From assembly GCF_009909105.1 (NCBI RefSeq), contig NZ_JAAAPK010000002.1, forward strand, positions 477,827 to 541,826: a stretch of 64,000 nt of DNA, given 5' to 3'. This document shows, in pieces, positions 1 through 64,000 of the stretch. Below the pieces are notes generated by a model that saw nothing but the letters and a program-made list of their open reading frames with translations, was not told the origin of the DNA and did no database searches. The translations under genes and the position numbers were made by a program. Within the stretch, counting starts at the first letter, position 1; every line of letters begins with the position of its first letter. The stretch comes from Corallococcus exiguus. Its GTDB lineage: Bacteria > Myxococcota > Myxococcia > Myxococcales > Myxococcaceae.

Positions 1-317
1 TCCACAGATAGGCATAACCGTCGCGCATCGCGCGGCCGTACCCCTTGCTCGCTCCCGACAGTGTCCAACGCCAGCCGGCGTCCCGGTCCAGGGCGCCAAG
101 CAGCTCCGCGAGCCTGGCGACCTGCATGTGAGAGGCAAAGGACAGCTTCGCGCCGATTCGATTGGGTACGCTCTTGCCGATCTGGATCTCCTGCAGCGCG
201 ACGATGTCCGCCCCACTGCGCTGGAGGACCTTCGCCATGGACAGGAGGTCGTCGCCCGACTCCTCGTACAGCGCGAACGTGCGCAGGTTCCAGGACAGGA
301 CGCGGAGCGTGGGCATG
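1..317 (-). CDS. Endonuclease/exonuclease/phosphatase (EEP) family protein; N-terminal part only, gene runs off the window start
   Basis: The reverse-complement translation from the ATG at 317-315 reads MPTLRVLSWNLRTFALYEESGDDLLSMAKVLQRSGADIVALQEIQ... The LRVLSWN and DIVALQE motifs are typical of the EEP fold. Not in the supplied ORF track because it is truncated by the window edge. Confidence 0.6.
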
Positions 318-584
318 GCCTTGATCGAGTGTTCGTGCGCGATGTCCGGCGGAGCGGACAATCTAGCGTGGGCACGCTCGACGGCTCAAGCGGAGCGGCT
401 CCGGCGTCCGCGTTCCAGGTCCTGCTCACCCCAGCTGTCCGAGGGGGCTTGGAGCTCGGCCGCGCGCGTCGTGGACGCTTTCGGGTGGGATAGGGTGGGA
501 CGAGACGGAGCGTACGACGTCGGCCGACCAGACGGGCTTGCGCGCGGAGGCTGGGGCCCCCTTCACCTCCCACCTTCTGGCGGC

Positions 585-1385
585 ATGAGGTATGGATGGC
601 GCCGCATGCTTCGCAACCTCCGTGAGCTCTACCAGTACCGGGGCCTCCTGCTCAGCCTGACCCAGCGCGAGCTGAAGGCGCGGTACCGGAACTCGGTGCT
701 CGGCTTCTTCTGGACGTTCCTCAACCCGATGCTCCAGATGGGCGTCTACTCGCTGCTCTTCACCGTCTACATGCGGCAGAAGATCCCCGGCTACACGTTC
801 TTCGTCTTCATCGGTCTGCTCCCGTGGATCTGGTTCTCCACGTCGCTGGGGACGGGGGCCAGCGCCATCAGTGATCGGCGCGACCTGCTCACCAAGGTGC
901 GCTTCCCCGCGCAGGTGCTGCCGGCCACGGTGGTGGTGACCAACCTGTGCAACTACGTGCTGTCCCTGCCGCTGATGGTCGCGCTGGGGCTGCTGCTGGG
1001 CTACGTGCCCAGCTGGCACGTGGTGGCGTTCCCGGTGGTGCTGCTCACCCAGCTGTGCATGACGGTGGCGCTGGTCTACATCGTGTCCGCGCTCAACGTG
1101 ACGTTCCGGGACCTGCAGCAGATCATCGCCAACCTGCTGACGATGTGGTTCTTCGTCACGCCGGTGTTCTACCGGGTGGACTCGCTGCCGGAGGTGGCCC
1201 GGGGGCCTATCGTCCTGCTCAACCCCATGGCGGTGATGGTGACGTCGTACCAGTCCATCTTCTACGAACACCAGCTGCCGCAGCCCGGCCCGCTCCTGAT
1301 GTGGATGGGCATCTCCCTGGCGCTGTTGTGGATCGCGGCCGGCATCTTCGAGCGCCGTCGCGAGGACTTCGCGGAGTTCATATGA
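585..1385 (+). CDS. wzm: ABC-2 type polysaccharide export permease (Wzm/KpsM/TagG-like)
   Basis: MRYGWRRMLRNLRELYQYRGLLLSLTQRELKARYRNSVLGFFWTFLNPMLQM... is a classic ABC-2 N-terminus followed by six predicted TM segments. The internal ATG at 585 was chosen over the ORF start at 162 because the upstream part overlaps the EEP gene in antisense. The stop overlaps the wzt start (ATGA). Confidence 0.85.
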   Translation: MRYGWRRMLRNLRELYQYRGLLLSLTQRELKARYRNSVLGFFWTFLNPMLQMGVYSLLFTVYMRQKIPGYTFFVFIGLLPWIWFSTSLGTGASAISDRRDLLTKVRFPAQVLPATVVVTNLCNYVLSLPLMVALGLLLGYVPSWHVVAFPVVLLTQLCMTVALVYIVSALNVTFRDLQQIIANLLTMWFFVTPVFYRVDSLPEVARGPIVLLNPMAVMVTSYQSIFYEHQLPQPGPLLMWMGISLALLWIAAGIFERRREDFAEFI

Positions 1386-2692
1386 CCAGCGCCATCGCGT
1401 CTCCGGACGCCATCGTGCTCCGCAACGTGGTGAAGAGCTTCCGGAAGAGCACCATCCGGCGCGAGTACACCACCATCAAGTCGGAGCTCATCCGCCTCCT
1501 GCGTGGCCAGCGCGACACGGACGGCAAGTCCATGATCGAAGCGCTCCGGGGCATTGACCTGGTGGTGCCCCGCGGCAAGACGGTGGGCATCATCGGGCGC
1601 AACGGCTCCGGCAAGAGCACGCTGCTCAAGCTCATCTCCGGCATCTACACGCCGACCACGGGCACCATCGACATCAACGGGCGCATCAGCGCGCTGTTGG
1701 ACCTGGGCGCGGGCTTCCACCCGGACTTCTCTGGCCGGGAGAACATCCTCATCAACGGCATCATCCTGGGGATGTCGCGCGCGGAGGTGAAGGCGCGCAT
1801 GGAGGAGATCATCTCCTTCAGCGAGCTGGGCGACTTCATCGACGAGCCGGTGCGCACCTACTCCAGCGGCATGTACATGCGCCTGGCGTTCTCCGTGGCC
1901 ACGCACGTGGATCCGGACATCCTCATCATCGACGAGATCCTCGCCGTCGGTGACGAGCACTTCGGCAAGAAGAGCCTGGCGAAGATGACGGAGTTCAAGC
2001 GGGCCGGGAAGACCATCGTCATCGTCACCCACGACCTGGGGACGCTGGAGCGCTGGTGCGACCTGGGCGCGTGGATCGACGCCGGGCGCATCCGCGAGTT
2101 CGGTCCGCCCGCGGACGTCATCCGCAGCTACCGCCGCGCGGTGGCGCTGGCGGAAGAGCGCGGCATGTCCATGGAGGCGCCCGCGTTGGCGTCGGACGGT
2201 GGTGCGCTGCCATCGCTGGCGGCACCCCAGGCCGAACCGTCTCCGCTCACCGTGGACGCGGTGCGGCTGCTGGGCCGGGACGGCGCGGCGGTGGAGTTCG
2301 TGGACACCGAGGACGGCTTGGAGCTGAGCGTGGCGTACACCGCGCGCACGCCCGCGCCGGAGCTGGGCCTGGGGCTGGAGCTCTCCCGGGCGGACGGGGT
2401 GCTGGTGCACGCCACGGACACGTTCGCGGAGGACGTGCCCTTCTGCGCGGCGGCGGCCGGCAGCGGGACGGTGCGCTTCGTGGTGGACCGGCTGGGCCTC
2501 ACCGCGGGGCGCTATGCGTTCACGGTGGTGGTGCGCGACCGGGCGGGGCAGGTGCTCGAGAAGCGCGAGGCGGTGTGCTCCTTCGAGGTGCGCTCCAGCG
2601 TGCGGGACGGAGGCCTGACGCGGCCTCCGCACCGGTGGATCGTGGAGGGCGCCGCGGCTCGCGTGGCGCCAGTGCGAGACGTCGGCTCGTGA
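1382..2692 (+). CDS. wzt: O-antigen export ABC transporter ATP-binding protein (Wzt) with a ~190-aa C-terminal extension (putative glycan-binding domain)
   Basis: It has Walker A GRNGSGKST, signature YSSGMYMRLAF, Walker B ILIIDE and an H-loop VTHD. About 190 residues follow the nucleotide-binding domain. The start is coupled to the wzm stop. Confidence 0.85.
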   Translation: MTSAIASPDAIVLRNVVKSFRKSTIRREYTTIKSELIRLLRGQRDTDGKSMIEALRGIDLVVPRGKTVGIIGRNGSGKSTLLKLISGIYTPTTGTIDINGRISALLDLGAGFHPDFSGRENILINGIILGMSRAEVKARMEEIISFSELGDFIDEPVRTYSSGMYMRLAFSVATHVDPDILIIDEILAVGDEHFGKKSLAKMTEFKRAGKTIVIVTHDLGTLERWCDLGAWIDAGRIREFGPPADVIRSYRRAVALAEERGMSMEAPALASDGGALPSLAAPQAEPSPLTVDAVRLLGRDGAAVEFVDTEDGLELSVAYTARTPAPELGLGLELSRADGVLVHATDTFAEDVPFCAAAAGSGTVRFVVDRLGLTAGRYAFTVVVRDRAGQVLEKREAVCSFEVRSSVRDGGLTRPPHRWIVEGAAARVAPVRDVGS

Positions 2693-3540
2693 GCGGCCCT
2701 GCTTCGGCGAATGGGGGAGGGCCGGGCATCTGGCTGGGTATCGTGCTTTACCGGAACCCGGAGCGGGAGCTGGAGCGACTGTGGGAGTCGCTCCGGTGGA
2801 ACCGCGAGGTCCCGGGTGCGCCCGCGTTCCGGGTCGTCTGGATGGACAACTCGCCGGACGACACGCTGCGCGCGCGGGTGGCGCGGCTGGACGCTAAAGC
2901 GGACTACCGGCACGCCGGGAGGAACCTGGGCTTCGGGGCCGCGCACAACCGGCTGATGACGGAGGCCTTCGGCTCGGGTGGGGCGCGGTACTACGTCTGT
3001 GTGAACCCGGATGGACTCCTGCACCCGGACTGCGTGCGGGAGCTGGCGCGGGTGGCGGATCAGCGGGCGGACACGGGGCTGGTGGAGGCCCGGTTGTTCC
3101 CGGACGAGCACCCCAAGCCGTACCATCCTGCGACGGGCGAGACGCCCTGGTGCAGCGGCTGCGTGCTGCTGGTGACGAAGAAGCTGCACGCGACGGTGGG
3201 TGGCTTCGACGAGCGCTTCTTCATGTACTGCGAGGACGTGGACCTGTCGTGGCGGGCGAGGGCCTCCGGGCTGTCCATCCGGGTGGCGCCCTCCGCGCTG
3301 GTGCACCACTACACCGTCACCCGGGAAGAGAGCCCGGTGCGCGAGCGGATGGTCCGCCGCAGCGCGGCCCTGCTCGGGGCGAAGTACGGTGACGCGGCCT
3401 TCACGAACGCCCGCCTGCGGGAGTACGCGCAGCTGGGCGGCGAGCCATTCCAGACGCCCGACATCCTCAAGCCCGGGCGGCGGCTCGCGGGCATCGCGGA
3501 CTTCAGGCACCATCTGGAGTTCGCTCGGAGGCGCTGGTGA
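2689..3540 (+). CDS. Glycosyltransferase family 2 (rhamnosyltransferase-like)
   Basis: A GTG start overlaps the wzt stop (GTGA). The GT2 hallmarks are MDNSPDD, ...YYVCVNPDGLL... and CEDVDLSWR (the DxD/ED region typical of WbbL-like GT2). Confidence 0.65.
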   Translation: MSGPASANGGGPGIWLGIVLYRNPERELERLWESLRWNREVPGAPAFRVVWMDNSPDDTLRARVARLDAKADYRHAGRNLGFGAAHNRLMTEAFGSGGARYYVCVNPDGLLHPDCVRELARVADQRADTGLVEARLFPDEHPKPYHPATGETPWCSGCVLLVTKKLHATVGGFDERFFMYCEDVDLSWRARASGLSIRVAPSALVHHYTVTREESPVRERMVRRSAALLGAKYGDAAFTNARLREYAQLGGEPFQTPDILKPGRRLAGIADFRHHLEFARRRW

Positions 3541-4958
3541 ACGCTCTATCCGAAGGGGCGCCTCCGTCCGCCGTGTCCGCGCGGTGGATGGAGCTGGTGC
3601 TGTCGCGTGCGCACGCGGGCGCGTCGGTGTGCCTGGTGGGCGCGTCGCCAGCGCTGGCGGAGGCCCTGCGGGCTCGGGGCGGCTCCGTGCGGGAGCTGCC
3701 CGGGCCGGAGTGGAAGCGGGGCAAGGGACCCGCTCCGACGCTCGTGGTGCTGGAGGGCGACGCGGTCGAGCGGGTGCTGGAGGAAGGGCTGGAGGCGCTG
3801 CGGCGCGAGGCACCGGGGGCGGAGTTGGTGTTCAGCCTGCGCAACGCCGGTTCGGCGCGGGCGCTGATGGGCGCGCTGACGGGCGAGGCGCCGGTGCGCG
3901 CGGGGCTCTCCGAACAGCGGATGCTGCGGCTGCTGTCCGAGGCCGGCTACCGCGTGGCGCATCGTGAGGTGGTGCCGTGCGCGTCTGGGGGCACGGCGCT
4001 GGCGGAGGACACCGCGCAGGCTCTGCGGGCGTTGCTGGCCCAGCTGTCGCCGTCCACGCAGGTGGAGGAGGGGCTCTACGTCGCGGTGCCGGATGGGCCC
4101 GTGCGCGCGCCAGTGGCGGGGCTGCTCAGCGTCGTCGTCACGGTGGATCCGGGGACTCGGGACGCGGCACTCGATGAGGCCCTCTTCGCGCTGGCCTGTC
4201 AGGAGCAGCAGCCGCTGGAGCTGCTGCTCGCGGCGCCCGAGGGCGTGGACTTGTCCGCCGCGGAGGCTGCGCTGGAGCGCTACGGCAGGCTGGGGTCGTT
4301 CCAGGCTCGCACCGTGCGCGCGCCCTCGGGGGCTCTGTACGCGGAAGCCGTGCGCGAGGCCCGGGGACAGTATCTGGCGTTCGTGGATGCTCGGTGCCTG
4401 GTGTACCCGCGGCACTACTTGGAGTTGGTGCGCGCGCTCCAGACGGGCCGCGAGGCCTGGGCGTTGGCGCGGGCGTTCCGCACCGAGTGGGCGTCCGGTG
4501 CGGGGACCCCGCCGTATGTACGCGCGAAGGTGCCGTTCCCGCTGGGTGAGCGGCTGGAGGTGGAGCACCTGGTGATCCACCCGGAGCTCGTCCACGCGAT
4601 GGTGATCGACCGGAGTCGCATCGGGCCCTTCCCGGTGGCGATGGAGTCGGGACTCGGGGACCTGCCCGCGCGGCTGGGGGCGCTGTTTCCTCCGGTGTTC
4701 CTGGGCGGCATCGCCTCGTGCGAGGTACGCGGGCCGCGCGAGCCGCCGGCCGTCGCCGTGGCTCCGGGGACCTGGCTGGTGCGCCCCCTGGATGCCTGGG
4801 TGGATGTCGTGGCGCGGATCCGCGAAGAGACGCTCCAGGCCCGGGAGTTCCGCCACCGGGTGGTGGACATGCTGAATGCCCGCGTCCACGGCATCCCCTG
4901 GGTCCACGGCACGCTCAAGGCCCTGGCGAACCGGCTCAAATCCGGCAGCGGGCGCTGA
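3537..4958 (+). CDS. Hypothetical protein: N-terminal Rossmann/methyltransferase-like region plus a degenerate GT2-like domain
   Basis: The GTG start overlaps the upstream stop (GTGA). VCLVGASPALAEALRARGGSVRELPG resembles a nucleotide-binding fold. LLSVVVTV...ELLLAAPEG...GQYLAFVDARCLVYPRHYLELV matches the GT2 layout, but with AAPEG in place of VDDGS and DAR in place of DxD. Confidence 0.5.
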   Translation: MNALSEGAPPSAVSARWMELVLSRAHAGASVCLVGASPALAEALRARGGSVRELPGPEWKRGKGPAPTLVVLEGDAVERVLEEGLEALRREAPGAELVFSLRNAGSARALMGALTGEAPVRAGLSEQRMLRLLSEAGYRVAHREVVPCASGGTALAEDTAQALRALLAQLSPSTQVEEGLYVAVPDGPVRAPVAGLLSVVVTVDPGTRDAALDEALFALACQEQQPLELLLAAPEGVDLSAAEAALERYGRLGSFQARTVRAPSGALYAEAVREARGQYLAFVDARCLVYPRHYLELVRALQTGREAWALARAFRTEWASGAGTPPYVRAKVPFPLGERLEVEHLVIHPELVHAMVIDRSRIGPFPVAMESGLGDLPARLGALFPPVFLGGIASCEVRGPREPPAVAVAPGTWLVRPLDAWVDVVARIREETLQAREFRHRVVDMLNARVHGIPWVHGTLKALANRLKSGSGR

Positions 4959-4962
4959 GACG

Positions 4963-7287
4963 ATGGGCACCGCCGACAGTGACGGCCCAAGTGGCTCGTG
5001 GGAGATGCCGGACGTCGAGGCAGCGACGTTGGATCAGGCCGACCGGAAGTCATCCTCTGCTTCGGAGGCCGCGACGTTGGAGCAGTCCGACCGGAAGCCC
5101 TCTTCCTCCGCGCGGGCCGCGTCAGGACCTACCGGCGGACGGGCGCATCCGCCGCGCGATAGCTTCGTCGAGGTGCTGGGCTTCGACGTGCCGCGGTCGC
5201 ACCGCGCGCGCTGGGGCCCGGTCATCACCGCCGCCAAACGTTTGGGGACGCGGGGGCTTTCGCCTTTGCAGCGCTGGGTGCTGGACCGCCAGCTGCGCTT
5301 CGACCTGCGGCTGAGGGCGTTGATCCGTCAGCCGGAGCGGACACTGCCGGAGCTGGCCCGCGAGGAGCTCGGGCGACTCGCGGATCCGCGGCCCGTGGGC
5401 TTGGTGGGCCGGTGGCTTCCCTCCGTGCCCGGGCTGGAGGCGCAGCGGGCCTGGAACCTCGCGGTCGTGGCCCTGCTATCCAGACCTGGATGGCCCCTCC
5501 GGACCGAAGGTGCCGCGGAGGCACTGGACGCGCTGGAGGCCCGCTGCGACGTGCTGGCGCAGGAGGCCGGTGCGGTGGGCCTGCCTTTGTGGCGCGAGCT
5601 GTGGCGGCGGCAGGTCGCCTTCAATCACGCGACCGTCCGCCTGTTGCGGCGCCTCCTGGGCGTGGCCCGTCCGGCCGTGCTCCTGCCCGCGCCGGTGGGG
5701 TACACGCGCGACGCCCTGGAGCGAGAAGCCCACGAGGTCCGTGACGCGACCGCCGCGCTGGCCCGGCTGGAGCGCCGGCCGCTGATCAGTCTGGTCACGC
5801 CCGCCTGGGAGACGCCGGTGGACGTCCTCCGCGCATGCGTCGCGTCCGTGCGCGCGCAGGTGTATCCGCACTGGGAACTGTGCATCGTCGACGACGGCTC
5901 ACGCTCGGCGGCGGTGGCGGACACGCTGCGAGAGGCCGCGGCCGGCGACGCGCGGATCCGCTTCGAGCGGCTGGAGTCGAACCAGGGCATCGCCCGCGCG
6001 ACCAACGCCGCGCTGGCCCTGGCCACCGGCGAGTACGTGGGCTTCCTCGACCACGACGACCTGCTGGCGCCGCACGCGCTGGCGGAGGTCGCGCTGCGGC
6101 TGGGTGAAGCGCCGGACGCGGACGTCGTCTATTCGGACGAGGACAAGGTGGACGCGCAGGGGCTGCGCTTCGCGCCCTACCTGAAGCCGTCGCTGTCTCC
6201 GGAGTTGCTGCGCGCGGTGAACTACGTGTGCCACTTCCTCGTGGTGCGTGCATCGCTGCTGCGTGAGGTGGAAGGCATCCGCTCGGGCTTCGAGGGGGCG
6301 CAGGACCACGACCTGCTGCTGCGCCTGATGGAGCGCACGCGGCGCTTCGAGCACATCCCCCGCGTGCTCTACCACTGGAGGACGCTGCCCGGCTCCACGG
6401 CCACGGACGCCAGCGCGAAGCCCGCGGCCTCCGAGGCGGGACGCAGGGCCGTGGCGGAGCATCTGGCGCGCATGGGGGAGGGCGGCTCGGTGGAGACGGT
6501 CTCGCCAGGGCTGTACCGGATCCGCCACCCGCTCGTGGGCCGTCCCCGGGTGTCCGTGCTGCTGTCAGAAGCGCCCACCGAGGCCGAGCTCACGGCGCTC
6601 CTCGCCTTCACGGACGACCTGGACGTGGAGGTCCGCGTCCCTGTTTCGTCTCCAGCGGCTTCCTCCACCGGCAACGCCATCCGCGTCCAGGTGGACGCGG
6701 CCGCGACCCCGGGCGCCGTGGCGAACCAGTTGCTGCGCGAGGCCCGGGGCGAGCTCATCCTCGTCCTGGAGGCAGGTACGCTCCCGACCGGACCGGGGTG
6801 GCTGCGGGAGCTCGCGTCGCAGGCCTCGCGCCCCGGCGTCGGCGTCGTGGGCGCGCGCATCGTCTCTCCCTGGGGACTGGTGCTGGAGGCCGGGCTGCGC
6901 TTCGACGCCGAGGGCCGGGTGCTGCGTCCCTTCGCGGGGCTGTTCGATCCCACGCTCGGCGCATTCGGCGGCTCGCATTGGCCGCGGGACGTGCGCGCCG
7001 TCTCCAGCGCCTGCGCGATGATCCGCCGCGAGGTCCTGGAGTCGCTCGGAGGTTGGGACGCGGCCTTCACCTCCAATGAGGGACGGGGCGTGGACCTGTG
7101 CCTGCGCGCGGGCGAAGCCGGGCTGCGCGTCCTCTACGCACCCCACGCGCGACTCGTGCGCACCCGTTCCCAGGACGACGCACCCGAGGCCACCCACGAC
7201 GCTGACCGGCTCCGTGACGCGTGGGCCCGCGCGGGACGGGCCGACCCCACCGCACATCCGCGCCTCGGCTTTCTCCAGACACCGTAG
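4963..7287 (+). CDS. Multidomain glycosyltransferase family 2 protein (N-terminal unknown region, canonical GT2, second degenerate GT2-like domain)
   Basis: ISLVTPAWETP...ELCIVDDGS...GEYVGFLDHDDLLAPHAL is a textbook GT2 core. A second domain runs VSVLLSE...ELILVLEAGTLP...GLRVLYAPHARLV. The ATG at 4963 was chosen, just after the upstream stop at 4958. Confidence 0.75.
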   Translation: MGTADSDGPSGSWEMPDVEAATLDQADRKSSSASEAATLEQSDRKPSSSARAASGPTGGRAHPPRDSFVEVLGFDVPRSHRARWGPVITAAKRLGTRGLSPLQRWVLDRQLRFDLRLRALIRQPERTLPELAREELGRLADPRPVGLVGRWLPSVPGLEAQRAWNLAVVALLSRPGWPLRTEGAAEALDALEARCDVLAQEAGAVGLPLWRELWRRQVAFNHATVRLLRRLLGVARPAVLLPAPVGYTRDALEREAHEVRDATAALARLERRPLISLVTPAWETPVDVLRACVASVRAQVYPHWELCIVDDGSRSAAVADTLREAAAGDARIRFERLESNQGIARATNAALALATGEYVGFLDHDDLLAPHALAEVALRLGEAPDADVVYSDEDKVDAQGLRFAPYLKPSLSPELLRAVNYVCHFLVVRASLLREVEGIRSGFEGAQDHDLLLRLMERTRRFEHIPRVLYHWRTLPGSTATDASAKPAASEAGRRAVAEHLARMGEGGSVETVSPGLYRIRHPLVGRPRVSVLLSEAPTEAELTALLAFTDDLDVEVRVPVSSPAASSTGNAIRVQVDAAATPGAVANQLLREARGELILVLEAGTLPTGPGWLRELASQASRPGVGVVGARIVSPWGLVLEAGLRFDAEGRVLRPFAGLFDPTLGAFGGSHWPRDVRAVSSACAMIRREVLESLGGWDAAFTSNEGRGVDLCLRAGEAGLRVLYAPHARLVRTRSQDDAPEATHDADRLRDAWARAGRADPTAHPRLGFLQTP

Positions 7288-7437
7288 AAATGAACAGCGA
7301 ACGCGCCTCCTCCCATGGGGAGCGGGCGGGCTGCCAGCCTTGACGCTCCCGGAGGGGGGTGACATGGAGGACATCCGCCAAGGAGAGGGGGGCGTGCCTT
7401 GCCTGCAGCGAGGGTCGGCCTTCCGGACGCCACCAAC

Positions 7438-10400
7438 ATGCATCCACAGCTCAATCCCCTGGAACACCCCCTCTGCCTCACGCAGCCCCTGCGGCTGCTG
7501 GCCTCCTCAGCCTGGGTGGAGCACGTCCCGTTCGCGATGTTCCTGATGGACCTGCTGCGTCCCGCGACGCTGGTGGAGCTGGGTGCGCACACCGGCGTGT
7601 CCTACTCCGCGTTCTGCCAGGCGGTGGACGCGCTGAAGCTGGAGACGCGCTGCCACGCGGTGGACACCTGGCAGGGCGACCCGCACGCGGGTTTCTACGG
7701 GGCGGACGTGCTCGCGGACCTGCGCGCGCACCATGACCCGCTCTACAGCCGGTTCTCCCAGCTGCACCAGATGACCTTCGACGAGGCCCTGAGCCAGTTC
7801 GCGGACGGCTCCATCGACCTGCTCCACATCGACGGCTGCCACGAGTACGCGCAGGTGAAGGCGGACTTCGAGCACTGGCGCCCCAAGATGAGCGCGCGCG
7901 GCGTCATCCTCTTCCACGACACCCACGTGCACGAGCGCAACTTCGGCGTCTGGCAACTGTGGGAGGAGCTGAAGGGCCAGCATCCCTCCTTCGAGTTCGA
8001 ACACGGCTTCGGTCTGGGCGTGCTCGCCGTGGGCCCGGAGCAGCCGGAAGGGATGCTCGCGCTGACGAGCACCCGGGACGCGGAACGTGAACACGTGCGG
8101 CAGGCCTTCGCCACGCTGGGCGGGCGCCTGACGCTCCTGCTGCACCGGCAGCACCTGCGCGACGCCTACGGCCAGAAGGAACAGCAGGCCGCGGACCACG
8201 CGCGCCAGGCGCAGCAGCTCCAGGCGGAGCTGGACGCCGCCCGTGAAGTGGCACGCGACACCGCCAGCACCCTGCGCGAGTTCGAAGGCCGGCTCGCACG
8301 GCAGGGCCTGGCCCAGCGGATGCTCCAGGAGGAGCTGGGCCGCAAGAACGCCCGCATCTACGAGCTGGATGCGCACGTGGCGCGCCAGGGCTCGGAGCTG
8401 GCGCACATCAACGGCAGCCTCGCGTGGAAGGCCATCAACCGCTACTGGGCCATGCGCGAGCGCGTGCTGCCCCCCGGCACGAAGCGCGGCCACCTCTACC
8501 AGAAGAGCAAGGGCACGCTGCACAAGGTGGGCGCGAAGCTGATCAAGCTGCCCGCGAAGCAGGGAGCGCTCAAGGCACTGCGCGCCGCCAAGGCCGCCCT
8601 CACGCCGGCCACCCCCGCCGCGCCCACCGCCTCCATCTCCGCGGCCGTGGCCCCGAGCGCACCGCTCGCGCCCCCGGCTCCGTGGACCGCGCCGCTGACG
8701 CAGCTCTCCCAGTCCAGCCTGGGCCGGCGCATCCTGATCATCGCGGAGCTGTCGCTGCCCCAGTGCAAGCGCTACCGCGTGGATCAGAAGGTCGCCATGT
8801 TCCACCGGCTCGGGTACGACGTCACCGTCCTGCGCTGGAACGACCACGAGGAGTGCAAGGCCGCGCTCCAGTTCCACGGCCTGGTCATCTACTACCGGGT
8901 GCCCGCGTTCCCTGGCGTGGAGGAGCTGCTGGCGGAGACCAAGCGCCTGGGCGTCCCGCACTTCTTCGACGTCGACGACCTCATCTTCGACGTGGAGGAG
9001 TACCAGAAGAACACCAACGTGCAGCGGCTGCCGGAGAACGAGCGCGAGCTGCTGCTCAACGGCGCGAAGCTCTACCGCAAGGCGCTCAGCCTGTGTGAGC
9101 ACGCCATCGCCAGCACGCCCACCATCGCGGAGCAGATGGCCCGCGTCATCTCCGGCAAGGTCTACGTCGTCGAGAACTGCCTGGACGACGGCATCCTGGA
9201 GCTGGCCCGGGAGATGGAAGCGCGCCCGCCCGCGGTGGACGCGGACACGGTCACCATCGGCTACGGCAGCGGCACCCGCACGCACGACGCCGACTTCGCC
9301 ATCGCCGCGGACGCCATCCTCGCGGTGATGGAGCGCCACCCGAACGTGCGCCTGGCCATCCACGGCTTCCTGGAGCTGCCGGCGGGCTTCGAGCGCTTCT
9401 CCGACCGCGTCTTCCGCATCCCGTTCCTGGACGCGGACGACTACCTGCGCGCGCTCGCGTCCTGGCAGATCTCCATCGCGCCGCTGGAGACGACGGTCTT
9501 CAACGACGCCAAGAGCAACATCAAGTTCATCGAGGCGTCCATCTTCCGCGTGCCCGCGGTGTGCTCCGGCTCCGGGCCGTTCCGGGAGATCATCGACCAC
9601 GGCCGCAACGGCTTCGTCGCCACCACCCGTGAGGAGTGGGAGTCCGGGCTGTCCGCGCTGGTGCAGGACGCGTCGCTGCGCAAGCGCATGGGCGAGGAGG
9701 CCCACCGCAGCGTGATGGCGCGCTACCACCCGGCGGTGGTGGCCACGGAGCGGCTCCAGCCCATCCTCCAGCACCTGCCGCCCGCGCCGCCTCCGCGCCT
9801 CAAGGTCCTGGAAGCCAACATCCTCTTCGCGCCCTTGAGCTTCGGTGGGGCGACCGTCGTCACGGAGCAGCTGGCGCACCAGCTGAAGGCGGAGGGCTGC
9901 GACGTCACCGTGTTCACCGGCATCCTGAACTCGCCGCTGCCCGCCTATTCGGTGGTGCGCTACGAGGCGCTGGGCCTGCCGGTCATCGCCACCCAGGTGC
10001 CGGCCCTCACCGACCGCGCCCAGGAGTACCAGAACCCGCGCATGGGGGAGACCTTCACCCAGGTGCTCAAGGCGGTGCGCCCGGACGTGGTGCACTTCCA
10101 CTCCATCCAGCTCCTGAGCTCCGCGCTCGCCACGGCGTGCGCCGCGGAGGGCATCCCGTACACCATCACCGTGCATGACGCGTGGTGGCTGTGCGAGCGG
10201 CAGTTCATGGTCCGCGAGGACGCCACGTACTGCGGCCAGAAGGGCATCGACCTGCGCGTGTGCACCAAGTGCGTGCCGGACTCGCGCTTCACCTTCAAGC
10301 GCACGTTCGCCCTGCGCAAGGTGCTGGACGGCGCGGCCCTGCTGATGGCGCCCAGCGAGTTCCAGCGCCAGCTCTACATCGCCAACGGCGTCGTGCCGGA

Positions 10401-11055
10401 GCGCATCGTCGTGAACAAGAACGGCGTGCTGCTGCCCACGCGTGCGCGCGCCCCGCGCCCCGCGAACGCCCCCGTGCGCTTCGCCTACCTGGGCGGCCAC
10501 GCGGTGCACAAGGGGTACTTCTGGCTCAAGGACATCCTGGAGTCGGTGCCGGAGTCCGCCTGGGTCCTGAAGATGACCGACATCCAGCTGCGCATGGGGT
10601 CGGCCTCCATCGACGCGAAGGAGTGGAAGGTGAAGGGGCAGGTGGAGGTGGTGCCTCCGTATGATCAGGACGGGATGGACGCCTTCTTCGACGGGGTGGA
10701 CGTGCTGCTGATGCCCTCGCAGTGCAAGGAGAGCTTCGGCCTGACGGTGCGCGAGGCCATGGCCCGTAACGTGTGGGTGGTCACCACGGCGTCAGGCGGC
10801 GTCAGCGAGGACATCGTGGAGGGCGTCAACGGCAACGTCGTGGACATGGCGGACGCCGACGGCTTCCGCCGCGTGCTGCGCGACCTGGTGGCCCACCCGG
10901 AGCGTCTGTCGCGCGCCCCGAACGCCCAGCGCACCACCGTGCGCGACTACGAGACCCAGGCCAAGGAGCTCCACGGGCTCCTGTCCGGCCTGGTGAGTCC
11001 GGCGGCCCGAGGCGCGGCCCGCGAAGACGCCAGCGCCACGGCCATTCAGCGCTGA
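7438..11055 (+). CDS. Large fusion protein: N-terminal class I SAM methyltransferase (Methyltransf_24/CmcI-like), ~100-residue coiled coil, Ala/Pro linker, two GT4 (group 1) glycosyltransferase domains; WbgA/RfbC-like
   Basis: The methyltransferase region is [15 protein letters not shown]...[40 protein letters not shown]. Residues ~240-345 ([33 protein letters not shown]...ELDAHVARQ) have heptad-like charge periodicity. Two GT4 domains follow, each with E-x7-E-type motifs ([39 protein letters not shown]). The ATG at 7438 is preferred over the TTG at 7399. Confidence 0.8.
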
Positions 11056-11118
11056 ACCGGACGGAGCCACCCCGCCTGGAGGCGGGGTGGCTCCTGGAAG
11101 TGCGGAAGCCTTCAGGCC

Positions 11119-12516
11119 CTACGCCGGGCCGTAGTAGCGCTGGTACACCGTGGTGAGCGTCACCGCCGCGGTGAGCAGGATGAAGCAGGCGATGAGCACC
11201 GGCTTGAAGCGCGTCAGCGTGCGCGGTGCCCAGGCGGGCGGGGCCATCGCCACCACCAGCAGCGGCGTGTAGGGCAGCAGGTAGCGGCCCTGCACTCCGT
11301 CCACGTGGTTCGCGCCCGGCGCAGTCCACGCCAGGTACAGCATGGCCTGGATGGCCAGCACGCCCGCCACCGCCACCCCCAGCGCCACCACGCGCTCGCG
11401 CCAGCCCACCTTCGGCGCGGCCCCGTCAGCGTCCAGCACCATCACTCCCAAGAGCAACGCGGCCAGGGCGAAGAGGGCAGGGCGGGGCACCGGCGTGTCC
11501 AGCCAGCCCAGCACGCCGCCGCCCTGGTGCAGGAAGTCCGGCAGCCGCCTCCAGAAGTCACTCACCAGCACGCCCAGCACCTGGAAGGGGTGCGCGCGGA
11601 TGTGGGCCACCTGCGCCACCACCTCACTGGGGCGGAAGATGTCCCGCACGGTGGAGGACCACGCGAACTGGAGCAGCGCGGGCACGGCGACGATGGCGGC
11701 CAGGGCCAGGGCGTAGCGGCCGCGCGTCCCCAGCCGGGTGAGCGGCAGCAGCAGGAACACCAGCGACAGCGGCAGGTAGGCCTGCTTGCACAGCGCCACG
11801 AACACCGCGCTCGCCAGCAGCAGCCCCAGCTGCTTCGCGCCCAGCGGCCCCGGGTGCGCGAAGGTGTAGTGCAGCGACAGCGCCACCAGCAGCAGGCACG
11901 CTGACATCGTGATGGGGTCCGCGGACACCGACGCGCGCTGGAAGAGCACCATGGGCGTGAGCGCCAGCAGCGCGAAGGCCCACCGCTGGAAGGGCATCAG
12001 CCGCAGCGCCAGCGCGGTGAGCAACAGCGCCACCAGCACGTTGCCCAGCCGGCCCGCCCACAGCACCGCCACCGGGGACGCCTCCAACAGCCGCGCGGGC
12101 ACCATGCCCAACGACTGCGGGAAGTAGACCAGCGGGAAGTAGATGGCGGACGCGGCGAAGCGCCACTCCTGGGTGTCCTGGGGCGCCAGCGCCGCGTGCA
12201 TCGCGTCGCTCAGGCGCTGCCGGTCCTGGCGCACCTCGGGATGGCCGCCCACGCCGTCGGACACCTCCTGCGCCACCCGCACGATGCTGCGCGGAAGCTG
12301 CCCGCCCGCGTCCCCCACCGGGATGCGCGTGGCCGTCAGCTGTCCCTCGGAGACCTGGTACGCGCGGTAGAAGTGCGCGGGCTCGTCCGCCACCTGGAAC
12401 GGGGGCGTGAGGAAGCTCAGCACCGCGCCCAGCACGGCCGCCACGACGAGGAAGGCCACGACGGGCGCGATGAAGAACGGACGCAGCGGAGATGGGGGCG
12501 GTGAAGACGGAAGCAT
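11119..12516 (-). CDS. Polytopic membrane protein, DUF2142-like (GT-C-like periplasmic glycosyltransferase candidate)
   Basis: At least 10 predicted TM helices. The N-terminal motif PPFQVADEPAHFYRAYQVSEG resembles the conserved PDE..HF.RAY box of DUF2142 proteins. Co-directional with the two upstream genes. Confidence 0.6.
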   Translation of the reverse strand: MLPSSPPPSPLRPFFIAPVVAFLVVAAVLGAVLSFLTPPFQVADEPAHFYRAYQVSEGQLTATRIPVGDAGGQLPRSIVRVAQEVSDGVGGHPEVRQDRQRLSDAMHAALAPQDTQEWRFAASAIYFPLVYFPQSLGMVPARLLEASPVAVLWAGRLGNVLVALLLTALALRLMPFQRWAFALLALTPMVLFQRASVSADPITMSACLLLVALSLHYTFAHPGPLGAKQLGLLLASAVFVALCKQAYLPLSLVFLLLPLTRLGTRGRYALALAAIVAVPALLQFAWSSTVRDIFRPSEVVAQVAHIRAHPFQVLGVLVSDFWRRLPDFLHQGGGVLGWLDTPVPRPALFALAALLLGVMVLDADGAAPKVGWRERVVALGVAVAGVLAIQAMLYLAWTAPGANHVDGVQGRYLLPYTPLLVVAMAPPAWAPRTLTRFKPVLIACFILLTAAVTLTTVYQRYYGPA

Positions 12517-12542
12517 GGCGAAGGGATGGGCCCGGTGGGCCC

Positions 12543-12959
12543 TCAGACGGCGTGCGAGTCGCGACGGGCGGCGACGGCGGAGGAGACGACTTCAGGACGG
12601 GGCTGCGCACGCGCGGCGCGCTCGGCCTCCGCGGAGGTGAGCAGGGCGACCTCCTGGGCCAGCCGCTTGAGCTGCTGGCGCTGGTCGGCCACCTGGAGGC
12701 TCAACCGGTACACCAGCCACATGAGGCACGTCAGGGCGATGAAGAAGAGGGCGGACGGGGCGTAGTAGATGCCCATGGCCGTCGCCAGCGCGTCGATGCC
12801 CTGGCGCCACAGCGACAGGCCCGCGATGGCCACCGCCACCAGCAGCCACGCGAAGGTGTGCCGCTCGCTGGTGCGCCGGCCCCGGGCCGACCACAGGACG
12901 CTGAAGGCGAAGGCGGCCGCGAAGGCCACGCCGATGAGGCTGGAGCGAAGCATGGGCAT
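12543..12959 (-). CDS. Small membrane protein (DUF2304-like) with C-terminal coiled coil
   Basis: MPMLRSSLIGVAFAAAFAFSVLW... has 3 predicted TM helices followed by QQLKRLAQEVALLTSAEAERAA. The start overlaps the stop of the upstream GT2 gene by 1 nt. Confidence 0.55.
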   Translation of the reverse strand: MPMLRSSLIGVAFAAAFAFSVLWSARGRRTSERHTFAWLLVAVAIAGLSLWRQGIDALATAMGIYYAPSALFFIALTCLMWLVYRLSLQVADQRQQLKRLAQEVALLTSAEAERAARAQPRPEVVSSAVAARRDSHAV

Positions 12960-13657
12960 CAGACGGGACGGACCCGCTCCATGAGCAGGGCGAAGGACAC
13001 CTTCGCCATGTAGAAGGCCGACTTCCACGGCGTCAGCGAGCTGGTGCCGGTGAGGCGCGGGCGCATGCGCACCGGCACCTCCGCGATCGCGAAGCCCTGC
13101 CGCGCCGCCATCAGCACGCTCTCCGGCTCCGGGTAGTCATGCGGGTGGACGCGCGCGAAGAAGCGGATCGCCTGCGGACCGAAGCCCCGGAAGCCGGAGG
13201 TGGGGTCGGTGATGCGGTGGTTGCTCAGCGTGGACAGCAGGCCCGCGAGGAACTGGTTGCCGAAGCGGCGCAGCCACGTGGAGCGGAAGCTGGTGACGCC
13301 CGCGAAGCGGCTGCCGATGACCAGCTCCACGCCCGACTGGAGCGCCTCGCGCAGCGCGGGCACGGACGCCGGGTCATGCTGCCCGTCGCCGTCCATGCGG
13401 ATGACGTGCTCGTACCCGTTGCGGGACGCGAACAGCAGGCCGCTGGCCTCGCCCGCGGCGACGCCCAGGTTGAAGGGATGGCTGAGCACCCTCGCTCCGC
13501 AGTCCCGCGCGCGCTGCGCCGTGGCGTCGCGTGAGCCGTCGTCGACGACGAGCACGTCGAACTCCGGCAGCGCCTCGCGCAGCTCCGCCACCGTCGAGCC
13601 GATGCACTCCTCCTCGTTGAAGGCCAGCAACACGATGAGGCCCTGTCGGGTGTCCAT
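12959..13657 (-). CDS. GT2 polyprenol-phosphate glycosyltransferase (DPM1/GtrB/ArnC-like)
   Basis: LIVLLAFNEEECI...DVLVVDDGSRDATA...MDGDGQHDP...GFRGF is the diagnostic DPM1-like layout. Confidence 0.8.
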   Translation of the reverse strand: MDTRQGLIVLLAFNEEECIGSTVAELREALPEFDVLVVDDGSRDATAQRARDCGARVLSHPFNLGVAAGEASGLLFASRNGYEHVIRMDGDGQHDPASVPALREALQSGVELVIGSRFAGVTSFRSTWLRRFGNQFLAGLLSTLSNHRITDPTSGFRGFGPQAIRFFARVHPHDYPEPESVLMAARQGFAIAEVPVRMRPRLTGTSSLTPWKSAFYMAKVSFALLMERVRPV

Positions 13658-13716
13658 TCAGCCCCCTCCTGCGTCTTCCGGGCTTCTACCGTTACCCGGC
13701 ACGCCGGAACAACCCG

Positions 13717-14640
13717 CTACGCCCGGTTCCCGCTCACGCGAGCGATGAAGATACCCGCGTCCTCCAGGCTCAGGCCTCGGGCCACGGCGCCGAGCCCCTG
13801 GCCCGCCAGGGAGACGAGCGGCCTTGGGAGCTTCCGCAGGGCATGCGCCCTGTCCGCCAGGCTGCCGGCCTCGAAGTCCAGGTCCCCGAAGGCGTCCACG
13901 CGCTCCAGGCCCACGCGCGGGAGCAGGGCCTCCATGGAGTCGTGGGTGAAGTAGCTCTCGTGCGGAGGAAAGGTGCCGGCCTGGTAGAGCTGCTCCAGCA
14001 GCCCCGACGAGGCCACGCCGGCCATGGCACGGGAGACGCGGTAGAGCAGGCCGCTGGCCACCGGCACCTTCAGCACCACCCACTCCAGCTCGGGCGCCAG
14101 CTGTGTGACGAGGTGGCGCACCATGTCCGTCAGGTGCGCACCCGGGAAGTGCTCCACGACGTCCAGTAGCGTGAGGATGCGCGGACGGAAGGGCAGGTCC
14201 TGGAGGGGCAGGGGCCACTGTCCGCCCTCCGGAAGGGGCAGGCGCATGGCGGGGATGCCCGCGTCGCGCATCAGGTTGACGGACAGCTCGGAGATGTCCG
14301 CGCCGGCCAGCTCCTGGACGCCCGCCTCGCGGCAGCCCTCCAGGAACCAGCCCCGGCCCGCGCCGAAGTCCAGGAGCCGCGTGGGCTGGGGGATGTGGCG
14401 GCGCAGGCGCTCGACGATGCTCCGGGCCTGGCGCTGGCGCGTGACGCGCAGCGAGTCCATGAAGCCGCCGCTGTCGTATTGCGCGTGGTAGTCGGCGGTG
14501 TTGCGCGGCGCGCGGTGGGTCGCCACGCGGTGGCCACAGCTCGCGCAGGTCTCCACGTCCAGCCGGGGTCCCTGGAAGGACGGTCGGAGCGAGGACGAAG
14601 CGCAGGCGGGACAGGAGGGGGCGGACATAGGGGGCGGCAC
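13717..14640 (-). CDS. Class I SAM-dependent methyltransferase with N-terminal Cys4 zinc ribbon
   Basis: CPAC...CASCGH zinc-ribbon pair. LLDFGAGRGWFLEGCREAGVQELAGADISE is methyltransferase motif I, followed by LLDVVEHFP (motif II/III). Confidence 0.7.
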   Translation of the reverse strand: MPPPMSAPSCPACASSSLRPSFQGPRLDVETCASCGHRVATHRAPRNTADYHAQYDSGGFMDSLRVTRQRQARSIVERLRRHIPQPTRLLDFGAGRGWFLEGCREAGVQELAGADISELSVNLMRDAGIPAMRLPLPEGGQWPLPLQDLPFRPRILTLLDVVEHFPGAHLTDMVRHLVTQLAPELEWVVLKVPVASGLLYRVSRAMAGVASSGLLEQLYQAGTFPPHESYFTHDSMEALLPRVGLERVDAFGDLDFEAGSLADRAHALRKLPRPLVSLAGQGLGAVARGLSLEDAGIFIARVSGNRA

Positions 14641-14692
14641 CCTACCGCTTCCTCGCGTCCCCCGTCACGTGTCCGCCAGGCTCCCAGGCCGG

Positions 14693-15232
14693 CTAGCGGC
14701 CCCGTCGCCGCGAAGGCCCGCGGCGCGGCGGTTCCTGCGTGGGCTCCGGCGACGGCTCTGGCGACGGCTTCGGCGAAGGCTCCGGCGTCGCGGCAGGCTG
14801 GCGCGACGTCAGCTGCTCCAGCTGGCGCTCCACCTCCTGGCGCCACAGGGACTGCGTGCGCGCCTGGACCCGCTGGTGCTCGTGGATGAGCGCGAGCGCG
14901 TCCAGGATGGCCTCGTTGAACTCCACCTGCCGCCGGAGCGCCTCGTTGATGAAGGGCTGGAACGCCAGCCGGAAGGCGCGCTTGGCCATCACCAGCGCGG
15001 GCCCCACCACGGGCCGGTGGGACGAAGGCGGGTCCGCGTAGCGCGCGTCGCGCTTCATCCGTGCGCCCTCCAGGAACGGGGGCCACGCGGGGCTGGTGGC
15101 CGGGCCCTGGGTGGCGGCGAGGCGTCGGCGCAGCGCCTCCACCTTCTCGGGCTCTGGCGTGGGCAACCGCTCCAGGGACTCCAGCACCGCCTTCACGGTG
15201 GGGTCGCCGGTGATGAGGTCCTCAGCGCGCAT
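14693..15232 (-). CDS. Hypothetical protein with C-terminal PEPSPKPSPEPSPEP repeat
   Basis: The ORF overlaps the GT4 stop by 11 nt, so it is probably co-transcribed. No recognisable domain; low-complexity PEPS tail. Confidence 0.4.
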   Translation of the reverse strand: MRAEDLITGDPTVKAVLESLERLPTPEPEKVEALRRRLAATQGPATSPAWPPFLEGARMKRDARYADPPSSHRPVVGPALVMAKRAFRLAFQPFINEALRRQVEFNEAILDALALIHEHQRVQARTQSLWRQEVERQLEQLTSRQPAATPEPSPKPSPEPSPEPTQEPPRRGPSRRRGR

Positions 15233-16868
15233 GCGGGTGTCCTCCCACGTCCAGCTCTCTTGCCAGCTCCGCCGCCAGCGACGTCAGGTCATGCCCCGGA
15301 GTGAGCTCCCACAGCCTCTTTCCCAGGACCTGTTTGACGCCCGCGTCCGGCGCGCGGCGGGGCTCCCAGATGCCCGCGACGCGCGTGTCCGGCGGCAGCC
15401 GCGACACCGTGCGCCGGGCCACCTCCTCACCGGCACCCGCGAACAGCAACGGCCCCGGGGCGCACCGCACGCCCGTCTCCAGCGACGACGACGGCGGGCT
15501 GACCCCATCCAACCCGAAGCACGGCTCGTCCGGCGTGAAGCGCCGCACCCGTGTCACGCCGTCGCGCTCATCGCTCGGGGCCAGCTGCAGGGGCATCACC
15601 TGACGGCGCACCGTCCACAGGCTCGCGTCCGGCAGCCGGTCCACCACCGCGCGCGCCAGCTGGGACATGGGCGCATCCGGCGCGGCGTCGAAGCCCGGGC
15701 ACACCACGGTGACGGCGGGCGCGGCGGGCGGACGGGCCGGGGGCGCATCCCCCTGGAGGAAGGGCATGAGCGCCTCGCGCACGCGCTGGGCCACGGACTG
15801 CTGGTCCAGGGACGCCAGTCGCTGGCGCTGCGCCTCCACCACCCGCGAGCGCAGGGCGGGGTCTCGCTCCAGCACCGCCAGCAGCCCCGCCACCTGCGCG
15901 GGGTCGTCCGACAGGGTGGTGAGGCCCGCGCCGCCCATGGTCTCCGGCACCGCCGCGGCGCCGTAGGCCACCACCGGCACGCCCCGGTACATGGCCTCCA
16001 AGAGCGGCACGCCGAAGCCCTCGTGGCGGCTCATGGAGAGGTACGCGGTGGCGGAGGCGAAGCACGCGGACAGCTGCGCGGCGTCCACGCGCCCTAGGAA
16101 CACCACGCGATCCGGGCCCAGTTGCTCGCGCAGCGCCAGCACGGACGCGTCATAGGGCGCGCTGCTGTAGAGCGTCCCCGCGACCAGCAGCCGGCTCTTG
16201 GGCTGGTACAGGCGCTGGTAGGCGGTGAAGACGCGCAGCACGTCCTCCAACCGCTTGCTGGGCACCGTGCGGCCCACGAAGAGCACGTTGGCGCACCCGT
16301 CCTCCACCTGCTCGCGCAGGGCCGTGTCCGGCGGCACGTTGAACGCGTTCCAGTCCACCGCGAAGGGCAGGACGCTCGCGTCCGGGTAGCCCGCGGCGGA
16401 CAGCTCCTCCACGCTGAAGTGCGAGTACGCCCAGGCGTGCGTCACGTGCTCGCGCAGCTGGAGCAGCTCCTCGCGCGCCAGCATGCAGCCGCGGGCGACG
16501 TGGCGGTCCGTGCCCTCGAAGAACCGTTCGGGCGTGACGTTGTGGTACAGCAGCGCCTTGCGGCCCTTCGCCTTGGCCACCAGCGGCACCAGCCGCGACT
16601 CGAAGCTGTGGTGGACGAGCAGCGCGGTGTCCCGGCCCGCGTCGCGCGCGTAGTCGAGGGCGGGGCGCACCTCGTCGCGACACGCCTCGTCCCACTGCTC
16701 GGCGTAGATCTCCGACGCGTATCCCCATCCGCGCAGGAGGTTTCGCAGGTAGCGCACCTGGTTGCCCACGGCGTCGCCCCAGGCCAGCCGCGGCACGAGC
16801 TGGTGGATTGCTCCGGCGCTCGAGGACGCGGTCCCTCGCTTGCTGTTCCAGAGGCTCACGTTGGGCAT
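15222..16868 (-). CDS. Glycosyltransferase family 4 (group 1) with ~170-aa C-terminal extension
   Basis: NVLFVGRTVPSKR...LSMSRHEGFGVPLLEAMYRGVPVVA is the GT4 E-x7-E region. Confidence 0.8.
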   Translation of the reverse strand: MPNVSLWNSKRGTASSSAGAIHQLVPRLAWGDAVGNQVRYLRNLLRGWGYASEIYAEQWDEACRDEVRPALDYARDAGRDTALLVHHSFESRLVPLVAKAKGRKALLYHNVTPERFFEGTDRHVARGCMLAREELLQLREHVTHAWAYSHFSVEELSAAGYPDASVLPFAVDWNAFNVPPDTALREQVEDGCANVLFVGRTVPSKRLEDVLRVFTAYQRLYQPKSRLLVAGTLYSSAPYDASVLALREQLGPDRVVFLGRVDAAQLSACFASATAYLSMSRHEGFGVPLLEAMYRGVPVVAYGAAAVPETMGGAGLTTLSDDPAQVAGLLAVLERDPALRSRVVEAQRQRLASLDQQSVAQRVREALMPFLQGDAPPARPPAAPAVTVVCPGFDAAPDAPMSQLARAVVDRLPDASLWTVRRQVMPLQLAPSDERDGVTRVRRFTPDEPCFGLDGVSPPSSSLETGVRCAPGPLLFAGAGEEVARRTVSRLPPDTRVAGIWEPRRAPDAGVKQVLGKRLWELTPGHDLTSLAAELARELDVGGHPHAR

Positions 16869-16982
16869 GGCATTTACCCCTGGCCCGGACCGGCCACAAG
16901 TGGTCGCGCGCTTGCCTTGACGGGGATCCTTCCCTCCGCTACGGAGGGCGCTTTCTCTCGAAGTGCGAGTGGTGGCTTGTCA

Positions 16983-18008
16983 ATGAACGTCCTGGTGACA
17001 GGGGGCTGCGGCTTCATCGGCTCCAATCTGGTGAAGTACCTGCGCCGCGAGCGGCCTGACTGGAAGATCATCAACCTCGACAAGCTCACGTACGCGGGCA
17101 ACCTCGAGACCCTCGCCGACCTGGAAGGTGACCCGAAGCACGTCTTCGTGCGCGGCGACATCGCCAACCGGGAGCTGGTGGAACACCTCATCGTCCAGCA
17201 CGGCATTGACGCCGTGATGCACCTGGCGGCCGAAAGCCACGTGGACCGCTCCATCCTGGGCCCGGAGGTGTTCATCAACACCAACGTGCTGGGCACCCAG
17301 CAGCTGCTGGAAGCCTGCCGCGCCCGGGGCGTGAAGCGCTTCCTGATGGTCTCCACCGACGAGGTCTACGGCTCGCTGGGCCCCACGGGCGCCTTCACGG
17401 AGACCTCTCCGCTGCAGCCCTCCAGCCCGTACTCGGCCTCCAAGACGTCCTCGGACCTGATCGCGCTGGCCTACCACCACACGTTCAAGATGGACGTGGT
17501 GGTGACGCGCTGCTCGAACAACTACGGCCGCTACCAGTTTCCGGAGAAGCTCATCCCGCTGATGGTGGTGAACGCGCTGCACGACAAGCCGCTGCCCGTC
17601 TACGGCGACGGCGCCAACGTGCGCGACTGGCTCCACGTGGAGGACCACTGCCAGGGCCTGCTGGTGGCGCTGGAGAAGGGCCGCGCGGGCGAGGTCTACA
17701 ACATCGGCGGCGGCTCCGAGCGCCGCAACATCGAGATCGTCAAGGGCATCCTGGGGCTGCTGAAGAAGCCCGAGTCGCTCATCCAGTACGTGGCGGACCG
17801 GCCGGGCCATGACCGCCGCTACGCCATCGACCCGACGAAGATCCGCACGGAGCTGGGCTATCAGCCGAAGCACACCTTCGAGCAGGGGCTGGCGGACACG
17901 GTGACCTGGTACATGGAGAACCGCGCCTGGTGGGAGCGGGTGACCAGCGGCGCCTATCGCCAGTACTTCGACACCCAGTACAAGGCCCGTCTGCAGGGGC
18001 GGGGCTGA
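16983..18008 (+). CDS. rmlB: dTDP-glucose 4,6-dehydratase
   Basis: MNVLVTGGCGFIGSNLV..., a YSASK active-site triad region, and full-length similarity to RfbB/RmlB. The ORF-track N-terminal extension (16122-16982) was rejected. Confidence 0.95.
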   Translation: MNVLVTGGCGFIGSNLVKYLRRERPDWKIINLDKLTYAGNLETLADLEGDPKHVFVRGDIANRELVEHLIVQHGIDAVMHLAAESHVDRSILGPEVFINTNVLGTQQLLEACRARGVKRFLMVSTDEVYGSLGPTGAFTETSPLQPSSPYSASKTSSDLIALAYHHTFKMDVVVTRCSNNYGRYQFPEKLIPLMVVNALHDKPLPVYGDGANVRDWLHVEDHCQGLLVALEKGRAGEVYNIGGGSERRNIEIVKGILGLLKKPESLIQYVADRPGHDRRYAIDPTKIRTELGYQPKHTFEQGLADTVTWYMENRAWWERVTSGAYRQYFDTQYKARLQGRG

Positions 18009-18012
18009 CGCC

Positions 18013-18912
18013 ATGCGCTTTCTCGTCACGGGAGCCAACGGCCTGGTGGGCAGCCGCGTCTGCGCGCAGCTGACCGAGCGCGGTCACGAAGTGGTGGGCC
18101 TGGGGCGCGGTCCCCGGCGCACGGGCGGCACGCACGGCTACGTGGAGGTGGACCTCACGCGCGAGCAGGACGTGGCCGCGGCCATCGCCCAGGCCCGTCC
18201 GGAGGCCATCATCCACCCCGCCTCCATGACGGAAGTGGACGCGTGTGAGAAGGACCCGGACGCGGCCTACGCGGCGAACGTCCACGCCACGGCGGCGGTG
18301 GCCCGCGCGGCGAAGCTCGCGGGCGCGCACCTGGTGCACGTCTCCACGGACTACGTCTTCGACGGAGACGCCGGGCCGTATTCCGAGGACGCGCTGCCCA
18401 ACCCGCGTGGCGTGTACGCGCTGACCAAGCACATGGCCGAGCAGGCGGCGCGCGTGTTCGCGCCGGGCTGCGCCATCGCGCGCACGGCCGTGGTGTACGG
18501 CTGGCCGGCAGCGGGGCGTCCCAACTTCGGGGCGTGGTTGGTGGGGGCGTTGGAGAAGGGCCAGCCGGTGAAGCTCTTCGAGGACCAGGTGGTGTCCCCC
18601 AGCTTCGCGGACAGCGTGGCCGCCATGCTGGTGGAGCTGGGTGAGCGCCGGCTTGGTGGCGTGTGGAACACCTGCGGCGGCACGGTCATCGACCGGGTGG
18701 GCTTTGGCCGGGCGCTCTGCGAGGTGTTCGGCTTCGACGCGTCGTTGATCACGCCCACGCGGATGGCGGACCTGAAGCTGGCCAGCCCCCGTCCGCTGCG
18801 CAGCGGCCTCAAGACGGACAAGGTGCGTACGGAGCTGAAGGCCCAGCCGCTGGAGTTGGCGGAGTCCCTGGCGCGCTTCCACGCGGCCTGGAAGGCGCAC
18901 CGCGCCGGTTGA
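18013..18912 (+). CDS. rmlD: dTDP-4-dehydrorhamnose reductase
   Basis: MRFLVTGANGLVGSRV... and a STDYVFDG motif. Typical RmlD length, sitting between rmlB and rmlA. Confidence 0.9.
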   Translation: MRFLVTGANGLVGSRVCAQLTERGHEVVGLGRGPRRTGGTHGYVEVDLTREQDVAAAIAQARPEAIIHPASMTEVDACEKDPDAAYAANVHATAAVARAAKLAGAHLVHVSTDYVFDGDAGPYSEDALPNPRGVYALTKHMAEQAARVFAPGCAIARTAVVYGWPAAGRPNFGAWLVGALEKGQPVKLFEDQVVSPSFADSVAAMLVELGERRLGGVWNTCGGTVIDRVGFGRALCEVFGFDASLITPTRMADLKLASPRPLRSGLKTDKVRTELKAQPLELAESLARFHAAWKAHRAG

Positions 18913-18984
18913 GCATCGCGCGCGTGGCGGCCGGGCCGCGCGCATCCGTTTCGCGGCCGCGCCGTGGAACACAGGGGAGCACGC

Positions 18985-19866
18985 ATGAAGGGAATCATTC
19001 TGGCCGGGGGTTCGGGCACGCGCCTGTATCCACTGACGCGCGTGGTGAGCAAGCAGCTGTTGCCCGTCTACGACAAGCCGATGATCTACTACCCGCTGAC
19101 GACGCTGATGCTGGCGGGCATCCGGGAGATCCTCGTCATCTCCACGCCGCAGGACCTGCCGCGCTTTCGCGAGCTGTTGGGCGACGGAGAGCAGTGGGGC
19201 ATCCGCCTCCAGTACGCCGAGCAGCCGCGTCCGGAGGGCCTGGCGCAGGCGTTCGTCATCGGCCGCGACTTCGTGGGCAACGACCCCGTGTCGCTCATCC
19301 TGGGTGACAACATCTTCTACGGCCACGGCATGGGGGAGCTCACCCAGCGCGCGTCGAAGCGCACGCAGGGCGCCACGGTGTTCGGCTACTACGTGAAGGA
19401 TCCGGAGCGCTACGGCGTGGTGGAGCTCAACGCCCAGCACAAGGCCGTCAGCATCGAGGAGAAGCCGACGAAGCCCAAGTCGCACTACGCCGTGACCGGT
19501 CTGTACTTCTACGACAACCAGGTCATCGACATCGCGGCGAACCTCAAGCCGGGCAAGCGCGGCGAGTACGAAATCACCGACGTCAACGCGGAGTACCTGC
19601 GCCGCGGCCAGCTCAACGTGGAGCTGATGGGACGCGGCTACGCGTGGCTGGACACCGGCACGCACGAGTCGCTGATGCAGGCATCCAACTACATCGAGAT
19701 CATCGAGCGCCGTCAGGGCCTCAAGGTGGCCTGTCCGGAGGAGATCGCCTTCCGCATGGGCTACATCGACGAGCAGCGGCTGACGGCGCTGGCGGAGCCC
19801 ATGCGCAAGAACGAGTACGGCCAGTACCTGTTGGACCTGGTGGAGAAGCGGGGGGCGGTGTCGTGA
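18985..19866 (+). CDS. rmlA: Glucose-1-phosphate thymidylyltransferase
   Basis: [18 protein letters not shown]...[16 protein letters not shown]... is a near-canonical RmlA N-terminus. Confidence 0.95.
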
Positions 19867-20408
19867 AGGTGACCCCGCTGGCGATTCCGGACGTCCTGCT
19901 CATCGAGCCGAAGGTGTTCGGCGACGACCGGGGCTTCTTCCTCGAGTCCTTCCACGCGAAGCGCTACGCGGACGTGGGGGTGGTCGGCCCGTTCGTGCAG
20001 GACAACCTGTCGCGCTCGGTGAAGGGCACGCTGCGAGGCCTGCACTTCCAGGAGCCGAACGCGCAGGGCAAGTTGGTGCAGTGCCTGGCGGGCGCGGTGT
20101 GGGACGTGGCGGTGGACATCCGCAAGGGGTCCCCCACGTTCGGCCGCTGGGTGGCCGCGGAGCTGACGGGCGAAAACAAGCATCAGCTCTGGGTGCCCGC
20201 GGGCTTGGCGCACGGGTTCTGCGTGGTGAGCGACTCGGCGGACTTCTTCTACAAGTGCACCGCGCTGTACTCCCCGGAGTCCGAGCAGAGCGTCGCCTGG
20301 GATGATCCAGACCTGGCCATCCCGTGGCCGGTGAAGCAGCCGCTCTTGTCGGCGAAGGATCAGCGCGCGCCCCGGTTGAAGGACGCGCCCGTGCTGCCCG
20401 TTTTCTAA
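19863..20408 (+). CDS. rmlC: dTDP-4-dehydrorhamnose 3,5-epimerase
   Basis: The GTG start overlaps the rmlA stop (GTGA). The FGDDRGFF...RGLHFQ motifs are diagnostic of RmlC cupins. Confidence 0.9.
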
Positions 20409-20574
20409 CGCGAAGGGCGGCCGGGCAGGCGTGGCGCGGGGGCTTGTCATTCCCCGCCCCCTGCGCGGTAAGCAGGCAGGGGGACGAGCACCGTCCCAAG
20501 GGAGGAAGCCAGCCGGGGGATGGAATGCCCAATCTCCTCCAAGGAGGAGACGCATGGTCCTGCCCGGCAGGGGA

Positions 20575-21615
20575 ATGAGTTGGAAGGAGTTCTTCAAGTC
20601 CCTCAAGAATGAGTGGGGGCGCGACAACGTGGGCAACGTCGCGGGAGCGCTGACGTTCTCCGCCATCATGGCGCTGTTCCCGTTCCTGCTGTTCCTCGTG
20701 TCACTGGCCGGTGTGTTGATTGATCCGCACCAGGCGCAGCAGCTCATCCAGGAGCTGTCGAAGGTGGCGCCCCAGGAGGTGACGAAGATCCTGGGCGAGC
20801 GGCTGGAGGCGCTGGCGAGCAGCAATCCGGTGGGGCTCTTGACGATCGGTGGCGTGGGCGCCATCTGGGCCGCCTCCGGCGGTGTGGTGGCGCTGATGGA
20901 TGCGCTCAACACTGTCTACGGCGTGACGGAGAAGCGCCCGTTCTGGAAGAAGCGCGGCCTCGCGCTGCTGACGACGCTGGGGACGGCGGTGACGGTGGTG
21001 CTGGCGGCCCTCGTCGCCATCGTGACGCCGGCGATCGCGAACCGGCTGGGCGAGCCGTTCACCGGCATCGTGCTGTGGCTGCGCATGCCGGTGGCAGGCC
21101 TGCTGATGATGATGCTGCTGGCGGTGCTGTACTACGTGCTGCCGGACGTGAAGCAGAAGTTCAAGTTCATCACGCCGGGCTCGGTGGTGAGCGTGCTCAT
21201 CTGGGTGATCGCCTCGTGGGGCTTCTCGAAGTACGTGGCGAACTTCGGCTCGTATGACGTGAACTACGGCGCCATCGGCGGTGTCATCGTGATGCTGCTG
21301 TGGATGCAGATCTCCTGCATGGTCGTGCTGCTGGGTGCGGAGATCAACGGCATCCTCGAGCACAAGTCGCCGGACGGGAAGGCTCCGGGTTCGCGTGATC
21401 CGGACGCGCCGGGACCGAACGTGACGAAGACGGAGGCGGAAGAGAAGGGCGCGAACCTCCCCGGTTCCACGGACTTCCGTCCGGTTCCGCCCCAGCCGCG
21501 GTACGAGAACCGCCCGGTGCCGCTGAGCAAGACGCCGCTGGCCGCCGCGGCGAAGTGGGCCGCGGGCGTGGGCCTGGGCGTGTTCCTGATGCGCCGCAAG
21601 TCCACGGCGCGGTAG
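20575..21615 (+). CDS. YihY/BrkB (virulence factor BrkB/RNase BN-like) family membrane protein
   Basis: GALTFSAIMALFPFLLF...VLYYVLPDVKQKFKFITPGS...YGAIGGVIVMLLWMQISCMVVLLGAEIN is the typical YihY family pattern with 6 TM segments. Confidence 0.8.
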   Translation: MSWKEFFKSLKNEWGRDNVGNVAGALTFSAIMALFPFLLFLVSLAGVLIDPHQAQQLIQELSKVAPQEVTKILGERLEALASSNPVGLLTIGGVGAIWAASGGVVALMDALNTVYGVTEKRPFWKKRGLALLTTLGTAVTVVLAALVAIVTPAIANRLGEPFTGIVLWLRMPVAGLLMMMLLAVLYYVLPDVKQKFKFITPGSVVSVLIWVIASWGFSKYVANFGSYDVNYGAIGGVIVMLLWMQISCMVVLLGAEINGILEHKSPDGKAPGSRDPDAPGPNVTKTEAEEKGANLPGSTDFRPVPPQPRYENRPVPLSKTPLAAAAKWAAGVGLGVFLMRRKSTAR

Positions 21616-21625
21616 GCCTGTGGGT

Positions 21626-21668
21626 CAACGGCGGGCGGTCCTCGAAAGGGGGCCGCCCGTTGTCATTT
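21626..21668 (+). terminator. Candidate intrinsic terminator hairpin between convergent genes
   Basis: GC-rich imperfect inverted repeat CAACGGCGGGCGG...CCGCCCGTTG, followed by TCATTTT on the + strand. Lies between the BrkB stop (21615) and the convergent lipoprotein stop (21669). Confidence 0.35.
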
Positions 21669-22154
21669 TCACGGCAGCGGTGACGTGACGTAGTCCGTCC
21701 CGTCGGAGTGGCAGCCGTGGCAGGCCGAGTGGGCGCGGCCGTAGTAGTTCCGGGTGTAGTCGGGGCCGAAGCCCTCGTAGAAGATCCAGGTGTCCTTGCC
21801 GGGGCCTTCCGAGACCTTCACGTCCAGCGCGTGGCCTCGGAGTGTCTTCCCGTCGTCCTCGAAGAGCTCCTTCACCAGGATGCTGCCCACGGGGTGTGTG
21901 GCGTTGCCGTCGCGCAGCGAACGCACGACGACGTCGTTGAAGAACACGCGGACCTTGCTGCCGTGGGGCGCGCGCGTGTCGTGGACCGAGGGCTCCGCGA
22001 GCCAGGAGGCGTACTCGCCCGAGCGGACGAAGGCGGTGATGCCGGTCTCGGATGTGTCGATGCCCTGGACGACGCCGAGGCCCTCGTCCACGGAGGAGGA
22101 GGGGCCGCAGGCGGCGGCGAACAGGACCATGAGCGGCAGGATGTGGGCGCGCAT
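21669..22154 (-). CDS. Secreted lipoprotein of unknown function with a single C-terminal CxxCH motif
   Basis: Signal peptide plus lipobox (LFAAACG). SACHGCHSDG contains C-H-G-C-H, which fits the c-type heme-binding CxxCH pattern. Confidence 0.5.
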   Translation of the reverse strand: MRAHILPLMVLFAAACGPSSSVDEGLGVVQGIDTSETGITAFVRSGEYASWLAEPSVHDTRAPHGSKVRVFFNDVVVRSLRDGNATHPVGSILVKELFEDDGKTLRGHALDVKVSEGPGKDTWIFYEGFGPDYTRNYYGRAHSACHGCHSDGTDYVTSPLP

Positions 22155-22193
22155 GGTCAGGACTACGCCGGGGGCGCGGAGGCGGTTACAGCC

Positions 22194-22814
22194 TCATTGC
22201 GGCGCGTAGTTGTGGCTCAGGTCGAAGACGAGGGCCTTCACGATGGGCGTGATGGAGAGCTCGATGCGGCCCCGGTTCAGGTCCGCGCGGGTGACCTGGT
22301 AGGAGAGGCCGCCGAACGCGTCATCGAAGGTGAAGTCGTCGTTGTCGAAGATGGAGATTTCGAGCGGGTAGCGCAGCAGGTTGGACGTGATGACCTGGCA
22401 GCCGCCGGAGCGCCATTCGGGGTCCCAGCTCTCGTCCTCCTCGGTGCGGGAGCGCTCGGGAGCGCCGGGACACTTCATCTCCACGACGACGTCCGGAGGA
22501 GAGCCGTCGGAGTCCCAGTCCTCGCCCGTATCCGGGTCGACGTCCGCGATGGTGGCGTACCGAGGCTGGATATAGGTGCGCATCACGCCCACGTAGCAGG
22601 TGTGCTGGTCGAGCCGGCAGACGCTGCCCTCCGCGCAGGGTTCACAGGCGCTGCCATTGGGGCCGCATTCCGAGTCGCTCCGGAACGAGATGCACTCATT
22701 GAACGAGGAGCAGCAGCCGTCCGCGCAGTTCTCCGGGGTGCAGTCGTAGGGACCGCAGGCGGGGAGCCACAGCGCGCACATCAGGACGAACATCCACCAG
22801 CCGATGACTTTCAT
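22194..22814 (-). CDS. Secreted cysteine-rich lipoprotein (myxobacterial Cys-rich repeat-like)
   Basis: Signal peptide and lipobox (LWLPACG). Twelve Cys in the first ~60 mature residues (CTPENCADGCCSSFNECISFRSDSECGPNGSACEPCAEGSVC), then an acidic domain. Confidence 0.5.
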   Translation of the reverse strand: MKVIGWWMFVLMCALWLPACGPYDCTPENCADGCCSSFNECISFRSDSECGPNGSACEPCAEGSVCRLDQHTCYVGVMRTYIQPRYATIADVDPDTGEDWDSDGSPPDVVVEMKCPGAPERSRTEEDESWDPEWRSGGCQVITSNLLRYPLEISIFDNDDFTFDDAFGGLSYQVTRADLNRGRIELSITPIVKALVFDLSHNYAPQ

Positions 22815-22837
22815 GAGCGCGGTGAACGCTACCCGCT

Positions 22838-23344
22838 TCAGGTCCGTCCGTCCCGAGCGTTGCGAGCGACGGCCTTCTCGTAGGCGGCCTGAAGCTCGCG
22901 GAACACCGAGCGGGAAGGGCGCGGCGCGTCCAGGTGCAGGTGGCGCAGCTCTTCCATGAATGCGTTCCAGAGGGACGGGCCGCCCTTTTCCAGCAGCTCC
23001 GCGCGCACCGACAGCTCTTCGCTCACCTGCGTGTGCCGGCGGCCCCAGGCACCCATGTGCGCGAGCAGGGGCACCAGTTGGATGGACGCCTCCGTGAGGC
23101 TGTAGATGCCTTTCTGCTGGTGGTTCGGATCCGGGCGTCGCGACAGCAGGCCGGACGCGGTCAGGCGCTTCAGCCGGTCCGCGAGGATGTTGGAGGCGAT
23201 GCCTTCCTCGCTCTGCGAGAGCAGGTCGCCGTAGCTGCGCCGGTTCCCGAACATGACGTCGCGGATGACGATCAGGCTCCAGCGGTCGCCAAGCTGTTCG
23301 AGCGTCAGGTTGATGGGGCAGCCGGAGCGCCCTGTCTGCGGCAT
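22838..23344 (-). CDS. HxlR-family winged-helix transcriptional regulator
   Basis: CPINLTLEQLGDRWSLIVIRDVMFGNRRSYGDLL is the HxlR/MarR-like wHTH signature. The internal ATG was chosen over the ORF start at 23389. Confidence 0.75.
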   Translation of the reverse strand: MPQTGRSGCPINLTLEQLGDRWSLIVIRDVMFGNRRSYGDLLSQSEEGIASNILADRLKRLTASGLLSRRPDPNHQQKGIYSLTEASIQLVPLLAHMGAWGRRHTQVSEELSVRAELLEKGGPSLWNAFMEELRHLHLDAPRPSRSVFRELQAAYEKAVARNARDGRT

Positions 23345-23441
23345 GGCCGTGCTCCTGGGGTTCCTGCTTGCAGTATGCAAGCGGTCCAAATACGGTTCAA
23401 CCCGTTGTGAAACGCAAGTGGTCGAAAGGAGAGGTCCGACG

Positions 23442-24101
23442 ATGTCGCTCGCGGTCTACGGTCACTATTTCTCTTCGTACACGCAGAAGGTGCTCATCGC
23501 GCTGTATGAGAACGGCACGTCCTTCGAGTTTCGAAGTATCAGCCCGGAGACACCGGAGCATTCAGCCGAATGGCTGCGCCGCTGGCCGCTGCGCAAGTTC
23601 CCGCTGCTGGTGGACGGTGACCGTCAGGTCGTCGAGACGAGCATCATCATCGAGTATCTCCAGCTGAAGCATCCCGGGTCGGTGCGCCTGCTGCCCGAGG
23701 ATCCGCTGGCCGCGCTGGACGTGCGGTTCCTCGACCGCTTCTTCGACCTGCACGTCATGAACATGGTCCAGCACGCCGTGGACGGCGCGCTGACGGGGGA
23801 CCCCGTGAAGCGCCAGGACGGGATGAAGCTGGCGGTGGAGAAGCTGGAGCGCGCCTACGGTTGGATTGAAGGCCAGCTGGGCGGCAGGACCTGGGCCGCG
23901 GGCAACGACTTCACGCTGGCTGACTGTGCGGCCGCGCCGTCCTTGTTCTACGCGGATTGGACGCACCGGATTCCCGAGTCATGTCCCCAGCTGCGCGCCT
24001 ATCGCGCGAGGTTGCTCGCGCGTCCGTCCGTGGCTCGGGCGGTGGATGGAGGGAGGCCATACCGCCCGCTCTTCCCGCTGGGAGCGCCGGACCGGGATTG
24101 A
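23442..24101 (+). CDS. Glutathione S-transferase
   Basis: N-terminal thioredoxin-like GST fold (SSYTQKVLIALYENG...FPLLVDGD...ETSIIIEYL) and a C-terminal helical domain. Divergent from the HxlR regulator. Confidence 0.75.
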   Translation: MSLAVYGHYFSSYTQKVLIALYENGTSFEFRSISPETPEHSAEWLRRWPLRKFPLLVDGDRQVVETSIIIEYLQLKHPGSVRLLPEDPLAALDVRFLDRFFDLHVMNMVQHAVDGALTGDPVKRQDGMKLAVEKLERAYGWIEGQLGGRTWAAGNDFTLADCAAAPSLFYADWTHRIPESCPQLRAYRARLLARPSVARAVDGGRPYRPLFPLGAPDRD

Positions 24102-24108
24102 GATGGGG

Positions 24109-25860
24109 TCAAGGCCGCGGGGGCGTGGAGACCGCGGCCATGATGTATCGGGGCAGGAGTTCCTCGCGGAACTTCCGCCAGAGGGCGACGTGGTTGTAGT
24201 TGCCCGCCGTGAACAGCACGACGAGGTCCAGCTCCGGGACGACCATCACCAGCTGGCCACCGTTGCCGCTGGCTTCGTACTGCGAATACACACGGCCGCC
24301 GACGCGCAGGTCATGGCGCCACCACGTGTAGCCATAGGTTCGTCCGTCCGGCATCGTCGCCTGGTTCGCGACGGAGCGTTCCACCCAGCGCTGGCTGACC
24401 ACGCGCTTTCCGTTCCAAGTGCCACCGGAGAGGTAGAGCTGCCCGAGCTTCAGGGCATCGCGCGGGCGCATGTAGATGCCGCCGCCGAGGTACTGCTCGC
24501 CGTCGGGCATCAGGTCCAGGTGGTAGCCGCGCATCTGGAGGGGCGTGGCGACGTTCTTCGTGAAGAACTCGGGGATCCAGGTGCGGGTGGTGTTGCGGAG
24601 GACGCCGCCCAGCAGGTTGATGTTCGCGGAGCAGTACACGGCCTTCCCGTCGCCGGGAGCGCGGACCATGGGGAGGTCCAGCGTGTACTTGTACCAATCC
24701 GGTACGGAGTCCTCGAACCGGTCCTCGTTGCCGGGTGAATCCGGATTGTCGTCGTCACAGGCCAGGCCCGTCGCCATGGTCATCAAGTGCGCGACGGTGA
24801 GCTTGCGCTTGCGCGCATCCAGGTTGGAGAGCTTGCCCTTGTACTCGGGGAAGAGTGAGGCGACGGGCGTGTCCACGGTGAAGGGGGCACCCTGGTCCAG
24901 GGCAATGCCAGTCAGCAGGGACGCGTAGGACTTCGAGGAGGACCGCAGGTCGTGGGGGCGCTCCTTGTCGAAGCCCTGGAAGTACTCTTCGACGATGAGC
25001 TTTCCATGGCGCGCGATGAGCAGGCCCTGGATGGCGGGGACTGACTCTGGGCTCGGTTCCTGGTCGAGGATGCGCTGCACGAGCTGCTGGAGCGGCTGGA
25101 CGTCCATGCCGACGTCGGCAGGGGATGCCGTGGTCCATCCGTCGTCCTCCGCGATGGGCTTCTGGTAGGCGTAGGGGCCTGGGGCGGGCGTGCGGGAGTG
25201 GAGGCCCACGGCCTGCGAATGGTCCCGGCGGGTGAAGTCGAACGTCGTATCGAAGGGAGGGTAGGGGAGCGACAGCCGTCCGGACTGCGCGTCGAACGTG
25301 CCTTCGATCTGGGTGTCGCCCTTGGTGGACGTGAGCCGGACCGTGCGGCCCTGGAGGTCGACACGGAAGAGCATCCGGTTCCCGAAGTTCCGCTCCGGAT
25401 TGCGAATGAACGCTGTCACGGAGCCGTCAGGCTGCTTCTGGACGACGAGGTACAGCGAGAACCGGTCCTCCAGCGGAGCCACCGTGCCGCGCCAGACACC
25501 CGGCTGAAGTGTGCGCAGTTCCACCGGACTGGCGAACTTCATCCCGCTCATGAGCACGCGCGGCTGGATCCAGTGGCCGGTGATGCTCTGCCCATTCTCC
25601 GCCAACGTCGCTCGGAGTTCGCCTCCTGAGAAGACGACGGAAACCTTCCGGTTCTCAACCCGCGCAGGAACATCGAATCCGGCGATGCGCGCGCGCCAGG
25701 TGTTCCCTTCCCGAACCAGCGTCAGTTCGCCTCGGACTTGAGGACCCAGGACGCGCTCACTGCCCCAGATGCCCACCAATTGCTCGGCTGGAATGGAAAC
25801 AGCGCCGACATGGACAGGGAGCAGCGCCAGCAGAAGCCCAAGGAAGCGGTAACGGGTCAT
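24109..25860 (-). CDS. Serine hydrolase, beta-lactamase/PBP4-like family, secreted
   Basis: Signal peptide. The SSSKSY motif (SxxK) sits inside a beta-lactamase-like domain, downstream of an N-terminal beta-rich region. Confidence 0.7.
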   Translation of the reverse strand: MTRYRFLGLLLALLPVHVGAVSIPAEQLVGIWGSERVLGPQVRGELTLVREGNTWRARIAGFDVPARVENRKVSVVFSGGELRATLAENGQSITGHWIQPRVLMSGMKFASPVELRTLQPGVWRGTVAPLEDRFSLYLVVQKQPDGSVTAFIRNPERNFGNRMLFRVDLQGRTVRLTSTKGDTQIEGTFDAQSGRLSLPYPPFDTTFDFTRRDHSQAVGLHSRTPAPGPYAYQKPIAEDDGWTTASPADVGMDVQPLQQLVQRILDQEPSPESVPAIQGLLIARHGKLIVEEYFQGFDKERPHDLRSSSKSYASLLTGIALDQGAPFTVDTPVASLFPEYKGKLSNLDARKRKLTVAHLMTMATGLACDDDNPDSPGNEDRFEDSVPDWYKYTLDLPMVRAPGDGKAVYCSANINLLGGVLRNTTRTWIPEFFTKNVATPLQMRGYHLDLMPDGEQYLGGGIYMRPRDALKLGQLYLSGGTWNGKRVVSQRWVERSVANQATMPDGRTYGYTWWRHDLRVGGRVYSQYEASGNGGQLVMVVPELDLVVLFTAGNYNHVALWRKFREELLPRYIMAAVSTPPRP

Positions 25861-25881
25861 GGTCTGCTATTCATACGTCTC

Positions 25882-26979
25882 GTGACATCCCACGTCGGCA
25901 AATACCAGCGCATCCGCCTGCTCACCGAAGGCATCATCGAGGATCATCTGGCCAAGACTGCTGGCCCGCAGGGCGTCGAGAAGACGCTGGTGCTCCAGTG
26001 CCTGCGCTCGGACATGGCCGAGCAGGTGGATTTCCCGGAGATGTTCCTCGACACGGCGAGGGACGCCGCCCGGCTCACTCACCCGCACCTCGCGAAGGTC
26101 TTCGATTTCGGTGAAGCGGACGGCACGTATTTCCTAGCCAGGGAGCACATCGATGGGCCTGGTCTGCGCAGGGTGATCAAGCACGTGGCGGCCGAGCGGA
26201 TGACCCTGCCGGCGACCCTGTGCGCGCGCATCATCTCGCAAGCCTGCGAGGGGCTCGCCTATGCCCACGACCTCACCGACCCCAAGACGAGCCAGCCGCT
26301 GCGGCTCATCCACCGCTGCATCCGGCCGTACAACATCCTCTTGTCGCGCCAGGGGGAGACCCAGGTGGTGGACTTCGGCATCGACCATTTCCGGGCGCGG
26401 TGGACCCCCCAGCACCACATCCCCGATATGAGCAAGTACAGGTACATGGCGCCCGAGGAGATCAGGGGCGTGCCGGTGGACCGGCGGGTGGACGTCTACG
26501 CGCTGGGTCTGGTGCTCTACGAACTGCTCACCACGCGCAGGCCCTTTGAATCCACGTCCGACTGGGACTTGTTTCGGGCCGTCGTATCCGAGCCCATCGT
26601 GCCCGCCGAGCAGCACCGGCCGGACCTGCCCGATGCCCTTCGATCCATCCTCGCCCGGGCGCTCGCGAAGGATCGGGATCAGCGCTACCCGGACTGTCAC
26701 GCGTTCCGGAAGGACCTGGAGGATTTCATCCGCTCGGTGGGTGAGCCGGTGACCCCGCGGCAGGTGGCCCAGCTCGTCCAGCAGGTCTCTCCGAGCGACG
26801 ACCCGACCGCCATCGCCCCGGCTCCGGACGGCCCGGAGAGCCAGGCACGGCCCCGCGTGGGACGAGGCTGGATCCTCGCGGCGGCAGTCGGCCTGGCGGT
26901 CCTGCTCGGAGGCGGCGCCCTGCTCTGGAAGATGGGCGCCGCGCCAGAACCCGGGAAGGTTCGCGCTACTCCACCGTGA
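25882..26979 (+). CDS. Pseudokinase: Ser/Thr protein kinase-like domain lacking catalytic residues, with C-terminal TM helix
   Basis: The kinase-fold landmarks are present (DFG in VVDFGID, APE in YMAPEE, RYPDCHAF). The Gly-loop is degenerate (LTEGIIEDHL), the VAIK Lys is replaced (TLVLQCL) and HRD reads HRC (HRCIRPYNILL). The in-frame GTG at 25882 was chosen because the ORF-track start at 25738 overlaps the upstream gene. Confidence 0.65.
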   Translation: MTSHVGKYQRIRLLTEGIIEDHLAKTAGPQGVEKTLVLQCLRSDMAEQVDFPEMFLDTARDAARLTHPHLAKVFDFGEADGTYFLAREHIDGPGLRRVIKHVAAERMTLPATLCARIISQACEGLAYAHDLTDPKTSQPLRLIHRCIRPYNILLSRQGETQVVDFGIDHFRARWTPQHHIPDMSKYRYMAPEEIRGVPVDRRVDVYALGLVLYELLTTRRPFESTSDWDLFRAVVSEPIVPAEQHRPDLPDALRSILARALAKDRDQRYPDCHAFRKDLEDFIRSVGEPVTPRQVAQLVQQVSPSDDPTAIAPAPDGPESQARPRVGRGWILAAAVGLAVLLGGGALLWKMGAAPEPGKVRATPP

Positions 26980-28423
26980 GCAGGAGCTGGGCAGATGCTG
27001 GATGGCCCGTCACCGCAAGGACGCGAGACTCCTCTTTGGTCTGCCACTGCCACTCTTTGCCCTGCGACTGCCAGGAGCATGGCTCGACGGTGATGGTCAG
27101 CGGTCCTGAGCCCTCGCCCCGGGGCTTGAAGGTCACCTCCAGCTCCGCGGTGGCCCCTCCCTCCAGTCCGGCGGTAACGCCCACGACGTTCACGCGGAGC
27201 TCCTCCACCATCGGGAGTGGCTGACCGCGATACCGCACGCTCACGTCCACCACGCGAGCGCCGACGAGCACCCCGGACACCCGGATCCGCACCGCCTCAC
27301 ACGCGGTCCCGTCATTGCGCACCACCGCCCGCCACGTCTCAGTCACGGGCGAGGACACGGTCAGCGGCGCCGAGGTGTACTCGGTCCAGTGGATCGCGGG
27401 CGTCTTGTAGCCCACGTGCATGAGCGGCGCGCCCGGGCTCACCGGACGGTTCGAGGCGTCGAGGCGCAAGGGGTGTCCGGGCTCAGCGGTGAGCAGGAAG
27501 AGCGCGTCACTGTCCTCGGGGCCCACCCACCACCGATCAGCCCCCGCGGGCGTCACGGACACGAAGCGGGGCCATTCCCCCGCGAGCGTCTCCATCACCT
27601 GGAGCCCGGGCAGGGACACCAGGAGGACCTTGTCCTGGACGAAGAGGAGCGCCCGGTCCGCGTCGAGGACGCACACCCCGGCACCGCCCCAGGTCAGTTC
27701 ATCCGCATCGTCTTCATCGTCCTCATCATTCGCCTCCGGGATGGAGGCGAGCAGGGTGCCGTCGAGCGCGAAGTGGAGGAGCACCGTCTGCCGGTAGTTG
27801 ATGACGAGCAGGAGGAGCACGCCGTGAGGAGTGGCCTGGGCCCGCCAGATGTCCTGCTCATGGCCCGGCTCCACCTGGAGCGCGCCCTCTGGCTGAGCTG
27901 CCCCCGCGCGGAGCACGTAGACGCGGCCCCGGCCCTTCTCCACGACGGTGATGCCAAAGGGGCTCGTGTCGAGGAACGCCCCATCGGGAGACTGACGGTG
28001 GGGGCGCCCCTCGCTATATCCGTACCCGTGCGTGGCGCGCACGGGCCTGGGCAAGGTCATGGGCTGCCACTGCTGCCCGGACTCATCGGTCGTGAAGAGG
28101 GTGGTCATCTTGAGGGCGCCGTCCACCACCGTTCCAATGAGCCGGTCCCCATCGGAGATGAGATCGAAACATTCCTTCGGGATGGCATGGACGGGAGCGC
28201 TCGCGCCGGCCCCCACGGAGAAGACACGCCGATCCCCGCTCCCCACCCAGACGTCCTTTGCCTCGTCGAGCGCGGCGAGCACCACCGGCGCGGACGGATA
28301 CTCCGGCACGTCTCCGCCTACCTCCCGGCGCACGCCTTCGGCTCCGTGGAAGACGATGAGCCGATGCGGTCTGAGATCGAACAACCACTGTCCATGGGCC
28401 AGAAGACGGCGTCTCGGGTGCAT
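26966..28423 (-). CDS. Hypothetical protein (485 aa), convergent with the pseudokinase
   Basis: Long ORF with balanced composition and no recognisable motifs. It contains an acidic NDEDDEDDADE stretch and several WxG repeats. Confidence 0.5.
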   Translation of the reverse strand: MHPRRRLLAHGQWLFDLRPHRLIVFHGAEGVRREVGGDVPEYPSAPVVLAALDEAKDVWVGSGDRRVFSVGAGASAPVHAIPKECFDLISDGDRLIGTVVDGALKMTTLFTTDESGQQWQPMTLPRPVRATHGYGYSEGRPHRQSPDGAFLDTSPFGITVVEKGRGRVYVLRAGAAQPEGALQVEPGHEQDIWRAQATPHGVLLLLVINYRQTVLLHFALDGTLLASIPEANDEDDEDDADELTWGGAGVCVLDADRALLFVQDKVLLVSLPGLQVMETLAGEWPRFVSVTPAGADRWWVGPEDSDALFLLTAEPGHPLRLDASNRPVSPGAPLMHVGYKTPAIHWTEYTSAPLTVSSPVTETWRAVVRNDGTACEAVRIRVSGVLVGARVVDVSVRYRGQPLPMVEELRVNVVGVTAGLEGGATAELEVTFKPRGEGSGPLTITVEPCSWQSQGKEWQWQTKEESRVLAVTGHPASAQLLLTVE

Positions 28424-28453
28424 GGTTCTGCATCATGCCCGCTAACGCCGGGA

Positions 28454-29066
28454 TCAGTTGAGTTGAAGGAAGGAGAGGCAGTGGCGGAACCAAGCCGCGA
28501 GCTTCGCGAGCGGAGTGCCCGCGCGTAACTGCCTCACCGTCTGTGCCAGGTCCTCAATGGCCCGAGGCGCAAGCCGACGAAGCTGCCGCTTCAGGTCTGC
28601 CCACCACAGCTCGATGGGATTGAAGTCGGGGCTGTAGGTGGGCAGGTACACCACGCAGGCGCCAACGGCTTCGACCGCTTGGCGCACACCGGCCACTTTG
28701 TGGGCACCCAGGTTGTCCATCAGCACCACATCGCCTGGATGGAGCCAGGGGCAAAGCCGCTGGCGGACGAAGCGCACGAAGATGCGGCCATTGATGGCTC
28801 CTCGGTGAGTCACCAACTTGGGCCGGCAGCCCACGCGGATGGCCCCCACGAGCGTCAAGGTCGTCCAGCGGCCTCCAGGACGCACGCCTCGGGCGCGTTG
28901 GCCCACAGGAGCCCAGCCGTACTCGCGCGCCATGGAGGTATGACAGAAGGACTCGTCGAGGAAGACGAGCCGCCGCACGTCCACGACACTCAGGAGCGCG
29001 GCGAGGACGCGCCTGCGCCAGAGGTTATGAGGCGCGTCGCGCTCGCAGGCGGTGAAGGACTTTTCT
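28454..29066 (-). CDS. IS630 transposase OrfB (DDE_3 catalytic part), in -1 frame relative to OrfA
   Basis: ...QEKSFTACERDAPHNLWRRR...LVFLDESFCHTSMAREYGWAPVGQRA...LMDNLGAHK...YLPTYSPDFNPIELWWADLK is the Tc1/IS630 DDE signature. The frame switch is needed near AAGAAAAGT (+ strand ~29060-29070). Confidence 0.75.
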
Positions 29067-29418
29067 TGTGTGAGAAGCCCAGTCGATGCAGAGCCCTCTG
29101 CATGGAGGGGCGGCTGGTGACGATGCCCGTGCGGGCCGTCAACGCGGCCATCAGTTCGCGCACCGTCGCGTCCGGCTTCTGAGTCACCAGTCGCTTGATC
29201 ACGATGGTCACCTTGCCCCGAATAGGCGAGAAGTTGCCGCCACCTTTGGGACGCGGCACGACGTCTCCTGTCTCTCGGTACAGCCGCAGGACGCGGCTGA
29301 CCGTCGCCTCGCCAATGCCCAACAGGTGGGCAATTTGCGCATATGCCAAGCCCTCGTCGTGGCAGTCTCTCACGATGGCTCGTCGCAGCTTCTCCGGGGT
29401 GGGATGCCCTTCGCTCAT
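28990..29418 (-). CDS. IS630 transposase OrfA (HTH DNA-binding part)
   Basis: LRRAIVRDCHDEGLAYAQIAHLLGIGEATVSRVLRLYRETGDV... is the typical IS630 N-terminal HTH. Confidence 0.8.
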   Translation of the reverse strand: MSEGHPTPEKLRRAIVRDCHDEGLAYAQIAHLLGIGEATVSRVLRLYRETGDVVPRPKGGGNFSPIRGKVTIVIKRLVTQKPDATVRELMAALTARTGIVTSRPSMQRALHRLGFSHKKSPSPPASATRLITSGAGASSPRS

Positions 29419-29478
29419 CCCCAGAGAAGATCAAACCTCGACGATCGCGTCAAACGAGCCCCGGGTTAGTCACGAGTG

Positions 29479-30348
29479 CTACAGTGTATACTCGGTTTCG
29501 ACAGTGATGCTGCCAATGTAGTTCGAGAAGGTTGTGCATTCTTCGTCATCTAAGTCATCTTTTGTGTAACTTGGGTTGGAGACGTAAAAATGCACTTTGT
29601 CGCCGACGCATTCCATTGTGATATCGCCGGCGCTGTTCTGAGTGATTGTCTTGTAGCCCGTGTAGTAGTTCAGATGTCTTGACGGCGCTTCGCCGAGCAC
29701 GATTATCTGGGGGTCGAGCTGCTCTAACCATGAGTCTGGAATCTTGCCGGAGTCGCGCCCATGATGGGCGGCGAAGACCACGGTCGTCTTCTCAAGCTTG
29801 ATGCTGTCGGCGATGTTCTTCATGAATTCTGTCTCGAGATCGCCGAGCCACATTATGGAAGCACCGTTCTGAACAGAGTAGCGAATTACTGCTGATGTGT
29901 TGTTGTAGCTCTCGCCCGCATCGCACGATGCCAGTGCTTCTTGGAAGTGCTTGTTTGATGTGTCAGGCCAAAGGATGTTGATGCCGGAGGAAGATCGTTC
30001 GTTGTCGTCCAGGTTCATCCATTTTCGACTACATCCCTTGTAGATATAGAATGCCTTGTCGCTATCTCTGAGTTGGCAGTAGCGCTTAAACGATACGGTC
30101 TCCTCGTCCTTGGTGGCCTGATTTTTCACTACGTAAAAATTCCAGATCGGCATTGCTTTATCAAGTAGCTCAATGCCTCCGAAGTGATCTTGATCGGGGT
30201 GAGTGCAGATGAACCGGGTTATTTTCTTGCCTGCTGATTTTTTCTTGATTTCACTGATGATGCCATCGGCATTGTTTCGGTTAGATTGCAGTCGATGATG
30301 GTGAAGTTGTCGCTGTTGTGTTTTATGTAAAACATGTCACCATTGCCG
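29479..30348 (-). pseudogene. MBL-fold metallo-hydrolase gene disrupted by a frameshift (or sequencing indel) near its 5' end
   Basis: The downstream frame is ...RFICTHPDQDHFGGIELLDKAMPIWNFYVV...VVFAAHHGRDSG, which carries the HxHxDH metal site. The first 30 codons (MSIIKSFSVGNGDMFYIKHNSDNFTIIDCNL) lie in another frame upstream and end at a stop after ~20 more codons. The frames change around + strand ~30230-30260. GC is around 45%. Confidence 0.6.
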
Positions 30349-30490
30349 ACGGAGAAGCTTTTGATGATGGACATTTGTCCTCTCTGTTGTGGCTGGGGTG
30401 TGATTTGGCTGGGTGTGAAGTGTTTGTGGTCGGCGATTGCTTCGTGTGTTGCCTGTGTGTGTGCTTAAGATGGTCGCTTTTTTGTCCTCT

Positions 30491-30563
30491 TGTGGCTGTG
30501 GCTGTGGCTGTGGCTGTGGCTGTGGCTGTGGCTGTGGCTGTGGCTGTGGCTGTGGCTGTGGCT
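30491..30563. repeat. Perfect hexanucleotide microsatellite (GGCTGT)~12
   Basis: It reads tgtggctgtggctgtggctg... directly in the sequence. It is intergenic within the low-GC island, between the MBL pseudogene and the next membrane protein gene. Confidence 0.95.
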
Positions 30564-30783
30564 TGGTTCGGGTAGATGACGTTGTGTCTGGTGTGTGTGT
30601 TGTCGGTCGCCGTGCTTCCCGGGTGGACGAGGCCTTGCTGCATTAGATGGCAGTCGCATCCCTATTCGTGAGCCTTCCGGCGGAAAGTCGATCTTGAGCC
30701 GCGCGCTCTTTGATTGAAGTTCTCGGTGTCTGCCCGGTCGATAGAGAAGGCGTAGACTTGGCTCCTGCGCTTGTTCGGGCGGA

Positions 30784-31440
30784 TCAGGGTTTCGGAGGCA
30801 ACGAGGGAGTCGCGGAGGCTGGGGCTAGTGTCTTCAGTTCCATCGCAAGGAAGACCTCATAGAGGGCCTGTTCAGCGAGTGGTTGATAGCGACGGTAACG
30901 GCTGTAGAACGCAACAGCAGTTCCCACGCTAAGCGCTATAATGGCGGCAACCTGCCAGGCCTGAAGGCTGTTATATCTCTCTCCTAGCGTAATCGCGCCC
31001 CCAACAACCGCTGCGACCATGAGCCCTCGCGACATGTCGCGGAGAGCCACGAACTTGTCGTAGACTTCCCGCTTGCCCTCAACTTGCGTCAAGCAAATGC
31101 CCAGCAGCGCAGAGTCCGGTACCTGCACCTGGGCAGCGGACAGTCGCTGTCCTACGATGCGTGCCACTTGCTCTCGGAGTGCGTTACAGGTCTTGTAGTC
31201 TTTGTTGGCTGCACGAGGCGGATCGATTCTTCGAGTGACTAGGTCGCCGACGCCCTGGTTGAGAATTCCTGCAATGTAGGCAAAGACGACCAGCGATTCT
31301 GTGCTGGATAGATTGATGTGCCTCTGGAGGGTGACTCCCCATGGCCAGATTGCCATGATCACGGATCCGGGCACTAGGACGGCCAAAAGCTCGTAAAACC
31401 AGCTCTTGAGGACATTGAAGACTTTCGAAATGAAGTCCAT
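30784..31440 (-). CDS. Hypothetical membrane protein (3 predicted TM helices), low-GC island
   Basis: MDFISKVFNVLKSWFYELLAVLVPGSVIMAIW... The TM helices are near residues 17-37, 148-165 and 172-190. No motif recognised; AT-rich codon usage. Confidence 0.5.
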   Translation of the reverse strand: MDFISKVFNVLKSWFYELLAVLVPGSVIMAIWPWGVTLQRHINLSSTESLVVFAYIAGILNQGVGDLVTRRIDPPRAANKDYKTCNALREQVARIVGQRLSAAQVQVPDSALLGICLTQVEGKREVYDKFVALRDMSRGLMVAAVVGGAITLGERYNSLQAWQVAAIIALSVGTAVAFYSRYRRYQPLAEQALYEVFLAMELKTLAPASATPSLPPKP

Positions 31441-31490
31441 GGAATCTCAGACTTGAGAGGAGAGAAGGTGGACTCCTGCTGCTGCGCTGA

Positions 31491-32447
31491 TCAAGGCAGC
31501 CCTCTATCGCTAGCAATCCTAGCTACGTCAGCCAGTTCTCCTGCGTCAGGCAGACCGCCATCGGCGTCCACCTGACGTGACCGCGCAGCGGAACTCCCGG
31601 TGGACCCTGGAGAGGCGATGGTGATGGCCAAGGGTGGTGGCTTGAGTTCCGGCCTGATCTGAGCTGAAAGCAGCACAAGCCCTGCGCCAAGGCCAATAAG
31701 GAACACAAGAACGGTGCCCTTACGTGGTGCAGGTGCAGAGAGACCTTCCTCCTGCTGTTGGGCAGGTGCTGTAGCGACAGGCGCAGGCGTAGCATGGGCG
31801 GCGAGCGCCTGCGAAGTCCGGGCCGACGTTGGTGGAACAGGCGGCGTTTTCACCGGTGCAGCGGTCTCAGCGGAGGCGGGCGAAATTTGGACCGGTGCGG
31901 TACTCGTGAGCGGTGTTGTTACCACCGCAGCGAACGCAGTGGATGCGTGAGGCTCTTGTGCAGGCGTAGCAGGAGTGGACGCAGGCGGCGTGGGCGCCGA
32001 TCGCGCTGCTTGAAGGGTTGTGTCTAGCGAAGCTGTAGTCGGGGCAGAGAGGACGGACGGTGGCTGAGCAGACGCGGCAGATGCGATGGGCGCAGGTGGC
32101 GGTTGTGCAGCGACGAGCGTCGGGGAAATGTTTTTGTCTTCCAACGTAACAGGGCGCGGGGCCACAGACTCGAAGTCGTGCACCAACCCTGCCAAGCCCA
32201 CGACGGCACAGCCCAAGGCGATGGCTAAAATTGCGGCCTTGAGAAACATCACCTCTTGCAGTGCGGAAAGGCTCACGACGGCGTAGAGGTGTGAGACCAA
32301 CTCTGGACTTGCCGCTTCTTGTTCCCCAAGCGCCGTCAGCGCCCGGGATGCCCCACTGCTAAGCCGGGATGCAATGCATATAAAAGAGACCAGGATGAAG
32401 ACGGCAAGCATCACGCTGGGCCATCGCTTAGGAGCCATTTCTATCAT
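31491..32447 (-). CDS. Hypothetical membrane protein with long Pro/Ala/Thr/Ser-rich low-complexity region
   Basis: Two N-terminal TM helices, a ~150-residue PAT-rich spacer (PPPAPIASAASAQPPSVLSAPTTAS...), then a third TM helix (VLVFLIGLGAGLVLLSA) and a C-terminal tail. Confidence 0.5.
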   Translation of the reverse strand: MIEMAPKRWPSVMLAVFILVSFICIASRLSSGASRALTALGEQEAASPELVSHLYAVVSLSALQEVMFLKAAILAIALGCAVVGLAGLVHDFESVAPRPVTLEDKNISPTLVAAQPPPAPIASAASAQPPSVLSAPTTASLDTTLQAARSAPTPPASTPATPAQEPHASTAFAAVVTTPLTSTAPVQISPASAETAAPVKTPPVPPTSARTSQALAAHATPAPVATAPAQQQEEGLSAPAPRKGTVLVFLIGLGAGLVLLSAQIRPELKPPPLAITIASPGSTGSSAARSRQVDADGGLPDAGELADVARIASDRGLP

Positions 32448-33143
32448 GTGTTGCCTGGTTGCATTGGTGCCATGCGCAGTGGTTTCGTAGTGTTGGGCTC
32501 TTGCGAGTTGAAGGCGAGCCTATGTGGGCGTCAAGAGCCGTACCCTTTCTAGTGGGCTGTTGAAGATGTCTGTGTTGGAGTCCTGAGAGTCGCCTCGCAT
32601 GTGCGCGTGGCTGCTTTATGGATCTGTCTGTGGCAGCGGAGAGTCGGTAAATTTAGACGCATGCGGCCGTCGGTCGCGTCATCCTCAGTAGGTTGCATGC
32701 GGCTCCGAAGAAATAGGCGGCCAGTTGCGTTCTCGGTTCGCCTTTAAAGATTGTCTTGCGGATGCCGCCCTCCGTCTTCATTTAGTCCCAAATCTCCTCG
32801 ACTCATTTGTGTTCCCGCTGGCCGGTAGCCCGCGCTCGCTGGCGTAGGCATGCCGATGGCAGAGCGGCGTCGAGCGCTGGCTTTCTGTGGAACGAGCTGC
32901 GTGACGGCCAGATGGTAACAATCCGCCACGAGGGCCTGCGTGTTGTTAGAGTTTACGCTACGAGCTCACTTGGACTCGTTCTCCCGCTTGGAGTGTCAAT
33001 GTCTTCCGGTAATTCCGCCACTTTGGCAGTCCGATTTAATTCAGGCTGGCCGTGGCGTTTGCGAGCCGCCTCGGGGGTTCTAATCAAGCTGACGCGGAAG
33101 TACTTGTTAATGCGTTGTGTGACACTCCACGGCCTTCGCGGCC

Positions 33144-33512
33144 TTACTTCTGATACCAGTTTGTCCCGCGCTGCGGACTGACGTATGGCCCCTCCCTCAG
33201 TACGGTGTGGCCGTCGAAGCTCACAATGCAGGTCGTCCGGTCCACGAATTGAACCGAGGCGATCCGTGCTTCAGCACAAACAATGGGGCTGGAGGCGCCA
33301 TGGCCGCACCTGTGAAATCGAACCTCTTCACCTCGCTGGGCAGCCGCTTCACAGAGACGCCCGACCTCACTGGTCGTGGTGATGAGCTTGACCCGGTCAG
33401 CGTCAATCCAATCATTCATCCAGGTGCGATTTGGGTCGTCTTTGTGGTGGACAACCAAATGGAGCATGCGTTCCTCGGTCTGAGCGGCTTTGGCCATACG
33501 AGGGGTTGTCAT
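33144..33512 (-). CDS. Hypothetical small protein (122 aa)
   Basis: Balanced, non-repetitive composition (MTTPRMAKAAQTEERMLHLVVHHKDDPNRTWMNDWID...). Intermediate GC (~57%), so it may belong to the island. Confidence 0.4.
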   Translation of the reverse strand: MTTPRMAKAAQTEERMLHLVVHHKDDPNRTWMNDWIDADRVKLITTTSEVGRLCEAAAQRGEEVRFHRCGHGASSPIVCAEARIASVQFVDRTTCIVSFDGHTVLREGPYVSPQRGTNWYQK

Positions 33513-33634
33513 GCCAGGGCCTACGGAAAAAATTAATGCCTCGAACGGGGGATTGACACCCGTACGAAAACGCCGCCTCGCTTCCGGACTGACCGGAAGC
33601 GGGCGGCGTGGGCACTGCCTGAAGTCGCGAAGAA

Positions 33635-35233
33635 CTACCGGCGCTTGAGCGCCGCGTCCGCGTGCTTCTCCATGAACTCCGAATACGGGCCGTTGAAGTC
33701 GAGCACTTCCTTGCCCGCCTCCAGGCTCCAGATGCGGGTCGCGACCTCGGAGATGAGCTCCTGGTCGTGCGTCACGCAGATGACCGTGCCGTCGAACTTG
33801 GACAGGCCTTCCGCCAGCGCCGCGATGGACTCCAGGTCCAGGTGGTTCGTCGGCTCGTCGAGGATCAACACGTTGTCCTGCGTGATCATCAGCTTGGACA
33901 ACAGCACTCGCACCGTCTCACCACCGGAGAGCGTGTCCGTCGCCTTCATCCGCTCCTCACCCGAGAAGAGCATCCGGCCCAACACGCCTGAAATCTCCTC
34001 GTTCGTCAGCTTCTCGCTGATCTCGCGCAGGTAGCCGAAGCACGTCGTGCCCTTGTGGATGACGCCGTGGTGGTCCTGCGGCAGGTAGCCCACCGTCGCC
34101 TGGTGGCCCCAGGTGATGGTCCCCGCGTCCGGCTCCAGCTGGTTGGCCAGCATCTTCACCAGCGTGGACTTACCCACGGCGTTGCGGCCAATCACGCAGA
34201 TGCGCTCACCCTTGCAGACCAGGCCCGTGAACGGCTTGATGACCGGCACCCCGTCGAAGGACTTCTTCAGGCCCTCGAACATCAGCGTCTGACGACCGCT
34301 GATCACCTTCTGGTCGAACCGGATGAACGGCCGCGCGATGTTCGAGCGCTTCAGGTCCTCCGTCTTCAGCTTGTCGATCTGCTTGATGCGGCTCTGCACC
34401 TGCGACGCTCGCGTACCGGCGTGGAAGCGCGCCACGAAGTCCTGCAGCTGGGCGATCTTCTTCTTCTTCTCTTCCGTCTCGGACTCGACCCGGGTCCGCA
34501 GCTGCGACTTCTGCCGGACCATGTCGTCGTAACCACCCGTGTACTGGATGATGGTCTCGTAATCGATGTCCGCGATGTGCGTGCAGATGGAGTTCAGGAA
34601 GTGCCGGTCGTGGCTGATGGTGATCAGCACGCCCTCGTACACATGCAGGAAGTTCTCCAGCCAGCGGATGGAGTCGATATCCAGGTTGTTCGTGGGCTCG
34701 TCGAGCAGCAGCCCTTCCGGCTTGCCGAACAGCGCCTGCGCGAGCAGCACGCGCAGCTTCAGGCCGCCCGTCAGCTGGCGCATGGGCTCTTCGTGGAAGG
34801 ACTCCTCGATGCCCAGACCGGCCAGCAGCGTGGCCGCGTCGCTCTCCGCCGAATAGCCGTCTTCTTCCGCGATGACGCCTTCCAGCTCACCCAGCCGGTT
34901 GCCGTCCTCCTCGGTGATGTCGGACTTGGCGAGGAGCTTGTTCTTCTCGTCCATCGCCGCCCACAGGTGGCGGTTGCCCATCAGCACCACGTCGATGACG
35001 CGGTCGCTCTCGTAGCGGAAGTGGTCCTGGCGCAGGATGCCCAGCTTCCGCGGGCGGATGATGTCGCCCATGTCCTGCTCCTCGTCTCCCGCGAGGATCT
35101 TCATGAACGTGGACTTGCCGGCCCCGTTCGGACCGGTCAGGCCGTAGCGGCGGCCCGGCGAGAAGGCGACGTTGACCTCCTCGAACAGCTTCTTGGGCCC
35201 ATAGGCCTTGGAGACGTTGATGACGTTGAACAT
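33635..35233 (-). CDS. ABC-F family ATPase (two tandem ABC domains, no TM domain; YbiT/Uup/EttA-like)
   Basis: Two Walker A boxes (GPNGAGKST, GRNAVGKST) and two signature motifs (LTGGLKLR, LSGGETVR), separated by a charged linker (ESETEEKKKKIAQLQ). The start MFNVINVSKAY was chosen over the ORF-track extension. Confidence 0.85.
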   Translation of the reverse strand: MFNVINVSKAYGPKKLFEEVNVAFSPGRRYGLTGPNGAGKSTFMKILAGDEEQDMGDIIRPRKLGILRQDHFRYESDRVIDVVLMGNRHLWAAMDEKNKLLAKSDITEEDGNRLGELEGVIAEEDGYSAESDAATLLAGLGIEESFHEEPMRQLTGGLKLRVLLAQALFGKPEGLLLDEPTNNLDIDSIRWLENFLHVYEGVLITISHDRHFLNSICTHIADIDYETIIQYTGGYDDMVRQKSQLRTRVESETEEKKKKIAQLQDFVARFHAGTRASQVQSRIKQIDKLKTEDLKRSNIARPFIRFDQKVISGRQTLMFEGLKKSFDGVPVIKPFTGLVCKGERICVIGRNAVGKSTLVKMLANQLEPDAGTITWGHQATVGYLPQDHHGVIHKGTTCFGYLREISEKLTNEEISGVLGRMLFSGEERMKATDTLSGGETVRVLLSKLMITQDNVLILDEPTNHLDLESIAALAEGLSKFDGTVICVTHDQELISEVATRIWSLEAGKEVLDFNGPYSEFMEKHADAALKRR

Positions 35234-35248
35234 GGCGGCGGCTTGTAA

Positions 35249-36685
<1,437 letters not shown>

Positions 36686-36794
36686 AGTCCGGGCGGGTGG
36701 CCCTCCGCCCGCCCTCCGGCCGGGTTGTGATGGGCCGCACGCGGGCGGCGGTGCGGCGGGACGTGGCGGGTTAGCCTGCGGTGCTACCTGCCGC

Positions 36795-37979
36795 ATGGAC
36801 CCGCGCGTCGCCACCCTCCTGAGTCACGTCCGCTCGAGCGCGGAGAACCGGCCCGGCGTGTACCGGTTCTTCGGTCCAGCCGGGGAGCTGCTCTACGTGG
36901 GCAAGTCCGTGCGGGTGCGCACGCGGCTCCTGTCGTACTTCCGCGCGGACGAGGGCGAGAAGGCCTGGGAGATCGTCGCCCAGGCGCACCAGGTGGAGTG
37001 GGAGTACACGGCCAGCGAGTTCGCGGCGCTGCTCCATGAGTTCCGGCTGATCAAGAGCCACCGGCCCCTCTACAACGTGGAGCACAAGCGCGACCGCGCG
37101 CACTGCTTCCTCCAACTCACGCGCGAGGCCGTGCCCCGGCTGCGCGTGGTGGGCCAGCCCGGTGGCGGTGGGCGCGCGGAGTACTTCGGGCCCTTCCATG
37201 GCCGGCACACCATGGTGGACGTGGTGCGCGCGGTGAACGACCTGCTGGAGCTTCGCGACTGCCCGTCCGAGACGCCCATGCGGCTGGCGGATCAGATCCA
37301 GCTCTTCCCCCTGAAGGACGACCCGCGGTGCATGCGCGGGCAGACGGCGCGGTGCCTGTCGCCGTGCGCGGGCGGGTGCACGACGGCGGAGTACCTGGCG
37401 CAGGTCGCGCTGGCTCGGGCGTTCCTCAACGGCGAGTCGGACCGGCCGCTGGTCATCCTGCGCGAGCGCATGGCGATGGCGGCGCGGCGGCTCCAGTTCG
37501 AATACGCGGCGGAGCTGAGAGATCGCGCGGAGCGGCTGGAGAACGTGCAGGCGTGGATCGTCGAGCTGGGGCGCACGCTGCGGCGGCTGTCGCTGGTCTA
37601 CACGGTGCGCGGGCACGGCAGGGAGGACCGCACGTACGTACTGCGGCGCGGGCGGATCCGCGCGGAGGTGCCCACGCCCCGGACGACGGAGGAGCAGGCG
37701 GCGCTGGACGCACGCGTGCGGGACATCTTCGACGTGCCGGAGCCCGAGGCGATTGGCCTCCGCGCGCAGGAGGCCCAGGAGGTGATGCTCGTCGCGAAGT
37801 GGTTCCGCCTGCACCCGGCGGAGCTGGATGCGACGGTGCCTGCCCCCGCGCGGGCCGGGAGCGACGAGCCCTTCGAGGAGGCCGCGGAGGCGCGGGCCGC
37901 GCTCGCTCGCACGCTGGAGCGCACCGTGGAGGGGCCGGACGAACCGGAGCCCGACGTCGCCTCCGAGCCGGTGGGGTGA
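36795..37979 (+). CDS. GIY-YIG nuclease / UvrC-homologous excinuclease (Cho-like)
   Basis: GIY-YIG core (PGVYRFFGPAGELLYVGKS...RLLSYF), a UvrC-family region and a UVR-like helix (EYAAELRDRAERLENV). It lacks the UvrC C-terminal RNaseH/HhH part. Confidence 0.6.
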   Translation: MDPRVATLLSHVRSSAENRPGVYRFFGPAGELLYVGKSVRVRTRLLSYFRADEGEKAWEIVAQAHQVEWEYTASEFAALLHEFRLIKSHRPLYNVEHKRDRAHCFLQLTREAVPRLRVVGQPGGGGRAEYFGPFHGRHTMVDVVRAVNDLLELRDCPSETPMRLADQIQLFPLKDDPRCMRGQTARCLSPCAGGCTTAEYLAQVALARAFLNGESDRPLVILRERMAMAARRLQFEYAAELRDRAERLENVQAWIVELGRTLRRLSLVYTVRGHGREDRTYVLRRGRIRAEVPTPRTTEEQAALDARVRDIFDVPEPEAIGLRAQEAQEVMLVAKWFRLHPAELDATVPAPARAGSDEPFEEAAEARAALARTLERTVEGPDEPEPDVASEPVG

Positions 37980-38158
37980 TGACGCCGGACATCACCCCGC
38001 GCACGGCTGTCATCAGCGGTGCGGGCCTTCGTTGACGAGGACTGGCCCACGGGCCTTGGAAACACAGGGGTTTGGCGTTCACCCCAGGAATCACGAGCGC
38101 TGGCACGCGCCGTGCTCATGGGACAGGCATCCCCGCTGTTTCCACGAGGCCCTGTCCC

Positions 38159-38917
38159 ATGGCGATCTCCTCTCTCTCTCGTCCGTCCTCCACCCCATGC
38201 GCGAAGGTGTCCCCCGAAGCCGCGCAGGCCCCGAGGAATGTCGTGGTGAAGGTCGTCAACGCCGACGGCTCTCCCGTGAAGACGGTGGACTCCGCGAAGC
38301 AGCCCCAGGAGTTCGCCAAGCTGCTGAAGGAGCTGGGTCTGACGAAGGAGTCCCTGCTGAAGGGCGAGGGCGCGAAGGCCCAGGGCCCGAAGCCCACCGG
38401 CTCGCAGAGCTTCCAGCAGAACTGGCAGCGCGACAGCTTCGAGCCTTCCAAGGCCCAGGCCCAGAAGCCCCAGCCCGCTCCGGCCCCGACTCCCGCTCCT
38501 GCACAGGCGCAGGGTGCGAAGGGCCCGTCCTCCGGCAAGAGCGCGGATCAGGTGGCCCAGGACATCGCGAAGGAGGCCACGTCCTGGAAGTACGACTACT
38601 CGGGCGGCAAGACGTGGGATGCCGCCATGAAGAACTCCAGCAACTTCGACGCGTCCAAGTCCGGCGTCTGCGTGGACATGGCCATCGAGGCCGAGCAGCG
38701 CTTCGAGCAGGCCGGCGTGGACGCGCGCGTCGTCTTCGGCAATACGGACCGGGGCGCCCACGCGTGGGTGGAGTTCAAGGACGACAAGGGCCAGTTCCAG
38801 GCCTTCGACCCTACCGCCGCGGCCTGCACCAAGAAGGCCGACGACGCCATCACCCCGTATGACAGCGGCGCCTACCAGTACCAGGGCGTCACCGAGACCC
38901 ACCAGGCCGTGGGCTGA
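38159..38917 (+). CDS. Hypothetical protein with Pro/Ala-rich linker and a C-terminal Cys...His...Asp region (transglutaminase/papain-like fold possible)
   Basis: KSGVCVDMAIEAE...GAHAWVEFKDDKG...D is spaced like a Cys-His-Asp triad of transglutaminase-like proteases. The start is uncertain; the ORF track begins at 38072. Confidence 0.4.
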   Translation: MAISSLSRPSSTPCAKVSPEAAQAPRNVVVKVVNADGSPVKTVDSAKQPQEFAKLLKELGLTKESLLKGEGAKAQGPKPTGSQSFQQNWQRDSFEPSKAQAQKPQPAPAPTPAPAQAQGAKGPSSGKSADQVAQDIAKEATSWKYDYSGGKTWDAAMKNSSNFDASKSGVCVDMAIEAEQRFEQAGVDARVVFGNTDRGAHAWVEFKDDKGQFQAFDPTAAACTKKADDAITPYDSGAYQYQGVTETHQAVG

Positions 38918-38929
38918 AGTCCCCTCGGC

Positions 38930-39667
38930 TCAGTGTGAGAGCTTCGCGGCGATCCCGTCGAGCATGAATTCCAGTCCCTGATCGAACACCGCGTCCAGGG
39001 ACATCTCCACAGGGTCCTCGACCACCTGGACGGTTCGCGGGAACCGGCCGGATTCGAGCATCCGCTGGTAGTAGGGCCCCACGGTGTCCCGCAGCTCCAT
39101 CCATGCCTTGCCGAAGCGGCGCCCGTAGCGCACCTCGGCGGATTCGCCCTGGACGGCGCCACCGGCGTAGGCACCGACGTTCTGCAGGGTGCGCATGGCG
39201 ATGCCGATGTCCTCGAACCCGGGCTCATCCGTCAACGCGGCCAGCGACACCTCCGTGTACACGAGCGCGTGGGGAACCATGCTGAACCGAGGGCCCTCCA
39301 GGTCGGTGAACCACAGGTGTTTGTGCACGGCCCGCCGAAACTGTTGGGCGACTTCGCGCAGGATCTGGCGCCAGTCTCCGGCGTACAGGCTGTCCGCGAC
39401 CAGCTCCCGATAGAACGCGTCGACCATGAGCTCGTGCAACTCCTCCTTCGAGAACACGGAGCCGCGAAGCCGCTTCGAGTCCACCTTCAGCGCGGCCGCC
39501 ACGGTGCGCAGGGAGACGGCGCCAAGCCCCTTCTTGTCGGCGCGGCTCACGGCCGCCCGTGCGATCGCCTCCCGTCGCAGCGGGACCGTCCCGGGCTCGT
39601 GGGCAGGCTCGGGGCGCTCCCAGATCATGGGCACCTTCTTCGCTGGCGGTAGCAATCTCAGGCTCAT
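38930..39667 (-). CDS. TetR/AcrR-family transcriptional regulator
   Basis: N-terminal HTH (RREAIARAAVSRADKKGLGAVSLRTVAAALKV) and a TetR-like C-terminal helical domain. Confidence 0.65.
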   Translation of the reverse strand: MSLRLLPPAKKVPMIWERPEPAHEPGTVPLRREAIARAAVSRADKKGLGAVSLRTVAAALKVDSKRLRGSVFSKEELHELMVDAFYRELVADSLYAGDWRQILREVAQQFRRAVHKHLWFTDLEGPRFSMVPHALVYTEVSLAALTDEPGFEDIGIAMRTLQNVGAYAGGAVQGESAEVRYGRRFGKAWMELRDTVGPYYQRMLESGRFPRTVQVVEDPVEMSLDAVFDQGLEFMLDGIAAKLSH

Positions 39668-39709
39668 TGCATCGAGTCTTGCTCGGTTCCGGGCCGCAAT
39701 GACAGTGCG

Positions 39710-40288
39710 CTACCGGAGGTTCCGGATGACGCGACAGGGATTGCCGGCGGCGAAGACATACGGAGGAATGTCCCGCGTCACCACGCTGCCCGCGCCAATC
39801 GTGGTTCCCTCGCCGATGGTGACGCCCGGGCAGATGATGGACCCACCGCCAATCCACACCTTCGAACCGATGGTGATGGCGCGGCCCAGCTCCGGACCCT
39901 TGATGCGCTCATCCGGGTCCAGCGGATGCGTGGCCGCGTACACCTGCACGCCCGGGCCGAAGGACACGTCGTCGCCAATCGTCACCGTGTTGCAGTCCAG
40001 GATGACGCACTGGAAGTTCATGAAGACGCGCTCGCCCAGCCGGATGTGCTCGCCGTAGTCGCAGAGGAACGGCGGTTCGATCCACGTTCCGGCGCCCACC
40101 TTGCCCAGCAACTCGGCGAGCAGGCTTTCACGCAGCGGCAGCTCGTCCTCGGTGGACTGGTTGTAGGCGCGCAGGATCTTGCGGGCGCGGCCCCGCTCGG
40201 CGGTCAGCTGCGGGTCCACGGCGACGTACAACTCGCCCGCGAGCATCTTCTCTTTCTCGGTTCGTGCCATGCCCTGAAGAGTAGACAC
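39710..40288 (-). CDS. Sugar (maltose/galactoside-type) O-acetyltransferase, left-handed beta-helix
   Basis: Hexapeptide repeats and a ...NFQCVILDCNTVTIGDDVSFGPGVQVYAATHPLDP... Maa/LacA-type active-site region. Confidence 0.8.
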   Translation of the reverse strand: MSTLQGMARTEKEKMLAGELYVAVDPQLTAERGRARKILRAYNQSTEDELPLRESLLAELLGKVGAGTWIEPPFLCDYGEHIRLGERVFMNFQCVILDCNTVTIGDDVSFGPGVQVYAATHPLDPDERIKGPELGRAITIGSKVWIGGGSIICPGVTIGEGTTIGAGSVVTRDIPPYVFAAGNPCRVIRNLR

Positions 40289-40350
40289 CCGTTCTCCGGG
40301 ATGGTGAACAGCCCGCCTTCCGGCTTCGCGGCCACGGGTGACACCGGCCA

Positions 40351-41148
40351 GTGCGGCCAGCGAGGATGCCGCCCATGAGGATTGAGCGGGTCGAGGAGAC
40401 GCTGGAGCGCATCCGTCGCGAGGTGGAGCGGACGCCGGACGGTGTGCTGGCCTTCGACGGTGACGGCACGCTGTGGAGCGGGGACGTGGGCGACGACCTG
40501 TTCATGGCCCTGCTGGAGCACGGCGGCGTGCGCCCCGAGGCCCGCGTGGCGCTGGAGCGGCTGGGGGCCCGCCACGGCGTGGAGTCGCATCCGGACGCGG
40601 TGACGCTGGCGCACGCGCTGTTCAAGGCGTTCGAGGCCGGGCGCCTGCCGGAGAAGGACACCTACGAGATGATGGCGTGGGTCTTCGCCGGCTGGCACGC
40701 GGAGGAGATGCGCGGCTTCGCCCTCGACGTGGTGGCAAGGCGAGGCGTGGCCGGCCGCGTCCATCCGGAGGCCCGCCGCGTGGTGGAGTGGGCGCGGGGG
40801 CAGGGCGTGGACTGCTACGTGGTCAGCGCATCGCCGCGCGCGGTGGTGGAGGCCGCGGTGCGCGAGGTGGGCATCACGCCTGACTTCGTGGTGGCGTGCA
40901 CACCGAAGGAAGCGGGCGGACGGCTGCTGACGTCTGTCTTCGAACCCGTGCCCTACGGCCCCGGCAAGGTGAACAGCCTGCGGCTGAGGACGAACCGGCC
41001 GCTCTATGCAGCCTTCGGCGACAACGTGTTCGACCTGGAGCTGCTCGCGGCCTCCCGCGTTCCGGTGGCCATCCGCCCCAAGGCTCGGCTGCGTGATCGC
41101 GCGGCGGATCTGCCCGCGCTGGTGCAGCTGCGCCCCGAAGAGGCCTGA
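40351..41148 (+). CDS. HAD-IB family hydrolase
   Basis: LAFDGDGTLW is HAD motif I, with a cap domain of HAD-IB type. Confidence 0.6.
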   Translation: MRPARMPPMRIERVEETLERIRREVERTPDGVLAFDGDGTLWSGDVGDDLFMALLEHGGVRPEARVALERLGARHGVESHPDAVTLAHALFKAFEAGRLPEKDTYEMMAWVFAGWHAEEMRGFALDVVARRGVAGRVHPEARRVVEWARGQGVDCYVVSASPRAVVEAAVREVGITPDFVVACTPKEAGGRLLTSVFEPVPYGPGKVNSLRLRTNRPLYAAFGDNVFDLELLAASRVPVAIRPKARLRDRAADLPALVQLRPEEA

Positions 41149-41246
41149 CGCAAAAACGGGCGTGGAGGAGGCCTCCACGCCCGTCTTACTGAGACATCCA
41201 CGCGCCGCTTCGTGGGTGACCACGAAGCGGCGTCACGTTGGCGCGG

Positions 41247-42992
41247 TCAGCTCCCCGTGACGGGGACGAACTCCACGCGGCGGTTCGCGCTGCGGCCTTC
41301 CGGCGTCTCGTTGGACACGCGCGGACGGTCGGGGCCGAAGCCCTTCGCCTCCAGTCGCGAGCCCGCGATGCCCTTTTGGATGAGGTACTCGCGCACACGG
41401 TTCGCGCGCTGCTGGCTCAGCGTGCGGTTGGCTTCCTCCGGACCGCTGTTGTCCGTGTGGCCTTCAATCCGGACGTTCAGCTTCGGGTTCGCCTTCAGGT
41501 AGGCCGCGATGTCATCCAGCTGCCGCTGCTCGTTCTCCTGGAACTCCGACTGGTTCACCGGGAACTGGACGATGTGCTCCAGCGGCGACGTCGTCTCCGC
41601 GGGCTTCTCCTCGGGCTGGGGCTTGGGCTCCTCGGGCTTGGGCTGTTCCTTCGCGGGGCAGCCACGCTCGGACGCGGGGCCGGCCTCGTTCGGGCAGGCG
41701 TCGTCCTTGTCGGGCACGCCGTCGCCATCCGTGTCCTTCACGGGGCAGCCACGCTCGGACGCGGGGCCGGCCTGGTTCGGGCAGGCGTCGTCCTTGTCGG
41801 GCACACCGTCGCCGTCCGTGTCCTTCACCGGGCAGCCGCGCTCGGACGCGGGGCCGGCCTCGTTCGGGCACGGGTCCTCGCGGTCCACCACGCCGTCGCC
41901 GTCCGAGTCCTTGTCCGGGCAGCCGTTGTTCTCCACGGAGCCGGCCTCCAGCGGGCAGCGGTCGTCCTTGTTGGCCACGCCGTCGCCGTCGTCGTCCTCG
42001 TTCGGGCACTGCTCCGGCGTGTGGCTGCGGCCGGTGCGGCACCGGTCCACGGGCTCGGGCTCGTTCGCGTACGCGATGCCCGCGGCCAGCCGGAACGACG
42101 GCGTGCCCGGGATGTCCGTGAAGCCGTGCCCGCCAATCGCGAAGGCCTCGAAGCCCGCGCCCACCGGCAGCCGCACGCCGCCCAACAACTCCAGCGCCAG
42201 GTCCGACTCCACGAGCGACTCGGCGGCCTGCAGCGCGATTTCGGCGCGCAGCCCCTTGCCGCGCGTGGCCACCACCACGCCCTGCTCCAGCTCCGTGCCC
42301 ACGTCGCGGCCCGGCTCCACTTCACGTGAGCGGATCCGGATGCCCGCGTTGGCGCCCAGCACCACGGGGCCCACCTCGCGGCTGACGGACACGCGGGGCG
42401 CGAACTGGAACCCGGCCCAGCCCGCCTGACGGCCGAACGCGTCCGCCGTGCCTCCCGGCAGCCCGATGTCCAATCCCAGGCCCAGGAACACCGGCGCGCC
42501 TTCCTCGCGCCGCAGCAGCTCGTAGCGCACGCCCAGCTCCGGCGTGCCCAGGCCGAACGAGTCCGGCTCGCTCACGCCCACCAGCTGCTCCGCGCCGTGA
42601 CCGCCCTGCGCGATGATGACGGGCAGCTTCGCGGAGAACTCCAACCGGTCCACCGGCGACCACGCGCCGGCCAGCCAGCCCGCGGTGCGGTAGTGGAGGA
42701 TGGAGCGCTCCAGCCCGTCACTGCCCTGGAGCAGGAGGATGCCGCGCTCGTAGTTGACCATGAGGAGCAGGCGGTAGCCGCCCTCGGGGAGCACGCGGCC
42801 GGTGTCCACCAGCATCGAGTCCGTCGCCGCCGGCGTGAAGCGCAGGCGCTCCAGGTCCAGCGGCCTGAGCGGGCTCGTGGTGGTCTGCCCGAACGCGGCG
42901 GGGGTGACGGCGGTGGCCAGCAGCGCGGCCAGCGCCCAGCTCTGAGCCTTCGTACGCAAGGGGAGGTCCATTCGAGAAAAGAGGGAGCGCAT
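41247..42992 (-). CDS. OmpA-family outer-membrane protein with thrombospondin type-3 (TSP3) calcium-binding repeats
   Basis: Signal peptide. Repeated DxDxDGxxDxxDxC units (DKDSDGDGVVDREDPCPNEAG, repeated about five times). The C-terminal OmpA peptidoglycan-binding domain is (GHTDNSGPEEANRTLSQQRANRVREYL). Confidence 0.85.
   Translation of the reverse strand: MRSLFSRMDLPLRTKAQSWALAALLATAVTPAAFGQTTTSPLRPLDLERLRFTPAATDSMLVDTGRVLPEGGYRLLLMVNYERGILLLQGSDGLERSILHYRTAGWLAGAWSPVDRLEFSAKLPVIIAQGGHGAEQLVGVSEPDSFGLGTPELGVRYELLRREEGAPVFLGLGLDIGLPGGTADAFGRQAGWAGFQFAPRVSVSREVGPVVLGANAGIRIRSREVEPGRDVGTELEQGVVVATRGKGLRAEIALQAAESLVESDLALELLGGVRLPVGAGFEAFAIGGHGFTDIPGTPSFRLAAGIAYANEPEPVDRCRTGRSHTPEQCPNEDDDGDGVANKDDRCPLEAGSVENNGCPDKDSDGDGVVDREDPCPNEAGPASERGCPVKDTDGDGVPDKDDACPNQAGPASERGCPVKDTDGDGVPDKDDACPNEAGPASERGCPAKEQPKPEEPKPQPEEKPAETTSPLEHIVQFPVNQSEFQENEQRQLDDIAAYLKANPKLNVRIEGHTDNSGPEEANRTLSQQRANRVREYLIQKGIAGSRLEAKGFGPDRPRVSNETPEGRSANRRVEFVPVTGS
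41640..41935. repeat. Tandem ~90-bp direct nucleotide repeats encoding the TSP3 units
   Basis: gcagccacgctcggacgcggggccggcctcgttcgggcaggcgtcgtccttgtcgggcac... recurs three times, nearly identical at the nucleotide level. Confidence 0.8.
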
Positions 42993-42995
42993 GTC

Positions 42996-45900
42996 TCAGT
43001 TCCCCCGGGCCGGGTTCTGACGGCGACGCGACGAGCCCCAGGCCGCCAGCGCGGCGAGGAGCGCCAGCGCGGACGTGGTGCCACCGGTGCTGTTACAGCC
43101 ACCGCCAGCGATCTCCACGACCTGCGCCTGGACCCGGACCTGGAACGTGCACTGCGCGGTGTTGCCGGCCGCATCCGTCGCGGTGACGGTGACCTGCGTG
43201 GCTCCCGCCGGGAACTCACTGCCCGACGCGGGCGAGGACGTCACGGTCGGATTGGCTGTCACCGCGTCCGTGGCCGTGGGCGTGAACGTCACCTGCGTGT
43301 TCGGCGCCACGGTGATGTCCGCGGGGCAGGTGAGGGTGGGCGCCGTGGTGTCCTGCACCGTCACCTGGAACGTACAGGTGAGGCCGGTGGAGGTCGCGGT
43401 GACCGTCGTGGTGCCAATCGGGAACAGCGCGCCCGACGGCCGCGAGTAGCTCACCGGGAGCCCTCCCGCCGGTTCCAGCACGGCGGGGTCGTAGGTCACG
43501 AGCGCGCCGTCCGGATCCGTCGCCTCCACGGAGAGGTTCGTGGGGCAGGTGAGGGTGGGGGGGGCCGTGTCCTCCGTCACGTTGAGGGTCACGGTCGCGA
43601 TGTTGCTGTCGTCGGCGCAGTCACGGACCCGGTAGGTGAAGCTGTCCGTGCCCACGAAGCCGGGGTTGGGGGTGTACTCGAGCGTCCCCTGCGCGCTGGT
43701 GCCGAGCGTGCCGTGCTGCGGCTGGGTGACCGCGGTCCAGCTCAACACCTGGCCGGGGTCCTGATCCGTGCCGGCCAGGGCGATCGCCGTGACCGTGTCC
43801 TTCGGAACGACGACCGTCTGGTCCGCCGCCGTCGGAGGACGGTTGGCGACGACGGTCACCATCCGGCCGCCAGAGATGGCGTTGGCGAAGACAGTCAGCC
43901 CGTAGGTGCCCACCGGCACGTCCGCGGGGACGGTCACCGTCGCGCGCGTGGCCGAGGTGTTGCTGGAGGGAAGCGTCCAGAGACGCCCGCCTTCCGCGGC
44001 GCGGAACCGCACCAGGGGGAAGTCGGTGGAGGAGTCCGAGTAGCTGCCGCTGCTGCCTCCGGAGATGCCCCGGAACAGCATGCCCTCCAGGACGGTGGGG
44101 CAGGCCGCGACGAGGGTCACCGGAATCGTCACCGTGGGCCGCCACGCGGGCTGGGCGCCGTTCTCGTTGAACAGCTCCGCGTCGGGCGCGCCCACGCCTC
44201 CCACGAGGAGGGCCTCGCCTGAAGGCAGGGCGGTGGAGATCAGCCCTCCGCGTGTGGTGGGGTCCGCGACGGTCGTGAAGATGCGCAGCTGGGGATCGAA
44301 GATCTCCGCGGTGTCGACGTACGCGCCCAGGTCGGTCAGGCCGCCCGCGATCAGGACCTTGCCGGAGGGCAGCAATGTGGCGGTGTGGTGATAGCGCGAC
44401 TGCGAGAGCGAGCCCACCGGAGTCCAGGTGTTCGTGGCGGGGTCGTACAGCTCCGCGGACGTGAGGTACGTGAGGCCCACGAGTCCTCCCGCCGCCAGCA
44501 CCTGGCCCGAGGGCAGCAGCGTCAGCGTCAGCTCGTCCCGGATATCGTTGAGGTTCGCTGCGGGGGCCCAGGTGTTCGTGGCGGGATCGTACAGCTCCGC
44601 CGAGGCCGTCTCCGCGCCGGTGTTGTCATGGCCGCCAGCGACGAGCACCCTGCCGTCATGGAGCAGCACCGCGCCGTGGCCTGCGCGCGCGACGCTGGGA
44701 GGCGACGCCGTGCTCCAGGTGTTGGCGTCGGGCGAGTAGAGCTCCGCGGAGGCGAGCACCGAGGCGTTGCGCTGTCCGCCGGAGACGAAGACCCGGCCAT
44801 CCGGAAGGAGCGTGGCGGAGTGGAGGTGCCTCGTGCCGAGGAGGTCGGCGGTGGGCAGCCAGGTTCCGGTGGTGGAGTCGTAGCGTTGGGCGGAGGCCGT
44901 CGAGACGCCCGCGTTGCGGCCACCGGCGACCAGCACCTGGCCGGAGCGCAGGACGGTCGCGGTCGCGCGCTCGCGGGGCACGGCGAGCGCGGGCGCGGCG
45001 CTCCAGCTGTTGCTCGCGCGGTCATACACCTCCACCGCCGCCGAGGAACTGACGCCACGGCCTCCCGCGACGAGCACCTGGCCGCCAGGCAGCAGCGCAA
45101 CCACGGGATCCGTCCGGGGCGTGCCCATGGCGCCGGCCGGGGACCACTGGCTCGCGGCGGGGTCGTAGACCTCCGTCTGCGCGAAGAACGTCGTGCCGGG
45201 GAGCTGGGCGAACCCGCCCGTGACGAACACCTTGCCCGAGGGCAGCAGCGTCGCGCTGTGGTTCTCGCGGGCGGTGTTCATCGTGCCCGCGGCGGTCCAG
45301 GTGCCGGTGGCGGGGTCGTAGATCTCCGATTCGATCTGCGCCACCCTGGAAGTGTTGGAACCGCCGGTGACGAGGACGCGGCCATTGGGCAGCAACGTGG
45401 CCATGTGGCTGGCGCGCGGGAACGCGAGGTTGCCGGTCGCGGTCCAGGTGTTGGCGGCCGGGTCGTAGAGCTCCGACTGGGCCGTGACACCGCTCGCGGT
45501 GAAGCCACCCGCGACGAGCACGCGGCCGTCGGGAAGCAGGGTGCTGGTGGAGTAGTGGCGGGCCACCAGCGGGGGTGCGGCGGCGGACCAGGTGCCGCTG
45601 GCCGGATCGTAGAGGTCGGCGCCGGGCACCTCTCCGCTGCCGCTGAAGCCGCTCACCGCGAGCACCCGCCCGTCACGCAGCCGCGTCGACATGTGCGCGT
45701 TGCGGCCCGCGGTCATGGCGCCCGTGGCGGTGAAGGTGTTGGTCGCGGGGTCGTAGAGTTCCGCGGTCGTGAGCCGGACGCCGCCACCGCCGACGCCGCC
45801 CGAGATCAGGACCTGTCCCGTCCCCAGCAGCGTGGCCGTGGGGAGCGCGCGGGTCGTGGACATGTTGCCCGTGGAGGCCCAGGTGTTGGCGACGGGATCA

Positions 45901-46295
45901 TAGAGGCGCCCCCCCTGCGAGCCATCGGTCAGCACCAGCACCCGGCCCGTGGGCAGGAGCACGGCCAGGGTGACGTTGCCCGTGAGGCTGGAGGGGCCCG
46001 CGGAGGCCCAGGTGCTGGTGGCGGGATCGTAGGTCTCCGCCGTGCCCACGAATCCGGACGAGTTGACGCCGTTGACGACGAGCAGCTTCCCGTTGGGGAG
46101 CAGGACGGCCGCGTGTTGCCCGCGTGCCGTCGCCATGGACGGGGTGGCGTACCAGGCCGGTGCCGTCGCGAGACGGGCGTGCGTGGTGCGGATGCCCTCG
46201 GATGCAGCCGGGCGCTCGTTCCCGCCGCAGGAAAGAAGGCCCAGGCTCGCGGCGAACAACAGGAGCCTGCTCCAGACAGCGCGTTGTGACCGCAT
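42996..46295 (-). CDS. Giant Kelch-repeat (galactose oxidase-like beta-propeller) surface protein with HYR/Ig-like domains and MYXO-CTERM sorting tail; lipoprotein signal
   Basis: More than 20 Kelch-like units (…LLPNGRVLVTGG…YDPATNTW…). The C-terminus GGGCNSTGGTTSALALLAALAAWGSSRRRQNPARGN matches the MYXO-CTERM pattern. The N-terminus has LLSCGG lipobox. Confidence 0.8.
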   Translation of the reverse strand: MRSQRAVWSRLLLFAASLGLLSCGGNERPAASEGIRTTHARLATAPAWYATPSMATARGQHAAVLLPNGKLLVVNGVNSSGFVGTAETYDPATSTWASAGPSSLTGNVTLAVLLPTGRVLVLTDGSQGGRLYDPVANTWASTGNMSTTRALPTATLLGTGQVLISGGVGGGGVRLTTAELYDPATNTFTATGAMTAGRNAHMSTRLRDGRVLAVSGFSGSGEVPGADLYDPASGTWSAAAPPLVARHYSTSTLLPDGRVLVAGGFTASGVTAQSELYDPAANTWTATGNLAFPRASHMATLLPNGRVLVTGGSNTSRVAQIESEIYDPATGTWTAAGTMNTARENHSATLLPSGKVFVTGGFAQLPGTTFFAQTEVYDPAASQWSPAGAMGTPRTDPVVALLPGGQVLVAGGRGVSSSAAVEVYDRASNSWSAAPALAVPRERATATVLRSGQVLVAGGRNAGVSTASAQRYDSTTGTWLPTADLLGTRHLHSATLLPDGRVFVSGGQRNASVLASAELYSPDANTWSTASPPSVARAGHGAVLLHDGRVLVAGGHDNTGAETASAELYDPATNTWAPAANLNDIRDELTLTLLPSGQVLAAGGLVGLTYLTSAELYDPATNTWTPVGSLSQSRYHHTATLLPSGKVLIAGGLTDLGAYVDTAEIFDPQLRIFTTVADPTTRGGLISTALPSGEALLVGGVGAPDAELFNENGAQPAWRPTVTIPVTLVAACPTVLEGMLFRGISGGSSGSYSDSSTDFPLVRFRAAEGGRLWTLPSSNTSATRATVTVPADVPVGTYGLTVFANAISGGRMVTVVANRPPTAADQTVVVPKDTVTAIALAGTDQDPGQVLSWTAVTQPQHGTLGTSAQGTLEYTPNPGFVGTDSFTYRVRDCADDSNIATVTLNVTEDTAPPTLTCPTNLSVEATDPDGALVTYDPAVLEPAGGLPVSYSRPSGALFPIGTTTVTATSTGLTCTFQVTVQDTTAPTLTCPADITVAPNTQVTFTPTATDAVTANPTVTSSPASGSEFPAGATQVTVTATDAAGNTAQCTFQVRVQAQVVEIAGGGCNSTGGTTSALALLAALAAWGSSRRRQNPARGN

Positions 46296-46424
46296 CGATG
46301 AAACCCCGATCCGCGAGGGCTGGCGCGACCACGACCGTCGGCCTGCCGCTCGACGTGAACACTCCGGGTTGCGGATTATCAGTGCGCCGGGTGCTGGGGC
46401 AATGCGTGAAAAAATCCGGCGCGG

Positions 46425-47441
46425 TCATCCGCCGCGTGGGTCGTAGATTTTCTCGGGAGGGGCCTCCAGGAAGCGGCGCCACCAGAGACGGGCCTCCTCG
46501 TCGGTGTAGCCGTCCCAGGTGTTGACGTGTGGGAAGGGCAAGAGCCAGGGCTCCAGGAACCGGGCCAGTTCGCGATACGCCGGCAGTGTCTCACCCCGTT
46601 TCGTGTCCCCCGCGAGCGGCTCGGCGCCCAGGCTGATCAGGGCACGGCCTCCGGTGAGCTCCTGGACAGTGGTCTCCGGATGGCTCAGGTGCGAGCGGAG
46701 CGCCTGGATGCCGCCAACGGTTTCGAGCAGGGGTGGGCCCAGGAAATTCAGCCAGTGCACGTCGTCGATCCACGGTCCCAAGCCCCACGTCAGCGGAGGC
46801 GGAACGTGCCAGCCGGGATGCCTGGACAGCTGCTCCTTGAGAAGGGGAAGGAGCTTCGACCTCCCGCGCGTGAATGAGAGCGACAGCCCGGCATGGCCCG
46901 TGGAGAACGGAAGAAGCTCCGCCAGAGACCGTGCCAGTGCAAAGGCCTTCTCGGGCCCCTGAGTCTCCAGGAAGCTTATCGGGAGCTTCACGCTCAGAAC
47001 GCTGTGCTCGGAACTGGGTTCTCTCCATGGGAGCCGAGACTCGAAACTGAATTCGTAGCCATCTGGCTCCGAATGTCCTCCCTTGAGAAGAACCCATGTG
47101 TCGTAGTTCCTCTTGGTCAGGGTCCAAAACCAGAAGGAGTCCTGGTCCATGTCCTCCAGAGGCCCAAAGCGAGCCTTCTCCAACTCCGTGTGGACCTCTC
47201 CCCAGGTGTCAGGAGTGAGTGGGAAGGAATCCTCACTGATGTCGGGATCATAGCCAGAGGTCAGTGCCCCACCACTGGCCGCAATGAATCCAAGATAGGT
47301 GTCGAGGACCTGTCGTAGGACGGGGGCCAACACCCGGTGGTCATGCGGCAGATAGAACACGATGCGCAGGACCAGTTGGACCCGGGGGAGCGTCGTGGAG
47401 AAGTGTTGAAGGAGCGGATACTTATTCACGCAAGACTCCAA
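46425..47441 (-). CDS. Hypothetical cytoplasmic protein; overlaps the 3' end of the upstream lipoprotein gene by 20 nt (candidate immunity partner)
   Basis: No signal peptide; Trp-rich. Translationally coupled to the lipoprotein gene. Confidence 0.45.
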   Translation of the reverse strand: MESCVNKYPLLQHFSTTLPRVQLVLRIVFYLPHDHRVLAPVLRQVLDTYLGFIAASGGALTSGYDPDISEDSFPLTPDTWGEVHTELEKARFGPLEDMDQDSFWFWTLTKRNYDTWVLLKGGHSEPDGYEFSFESRLPWREPSSEHSVLSVKLPISFLETQGPEKAFALARSLAELLPFSTGHAGLSLSFTRGRSKLLPLLKEQLSRHPGWHVPPPLTWGLGPWIDDVHWLNFLGPPLLETVGGIQALRSHLSHPETTVQELTGGRALISLGAEPLAGDTKRGETLPAYRELARFLEPWLLPFPHVNTWDGYTDEEARLWWRRFLEAPPEKIYDPRGG

Positions 47442-48162
47442 ACTGGGGCGTGATGATCGCGGGCTTGCACTTTCCTCTCAGCTCCGCGTAGCGGGACATT
47501 TGTTCACGGGTTCCGTCGTTGGAGAGGGGGTCGCCCTTGCTTTTCAGCGTGCACGGGAACTTGAGGTCGAAAACGCATTGGATCTGGAGTGGCTGGCCAG
47601 TGGCATGAAGGACGATGTCGGGCTTCTTCGAGCCCTTCCATATGTTCGTCATTGTGGGGCCACCTGACGTAGGGGAGGTCCCGTAGCGAGGCTCGATTGA
47701 AACGTTATCGGGAAAGAGTCGACGGACTTCTCTCTGAACGCATGCGAAGGCAACCGCGTGTTTCAACTTCCCCAGCTCTGCTTGCCGCCAAATGGGTTTG
47801 CCGTCCTTGTCGTGCCCCACCACACGAAAGCACTCCTTGTCGTCCGGGTATTTCCCCTGGCCGTACTCACGCTCATTGACGATGAAGTCCGCCTCCTTCG
47901 CGCACTCCACCAGCAGGTGCTCGATGCGGGCCACATCCGCCGCCTCCAGGAGCTTCATCGTGGCGCCCGCGGAAGCCGCTGCCCTCACGGCCTTGTCCAT
48001 CCAAGGCAGGAACGCTTCGTCCCCCGGCTGCGTGTAACAAGTGGGATTGCGAAGGCATCCACTGGTCGCCGAGTCCGTGGTCTGCGCGTACTGCCTTGGA
48101 CCCGAAGCGCAAGACAAGCAGAGCAGGGCCACCAGCCCAGCCAGAAGGCGCAACTCAATCAT
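47422..48162 (-). CDS. Secreted lipoprotein of unknown function
   Basis: MIELRLLAGLVALLCLSCASG is a lipoprotein signal with a lipobox. The internal start was chosen over the ORF start at 48306. Confidence 0.5.
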   Translation of the reverse strand: MIELRLLAGLVALLCLSCASGPRQYAQTTDSATSGCLRNPTCYTQPGDEAFLPWMDKAVRAAASAGATMKLLEAADVARIEHLLVECAKEADFIVNEREYGQGKYPDDKECFRVVGHDKDGKPIWRQAELGKLKHAVAFACVQREVRRLFPDNVSIEPRYGTSPTSGGPTMTNIWKGSKKPDIVLHATGQPLQIQCVFDLKFPCTLKSKGDPLSNDGTREQMSRYAELRGKCKPAIITPQFGVLRE

Positions 48163-49150
48163 CGTCTTCACCCACGTCGTGCGCCGCCGCGTTGAACAGA
48201 CCGAAGCCCCCGGCCTCCTCACTGGAGATGTCCGCCCGGCGCAGGGCAGGGGAGTCCTGTGTCTGTCCCACCGCCATCCACCGGGGAGCGGCCAGCAGCA
48301 CGCCATCCTTCGGCAGCTCCGGCAGCAGGTGCTCCAAATCCCCGAGGATGAACTCCGCGTGCCCCACGTCCGCGGGCTCCGGCAGCCCCACCGGCGGATG
48401 CCACGGCCCTCCGTCCAGGTGCCCGAAGGGGAAGCTCCCCGTGCCGCTCGCGCCCCCGTACCCCCCTTCCAGCAACCGCCGCGTCCGCTCCGCGCCCCCC
48501 GTCACCGCCGGCAGGCACACGCGCGTCAGCCAGTCCCAGGTCGCCGTGCCCTGCTCCACGGGCCAGTCCAGCTCCACCGTGTCATCCGCTTTCGCCAGCA
48601 GCGCATCGATGTACGCACACGCCGCTCGCGGCCCCAGCACGCCGCCTCGGCGCGCCTCCTCCACCGCCGAGGCCCACAGTTCCTCGCGGTAGTAGTGCGC
48701 GAAGTAGAACCCGGGCTCGTCCCACTCCGGACTCGCGCCCCGGGGCAGCTTCGCCAGCACCAGTCCGCTCGATAGGTACGCGGGCCCCGTGGCCCGGGGG
48801 TGGAACTGGCTGAAGGCCAGCCGGAACACCCGCACGGCCAGCCCTGCCTCCTCCGTCGCCTCCAGCCCGTCCGGACACCCCGCGCGCAGGTGGAAGTCGT
48901 CGAAGCGCAGGAACACGTCCACCGCCATGCCCACCGCGTTCTGACACAGCGACTCCAGGCACGCCGCCAGCGGATGCCGAGCGTCCACCGAGGCTTCCAC
49001 CGACGCCTCCCACGCCGCCGCCAACACCGTGCGCGTTCCCGCCTCCACCCGCAGCGACAGCCGCACCCGGCCGCCCTCGAACGGAGCCTCCCCGTGCCGG
49101 ACGTCCTCCCCGTGAAGCGCGCCCCGATGTTCCTGCCCTGGAGTCGTCAT
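48155..49150 (-). CDS. Hypothetical protein (332 aa)
   Basis: Starts MTTPGQEHRG at 49150. The ORF-track portion upstream of this (to 49597) is antisense to the MnmC-like gene and was rejected. Confidence 0.4.
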   Translation of the reverse strand: MTTPGQEHRGALHGEDVRHGEAPFEGGRVRLSLRVEAGTRTVLAAAWEASVEASVDARHPLAACLESLCQNAVGMAVDVFLRFDDFHLRAGCPDGLEATEEAGLAVRVFRLAFSQFHPRATGPAYLSSGLVLAKLPRGASPEWDEPGFYFAHYYREELWASAVEEARRGGVLGPRAACAYIDALLAKADDTVELDWPVEQGTATWDWLTRVCLPAVTGGAERTRRLLEGGYGGASGTGSFPFGHLDGGPWHPPVGLPEPADVGHAEFILGDLEHLLPELPKDGVLLAAPRWMAVGQTQDSPALRRADISSEEAGGFGLFNAAAHDVGEDDD

Positions 49151-49198
49151 GCTAGGCACCCATCCTTTCCCACACATCCCCTCCAGGCCAGGAGCCCC

Positions 49199-50050
49199 AT
49201 GTCCGAGCCCTCCCATCCGCGCGACGGCGACTTCGAGCTCGTCACCCTTCGCAACGGCCACCGCGCCGTGCGCCACCTGGGCCATGGCGAGGTCATGCAC
49301 CCCGCGGTGGGCCCGTGGCAGGAAGCCCTGCGCCTCTACGTCGAACAGCCCGGCCTCGCGGACCGCCTGCGCCAGCCCGGCTCGCCGCTCGTCATCCACG
49401 ACGTGGGCCTGGGCGCCGCCACCAACGCCGTCGCCGCGCTCACCCGCGCCCGCGAACTGGGCCCGGACCGCGCCCGCGACCTGCACATCGTCAGCTTCGA
49501 GGTGGACCTGGCCCCGCTGCGGCTCGCGCTCGCGGACGCGGAGGGCTTCCCCTTCCTCCAGCCTTTCCGCGAAGCCGCTGAAAGCCTCATGAAGCACGGC
49601 GCCTGGAGCGAGCCCGGCATCCAGTGGACCCTCAAGCAGGGGGACGCGGTGCCCTTCCTGGATCCGGACGCGGGGCTGCCCCCGGCGGACCTCGTCTTCT
49701 TCGATCCGTTCTCACCCGCGTCCAACCCGGACATGTGGACCGAAGCCGTCCTCGCCCGGGTGCGCCGGCATTGCCGGGAAGACGGAGAGGGCGCCCTGCT
49801 GATGACCTACAGCGCGGCCACGCCCACCCGCGTCACGCTGCTGCTCGCGGGGTTCTACGTGGGCGCCGGCGTGTCCACCGGCGCCAAGGGGGAGACCACC
49901 GTGGCCTCGACCCGCTACGAAACACTGGCCGCCCCGCTGGGGACCCGGTGGCTGGACCGCTGGGAGCGCTCGTCCTCCCGGGCCCCGCACGGGGGCACCC
50001 TCACGCCTGAGGTCGAGCGTCGCCTCCGGACCCATCCTCAGTGGCGCTGA
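49199..50050 (+). CDS. MnmC-like (DUF752) SAM-dependent tRNA methyltransferase domain protein
   Basis: LVIHDVGLGAATNAV...ADLVFFDPFSPASNPDMWTEAVL...GALLMTYSAATP is the MnmC methyltransferase-domain signature. No oxidase domain. Confidence 0.65.
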   Translation: MSEPSHPRDGDFELVTLRNGHRAVRHLGHGEVMHPAVGPWQEALRLYVEQPGLADRLRQPGSPLVIHDVGLGAATNAVAALTRARELGPDRARDLHIVSFEVDLAPLRLALADAEGFPFLQPFREAAESLMKHGAWSEPGIQWTLKQGDAVPFLDPDAGLPPADLVFFDPFSPASNPDMWTEAVLARVRRHCREDGEGALLMTYSAATPTRVTLLLAGFYVGAGVSTGAKGETTVASTRYETLAAPLGTRWLDRWERSSSRAPHGGTLTPEVERRLRTHPQWR

Positions 50051-50627
50051 GCGCCCCTTCCGCGGAAGCCTCGCTCCAGCGCAGGTGGAACGTCGCCGCC
50101 GTGCCGTCGAACTCCTCCGGCAGCGCCACCACCCGCCCGCCCCCGCACAGCGCCACCGCGCGCGCCAGCAACCCCGCCGCGAACGTCGGCTGATCCGCCA
50201 GCACGTCGTTCATCCAGAGTTCTAGTGACGTCGCGCTGCGCTCCACGATTTTGATTTCACTGAAGTTGTTGCCGGCGCGAAAGCCCAGGTCCGCCCGCAG
50301 CAGCATCCGCCGGGGACCGGCCAGCCGGCCCACGCCCAGGAGCGCACGGCCAAAGAAGGTGCCGAAGTAGGCGTCCATGAAGCGCTCGCCCAGGGAGTAG
50401 TACGCGGCCTCCGCCGGCACGCCGCCGTAGACGTGCCCGGCCGCGATGCGCAGGAACTCCCGCCACTGCTCCAGCGAGTAGGAGCGCTCCAGCTTTTTGT
50501 CGAGGTCCAGCCCCGCCCGCTTCAGGTGCTCGCGGCACGCCGGCGTCAGGCGGTTCTCCAGCGCGCGGACGAAGAGCGCGTCGACGGTCTGGGCGAAGAC
50601 AAGCTTCTCAGGATTCATGGGGAGCAC
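50001..50627 (-). CDS. Hypothetical protein (208 aa), possibly a myxobacteria-restricted paralogous family
   Basis: MLPMNPEKLVFAQTVDALFVRALENRLTP... No motif recognised. Confidence 0.4.
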   Translation of the reverse strand: MLPMNPEKLVFAQTVDALFVRALENRLTPACREHLKRAGLDLDKKLERSYSLEQWREFLRIAAGHVYGGVPAEAAYYSLGERFMDAYFGTFFGRALLGVGRLAGPRRMLLRADLGFRAGNNFSEIKIVERSATSLELWMNDVLADQPTFAAGLLARAVALCGGGRVVALPEEFDGTAATFHLRWSEASAEGALSATEDGSGGDARPQA

Positions 50628-50697
50628 CCTACACGAAGCCCCCCATGCGATGCTCCCCCACCTGTGTACTGACGTTCAGTGTCGCGTCCCCCGAGTG

Positions 50698-51700
50698 TCA
50701 GGAAGCTGGCGCGCGCCGCACCCTTCGTGAAGTCCGGGTGTTTTCAGACCCTACGTCGACGGACCGTGCCACCAATCCGCGGAGCCACTGGTGCGCGGGG
50801 TCGCCGTCGAAGCGCTCGTGCCAGACGTGGAGGATGTCGAAGGGGCGCAAGGGGATGGGCGGGGGGAAGACCTGGAGTTCGTACGCGTCGCGGAACGCGG
50901 CGATGAGGCGGCGGGGCGCGGTGAGGACGTGGTCCGAGCGCGACACCGCCAGCGGCGCGATGAGGAAGTAGGGCACCCGCACGGCGATGCGGCGCGGGGA
51001 CAGGCCGCGCTGGGCCAGGGCCAGGTCCACCGCGCCCACTCCGTCGCCTTTGGGGCTGATGAGGATGTGGGACAGCTTCAGGTAGGTGTCCACGTCCAGC
51101 GTGCGGCGCACGGTGGGGTGGTCCTTGCGCACCACGCAGACGAAGTCCTCGGTGAGGAGCTTCTGCTGGCGCAGGCCCGGCCCGGACGGCACGGGCGCGA
51201 CGATGATGGCCAGGTCCACCTCGCCCGTCTCCAACTGGCCGGCGAAGGTGTTGCTGTCCACGTGCAGCACGGACAGGTCCACGCCGGGAGCCTCGCGGCC
51301 CAGGAGCTCCAGCGCGCCCGGCAGCAGCACCGACCCGAAGAAGTCGCGCGTGGCCACGGTGAAGCGGCGGGTCGCGGTGGCGGGATCGAACGCGGGCTCG
51401 TCGCGCAGGGCACGGCGCAGCTCCGCCAGCCCCCGCTTGAGCGGCGCGGCCAGCTGCTGCGCGCGAGGTGTCAGCACCATGCCGCCCCGGCCGCGGATGA
51501 GCAGCGCGTCGCCCAGCAACTCCCGCAGCTGCGCGAGCGCATGGCTCATCGCGGACTGGGTGAGGCCCACGCGCGCGGCGGCGCGGGTGACATGCGCCTC
51601 CTTCAGCAGCGCGTCCAGCGTCACCATCAGGTTGAGGTTGATGCCGGAGAGGTCGACCTCCGCGGGGGAGGGCGCTGGGGTTTCATGAGCGCGGCGCATG
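50698..51700 (-). CDS. LysR-family transcriptional regulator
   Basis: HTH (LNLMVTLDALLKEAHVTRAAARVGLTQSAMSHALAQLRELLGD) and a LysR substrate-binding domain. Divergent from the NmrA gene. Confidence 0.8.
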
Positions 51701-51781
51701 GGCCCATGCATAGCATGCAGTGGCCTCATGAATGGCGCGGGAGCACTGTTGCGCCATCTCGCTGTCGCTGGAGGCACCCCA

Positions 51782-52674
51782 TGTCCATCGTCATCAACAC
51801 CCCGAACGGCAACATCGGTCGTCCCCTCGTGGAGAAGCTGCTGAAGGCGGGCCGTCAGGTCACCGTCATCTCCCGCACCCCGGAGAAGGTGGCGGACCTG
51901 GTGAAGCTGGGCGCGAAGGTGGTGCAGGGCTCCATCGAAGAGCAGGCCACGCTGGACGCGGCGCTCGTTGGCGCGGAGGCGCTGTTCTGGTTGTCGCCGC
52001 CCGCCATCCGCCCGGACTTCCAGGACTGGGCGAAGGCCAACGGCAAGATGGCCGCGGAGCGCGTGAAGGCGCACGGCGTGAAGCGCGTGGTGCTCCTCTC
52101 CAGCGTCGGCGCGCAGAGCGGTCCGGGCACGGGGCCGGTGTCCGTGCTGAAGCCCATTGAAGAGGCCTTCCAGGCGGCGGCCCCCAACGTCGTCAGCCTG
52201 CGCGCGGGTTTCTTCATGGAGAACCTGCTTCGCGACGTGCAGGGCCTGGCGAAGGCCGGCGCGCTCTTCAGCGCGAGCCCGGAGACGAAGGCCTTCCCCA
52301 TGGTCGCCACCGCGGACATCGCGGCCAAGGCCGCCGAGGTGCTCCTGGACCCGTCGTGGACGGGCCACCGCTATGTGGGCGTCCACGGGCCCAAGGACCT
52401 CACCTATCCGGAGGTCGCCAGCATCCTCACCCAGGTGCTGGGCCAGCCCGTGAAGTACGTGCGGGTGGGACTGGAGGACCTGCGCAACGGCATGACGGGC
52501 GCGGGCATGCCCGCTTTCGCGGCGGACACCTTCGTGGAGATGTACGGCGCCATCCAGGACGGACGCATGGACCCGGCCGAGCCCCGCTCGAAGGAGACCA
52601 CCACGCCCACCACGCTGGCGGAGTTCGCCAGCACCGTGCTCAAGCCGGTGGTGGAGCAGGCTCGCGCGTCGTGA
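51782..52674 (+). CDS. NmrA-family NAD(P)-binding protein
   Basis: MSIVINTPNGNIGRPLVEKLLKAGRQVTVISR is a Rossmann N-terminus with the NmrA-like layout. Confidence 0.7.
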
Positions 52675-52749
52675 CGGCGTCCGCCCGTTCGCTCGCATAA
52701 GGAACAGGATGGGGAAACGTCCGCTGCCCCGTCCCCTTCCTCACAACTG

Positions 52750-55581
52750 GTGCACGATGGGGGCCTGCCGGAGATTGCTCCGGTACGGCCACCCACCGAA
52801 TACGAGCGCACCATGGACGAGCAACGCCCCGCCACGCCCCCGGCCCGGACGGACCCTTCCATCGACCTGCTCCACCAGCGGACCCGTCAGCCGCTGGAGG
52901 TCATCTTCTCCCCCCGCAGCGTCGCGGTGGTGGGGGCGAGCGAGCGCCCCGGCAGCGTGGGCCGCACCGTCCTCTGGAACCTCATCAGCAGCCCGTTCGG
53001 CGGCACCGTCTACCCGGTGAACCCGCAGCGCCCCAACGTGCTCGGCATCAAGGCGTGGCCGTCCCTGCGCGCGCTGCCGGAGCCCGTGGACCTGGCCGTC
53101 ATCGTCACGCCCGCGAAGTCCGTGCCCGCCATCATCCGCGAGTGCGCGGAGGTTGGCGTCAAGGGCGCCATCATCATCTCCGCGGGCTTCAAGGAGACGG
53201 GCCCGGAGGGCGCGAAGCTGGAGCAGGAGGTGCTTCAAATCGCGCAGGCCGCGAACCTGCGCATCATCGGCCCCAATTGCCTGGGCGTGATGCGCCCCAC
53301 GAGTGGCTTCAACGCCACCTTCGCCAAGGGCATGGCCCGCCCCGGCAACGTGGCCTTCATCAGCCAGTCCGGCGCGCTGCTCACCTCCATCCTCGACTGG
53401 AGCCTGCGCGAGGCCGTGGGCTTCAGCGCCTTCGTCTCCGTGGGCTCCATGCTGGACGTGGGCTGGGGAGACCTCATCGACTTCCTCGCGGATGATCCGA
53501 TGACGCGCTCCATCCTGCTGTACATGGAGTCCATCGGCGACGCGCGCGCCTTCCTGTCCGCCGCGCGCGAGGTGGCCCTCACCAAGCCCATCATCGTCAT
53601 CAAGGCCGGCCGCACCGCGCAGGCCGCGCAGGCCGCCGCGTCCCACACCGGCACGCTCGCCGGCAGCGACGAGGTGCTCTCCGCCGCCTTCCGCCGCGCG
53701 GGCGTGCTGCGCGTGGACTCCATCGAGGACCTGTTCCACATGGCGGAGGTGCTGGCCCGCCAGCCCCGGCCCTCCGGCCGCAGGCTCACGCTGCTGACCA
53801 ACGCGGGCGGCCCCGCGGTGCTCGCCACGGACGCGCTCGTGTCCGGTGGCGGCGAACTGGCCGTGCTGTCCGACGACACCAAGAAGCAGCTGGACGGCTT
53901 CCTGCCGCCGCCCTGGAGCCACGCCAACCCGGTGGACATCCTGGGAGACGCGGACGCGGAGCGCTACGCGAAGGCGCTGGAGACCACCGGCGCGGACCCC
54001 AACAGCGACGGCCTGCTCGTCATCCTCACGCCGCAGGACATGACGGAGCCCACCAAGACGGCGGACCGACTCAAGGGCTACGCGAAGCTGCCCGGCAAGC
54101 CCGTGCTCGCCAGCTGGATGGGCGGTTCGGAAGTCGCCGCCGGTGAGCGCATCCTCAACGACGCGGGCATCCCGACCTTCGGCTACCCGGACACCGCGGC
54201 CCGCGTCTTCAACTACATGTGGCGCTACGCGGACAACATCGCCGGGCTCTATGAGACGCCCACGCTGGCGGAGGAGCCCACCGGTGGAGCCCGCGACGTG
54301 GCGCGCGCCCTGGTGGACGAGGCCCGCGCCTCCGGCCGCACCCTCCTGTCCGAATACGAATCCAAGCGCCTGCTGGCCGCCTACGGCATCCCCACCGTGG
54401 AGACGTGGCTCGCCACGTCCGAGGACGAGGCGGTGGAGAAGGCCCGCGCGCTGGGCTTCCCCGTGGTGCTCAAGCTGAACTCGCTCACGGTGACGCACAA
54501 GACGGACGTGGGCGGCGTGCGGTTGGACCTGCGCGACGAGGCGCAGGTGCGGGAGGCCTACCGCGCCATCCGCGACGCGCTCGCGGAGCGGGGCCTCCAG
54601 GACGCGTTCCAGGGCGTCACCGTGCAGCCCATGGCGAAGCTGGACGGCTACGAGCTGATTCTGGGCAGCAGCCTGGACGCGCAGTTCGGGCCGGTGCTGC
54701 TCTTCGGCGCGGGCGGCACGCTGGTGGAGGTGATGCAGGACCGCGCCCTGGGCCTGCCGCCCCTCACCACCACGCTGGCGCGACGGATGATGGAGCGCAC
54801 GCGCATCCACCACGCGCTCAAGGGCGTGCGCGGCCGGGCCCCCGTGGACATGGGCGCGCTGGAGCGGCTGATGGTGCGCTTCAGCCAGCTGGTGGTGGAG
54901 CAGCCGCTCATCCGCGAGCTGGACATCAACCCGCTGCTCGTCTCTGGCGAGCGCATCATCGCGCTGGACGCGCGCGTGGTGCTGCACCCGCCAGAGGTCC
55001 CGGCCGCGGCGCTGCCGAAGCTCGCCATCGAACCGTACCCGCACCAGTACGCGAAGCTGCTCACGCTGAAGAACGGCGAGCAGCTCCTGGTGCGCCCCAT
55101 CCGCCCGGAGGACGAGCCCGCCATGGGCCGCTTCCACCAGGCGCTCTCCGAGCAGACCGTGTTCATGCGCTACGCGGGCCTGATGAAGCTCAGCCAGCGC
55201 GTGGCCCATGAGCGCCTGGCGCGCATCTGCTTCAACGACTACGCGCGCGAGATGGCGCTCGTCGCCGAGCGGCCGTCGCCGGACGGGAAGGGCGGGGGAG
55301 AGATCCTCGCGGTGGGCCGGCTCACGCGCCTGCGCGGCACGAAGGACGCGGAGTTCGCCATCACCGTCAGCGACCCCGCGCAGCGGCTGGGCCTGGGCAC
55401 GGAGCTGTTGCGGCGGCTGGTGGAGATTGGAAGGGACTGGGGCCTGCGCCGCATCGTCGCGGACATCCTCACACGCAACCGCGGCATGCAGGCCGTCAGC
55501 AAGAAGCTGGGGTTCACCCTCGTGGAACACGAGGAGTTGGCCCCGGACATGGTGAAGGCCGTGAAGGTGCTCAACGGCTGA
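52750..55581 (+). CDS. Bifunctional NDP-forming acyl-CoA synthetase / GNAT protein acetyltransferase (Pat/YfiQ-like)
   Basis: CoA-binding Rossmann (SVAVVGAS), succinyl-CoA synthetase-like alpha/beta and ATP-grasp domains, and a C-terminal GNAT domain ([25 protein letters not shown]). Confidence 0.75.
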
Positions 55582-55611
55582 CCGTGCCCGGGGCTCCCCG
55601 GTGCTACGGAA

Positions 55612-56427
55612 CTACACGTCGTCGCAGGGCGTGCCCAGCCGCGCGCCCGTGTAGACGCCCAGCTCGTTGTAGATGAAGGGCAGGTTCTCACCCACCGGCA
55701 CCGCGCGCAGCTTCTGGCGCTTGCTCTTCACCACCCAGAACGACGGCTCCTCGCGGTCCACCACGAGGCGCAGGTCGCCGCCCTGCGTGGAGAAGATTTC
55801 TCCCTGCGAGTCGGTGACGACGTTGAGCATCTTCTGCTGCTTCACCTGGCCACGCTGGCCCGTGAAGATGCGGAAGCTCTTGTTGTCCGCGCCGATGCCG
55901 CGCTCGACCAGGTAGTACACACCCTTGTCGTCGCGCAGCAGCGCGTACGGCTGGAACTTCACCGGGCTGGGCTGGTACGTGGCCTTGCGCAAGAGCTCCT
56001 TGGCCTCTTCCGCCGGCACCGGCTGCTGCGGCAGGTTCTTCTCCCCGCAGCGCAGCGCGCACGTCTTGAAGTCCTCGCTCAGCTTCACGTCGGAGACGAC
56101 GCGGTAGTCCGTGCCGCGGAAGTTGTCGTTGGCCTTGGGGTTGAAGAAGCGGGGCTCGAAGAAGGCGCCGTCCGTGGCGGAGGTGTAGCCCACGGGCACC
56201 ACCTGCGTGAACGTCTTGCCGTCCCCGTAGAACAGGTCGCCCTCGTGCTCGGGCGTCTGGGGGATGAGGACCGTGTAGTGGCCCTTGCCGTCCGCGCAGA
56301 CCTTCGCGGACTCCAGCACCATGCGGTCGCGCAGCTTCTGCTCCTGCTTCCAGGGCGGATCCAGCGCGAGCGCGGCTTGCGGGGCCAGGACGAGCCCCAG
56401 GGCGATGACCATGCGTCGAAGCGTCAT
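55612..56427 (-). CDS. Secreted hypothetical protein
   Basis: Signal peptide MTLRRMVIALGLVLAPQAALA. Confidence 0.45.
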   Translation of the reverse strand: MTLRRMVIALGLVLAPQAALALDPPWKQEQKLRDRMVLESAKVCADGKGHYTVLIPQTPEHEGDLFYGDGKTFTQVVPVGYTSATDGAFFEPRFFNPKANDNFRGTDYRVVSDVKLSEDFKTCALRCGEKNLPQQPVPAEEAKELLRKATYQPSPVKFQPYALLRDDKGVYYLVERGIGADNKSFRIFTGQRGQVKQQKMLNVVTDSQGEIFSTQGGDLRLVVDREEPSFWVVKSKRQKLRAVPVGENLPFIYNELGVYTGARLGTPCDDV

Positions 56428-56445
56428 TGTCGGTGGGCTTTCGTT

Positions 56446-57282
56446 CTAGAGGTTGTCGGTGAAGAAGGTGGTGGTCTCGTCCGACTGGACCGTCCGATCC
56501 GCGGTCACGGACCAGATGACCTTCTGGGCTTCCATCTTCAGCGCGGCCTTGGCGTCGTCCAAGCGGCACTCCACCGCCTGGAGCTTCTGCTGGACGGCGC
56601 GCTTGGCCTCGTCGGAGCGCTCGCACAGCTTCTGGAGCGACTCCATCGGGCCCACGCAGTAGCTGCCAAAGGACATCTTGTTGATCTGCGCGTCCGTGAT
56701 GGAGTCCCAGGCCACGGTGGACGTCAGCTTCGAGCCGCACGCCTTGTTCGTCGCCGCAATGGCCTCGGACAGCTGCGTCTCCGCCTGGCTCGTCCAGAAC
56801 TTGCGGTCGAACGCGAGCAGGCCCTGGTACTTCTTCTCGCCTTCCAGGTCCTGGTAGCGCTCGAAGACCTTCTCCACCTTCAGCGCGCCCGTCTTGCCCG
56901 TGTCCGGCTTCAGGTGCGTGTAGCCCGTGTGGTTCACGCCGCTGAAGACCAGGTCCTCGTAGCCGCCCCGATCATGCACGGTGACGAAGCGCTGCTTGTG
57001 GCCGCGCCACATCGTCCAGTACTCCACGGCGCGCCGCTGCTGCGTGTCCACCCCCGCGACCAGCACCTGGCCGTCCAGCTCGCTCTTGGTGCCTTCGAAC
57101 GCGACCAGCGCCTTCTTCGCGTCACCGGGCTCCAGCGCGATGAGGGTGATCTTCTCGCCGGCCTCGTTGGTATACACCTTGCCGGTGGTGGGCTTCGTCC
57201 CCGCCACCTCGCTGTCGGGCCGCACGCCCCGGGAACATCCCAGGGACAGCGCCACGACCCCCACTGCCAGTAGCACTCTCAC
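56446..57282 (-). CDS. Lipoprotein of unknown function
   Basis: MRVLLAVGVVALSLGCS lipobox. Confidence 0.5.
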   Translation of the reverse strand: MRVLLAVGVVALSLGCSRGVRPDSEVAGTKPTTGKVYTNEAGEKITLIALEPGDAKKALVAFEGTKSELDGQVLVAGVDTQQRRAVEYWTMWRGHKQRFVTVHDRGGYEDLVFSGVNHTGYTHLKPDTGKTGALKVEKVFERYQDLEGEKKYQGLLAFDRKFWTSQAETQLSEAIAATNKACGSKLTSTVAWDSITDAQINKMSFGSYCVGPMESLQKLCERSDEAKRAVQQKLQAVECRLDDAKAALKMEAQKVIWSVTADRTVQSDETTTFFTDNL

Positions 57283-57342
57283 GACGACTCCTTGGATTGC
57301 GGGCGCGCCCCCGCTCTGGAGTTTCCGCGCGCCCGGACGACC

Positions 57343-58992
57343 CTACAGGTCGATATCGTACTGCGAACAGTATTGTCGGACCCTTGGACGTTCCGTTGCC
57401 GGTACGCGGGTCCAATTTGCCCGCGAGTTCGCCAGGTCGTGTTGCTGGCAGTACACGCGGGTGAGCAGCGAGAACGACAGGCCGGTGATCTTCGTGCGCT
57501 GGCTGCGCCGGATGTGACGCAGCGCTTCCGCCGTGTTCGAAGCGTCCAGTGCCTTCTGCGCCGCCGCCAGATCCTCGCGCACGCTGTCCGGCATGGACTC
57601 GGGGGCGACGCGAGGCTTCGGCTTTGCGTTCACCGTGGGCTGCGTGGAGTTCTCCGGTTCCGTCGGCTGGGGCTCCGGATCCACGGGCTTGTTCACGTCC
57701 TCCGGCGGCGCCACGACCACGGCGGGCGGGGTGACGGGCTCCGTGGGCTGGGGCTGCGGCTGGACTGGGGTCGACGGGGGATTCACCACCCCGACGGCGG
57801 GCGCCGTCACGCCCGGACGCTTCCAGAAGAAGGCGACGGCGAACGCGATGATGACCGCCATCCCCACGGCCACGGCCACCGGCCACTTCGCGCGAGCGGG
57901 GGCCAGCGGCTGGGCGGCCAGGGACTCCGTCCGAGGTCCCGCGGAAGGGGCGGGGGATGACGTGTCGTGGCCGGCGTGGGGACGCATGCCCACCGTGGGG
58001 ATGTGCTCCTCGCGGTCCGGCGGACGCGGCACCGACGGCGGGGCCGTGGGATTGGCGGGACGCGAGCGCTGCTCCGGCTTCACTTCCGCGAGCGTCTGGA
58101 GCGGGCTGCCCGTCAGGTCCAGGATGAACGAGCCCACGTCCGGGTAGCGGTCGTCTGGCTTCTTCGCCATCGCGCGGGAGATGGCCGTCACCACGTGCGG
58201 CGGCGTCTCGGGCGCAAGCGTCAGGAGCGGCGGGGGCTCCAGGTGGACGATCTGGTAGATGAGCTCCGCGACGTTGTCGCCGGAGTAGGGCGGCCGGCCC
58301 GCGATCATCTCGTAGACGATGCAGCCGAACGCGAAGAGGTCCGTGCGCGCGTCCACGTTGCTGTTGTGGCCCATGGCCTGCTCAGGGGCCATGTACTGCG
58401 GCGTCCCCATCAGCACGGAGTCGAGCGTCATCAGCGTGCGCGAGTCCACGAGCTTGGAGATGCCGAAGTCGAGCAGCTTCACGCGCTCGCCCACGACGCC
58501 GCCCGCTTCCGTGGGCACGAGGAACACGTTGCCCGGCTTCAGGTCGCGGTGCACCACACCCGCGCGGTGCGCCGCCTGCAACGCCGCGCCCATCTGCCGC
58601 GTGATGGAGAAGACCTCCTCCAGCGGCAGCTTCTTCTGCTTGCGAAGCCGGCGCGACAGGCCTTCACCGCGCAGGTACTCCATCACCATGAAGGGCGTGC
58701 CGTCCTCCAGGGTGTCGAAGTCCAGCACCTCCACGATGTTCGGGTGCCCCAGCCGGGAGGCGATCTCCGCCTCGCGCCGGAAGCGCAGCGCCACCTCTTC
58801 CGACACCTCCTCCGCGCCGTGCAGCACCTTGATGGCGACCTGCTTGCCCGGCAGGCGCAGGTGGCGCGCGAGGAACACCGCGCCCATGCCACCCTTGCCC
58901 AGCACGGTGCCAATCTCATACGTGGAGCGCAGGACCCGTCCCGTGGTCAACGGCTCGCTCTGCGCGGAGGTCGGTTCGGTTGGCTTTTGCAT
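57343..58992 (-). CDS. Ser/Thr protein kinase with TM helix and Pro-rich extracytoplasmic C-terminal region
   Basis: GKGGMGAVF...VAIKVL...HRDLKPGNVFL...DFG...APE is a fully canonical active kinase. It has a TM segment (VAVAVGMAVIIAFAVAFFW). Confidence 0.9.
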   Translation of the reverse strand: MQKPTEPTSAQSEPLTTGRVLRSTYEIGTVLGKGGMGAVFLARHLRLPGKQVAIKVLHGAEEVSEEVALRFRREAEIASRLGHPNIVEVLDFDTLEDGTPFMVMEYLRGEGLSRRLRKQKKLPLEEVFSITRQMGAALQAAHRAGVVHRDLKPGNVFLVPTEAGGVVGERVKLLDFGISKLVDSRTLMTLDSVLMGTPQYMAPEQAMGHNSNVDARTDLFAFGCIVYEMIAGRPPYSGDNVAELIYQIVHLEPPPLLTLAPETPPHVVTAISRAMAKKPDDRYPDVGSFILDLTGSPLQTLAEVKPEQRSRPANPTAPPSVPRPPDREEHIPTVGMRPHAGHDTSSPAPSAGPRTESLAAQPLAPARAKWPVAVAVGMAVIIAFAVAFFWKRPGVTAPAVGVVNPPSTPVQPQPQPTEPVTPPAVVVAPPEDVNKPVDPEPQPTEPENSTQPTVNAKPKPRVAPESMPDSVREDLAAAQKALDASNTAEALRHIRRSQRTKITGLSFSLLTRVYCQQHDLANSRANWTRVPATERPRVRQYCSQYDIDL

Positions 58993-59139
58993 CGGCGGTC
59001 CAAATTCCTACTAAACCGGTCCGACACGATTGGAAAGCACCTGGGTCGAATCCTCCCCCACGGGTCGTGTGAATGCACTCGGGCTCTCAGGATCTGAGAG
59101 CCCGAGCTGTATTTTTATCCGGAGACGGAAACGCTCCGG

Positions 59140-59778
59140 CTACGGCGTGGCGGGTGGCATCACCAGGTTCGACTGGATGGTCGCCGCGGAGTTGATGTGC
59201 ATCTGCACGCCCTGCCGCTCGGTGGTCGCCTCCTGCTTCAGGGCCGGGTTGACGATCTGGGGCGACAGCAGGCTGTCGGCGAGGAAGGCGACTCTCGCGT
59301 GTGCGTCGAGCTGCGCGCTGATCAGCGCCAGGTCGCGCGCGGCGCCCGCGGGCGGTGCGTTCGGACCGGCGAGGATCTGCATCAGCTCCTGGACGTCCGT
59401 CTGCAGTTGGAGGCTCAGCGTGGTGTCCTCGGGCGTGATGCCCTGGGCCGCGAGCAGCGCGTCCAGCCGTTGTTTCACGGCGGTGTGCTCGGTCACCATC
59501 TGGTTGTTGAAGTCGATCACGGCCTGCTCGGTGGCGAGCGGCGCGGCGTACTGGCCCAGCATCACCTCGCCCTCGTTGGCGACCTGCAGGACGCGGGCGA
59601 TCTGCGCGTCGGTGAGCGTCAGCAGCACGCCCGCGTCGGTGCCCGCGTCCGGGTACTGCTGCTGCGGTGCGTCCTGCGGCGTCGGATCCTTGTTCGCCTC
59701 GCTTCCGCAGCCGTAGCCCAGCGCCAGCGCGCCCGCCAGCAGTGTCCCCATCCAGAATTTCGCTGTCCGCATGTCCAA
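59140..59778 (-). CDS. DUF4142-family lipoprotein
   Basis: Lipobox (LALGYGCG) and the DUF4142-like helical pattern (LTDAQIARVLQVANEGEV...). Confidence 0.5.
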   Translation of the reverse strand: MDMRTAKFWMGTLLAGALALGYGCGSEANKDPTPQDAPQQQYPDAGTDAGVLLTLTDAQIARVLQVANEGEVMLGQYAAPLATEQAVIDFNNQMVTEHTAVKQRLDALLAAQGITPEDTTLSLQLQTDVQELMQILAGPNAPPAGAARDLALISAQLDAHARVAFLADSLLSPQIVNPALKQEATTERQGVQMHINSAATIQSNLVMPPATP

Positions 59779-59964
59779 CCCCCGTGAATGTCGCGGAGGC
59801 AGGATGGGGAGGCCCTCCGTTCATGGCCATGCGCGTCTCAGCCGTTGCCACTGTGCCCGGGTGCACAGGCCGGGCAGGCAGGGGACCTCTCCGGATGCGA
59901 GTGTCGGCCCGGGGACGCGCGATTTTTCACGGGGATGGGGCGGCACCTCCTAGAGTCGGGCCCG

Positions 59965-62526
59965 ATGAGTGCCTCCGCCGACACCCGCGCCCCGCTCGCC
60001 GCCTTGTTGCCGAAGCCTGGCGAGCCCCCTCTCGATGCCGACGAGATCCTCAACCGCTTCGTGGGCTACGTGGCCACGAACGGCCTGAGCCTGTACTCCG
60101 CCCAGGAGGAGGCCATCCTGGAGCTCTTGAGCGACAAGCACCTGTTCCTCAAGACGCCCACGGGCTCCGGCAAGTCGCTGGTGGCCATGGCGCTCCACTT
60201 CAAGGCCATGGCCGAGGGCAAGGTGTCGTTCTACACGTGCCCCATCAAGGCGCTGGTGAACGAGAAGTTCTTCGCGCTCTCCAAGGCCTTTGGCCCGGAG
60301 AACGTGGGCATGCTGACGGGCGACGCGTCCATCAACCGCGAGGCGCCCATCCTCTGCTGCACGGCGGAGATTCTTTCGAACCTCGCGCTGCGTGATGCCT
60401 CCGCGCGCGTGGACGCGGTGGTGATGGACGAGTTCCACTACTACTCCGACAAGGAGCGCGGGGTGGCCTGGCAGATTCCGCTGCTGGCGCTGCCCAAGAC
60501 GCAGTTCCTGCTGATGTCCGCCACGCTGGGCGACACGCACGTCATCGAGCAGAGCCTGGAGAAGCTCACCGGCCGCGAGGTGGCCACGGTGCGCAGCTCC
60601 GAGCGCCCCGTGCCGCTGGACTTCGACTACCGCGAGGTGCCGCTGCACGAGACCATCCAGGACCTCATCGCGCGCGGGAAGTACCCCGTGTACCTGGTGA
60701 ACTTCACGCAGCGGGCCGCCGCCGAGCAGGCGCAGAACCTGATGTCCGTGGACTTCAACACCAAGGAAGAGAAGGAGGAGATCCGCCAGGCGCTGCTGGA
60801 CGCCCCCTTCGACACGCCCTACGGCAAGGACTTCCAGCGCTTCCTGCGCCACGGCATCGGCATGCACCACGCGGGCCTGCTGCCCAAGTACCGCCTGCTG
60901 GTGGAGAAGCTGGCGCAGCAGGGCCTGCTCAAGGTCATCAGCGGCACGGACACCCTGGGCGTGGGCGTGAACATCCCCATCCGCACGGTGCTCTTCACGC
61001 AGCTGTTCAAGTTCAACGGCGAGAAGCTGACGACGCTGAGCGTGCGCGACTTCAAGCAGATCTCCGGCCGCGCGGGCCGCAAGGGCTTCGACACCGAGGG
61101 CAGCGTGGTGGCGCAGGCCCCGGAGTACATGGTCGAGAACATCCGCCAGGCGGCGAAGGAGGCCGCGGGCAAGAAGAAGACGCCCAAGGCGAAGCCGCCA
61201 CAAAAGGGCTTCGTGCAGTACGACAAGAGCACCTTCGAGCGGCTCCAGAACGGGATGCCGGAGCCGCTGGAGTCGCGCTTCGACGTGAGCCACGGCCTGC
61301 TGCTCAACCTGCTCCAGAGCGACAAGACGGAAGGCAGCGGCGGCTACAAGCGGCTGGTGCAGCTGGTGATGCGCTCGCACAGCTCCGACTACACGAAGAA
61401 GAAGCTCCTGAAGGACGCGGCGATGTACTTCCGCACGCTGCGCGACGCGGGCATCGTCAAGGTGGTGCAGTGGGAGAAGCACTCGGCGACGGTGGAGGTG
61501 TCGGAGGACCTGCAGCGCGACTTCAGCCTCAACCACACGCTGTCGCTGTACCTGCATGAGACGCTGGAGCTGTTGGACCCCACGCTGGAGACGTACGCGC
61601 TGGACGTCGTCACGCTGGTGGAGTCCATCCTGGAGAACCCGGACGTGGTGCTGTACGCGCAGCTGCACCAGCTGAAGGGGGAGAAGATCCAGGAGATGAA
61701 GGCGCAGGGCGTGGAGTACGACGACCGCATGGAGGAGCTGGAGAAGCTGGAGTGGCCCAAGCCGAACCGCGAGTTCGTCTACGGCACCTTCAACGCCTTC
61801 GCGAAGAAGCACCCGTGGGTGGGCGAGGAGAACATCCGGCCCAAGTCCATTGTCCGGGACATGTTCGAGCGCTTCATGTCCTTCCACGACTACGTGCGTG
61901 AGTACGGCCTGCAGCGCAGCGAGGGTGTGCTGCTGCGCTACGTGGGTGACGTCTACAAGTCGCTGGTGCAGACGGTGCCGGAGAAGTTCCGCAACGAGGA
62001 CCTGGACGACATCCTCGACCACCTTCGCGCGACGCTGCGTCAGGTGGACTCCAGCCTCCTGGACGAGTGGGAGCGGATGCGCAACCCGGAGGCCCCCGTC
62101 GAAGTGAAGCCGGTGGTGGACCTCAAGCCCAAGGAGCTCACGGAGGACCCCAAGGCCTTCGCCGCGCGCGTGCGCGAAGAGCTGCACCGTTTGTTGCGCG
62201 CGCTGGGCCAGCGCCGCTACCTGGACGCGCTGGGCATGCTGGACAACGCGCTGGGCGAGTGGACCGCGCCGAAGCTGGAGCTGGCCATGGCGCCGTACTT
62301 CGAGGAGCACAAGCTGGTGGTGCTCACGCCCCAGGCGCGCAAGCCGGCGAACACGCAGCTCAAGGAGGCGGGCACGCGCCAGTGGGAAGCCCAGCAGCGC
62401 ATCATGGACCCGGAGGGCCATGGGGACTGGGTCATCGACTGTGAGATTGACCTGCGCGGCCGCCGCATGGACGACGGCCCCATCCTGATGCTGCGCCGCA
62501 TTGGCGGGATGACCGCCTGGTCTTGA
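59965..62526 (+). CDS. DEAD/DEAH-box helicase with C-terminal DUF3516 domain
   Basis: Helicase motifs: motif I TPTGSGKS, motif II DEFH, motif III SAT, motif VI QISGRAGRKG. A ~400-aa C-terminal domain follows. Confidence 0.85.
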   Translation: MSASADTRAPLAALLPKPGEPPLDADEILNRFVGYVATNGLSLYSAQEEAILELLSDKHLFLKTPTGSGKSLVAMALHFKAMAEGKVSFYTCPIKALVNEKFFALSKAFGPENVGMLTGDASINREAPILCCTAEILSNLALRDASARVDAVVMDEFHYYSDKERGVAWQIPLLALPKTQFLLMSATLGDTHVIEQSLEKLTGREVATVRSSERPVPLDFDYREVPLHETIQDLIARGKYPVYLVNFTQRAAAEQAQNLMSVDFNTKEEKEEIRQALLDAPFDTPYGKDFQRFLRHGIGMHHAGLLPKYRLLVEKLAQQGLLKVISGTDTLGVGVNIPIRTVLFTQLFKFNGEKLTTLSVRDFKQISGRAGRKGFDTEGSVVAQAPEYMVENIRQAAKEAAGKKKTPKAKPPQKGFVQYDKSTFERLQNGMPEPLESRFDVSHGLLLNLLQSDKTEGSGGYKRLVQLVMRSHSSDYTKKKLLKDAAMYFRTLRDAGIVKVVQWEKHSATVEVSEDLQRDFSLNHTLSLYLHETLELLDPTLETYALDVVTLVESILENPDVVLYAQLHQLKGEKIQEMKAQGVEYDDRMEELEKLEWPKPNREFVYGTFNAFAKKHPWVGEENIRPKSIVRDMFERFMSFHDYVREYGLQRSEGVLLRYVGDVYKSLVQTVPEKFRNEDLDDILDHLRATLRQVDSSLLDEWERMRNPEAPVEVKPVVDLKPKELTEDPKAFAARVREELHRLLRALGQRRYLDALGMLDNALGEWTAPKLELAMAPYFEEHKLVVLTPQARKPANTQLKEAGTRQWEAQQRIMDPEGHGDWVIDCEIDLRGRRMDDGPILMLRRIGGMTAWS

Positions 62527-62529
62527 CCG

Positions 62530-62874
62530 TCAGGTGTGGGGCGGCTTGGAGGCTCCAGAGCCTCCGGCCGCCTCGCGCACGGTGAGGGTGGCGACCTCCA
62601 CCTCCGCCAGGATGCGGCGCGCGTGGTGGAGCAGGGCCTCGCCGGTGGGCAGCAGGCGCATGCCTTTGGGGACGCGCTCGAAGAGGGGCGTGCCCAGCTC
62701 ATCCTCCAGGGCGAGGATGTGACGGCTGAGCGGCGGCTGGGTGATGTGCAGCCGGAGCGCGGCCCGGCCCACGTGGCCCTCTTCCGCCACCGCGACGAAG
62801 GACTGGAGGTGCGTGATGCTCACGCGCGGAAGGTTAGCGCGAGTCGTGCGCGCCGTGCACCCAGGCCGCGTCAT
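62530..62874 (-). pseudogene. LysR-family regulator remnant (HTH domain only, ~114 aa)
   Basis: LQSFVAVAEEGHVGRAALRLHITQPPLSRHILALEDELGTPLFER is a LysR HTH. The ORF ends where a substrate-binding domain would begin. Confidence 0.5.
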
Positions 62875-62915
62875 GCCAGAACAGCATTGGACGCTCCGGA
62901 CGGGCGGGTGCCACC

Positions 62916-63716
62916 TTGCCCGCCATGGGAATTCCTCTCTTCAAGGGCAGTGAAGTGGAGCGGTTGCGGCTCGCGGGCCGCGCGGCGGCGGGCACGTTGG
63001 CGCACGTGGGCTCCCGGCTCCAGCCGGGCGTGACGACGGCGGACATCGACGCGTGGGTTCGCGAGGACACGGCGCGGCGGGGAGGGACGCCCAGTCAGCT
63101 GGGCTACAAGGGCTTTCCCGCCACGGTGTGCACCAGCCGCAACCACGTGGTGTGCCATGGCATCCCGCGCACGGATGAAGTGCTGAAGCCCGGCGACATC
63201 GTCAACGTGGACGTGACGACGCACCTGGACGGCTTCCATGGCGACACGTCCGCCACGTTCATGATTGGCGAGGTCTCCGCGGACGCGAAGCACGTCGTGG
63301 ACGTGGCTCGACGTTGCCGGGATGCGGGCGTGTCGGTGGTGCGGCACGGCGCGCGGCTGGGGGACATTGGCGCGGCGGTGATGGCGCTGGCGACGGCGGA
63401 GGGGTGCAGCATCGTGGAGGAGTTCGGAGGCCATGGCATCGGCAGGCAGATGCATGGGGAGCCGCATGTGCCTCATGTGGGCAAGGCGGGCACGGGCATC
63501 ACGCTGCGCTCGGGGATGGTCATCACCATCGAGCCCATGGTGAACCTGGGTCGGCCGGACATCCGGATGATGCCGGACGGGTGGACGGTCGTGACCGCGG
63601 ACGGCAGCCTGTCCGCCCAGTTCGAGCACACCGTGCTCGTCACCCGCGACGGCTGCGAAATCCTCACGCCCAACGAGCTGTCCCTGCTCATCCCCGTGAG
63701 CCATCCAGAAAACTGA
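62916..63716 (+). CDS. map: Methionine aminopeptidase type I
   Basis: The MetAP metal ligands are in context (D...D...H...E...E; VNVDVTTHLDGFHGDTSATF, EEFGGHGIG, ITIEPM). Confidence 0.9.
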   Translation: MPAMGIPLFKGSEVERLRLAGRAAAGTLAHVGSRLQPGVTTADIDAWVREDTARRGGTPSQLGYKGFPATVCTSRNHVVCHGIPRTDEVLKPGDIVNVDVTTHLDGFHGDTSATFMIGEVSADAKHVVDVARRCRDAGVSVVRHGARLGDIGAAVMALATAEGCSIVEEFGGHGIGRQMHGEPHVPHVGKAGTGITLRSGMVITIEPMVNLGRPDIRMMPDGWTVVTADGSLSAQFEHTVLVTRDGCEILTPNELSLLIPVSHPEN

Positions 63717-63772
63717 TGCCTTATCGCTTCTGACATCTGGTGTCCGGAGGCCGCCCGGCGCATCTCCTGGCG

Positions 63773-64000
63773 CATGGAAACGCCTCCACCGCTTCCCGTT
63801 GTCCATCCCCGGACCTGGACGGCCGGACATGTCCTGGTGCCGCTGTGCGCGGCGCTCTGCCTGCTGCCTTCTGTCTCCACCGGCGTGGCCCTGCTCGCGG
63901 GGCTGTGCGTGGCCCTGACCGTGGGCAATCCCTTCGCCGGGACGACGCGGGCCCTGACGCCCCGGCTGTTGTCCCTGGCGGTGGTGGGGCTGGGCGCGGG
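63773..64000 (+). CDS. Membrane protein, N-terminal part (putative sulfate-exporter/YeiH-like transporter); runs off the window
   Basis: METPPPLPVVHPRTWTAGHVLVPLCAALCLLPSVSTGVALLAGLCVALTVGNPFAG. Confidence 0.35.

Follow-up and report, generated by a model that had tools for sequence, protein, structure and literature searches.

A probable single-polypeptide chain-extension and chain-termination enzyme, with a predicted coiled-coil spacer, in a Corallococcus O-antigen locus

The window analyzed here, a 64-kb stretch of Corallococcus DNA, contains a cluster for glycan synthesis and export in which a large open reading frame (7438..11055, + strand; the target ORF) lies downstream of wzm and wzt on the same strand. 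The ABC-2 permease gene wzm (606..1385, +) matches Pfam ABC2_membrane, and its product is 68% identical to Myxococcus Wzm. The wzt gene (~1382..2692, +) encodes an ABC ATPase (ABC_tran, E 7e-22) with a C-terminal carbohydrate-binding module, or CBM (Wzt_C, E 7.7e-14; 52.3 bits against a Pfam cut-off of 30.4). Its NBD is 77% identical to that of Myxococcus Wzt, while the CBM is only 34% identical. These genes are followed by a GT2 (2689-3540), a possible GT2 (3537-4958) and a gene for a protein with two GT2 modules (4876..7287, +; Pfam). Beyond the target ORF are a cassette (11119-14640) that includes a second methyltransferase gene (13717-14640), a GT4 (15222-16868) and the dTDP-L-rhamnose pathway genes rmlB, rmlD, rmlA and rmlC (16980..20408, +; Pfam). 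In its gene order (SLT, TPR/AIM24, CDP-OH_P_transf, wzm, wzt) the locus follows the O-antigen locus of M. xanthus, which has been defined genetically, and this upstream synteny, together with wzm and a wzt that carries Wzt_C, upholds the proposal of a first-pass annotation that the ORF belongs to an ABC-transporter-dependent O-antigen pathway.

Translation of the target ORF from the ATG at 7438 yields 1205 aa, with the stop codon at 11053-11055; an upstream alternative start, the TTG at 7399, would add 13 codons. The ORF is clearly coding because its GC3 is 0.95, and its product is 97% identical to a Corallococcus exiguus glycosyltransferase. It had been described initially as a single protein of 1206 aa; the single ORF is real, but that figure counted codons including the stop.

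The N-terminal portion (aa 27-210; 7516..8067, +) is a SAM-dependent O-methyltransferase domain of the COMT-like Methyltransf_24 type; a SAM methyltransferase of the Methyltransf_24 type had already been recognized from the translation. Pfam places Methyltransf_24 at aa 46-162 (E 1.6e-25), and AlphaFold2 folds aa 27-210 as a Rossmann methyltransferase containing the SAM motif V46-E-L-G-x-x-x-G53 and the conserved residues D76, D127, H130, D132 and H160. The same fold class includes sugar O-methyltransferases, such as the rhamnosyl O-methyltransferases SpnH and CalS11 and the polysaccharide methyltransferase MeT1. This module is very widespread, with matches in 3,466 representative clusters (E<=1e-30); among 150 cluster representatives its identity is 58-68%, and the modules downstream of it are very different. 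Neither Pfam nor NCBIfam detected a kinase family next to the methyltransferase of the target ORF, which accordingly lacks the kinase domain that adjoins the methyltransferase in the WbdD family.

The methyltransferase fold ends at 210, and after only three residues a continuous helix of 113 residues begins (aa 214-326; 8077..8415, +), a predicted coiled-coil spacer or ruler. The helix is unbroken in both AlphaFold2 models, one of 1200 aa (mean pLDDT 81) and one of aa 1-350 (mean pLDDT 90), each computed as a monomer, although its pLDDT in the 1200-aa model is low (43-66 over aa 260-340). If fully extended, it would span about 17 nm, calculated from a rise of 1.5 A per residue. A single heptad register runs from ~228 to 325, with 50-83% of a/d positions occupied by hydrophobic residues or Ala. 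The hydrophobicity power at a period of 3.5 exceeds that of ~99% of shuffles in a Fourier analysis (p ~0.012), though this peak is not the global maximum; the helix assignment therefore leans more on the register analysis and AlphaFold2 than on this moderate statistic. An SMC match over the spacer region is weak. Domain parsing with coiled-coil prediction, the check originally suggested, thus locates a long helix between the methyltransferase and the glycosyltransferases in the monomer models, in keeping with the coiled coil of ~100 residues that had been predicted. Measured between fixed landmarks in 28 homologues, the length of the spacer ranges over 87-204 residues but that of the neighboring GT module only over 358-367, and such a combination of a variable spacer with catalytic modules of fixed length is to be expected of a ruler.

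The helix is followed by a conserved coil-end motif, S327-x-x-W-K...R-Y-W..R.R..P.GT.R, which together with basic helices occupies aa 327-387 (8416..8598, +). S327 is invariant and the motif is present in the consensus. A strict regular expression for it proved too narrow, matching 13 of 147 representatives and missing the target itself. Three short helices follow the coil in the AlphaFold2 model (328-343, 349-366 and 375-387), and aa 327-420 have a net charge of +14. In one relative locus (L039), two partner proteins end their coils with the same motif. Based on these features, the basic segment at aa 327-387 is a candidate for docking to the membrane or to partner proteins. A flexible linker that is 61% Ala+Pro (aa 388-420; 8599..8697, +) comes next, as had been noted; pLDDT is below 50 over 364-410, and little regular structure is predicted up to ~420.

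The C-terminal region had been read as two GT4 domains. AlphaFold2 indeed predicts two complete GT-B folds, the second of which is a canonical GT4, while the label is looser for the first because module 1 (aa 432-777; 8731..9768, +), which is composed of two Rossmann halves, matches only Glyco_trans_1_2 in Pfam (aa 627-771, E 6.8e-9) and has no canonical EX7E motif. Module 1 contains many invariant residues, e.g. D513, D514, G610-S-G612, K692, K696 and E699. Module 2 (aa 789-1186; 9802..10995, +) has the GT-B fold, both Pfam halves (Glyco_transf_4, aa 802-997, E 1.1e-22; Glycos_transf_1, best stretch aa 1060-1161, E 2.5e-26) and the EX7E motif (E1098-X7-E1106) by which CAZy GT4 is defined, a motif lacking in the rhamnosyltransferase WsaF. 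It also possesses an invariant Cys4 cluster (C919, C932, C942 and C945), and its Foldseek matches include MshA (3c4q, 2e-16), GlgM, BshA and the MMP mannosyltransferase 7qsg. The two modules are kept as a unit at ~45% identity in 499 genomic relatives, often beside wzm/wzt and rml genes. The pair occurs either fused to the methyltransferase or split from it, in which case the methyltransferase is found in a neighboring coiled-coil protein.

A proposed homology of the target ORF to M. xanthus WbgA/RfbC did not hold. Myxococcus WbgA, a protein of 1275 aa encoded after wzm-wzt, consists of GT2, GT2 and a WsaF-like GT4 (WsaF_N/C) and has no Methyltransf_24; BLASTP of this protein against four segments of the target ORF gave no match at E<=1e-3. 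Instead, WbgA matches the product of 4876..7287 (38% identity over 759 aa), to which we reassign the role of WbgA homologue in the Corallococcus locus and which is a probable partner component of the polymerase. In M. xanthus, WbgA (MXAN_4621), SgmR (MXAN_4620) and WbgB (MXAN_4619) are encoded after wzm-wzt at the corresponding chromosomal position, in the O-antigen locus, and WbgA differs from the target ORF in having neither a methyltransferase nor a coil. SgmR is a separate methyltransferase of 684 aa that matches Methyltransf_11/12/23/25/31 rather than Methyltransf_24, and it may fill the role of the methyltransferase module of the target ORF.

The first-pass annotation had also assumed that a fused enzyme of this kind had not been dissected biochemically, but two have been (PMC2943079, PMC3898925, PMC11231755). 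WsaE of Geobacillus stearothermophilus NRS 2004/3a (Steiner et al. 2008, by way of PMC2943079 and PMC3898925) joins an N-terminal 2-O-methyltransferase, with which the chain is capped, to two rhamnosyltransferase domains that build the repeat. It has been characterized in vitro, and it has been proposed that Wzt takes the methyl cap as its signal for export (PMC2943079, PMC3898925). By this published description it resembles the target ORF in its N-terminal capping O-methyltransferase, its two GT domains and its wzm/wzt/rml locus. It is unlike the target ORF in its setting, since its product is a poly-L-rhamnan on the S-layer protein of a Gram-positive host, its methylation is independent of length in vitro, and no coiled-coil ruler is described in those texts (PMC2943079, PMC3898925). 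ORF6 of Klebsiella pneumoniae O7 (locus accession MN173773.1), dissected in 2024, contains an N-terminal methyltransferase(-kinase), a coiled-coil ruler and two C-terminal GT modules (Kelly et al., PMC11231755). Compared by description, it shares with the target ORF a terminator with a methyltransferase, a central coil, two GTs and a wzm/wzt/rml locus, and in both loci another protein contributes an additional GT (PMC11231755).

Other known systems match the target ORF in part. WbbB of Klebsiella/Raoultella O12, to judge from its summary in PMC11231755, likewise combines a terminator, a coiled coil and two polymerizing GT modules in one protein, although its terminator is a beta-Kdo glycosyltransferase (GT99) rather than a methyltransferase and its GT modules are GT102 and GT103. 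The structural features of the WbbB and KpO7 ORF6 type are all present in the Corallococcus locus (wzm and wzt, Wzt_C, a terminator distal to the GTs, a long helix and two C-terminal GTs), which bears out the WbbB-like architecture suggested earlier. In E. coli O9a/O8 and Klebsiella O3/O5, WbdD adds a methyl (O8/O5) or methyl-phosphate cap that is read by the Wzt CBM, its coiled-coil ruler has been proven by length engineering, and its partner WbdA is a multi-GT4 (dual-GT4) polymerase. The Pseudomonas syringae TET operon, a D-/L-rhamnan CPA system, has the same set of genes for transport, elongation and termination (wzm, wzt, a wbdA-like GT and an O-methyltransferase), and fused GT/O-methyltransferase genes have been noted in this species (PMC7820976). 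Recognition of a modified chain terminus by CBM-containing Wzt transporters is described in PMC11231755 and PMC9445017.

Our analysis suggests that the target ORF is a single-polypeptide enzyme for both chain extension and chain termination in a Corallococcus ABC-transporter-dependent O-antigen pathway, a reading to which we assign a probability of roughly two in three. [quoted passage not shown] The 113-residue helix would oligomerize into a coiled coil and keep the metal- and SAM-dependent sugar O-methyltransferase at a distance equal to its extended length, such that only chains reaching this domain would receive an O-methyl group at their non-reducing end. The methyl cap would then halt extension and be recognized by the C-terminal CBM of Wzt for export. 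The same logic has been established experimentally for WbdD, WbbB and KpO7 ORF6, as has a capping role for the WsaE methyltransferase, according to PMC11231755 and PMC2943079. The original terminator-ruler-polymerase reading is thus sustained in its composition, fold, locus and spacer variability, while a ruler function and terminal rather than internal methylation, like the oligomeric state, the donor sugars and membrane docking, are features that we infer. In the literature we found no usable structural data on the rhamnose-rich O-antigen of Paraburkholderia or on that of Corallococcus, for which the first-pass annotation had predicted a methylated terminus and a narrow modal length.

Five or six further GT modules are encoded in the cluster, so the two modules of the target ORF may be only part of the polymerase or may not be a polymerase at all. 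In the latter case the pair would have an adaptor or branching function, polymerization would fall to the WbgA-like protein and the other GTs of the cluster (those at 2689-3540, 15222-16868 and possibly 3537-4958), and the target ORF would serve mostly as a terminator and scaffold, like WbdD with extra GTs. The co-occurrence of the WbgA-like protein with target homologues in Burkholderiaceae loci and in distant phyla favors this arrangement, as does the chemistry suggested by the rml genes. GT4 enzymes are retaining and GT2 enzymes inverting. Because a GT4 enzyme is retaining, its product with dTDP-beta-L-rhamnose would be beta-L-Rha, whereas the rml genes point to linkages of alpha-L-Rha, the expected product of GT2 rather than GT4 enzymes. 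Nevertheless, the conservation of the pair across its 499 relatives, its frequent position as the sole large multi-GT protein beside wzm/wzt and its likeness to dual-GT4 WbdA and to the GT pairs of WbbB and KpO7 ORF6 lead us to regard a purely accessory role as somewhat unlikely.

A second alternative, which we consider distinctly less probable, is that the methyl groups are placed on residues within the polymer, as with the partly 6-O-methylated GalNAc of the M. xanthus O-antigen, the helix being only an element for oligomerization or scaffolding and chain length being set kinetically or by another factor. The uniformity of the methyltransferase among the 150 representatives would be unexpected if it read different chain termini, but the locus has Wzt_C, like systems in which export is confined to capped chains, and in evolution the spacer has changed its length where the domains have not. 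Termination by the methyltransferase encoded at 13717-14640 was judged less likely, since its cassette (11119-14640) is missing from two relative loci (L003 and L004) that both keep the target gene; for the same reason, it is the fused methyltransferase that stays with the core system. Finally, synthesis of a non-LPS glycan, e.g. a capsule-like or protein-linked polymer, is highly improbable in that the chromosomal position and flanking genes are those of the Myxococcus wzm-wzt-wbgA locus, which is assigned to LPS O-antigen synthesis, even though the same machinery makes Geobacillus S-layer glycans and streptococcal cell-wall rhamnans and neither a ligase nor a primer gene was recognized within the 64-kb window.

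The combined extension-termination enzyme that we favor does little to advance the general principle, because the placement of terminator, ruler and polymerase on one polypeptide was established by WbbB, KpO7 ORF6 and WsaE, and proteins of the target type form a large and common family that is routinely annotated. For Corallococcus, the target ORF becomes the probable determinant of O-antigen chain length and capping. The myxobacterial O-antigen locus emerges as a variable cassette region in which the CBM, the GTs and the terminator have been exchanged around a conserved Wzm and Wzt NBD. The conserved methyltransferase module and the shared coil-end motif also offer a starting point for a simple model of a fused terminator-polymerase that is kinase-free and methyl-only. 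More tentatively, and while leaning against it ourselves, we raise the possibility that Methyltransf_24, a coiled coil and the coil-end motif (S-x-x-W-K/R...R) together characterize another class of glycan chain terminator beside the WbdD and KpO7 types, the third and perhaps the commonest, in which the motif docks fused or split partners into hetero-oligomeric polymerase-terminator complexes and the length of the ruler evolves by indels. If this were true, such terminators would set strain-specific O-antigen lengths in myxobacteria, with a bearing on gliding, predation or kin recognition.

The target ORF (7438–11055, + strand) is best explained, by analogy and from its fold, position and gene context, as following the established terminator/ruler/polymerase logic, which has been proven experimentally for WbdD/WbdA, WbbB and ORF6 of Klebsiella pneumoniae O7 (KpO7 ORF6) (PMC11231755). 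Under this logic its glycosyltransferase (GT) modules would work at the membrane, the predicted coiled coil would keep the capping enzyme at a set distance, and the cap would halt elongation and license export via the Wzt C-terminal carbohydrate-binding module (CBM), for which a role in cap recognition is described in PMC9445017. The ORF is clearly coding, because its third-position GC is 0.95 (window G+C, ~70%). Its full-length product is 97% identical to a Corallococcus exiguus 'glycosyltransferase' and 70–93% identical to other Corallococcus and Pyxidicoccus proteins or genomic matches. Two start codons are possible: TTG 7399, which gives 1218 codons (stop, 11053–11055), has AGGAG at 7381–7385, 13 nt upstream, and ATG 7438, which gives 1205 aa and from which residues are numbered here, has no obvious Shine-Dalgarno sequence; database homologues carry both the 1205-aa and the 1218-aa annotation. 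Pfam assigns Methyltransf_24 (aa 46–162, E 1.6e-25), Glyco_trans_1_2 (aa 627–771, E 6.8e-9), Glyco_transf_4 (aa 802–997) and Glycos_transf_1 (best stretch, aa 1060–1161), and NCBIfam yields sub-threshold GT4 matches, a weak SMC match at aa 238–326 and nothing else.

AlphaFold2 models of the full length (1200 aa, mean pLDDT 81) and of aa 1–350 (mean pLDDT 90), based on 28 and 33 aligned homologues, agree with each other. They predict a Rossmann-type methyltransferase (aa 27–210), one unbroken 113-residue helix, present in both models (aa 214–326), that begins four residues past the last methyltransferase helix, short helices at 328–343, 349–366 and 375–387, low confidence and little regular structure up to ~420 (pLDDT <50 over 364–410), and two complete GT-B folds (aa 432–777 and 789–1186). 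The long helix keeps a single heptad register from ~228 to 325, with 50–83% of its a/d positions hydrophobic or Ala and few such residues at other positions, and its hydrophobicity power at period 3.5 is ~4 times the shuffle mean (p ~0.012). The first-pass annotation had proposed a ~100-residue coil and, after it, an Ala/Pro linker, and this helix, together with an Ala+Pro content of 61% over aa 388–420, bears it out; aa 327–420 carry a net charge of +14. At the textbook helix rise of 1.5 Å per residue, the modelled helix would span ~17 nm. Measured in 28 homologues from G194 to S327, both fixed landmarks, the spacer varies from 87 to 204 residues, unlike GT module 1, which is steady at 358–367 residues.

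Scanning one genome per species turned up 499 relatives, and each module was searched separately by tblastn in 79 loci. The GT1-GT2 pair forms a conserved unit, whose identity is still ~45% in Acetobacteraceae, Nitrosomonas, Sulfurovum and Verrucomicrobia. Fusion of the methyltransferase to this pair is seen in Myxococcaceae, Variovorax, Burkholderia, Caballeronia, Paraburkholderia, Halomonas/Vreelandella and several alphaproteobacteria, and many other loci encode the methyltransferase in an adjoining gene of its own. Genes for wzm/wzt and rmlBDAC often adjoin these relatives (rml genes in ~20 of the 79 loci). In a Lichenicola locus (L039), the GT pair carries a short N-terminal coil of its own with the end sequence SVSWRLTTPIRY, and the neighbouring methyltransferase-coil-GT-B-GT2 protein, of 1195 aa, has a coil with the end sequence SASWRLTRPARI; the matching motif of the target starts at S327. 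This motif, S-x-(S/A)-W-(R/K)...R, is common to the coil ends of both Lichenicola partners (4107–7694, − strand; 9440–12442, + strand) and to the C-terminal end of the target coil (8416–8500). The pattern suggests that the coil with its end motif may mediate assembly between partners, the motif possibly serving in docking or oligomerisation.

Foldseek with the whole model retrieved retaining GT4 enzymes, namely MshA (2e-16), GlgM, methylmannose-polysaccharide mannosyltransferase and BshA. GT module 2 has the canonical E1098-X7-E1106 motif and an invariant four-cysteine cluster (C919, C932, C942 and C945). The cysteines (10192–10272) lie in an insertion of lower model confidence in the N-terminal half of the module; this insertion may be a zinc-binding loop. 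GT module 1 has a GT-B fold with invariant residues of its own, and Glyco_trans_1_2 is its sole family match. The retaining chemistry of GT4 enzymes and the EX7E motif in module 2 both speak against a simple alpha-L-rhamnan as the product of these modules (cf. WsaF).

The target had also been proposed as a plausible homologue of Myxococcus WbgA, the 1275-aa protein encoded after wzt. WbgA consists of GT2, GT2 and WsaF_N/WsaF_C, with no Methyltransf_24 and no coil. Because BLASTP gave no match at E<=1e-3 between WbgA and any of four target segments (methyltransferase, coil, GT1 and GT2), and WbgA aligns instead with the gene at 4876–7287 (38% identity over 759 residues), that suggestion is wrong for the target. 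By sequence, the WbgA homologue in the window is this two-GT2 protein, which lacks the C-terminal WsaF-like GT4 domain of WbgA. WbgA-like two-GT2 proteins often occur together with target homologues in Burkholderiaceae, counterparts of 4876–7287 being found in loci L012, L013, L021, L034, L035 and L042. Myxococcus instead encodes its methyltransferase on its own, as SgmR (684 aa; 15246–17300 of the Myxococcus locus L080), which belongs to another methyltransferase family than the module of the target; the N-terminal domain of SgmR is of the Methyltransf_11/12/23/25/31 type, and its large C-terminal part is unannotated. SgmR may be a separate terminator and the functional counterpart of the fused module.

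Conserved columns of the methyltransferase (the V-E-L-G-x-x-x-G SAM motif, D76, D127, H130, D132 and H160) would be compatible with a metal-dependent O-methyltransferase, and the target has no kinase. Searched alone against cluster representatives of a 1.84-billion-protein library, the module matched 10,800 at E<=1e-3 and 3,466 at E<=1e-30. Among the best 150, excluding the query's own representative (P0001, 99%), it is 57–68% identical, and its start mostly falls within the first ~30 residues; the median length of the 147 retrieved is 845 aa, with 51 of at least 1000 aa. Such an architecture is common. The module (7438–8073) is 55–59% identical to Halomonas, Burkholderiaceae and alphaproteobacterial homologues, and is far better conserved than the GT cargo (~40–45%), which would not be expected of an enzyme presumed to read differing glycan termini.

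Upstream of the target on the + strand lie wzm (606–1385), wzt (~1382–2692; ABC_tran and Wzt_C, E 7.7e-14), a GT2 (2689–3540), a gene without assigned product, possibly a weak GT2 (3537–4958), and the two-GT2 gene. Downstream, on the − strand, are genes for a DUF2142 polytopic membrane protein (11119–12516), a DUF2304 protein of the GacJ family (~12543–12950), a GacI-like GT2 (12959–13657), a Methyltransf_23 protein (13717–14640), a protein without assigned product (14693–15232) and a GT4 (15222–16868), followed by rmlB, rmlD, rmlA and rmlC (~16980–20408, + strand). The cluster holds five or six GT modules besides those of the target, so the target's two may be only part of the polymerase. The segment at 11119–14640 resembles streptococcal GacI/GacJ/GacL, which adds polyrhamnose side-chain sugars outside the cytoplasm, and is absent as a whole from two otherwise syntenic relatives' loci (L003 and L004). 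Corallococcus loci that reach further upstream carry SLT, TPR/AIM24 and CDP-OH_P_transf genes before wzm, as does the Myxococcus wzm-wzt-wbgA-sgmR-wbgB locus, whose names and assignment to O-antigen synthesis are from bioRxiv 10.64898/2026.08.28.747804. On this shared gene order, therefore, the target locus is identified as the O-antigen locus of myxobacteria, in which the genes downstream of wzt vary; its content changes like that of a cassette, and the flanks, with syntenic genes, are conserved. Wzm and the Wzt NBD are 68% and 77% identical to their Myxococcus counterparts, and the Wzt CBM is 34% identical (1382–2692 vs 10001–11314 of the Myxococcus locus), a low value that fits a different polymer or terminus. 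Elsewhere in the window, G+C falls to 0.56–0.62 at ~28000–34000 vs ~0.70 in the rest, and this stretch could be horizontally acquired.

The statement that no fused methyl-cap/ruler/polymerase had been dissected has been overtaken. In vitro characterisation exists for Geobacillus stearothermophilus WsaE, which joins an N-terminal 2-O-methyltransferase cap to two rhamnosyltransferase domains (PMC2943079, PMC3898925); a dissection of KpO7 ORF6, with a methyltransferase-kinase, CBM, coiled coil and two GT2 modules, came in 2024 (PMC11231755); and fused GT/O-methyltransferase genes have been reported for Pseudomonas syringae (PMC7820976). Unlike these precedents the target is myxobacterial; its predicted terminator is methyl-only, kinase-free and COMT-like, whereas that of KpO7 ORF6 is a methyltransferase-kinase, and its GT modules are GT-B/GT4 rather than GT2. 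These differences amount to a choice of modules within a known design.

What the first reader, a model, noticed from the sequence alone, without database searches (positions are those of the whole stretch)
28443..33600. Low-GC (~45-50%) horizontally acquired island bordered by an IS630 element
GC drops sharply from ~70% to below 50% immediately after the IS630 right end and recovers near the ABC-F gene. The island encodes the following: (i) an MBL-fold hydrolase split by a frameshift; (ii) a perfect hexanucleotide microsatellite; (iii) two unrelated multi-TM proteins, one with a 150-residue Pro/Ala/Thr spacer; (iv) a ~700-bp stretch (32450-33140) with no ORF over 125 aa; (v) a small soluble protein. 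None of these has an assignable function. The arrangement (hydrolase, membrane proteins, IS border, foreign composition) is typical of defence or phage-exclusion cargo, but no known system matches. This is the best place in the window to look for something undescribed.
Basis: partly seen in the sequence, partly recalled or inferred. Interest (0 to 1): 0.65.

Follow-up and report, generated by a model that had tools for sequence, protein, structure and literature searches.

The report
Decayed membrane-protein plus nuclease defence module
This low-GC stretch of a Corallococcus exiguus chromosome is foreign DNA sitting in a spot where related species keep anti-phage systems, and its main cargo is a broken copy of an already catalogued but untested candidate defence pair (a four-helix membrane protein plus a metallo-beta-lactamase-fold nuclease), so it is a useful example rather than something new.

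Summary
Window 29435-33634 has GC 0.565 against 0.687 for the whole window. The frameshifted MBL gene, the perfect (TGTGGC)12 repeat, two membrane proteins, a 696-bp gap with no long ORF and a small soluble protein are all present.

Comparison with other Corallococcus species places the insert at about 28445-33545, between a conserved 485-aa gene and the ABC-F gene. In relatives this interval holds other cargo: Shedu, PD-Lambda-1 with PDC-M04A, and Hhe with a SIR2 protein. It is a defence hotspot.

"No known system matches" is wrong. The MBL protein matches PADLOC PDC-M48B over its full length (E 8e-152). The 218-aa membrane protein belongs to a small family related to Csx27 and PDC-M48A. Members of that family lie within one gene of MBL genes in 6 of 8 informative contexts. 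On a Blastomonas plasmid one overlaps a 72%-identical MBL gene.

The 318-aa protein is a myxobacterial accessory partner of the 218-aa protein. The IS630 element predates the cargo, because remnants lie at the same edge in C. exercitus.

The MBL gene carries a 1-nt deletion upstream of its catalytic motif, so the module is probably dead. PDC-M48 itself has never been tested. I rate this a variant of a known candidate kind, of modest interest.

The parts
26966..28423 (-). Conserved 485-aa gene of unknown function. It is the native left border of the variable hotspot.
   Evidence: 84-86% amino-acid identity in L007, L008, L009 and L013. Nucleotide synteny ends at 28448/28449. GC3 is 0.85. No Pfam, PADLOC or NCBIfam hit.
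28445..29466 (-). IS630-family insertion sequence with its transposase split over two reading frames (HTH ORF 28990-29418; DDE_3 frame 28454-29434). It is an old resident of the hotspot edge.
   Evidence: NCBIfam transpos_IS630 124.6 bits (cut-off 100) and DDE_3 at 8.6e-35. Imperfect terminal inverted repeat, 15/20 matches, with TA on both sides (28443-4 and 29467-8); 13 of 500 shuffles score as well. Remnants of the same IS lie at the same edge in L008 and L013.
29479..30374 (-). MBL-fold (ComEC-type) hydrolase pseudogene of the PADLOC PDC-M48B family. A 1-nt deletion between 30276 and 30277 lies upstream of the H59-x-D-x-D-H64 motif.
   Evidence: PDC-M48B E 7.8e-152, residues 1-293 of a 296-position profile. 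4175 homologues; the best 120 listed are 72-87% identical. Deletion seen against three homologues. Truncated ORFs present in NCBI and Logan. Gene GC 0.48.
30491..30563 (.). Perfect hexanucleotide microsatellite (TGTGGC)12, read as GCCACA on the coding strand. It lies in the 410-nt CA-rich spacer between the 218-aa gene and the MBL gene, 117 nt upstream of the MBL start.
   Evidence: TRF: 12.2 copies, 100% matches. It is one of only two perfect microsatellites in 1.4 Mb of fetched DNA. An independent short-read contig ends inside it.
30784..31440 (-). TM218, a 218-aa protein with 2+2 transmembrane helices and a conserved cytoplasmic helical insert. It belongs to a small family related to Csx27 and PDC-M48A and is the probable partner ('A' component) of the MBL protein.
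   Evidence: 13 close homologues and 165 representatives at E<=1e-3. Csx27 E 7e-4 for the window protein itself. 51 of 148 family members hit Csx27 (best 1.7e-12) and 12 hit PDC-M48A (best 7.8e-7). The family HMM scores the C. perfringens PDC-M48A 23.8 bits and the Blastomonas MBL partner 83.6 bits, against a shuffle maximum of 3.9. AF2 pLDDT 83.5, all-helical.
31491..32447 (-). TM318, a 318-aa membrane protein with a 146-residue Pro/Ala/Thr/Ser-rich spacer. It is the conserved upstream partner of TM218 in myxobacteria.
   Evidence: Homologous N- and C-terminal membrane segments lie directly upstream of TM218 homologues in Hyalangium rubrum (L075, 189 aa, no spacer) and in L087 (no spacer). 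A 334-aa gene sits 50 nt upstream in a JGI contig. No family hit.
32448..33143 (.). 696-bp stretch without a long ORF. It is probably a promoter/leader region plus degraded sequence.
   Evidence: Longest stop-free stretch is 119 codons. No credible Rfam match. RNA folding z-scores -0.75 and +0.10. No blastn match in plasmids or phages.
33144..33467 (-). Small soluble protein (107 aa from the conserved Met; the open frame extends to 33512). It is an orphan of a different module and may have a PUA-like fold.
33635..35233 (-). ABC-F ATPase gene. It is the native right border of the hotspot.
   Evidence: NCBIfam PRK15064 at 2.4e-183. 95-98% identical in most Corallococcus species fetched (one draft C. 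terminator contig, L044, 91%). Nucleotide synteny resumes at 33536-33568. GC3 is 0.92.

Best explanation
The tract is the current cargo of a defence-island hotspot in Corallococcus, lying between a conserved 485-aa gene and an ABC-F gene. Its core is a three-gene module read on the minus strand: TM318, then TM218, then the MBL gene.

TM218 is a four-helix inner-membrane protein of the Csx27/PDC-M48A superfamily. The MBL gene encodes a cytoplasmic ComEC-type metallo-beta-lactamase-fold hydrolase of the PDC-M48B family. Together they form a myxobacterial variant of the PADLOC candidate system PDC-M48.

Inferred mechanism:
- The membrane protein, here with the accessory TM318, holds or regulates the metal-dependent nuclease at the inner membrane.
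- When foreign DNA enters or the membrane is perturbed, the nuclease degrades DNA.
- The membrane protein may also act as a channel or pore that arrests the infected cell.

In this genome the module is probably inactive. A 1-nt deletion truncates the MBL protein before its catalytic His/Asp motif. A 410-nt spacer carrying a microsatellite separates the two genes, which overlap or lie within about 40 nt of each other in other genomes.

The IS630 copy is an older, decaying resident of the hotspot edge. The 107-aa protein and the 696-bp gap are leftovers of other cargo.
For: **Shown: hotspot.**
- Synteny with four Corallococcus genomes stops at 28448/9. Synteny with all of them resumes at 33536-33568.
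- The interval in relatives holds Shedu SduA (1.6e-132); PD-Lambda-1 (1.6e-153) with PDC-M04A; Hhe/PDC-S37 with SIR2_2; and an AAA_21 ATPase-methyltransferase.
- None of TM218, TM318 or the small protein occurs in those loci.

**Shown: MBL identity.**
- PDC-M48B E 7.8e-152, full length.
- The N-terminal region also matches LmuA, RTasMBL, Avs1a and 6A-MBL models.
- The motifs H59-P-D-Q-D-H64 and H219-H220 are present in the reconstructed sequence.
- The gene GC is 0.41-0.53 and below that of the host locus in every Gram-negative and actinobacterial host examined.

**Shown: pairing of the MBL with a membrane protein.**
- The MBL gene is tightly coupled to a 160-250-aa protein with 2+2 TM helices in L005, L078, L079, L080 and L081.
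- The C. perfringens partner is PDC-M48A (3.7e-67).

**Shown: TM218 family link.**
- 9 of 13 close members and 12 of 148 extended members hit PDC-M48A. 10 of 13 and 51 of 148 hit Csx27.
- An HMM of 147 family representatives, with the window sequence excluded, scores the Blastomonas partner of a 72%-identical MBL at 83.6 bits over its full length. It scores PDC-M48A at 23.8 bits. The shuffle maximum is 3.9.
- MBL genes lie within one gene of TM218-family genes in the window, L075, L082/L088, L085, L090 and L092/L093. That is 6 of 8 informative contexts. One other context is a CBASS operon.

**Shown: frameshift.**

**Inferred.** Nuclease activity is inferred from the ComEC-type MBL fold and its use as an effector domain in Avs1, Lamassu and DRT models. 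Membrane coupling and the trigger are also inferred. The ssDNA-channel idea for Csx27-family proteins comes from Makarova et al. 2019, as summarised in PMC7642515 and PMC11662929.
Against: - PDC systems are explicitly untested candidates (bioRxiv 10.1101/2024.01.29.577857). No anti-phage activity is known for this pair.
- The window's TM218 does not itself reach any PDC-M48A model at E<1. The link is transitive, and for most members it covers only the N-terminal 60-70 residues. hhalign of the 13-sequence family alignment against one PDC-M48A sequence gives only 13% probability.
- The MBL gene shares nucleotide homology with the M. virescens copy only across the ORF itself (29474-30387). It may therefore have arrived separately from the TM pair.
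- The TM pair has a different GC (0.595) from the MBL gene (0.48).
- In Hyalangium the neighbouring MBL gene is convergent and belongs to a different subfamily.
- The 410-nt spacer is unlike the tight coupling seen elsewhere.
- No trigger, target or localisation has been tested.
Confidence: 0.6

Rival explanations
1. The adjacency is accidental. The hotspot has accumulated unrelated, decaying fragments: the MBL cassette, the TM pair, the orphan small gene and IS debris. No multi-gene system was ever assembled here.
For: - Nucleotide homology to the M. virescens MBL gene stops within 5-13 nt of the ORF ends.
- GC differs between segments: 0.48, 0.595 and 0.58.
- A 410-nt spacer with a microsatellite, a frameshift, a 696-bp gap with no long ORF and a split transposase all indicate decay.
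- L007 shows duplication and IS debris at the same hotspot.
Against: - TM218-family genes lie within one gene of MBL genes in 6 of 8 informative contexts from unrelated organisms.
- A full-length TM218-family member overlaps a 72%-identical MBL gene on a Blastomonas plasmid.
- The gene order and strand here (TM then MBL) match the C. perfringens PDC-M48.
Confidence: 0.2
2. The module serves DNA uptake or processing rather than immunity. In this reading a Csx27-family channel plus a ComEC-like nuclease imports and degrades DNA. This follows the hypothesis of Makarova et al. 2019 and the NCBI label 'ComEC/Rec2 family competence protein'.
For: - NCBI names the 224-aa ORF ComEC/Rec2 family.
- TIGR00361 ComEC_Rec2 aligns to residues 49-227.
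- Secondary sources report that Csx27-family proteins are predicted ssDNA channels encoded with natural-transformation components.
Against: - The ComEC match is 27 bits against a cut-off of 190, and the competence channel domain is absent.
- The locus sits in a hotspot filled with anti-phage systems in relatives.
- Family members are embedded in CBASS, 6A-type ubiquitin-like and restriction-modification contexts.
- The MBL gene's partners also include patatin and PIN-like effector-type proteins.
Confidence: 0.1
3. The system is intact and active. Either the frameshift is an assembly error or it is bypassed, and the microsatellite works as a phase-variation switch on MBL expression.
For: - The deletion lies in a short A run.
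- The perfect 12-copy repeat lies 117 nt upstream of the MBL start.
- The only other perfect microsatellite in 1.4 Mb of fetched DNA lies 71 nt from the M. virescens MBL gene.
Against: - The 224-aa truncated ORF is recorded in NCBI and Logan on three contigs, and the 51-aa ORF in both sources on one contig.
- A hexanucleotide repeat cannot shift a reading frame.
- At 73 bp the repeat is too long to sit between the promoter hexamers.
- No promoter-like site was found on the minus strand here.
Confidence: 0.07

Closest known systems
PADLOC candidate system PDC-M48 (Payne et al., bioRxiv 10.1101/2024.01.29.577857; PADLOC-DB v2)
   Same: The B component matches over its full length (E 7.8e-152). 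A small membrane protein with 2+2 TM helices lies upstream on the same strand, as in the C. perfringens plasmid, where that protein is PDC-M48A. The TM218 family is distantly related to PDC-M48A.
   Different: TM218 itself falls below the PDC-M48A models, so PADLOC would not call the system here. An extra membrane gene (TM318) precedes it. The genes are 410 nt apart with a microsatellite between them. The MBL gene is frameshifted. PDC-M48 has no experimental support.
Csx27 family of four-helix membrane proteins (type VI-B1 CRISPR accessory; Smargon et al., bioRxiv 10.1101/092577; Makarova et al. 2019, FEMS Microbiol Lett fnz088, known to me and cited in PMC7642515)
   Same: The Csx27 model hits TM218 (7e-4) and 51 of 148 family members (best 1.7e-12). 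Both have four predicted TM helices. Neighbourhoods include ComEC-like MBL genes and E2/E1/JAB proteins in L082 and L092, matching the reported link to competence and ubiquitin-like genes.
   Different: There is no Cas13b or CRISPR array next to it. The similarity is concentrated in the N-terminal hairpin. Csx27 is known only as a repressor of Cas13b interference, and its membrane localisation was not confirmed.
6A-MBL anti-phage system (ubiquitin-like E2/E1/JAB protein plus MBL protein; listed among known jumbo-phage defence systems in bioRxiv 10.1101/2025.09.30.679545; review PMC13276650)
   Same: It uses an MBL-fold protein with the same N-terminal region (NCBIfam 6A-MBL_enzyme 1e-9 on residues 7-69). 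Distant TM218 homologues are encoded beside 6A-type MBL and E2/ThiF/JAB genes.
   Different: The score is 38 bits against a cut-off of 220. No E2/E1/JAB gene is present in the island.
MBL-fold effector proteins of AVAST type 1 (Avs1a), Lamassu (LmuA-MBL) and DRT (RTasMBL)
   Same: They share an N-terminal MBL region of about 60-100 residues (E 5e-10 to 1e-6). This suggests the same nuclease-type effector chemistry.
   Different: Only partial matches (Avs1a 37.7 bits against a cut-off of 420). No STAND NTPase, SMC-like LmuB or reverse transcriptase gene is nearby.
Chromosomal defence-island hotspots between conserved core genes
   Same: Fixed flanks with different defence cargo in each species (Shedu, PD-Lambda-1, Hhe, SIR2), low GC, and IS debris.
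   Different: No integrase, tRNA gene or flanking direct repeats. The turnover mechanism is unknown.

Membership tests
PADLOC PDC-M48 | B component: MBL-fold protein matching a PDC-M48B model | tested here: met
   PDLC04673, E 7.8e-152, residues 1-293 of 296 profile positions, on the frameshift-corrected protein.
PADLOC PDC-M48 | A component: small membrane protein matching a PDC-M48A model | tested here: inconclusive
   The window's TM218 has no PDC-M48A hit at E<1. However, 9 of 13 close relatives and 12 of 148 extended relatives do hit it (best 5.2e-7). The family HMM scores a true PDC-M48A at 23.8 bits against a shuffle maximum of 3.9. hhalign gives only 13% probability.
PADLOC PDC-M48 | Both genes adjacent, on the same strand and intact | tested here: not met
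   They are on the same strand and are neighbours, but 410 nt apart. The MBL gene has a 1-nt deletion before its catalytic motif.
PADLOC PDC-M48 | Demonstrated anti-phage activity | not testable with these tools
   The source paper calls the 145 PDC systems untested.
Csx27 family | Sequence match to the Csx27 profile and four TM helices | tested here: met
   Csx27 E 7e-4 (window protein) and 1.7e-12 (best family member); 51 of 148 members match. Hydropathy and the AF2 model give 2+2 hydrophobic helices.
Csx27 family | Encoded next to cas13b in a type VI-B1 locus | tested here: not met
   No large HEPN or Cas13b-sized ORF and no repeat array lie beside it.
6A-MBL system | MBL protein reaching the NCBIfam 6A-MBL_enzyme cut-off, and an E2/E1/JAB protein alongside | tested here: not met
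   38 bits against a cut-off of 220. No Prok-E2, ThiF or JAB domain is found in the island proteins.
AVAST type 1 | Avs1a equivalog score and a STAND NTPase partner | tested here: not met
   37.7 bits against a cut-off of 420. No NTPase ORF is present in the island.
ComEC/Rec2 competence protein | Competence membrane-channel domain plus MBL domain, reaching the TIGR00361 cut-off | tested here: not met
   27.1 bits against 190. Only the MBL part aligns, and the protein is 298 aa with no TM segment.
IS630 family insertion sequence | DDE_3 transposase reaching the family cut-off | tested here: met
   124.6 bits against a cut-off of 100. DDE_3 at 8.6e-35 plus HTH domains.
IS630 family insertion sequence | Terminal inverted repeats and a TA target duplication | tested here: inconclusive
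   15 of 20 matching terminal bases with TA on both sides. 13 of 500 shuffles score as well. The repeat finder reported no terminal pair.
Integrative island or prophage | Integrase, tRNA or att direct repeats, or phage structural genes | tested here: not met
   No tRNA gene. No flanking direct repeats. No integrase domain. No match to 50,697 phage records for the MBL protein or for 30375-33545.

The most novel reading that the evidence does not exclude
The myxobacterial TM318-TM218-MBL arrangement may be a distinct three-gene variant of an untested defence mechanism. In this reading a Csx27-like membrane complex couples a ComEC-type nuclease to DNA entering the cell, and the hypermutable microsatellite next to the MBL gene tunes its expression. 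Microsatellites sit beside the MBL gene in both C. exiguus and M. virescens. The frameshifted copy here would then be one 'off' state of a costly system.
Probability: 0.1. Interest if true: 0.6.

Novelty: new variant of a known kind. Interest (0 to 1): 0.35.

Why it matters
- **A defined hotspot.** The work delimits a defence hotspot in Corallococcus between the ABC-F gene and a conserved 485-aa gene. This hotspot can be mined across the many sequenced myxobacteria.
- **Three strands joined.** It connects the PADLOC candidate PDC-M48, the Csx27 membrane-protein family and ComEC-like MBL proteins. Until now these were linked only by prediction.
- **A testable pairing rule.** The 298-aa MBL protein is 72-87% identical across phyla among its closest homologues. 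Its partner is swapped among very divergent four-helix membrane proteins, patatin and PIN-like proteins. That gives a concrete, testable pairing rule for an uncharacterised system.
- **This copy is broken.** Experiments should use an intact relative rather than this locus.

Tried and rejected
- **Partners of the MBL gene against PADLOC and Pfam.** Patatin, the 253-, 293-, 228-, 244- and 251-aa partners and the M. virescens 216-aa protein gave no PADLOC hits. In Pfam they gave only a patatin hit and a weak PIN_3 hit.
- **Direct comparison with the M. virescens membrane protein.** BLASTP of TM218 against the M. virescens upstream membrane protein found nothing. The family HMM also scores it at background, 1.0 bit.
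- **Profile comparison with other MBL partners.** hhalign of the TM218 family against an alignment of five other partners was not significant.
- **ncRNA in the gap.** Rfam at gathering and at E<=1 gave nothing credible. Folding z-scores were -0.75 and +0.10.
- **Promoter and terminator scan.** Uninformative.
- **att-type direct repeats around the island.** None found.
- **tRNA genes.** None.
- **Prophage or plasmid origin of 30375-33545.** No blastn match.
- **Small protein.** The model is of low confidence (pLDDT 61.6), so the PUA-like fold hits are only a lead.
- **Literature.** 'PDC-M48' appears in no held paper. Makarova et al. 2019 could not be opened.
- **Reconstruction note.** My reconstructed MBL protein has T at residue 34, where the ancestral residue was probably N. 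This does not affect any result.

Full report
**1. The observation**

The window has GC 0.687. The tract 29435-33634 has GC 0.565, and its first 1.2 kb has 0.508, with a minimum of 0.453 at 30000-30399. Third-codon-position GC of the island ORFs is 0.58-0.66. For the flanking genes it is 0.85-0.94. The composition is therefore clearly foreign.

Only the MBL gene region is actually below 50%. The remainder sits at 0.55-0.65.

Every listed item is present:
- A split MBL-fold gene at 29479-30374(-).
- A perfect (TGTGGC)12.2 repeat at 30491-30563.
- Membrane-protein ORFs of 218 aa and 318 aa. The 318-aa protein has a 146-residue spacer that is 68% Pro/Ala/Thr/Ser.
- A 696-bp stretch with no stop-free run above 119 codons.
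- A small soluble ORF.
- An IS630-family transposase at 28454-29434.

**2. Organism, boundaries and setting**

TM218 is 100% identical to a Corallococcus exiguus protein. The ABC-F gene is 95-98% identical to that of most other Corallococcus species fetched (one draft contig 91%).

I compared window 22000-38000 by blastn with the syntenic loci.
- The right flank (ABC-F and tgt) is conserved from 33536-33568 onward in all of them.
- The left flank (the 485-aa gene and a kinase) is conserved up to 28448/28449 in C. aberystwythensis, two C. exercitus strains and C. carmarthensis.
- Between these points each genome has different DNA of 2.7-8.4 kb or more.
- None of it encodes TM218, TM318 or the small protein.

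The cargo in the relatives is as follows:

| Genome | Cargo in the interval | Support |
|---|---|---|
| C. exercitus AB043A | Shedu SduA | 1.6e-132 |
| C. exercitus SDU142 | PD-Lambda-1 plus a DUF3800 PDC-M04A protein | 1.6e-153 for PD-Lambda-1 |
| C. coralloides | 1785-aa Hhe/PDC-S37 helicase-nuclease, a second PD-Lambda-1-like gene by its N-terminal sequence (not scanned), and a SIR2_2 protein | |
| C. carmarthensis | AAA_21 ATPase-methyltransferase | |
| C. aberystwythensis | IS debris and a duplicated ABC-F 3' fragment | |

This is a defence-island hotspot.

There is no tRNA gene, no integrase and no flanking direct repeat.

**3. The IS630 element**

The transposase is split over two frames. 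The best terminal alignment gives ends at 28445 and 29466, with TA on each side and 15 of 20 matching bases. Thirteen of 500 shuffles score as well, so this is plausible but weak.

Fragments of the same IS lie immediately inside the same left junction in both C. exercitus strains. The IS is therefore older than the present cargo and did not bring it in.

Its right end lies 10 nt from the MBL stop codon.

**4. The MBL gene**

Correcting one missing base yields a 298-aa protein. That base is a deletion between 30276 and 30277, seen against three homologues.

The protein matches PADLOC PDC-M48B at E 7.8e-152 over residues 1-293 of 296 profile positions. Its first 60-100 residues give weaker matches to LmuA, RTasMBL, Avs1a and 6A-MBL models. 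All of these are far below their family cut-offs.

Distribution of the family:
- 4175 homologues were found. The best 120 listed are 72-87% identical and come from Myxococcus, Burkholderia, Azospirillum, Marinobacter and Sphingobium.
- Plasmid copies in Clostridium, Bacillus, Rhodococcus and Staphylococcus are 50-57% identical.
- There is no match in phage records.
- In Gram-negative and actinobacterial hosts the gene GC is 0.41-0.53, always below that of its surroundings.
- Nucleotide homology with the M. virescens copy (85%) covers only the ORF, 29474-30387.

The deletion precedes the H59-x-D-x-D-H64 motif. Translation therefore gives a 51-aa peptide, and the 224-aa internal ORF lacks that motif. 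The 224-aa truncated ORF is on record in NCBI and Logan on three contigs, and the 51-aa ORF in both sources on one contig. The frameshift is therefore very probably real.

**5. The partner rule**

In other genomes the MBL gene is tightly coupled to one variable neighbour:

| Partner | Position relative to the MBL gene | Locus |
|---|---|---|
| Patatin | 34-132 nt downstream | Burkholderia and L006 |
| PIN-like 293-aa protein | downstream | L002 |
| 160-250-aa protein with two N-terminal and two C-terminal TM helices | overlapping or within about 40 nt | L005, L078, L079, L080, L081 |

The C. perfringens partner is PDC-M48A (3.7e-67). PDC-M48 is therefore a membrane protein plus an MBL protein.

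The source paper describes the 145 PDC systems as untested candidates found by 'guilt by embedding'.

**6. TM218 and TM318**

*Family membership of TM218.*
- TM218 has 13 close homologues. A profile search finds 165 representatives at E<=1e-3 in 1.84 billion proteins.
- The window protein itself hits only Csx27 (7e-4).
- 9 of 13 close members hit PDC-M48A and 10 of 13 hit Csx27.
- Of 148 extended members, 51 hit Csx27 (best 1.7e-12), 16 hit the Cas13b-associated tm_4 model, and 12 hit PDC-M48A.

*Test with the window sequence excluded.* An HMM built from 147 representatives gave these scores:

| Target | Score (bits) |
|---|---|
| Window TM218 | 171.6 |
| Blastomonas gene overlapping a 72%-identical MBL gene (full length) | 83.6 |
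| C. perfringens PDC-M48A | 23.8 |
| Rhodococcus partner | 19.5 |
| Best of 159 shuffled controls | 3.9 |

*Genomic contexts of family members.*
- L082/L088: a 281-aa MBL gene overlaps the TM gene, followed by a 6A-type MBL gene and an E2/ThiF/JAB gene.
- L085: a 273-aa MBL gene lies 40 nt upstream, inside a restriction-modification/SNIPE island.
- L090: an MBL gene lies 38 nt downstream.
- L092/L093: a convergent 385-aa MBL gene plus a 747-aa gene, with type I RM-like and Mrr-like ORFs (read from their sequences, not scanned) upstream.
- Hyalangium rubrum: a convergent 418-aa MBL gene.
- L084: a CBASS operon.

With the window, that makes six of eight informative contexts with an MBL gene within one gene.

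*TM318.* Its membrane-spanning ends, without the Pro/Ala/Thr spacer, recur directly upstream of TM218 homologues in Hyalangium and in L087. A 334-aa gene lies 50 nt upstream of the homologue in a JGI contig. TM318 is therefore a lineage-specific accessory partner, and the spacer is a recent insertion.

*Structure.* The AF2 model of TM218 (pLDDT 83.5) is all-helical and has no informative PDB neighbour. The most conserved residues are C116, R124, Y127, K129, F130, A132, L133, R134, D135, R138 and G139. They lie in the soluble insert just before the third hydrophobic helix.

**7. The remaining pieces**

*Microsatellite.* It lies in a 410-nt CA-rich spacer, 117 nt upstream of the MBL start. A short-read contig identical to 30534-35374 ends inside it. 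In 1.4 Mb of fetched DNA the only other perfect microsatellite (unit 4-9 nt, at least 5 copies) is (AGGGC)6, which lies 71 nt after the M. virescens MBL gene. This is a curiosity that I could not take further.

*Gap.* The 696-bp gap has no Rfam match, no excess RNA structure and no similarity to plasmids or phages.

*Small protein.* It has three homologues of 105-107 aa. Two of them follow an HTH_3 + Peptidase_M78 gene and precede small ORFs and a TsiV-family gene. Here it lacks those neighbours. Its low-confidence model (pLDDT 61.6) resembles PUA-like domains such as Lon-N, YTH, ASCH, EVE and SRA. That is only a lead.

**8. How it most likely works**

*Shown.*
- The locus is foreign cargo in a defence hotspot.
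- The MBL protein is a PDC-M48B family member with ComEC-type metal-binding motifs.
- TM218 belongs to the Csx27/PDC-M48A superfamily.
- The two families recur together.

*Inferred.*
- The membrane protein, with TM318 in myxobacteria, anchors or gates a cytoplasmic metal-dependent nuclease.
- That nuclease attacks DNA when foreign DNA enters or the membrane is disturbed.
- The membrane protein may itself form a channel or pore.

The channel idea for Csx27-family proteins, and their link to competence-like and ubiquitin-like genes, was proposed by Makarova et al. 2019 (FEMS Microbiol Lett fnz088). I could not open that paper. I rely on my own knowledge of it and on summaries in PMC7642515, PMC11662929 and bioRxiv 10.1101/2021.11.02.466367.

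In this genome the module is probably dead because of the frameshift.

**9. Comparison, novelty and verdict**

The closest known entity is PADLOC PDC-M48. The B component is a clear member. The A component is related only at superfamily level. The genes are neither tightly linked nor intact.

It is not any of the following:
- A 6A-MBL system: 38 bits against a cut-off of 220, and no E2/E1/JAB gene.
- An Avs1 system: 37.7 bits against 420, and no NTPase.
- A ComEC competence protein: 27 bits against 190, and no channel domain.
- A type VI-B locus: no Cas13b.

I file it as a new variant of a known, still untested, candidate kind. It has a divergent A component and an extra membrane gene, and it is caught in a decayed state.

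The hotspot and the partner-swapping rule of the highly conserved MBL protein are the useful outputs. The window locus itself is ordinary for a defence island. Interest is 0.35.

Noticed in passing
L001 10968-10997 (Myxococcus virescens CP183923.1) and window 30491-30563: The only two perfect microsatellites (unit 4-9 nt, at least 5 copies) in 1.4 Mb of fetched DNA both lie next to copies of the same MBL gene. (AGGGC)6 lies 71 nt after the M. virescens gene, and (TGTGGC)12 lies 117 nt before the C. exiguus gene.
   Followed up: partly
L007 6894-7449 (C. aberystwythensis): A second, partial copy of the ABC-F 3' end (93% identical to window 33549-34100) lies inside the hotspot cargo, together with IS5-like and IS630-like ORFs (judged from their sequences, not scanned). 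The hotspot has been rearranged by duplication.
   Followed up: no
L086 (Logan ERR14335505 contig), equal to window 30534-35374: An independent short-read contig is 100% identical to the window and terminates inside the hexanucleotide repeat. The repeat breaks short-read assembly. The JGI contig carrying the 86%-identical TM218 homologue also appears to end right after that gene.
   Followed up: partly
L003 8001-10034 (Burkholderia pyrrocinia): The MBL and patatin pair sits directly after the gpD-like tail gene of a P2-like prophage. A Tae4/PAAR toxin cluster follows it. This is a prophage cargo position.
   Followed up: no
L006 8001-14425 and L082 2001-7755: MBL pairs lie beside 6A-type modules, each made of a 387-392-aa MBL protein plus a 754-762-aa E2/ThiF/JAB protein. 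L082 carries three different MBL-fold genes within 6 kb.
   Followed up: partly
L084 5882-9365: A TM218-family gene occupies the first position of a CBASS operon (SMODS cyclase, E2-CBASS, SAVED). This suggests the family can serve as a membrane effector or accessory of cyclic-nucleotide signalling systems.
   Followed up: no
window 31491-32447 versus L075 7416-7985 and L087 164-685: The 146-residue Pro/Ala/Thr/Ser spacer of TM318 is absent from the Hyalangium and L087 homologues. It is a recent low-complexity insertion. The TM pair has GC 0.595 here but 0.69 in those genomes.
   Followed up: partly
window 33144-33467 and L076/L077: The small protein has only three detectable homologues among 5.8 billion clusters. 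The 122-aa and 107-aa readings of its frame are not on record in the protein collection. In L076 and L077 it follows an XRE-HTH/Peptidase_M78 gene.
   Followed up: partly
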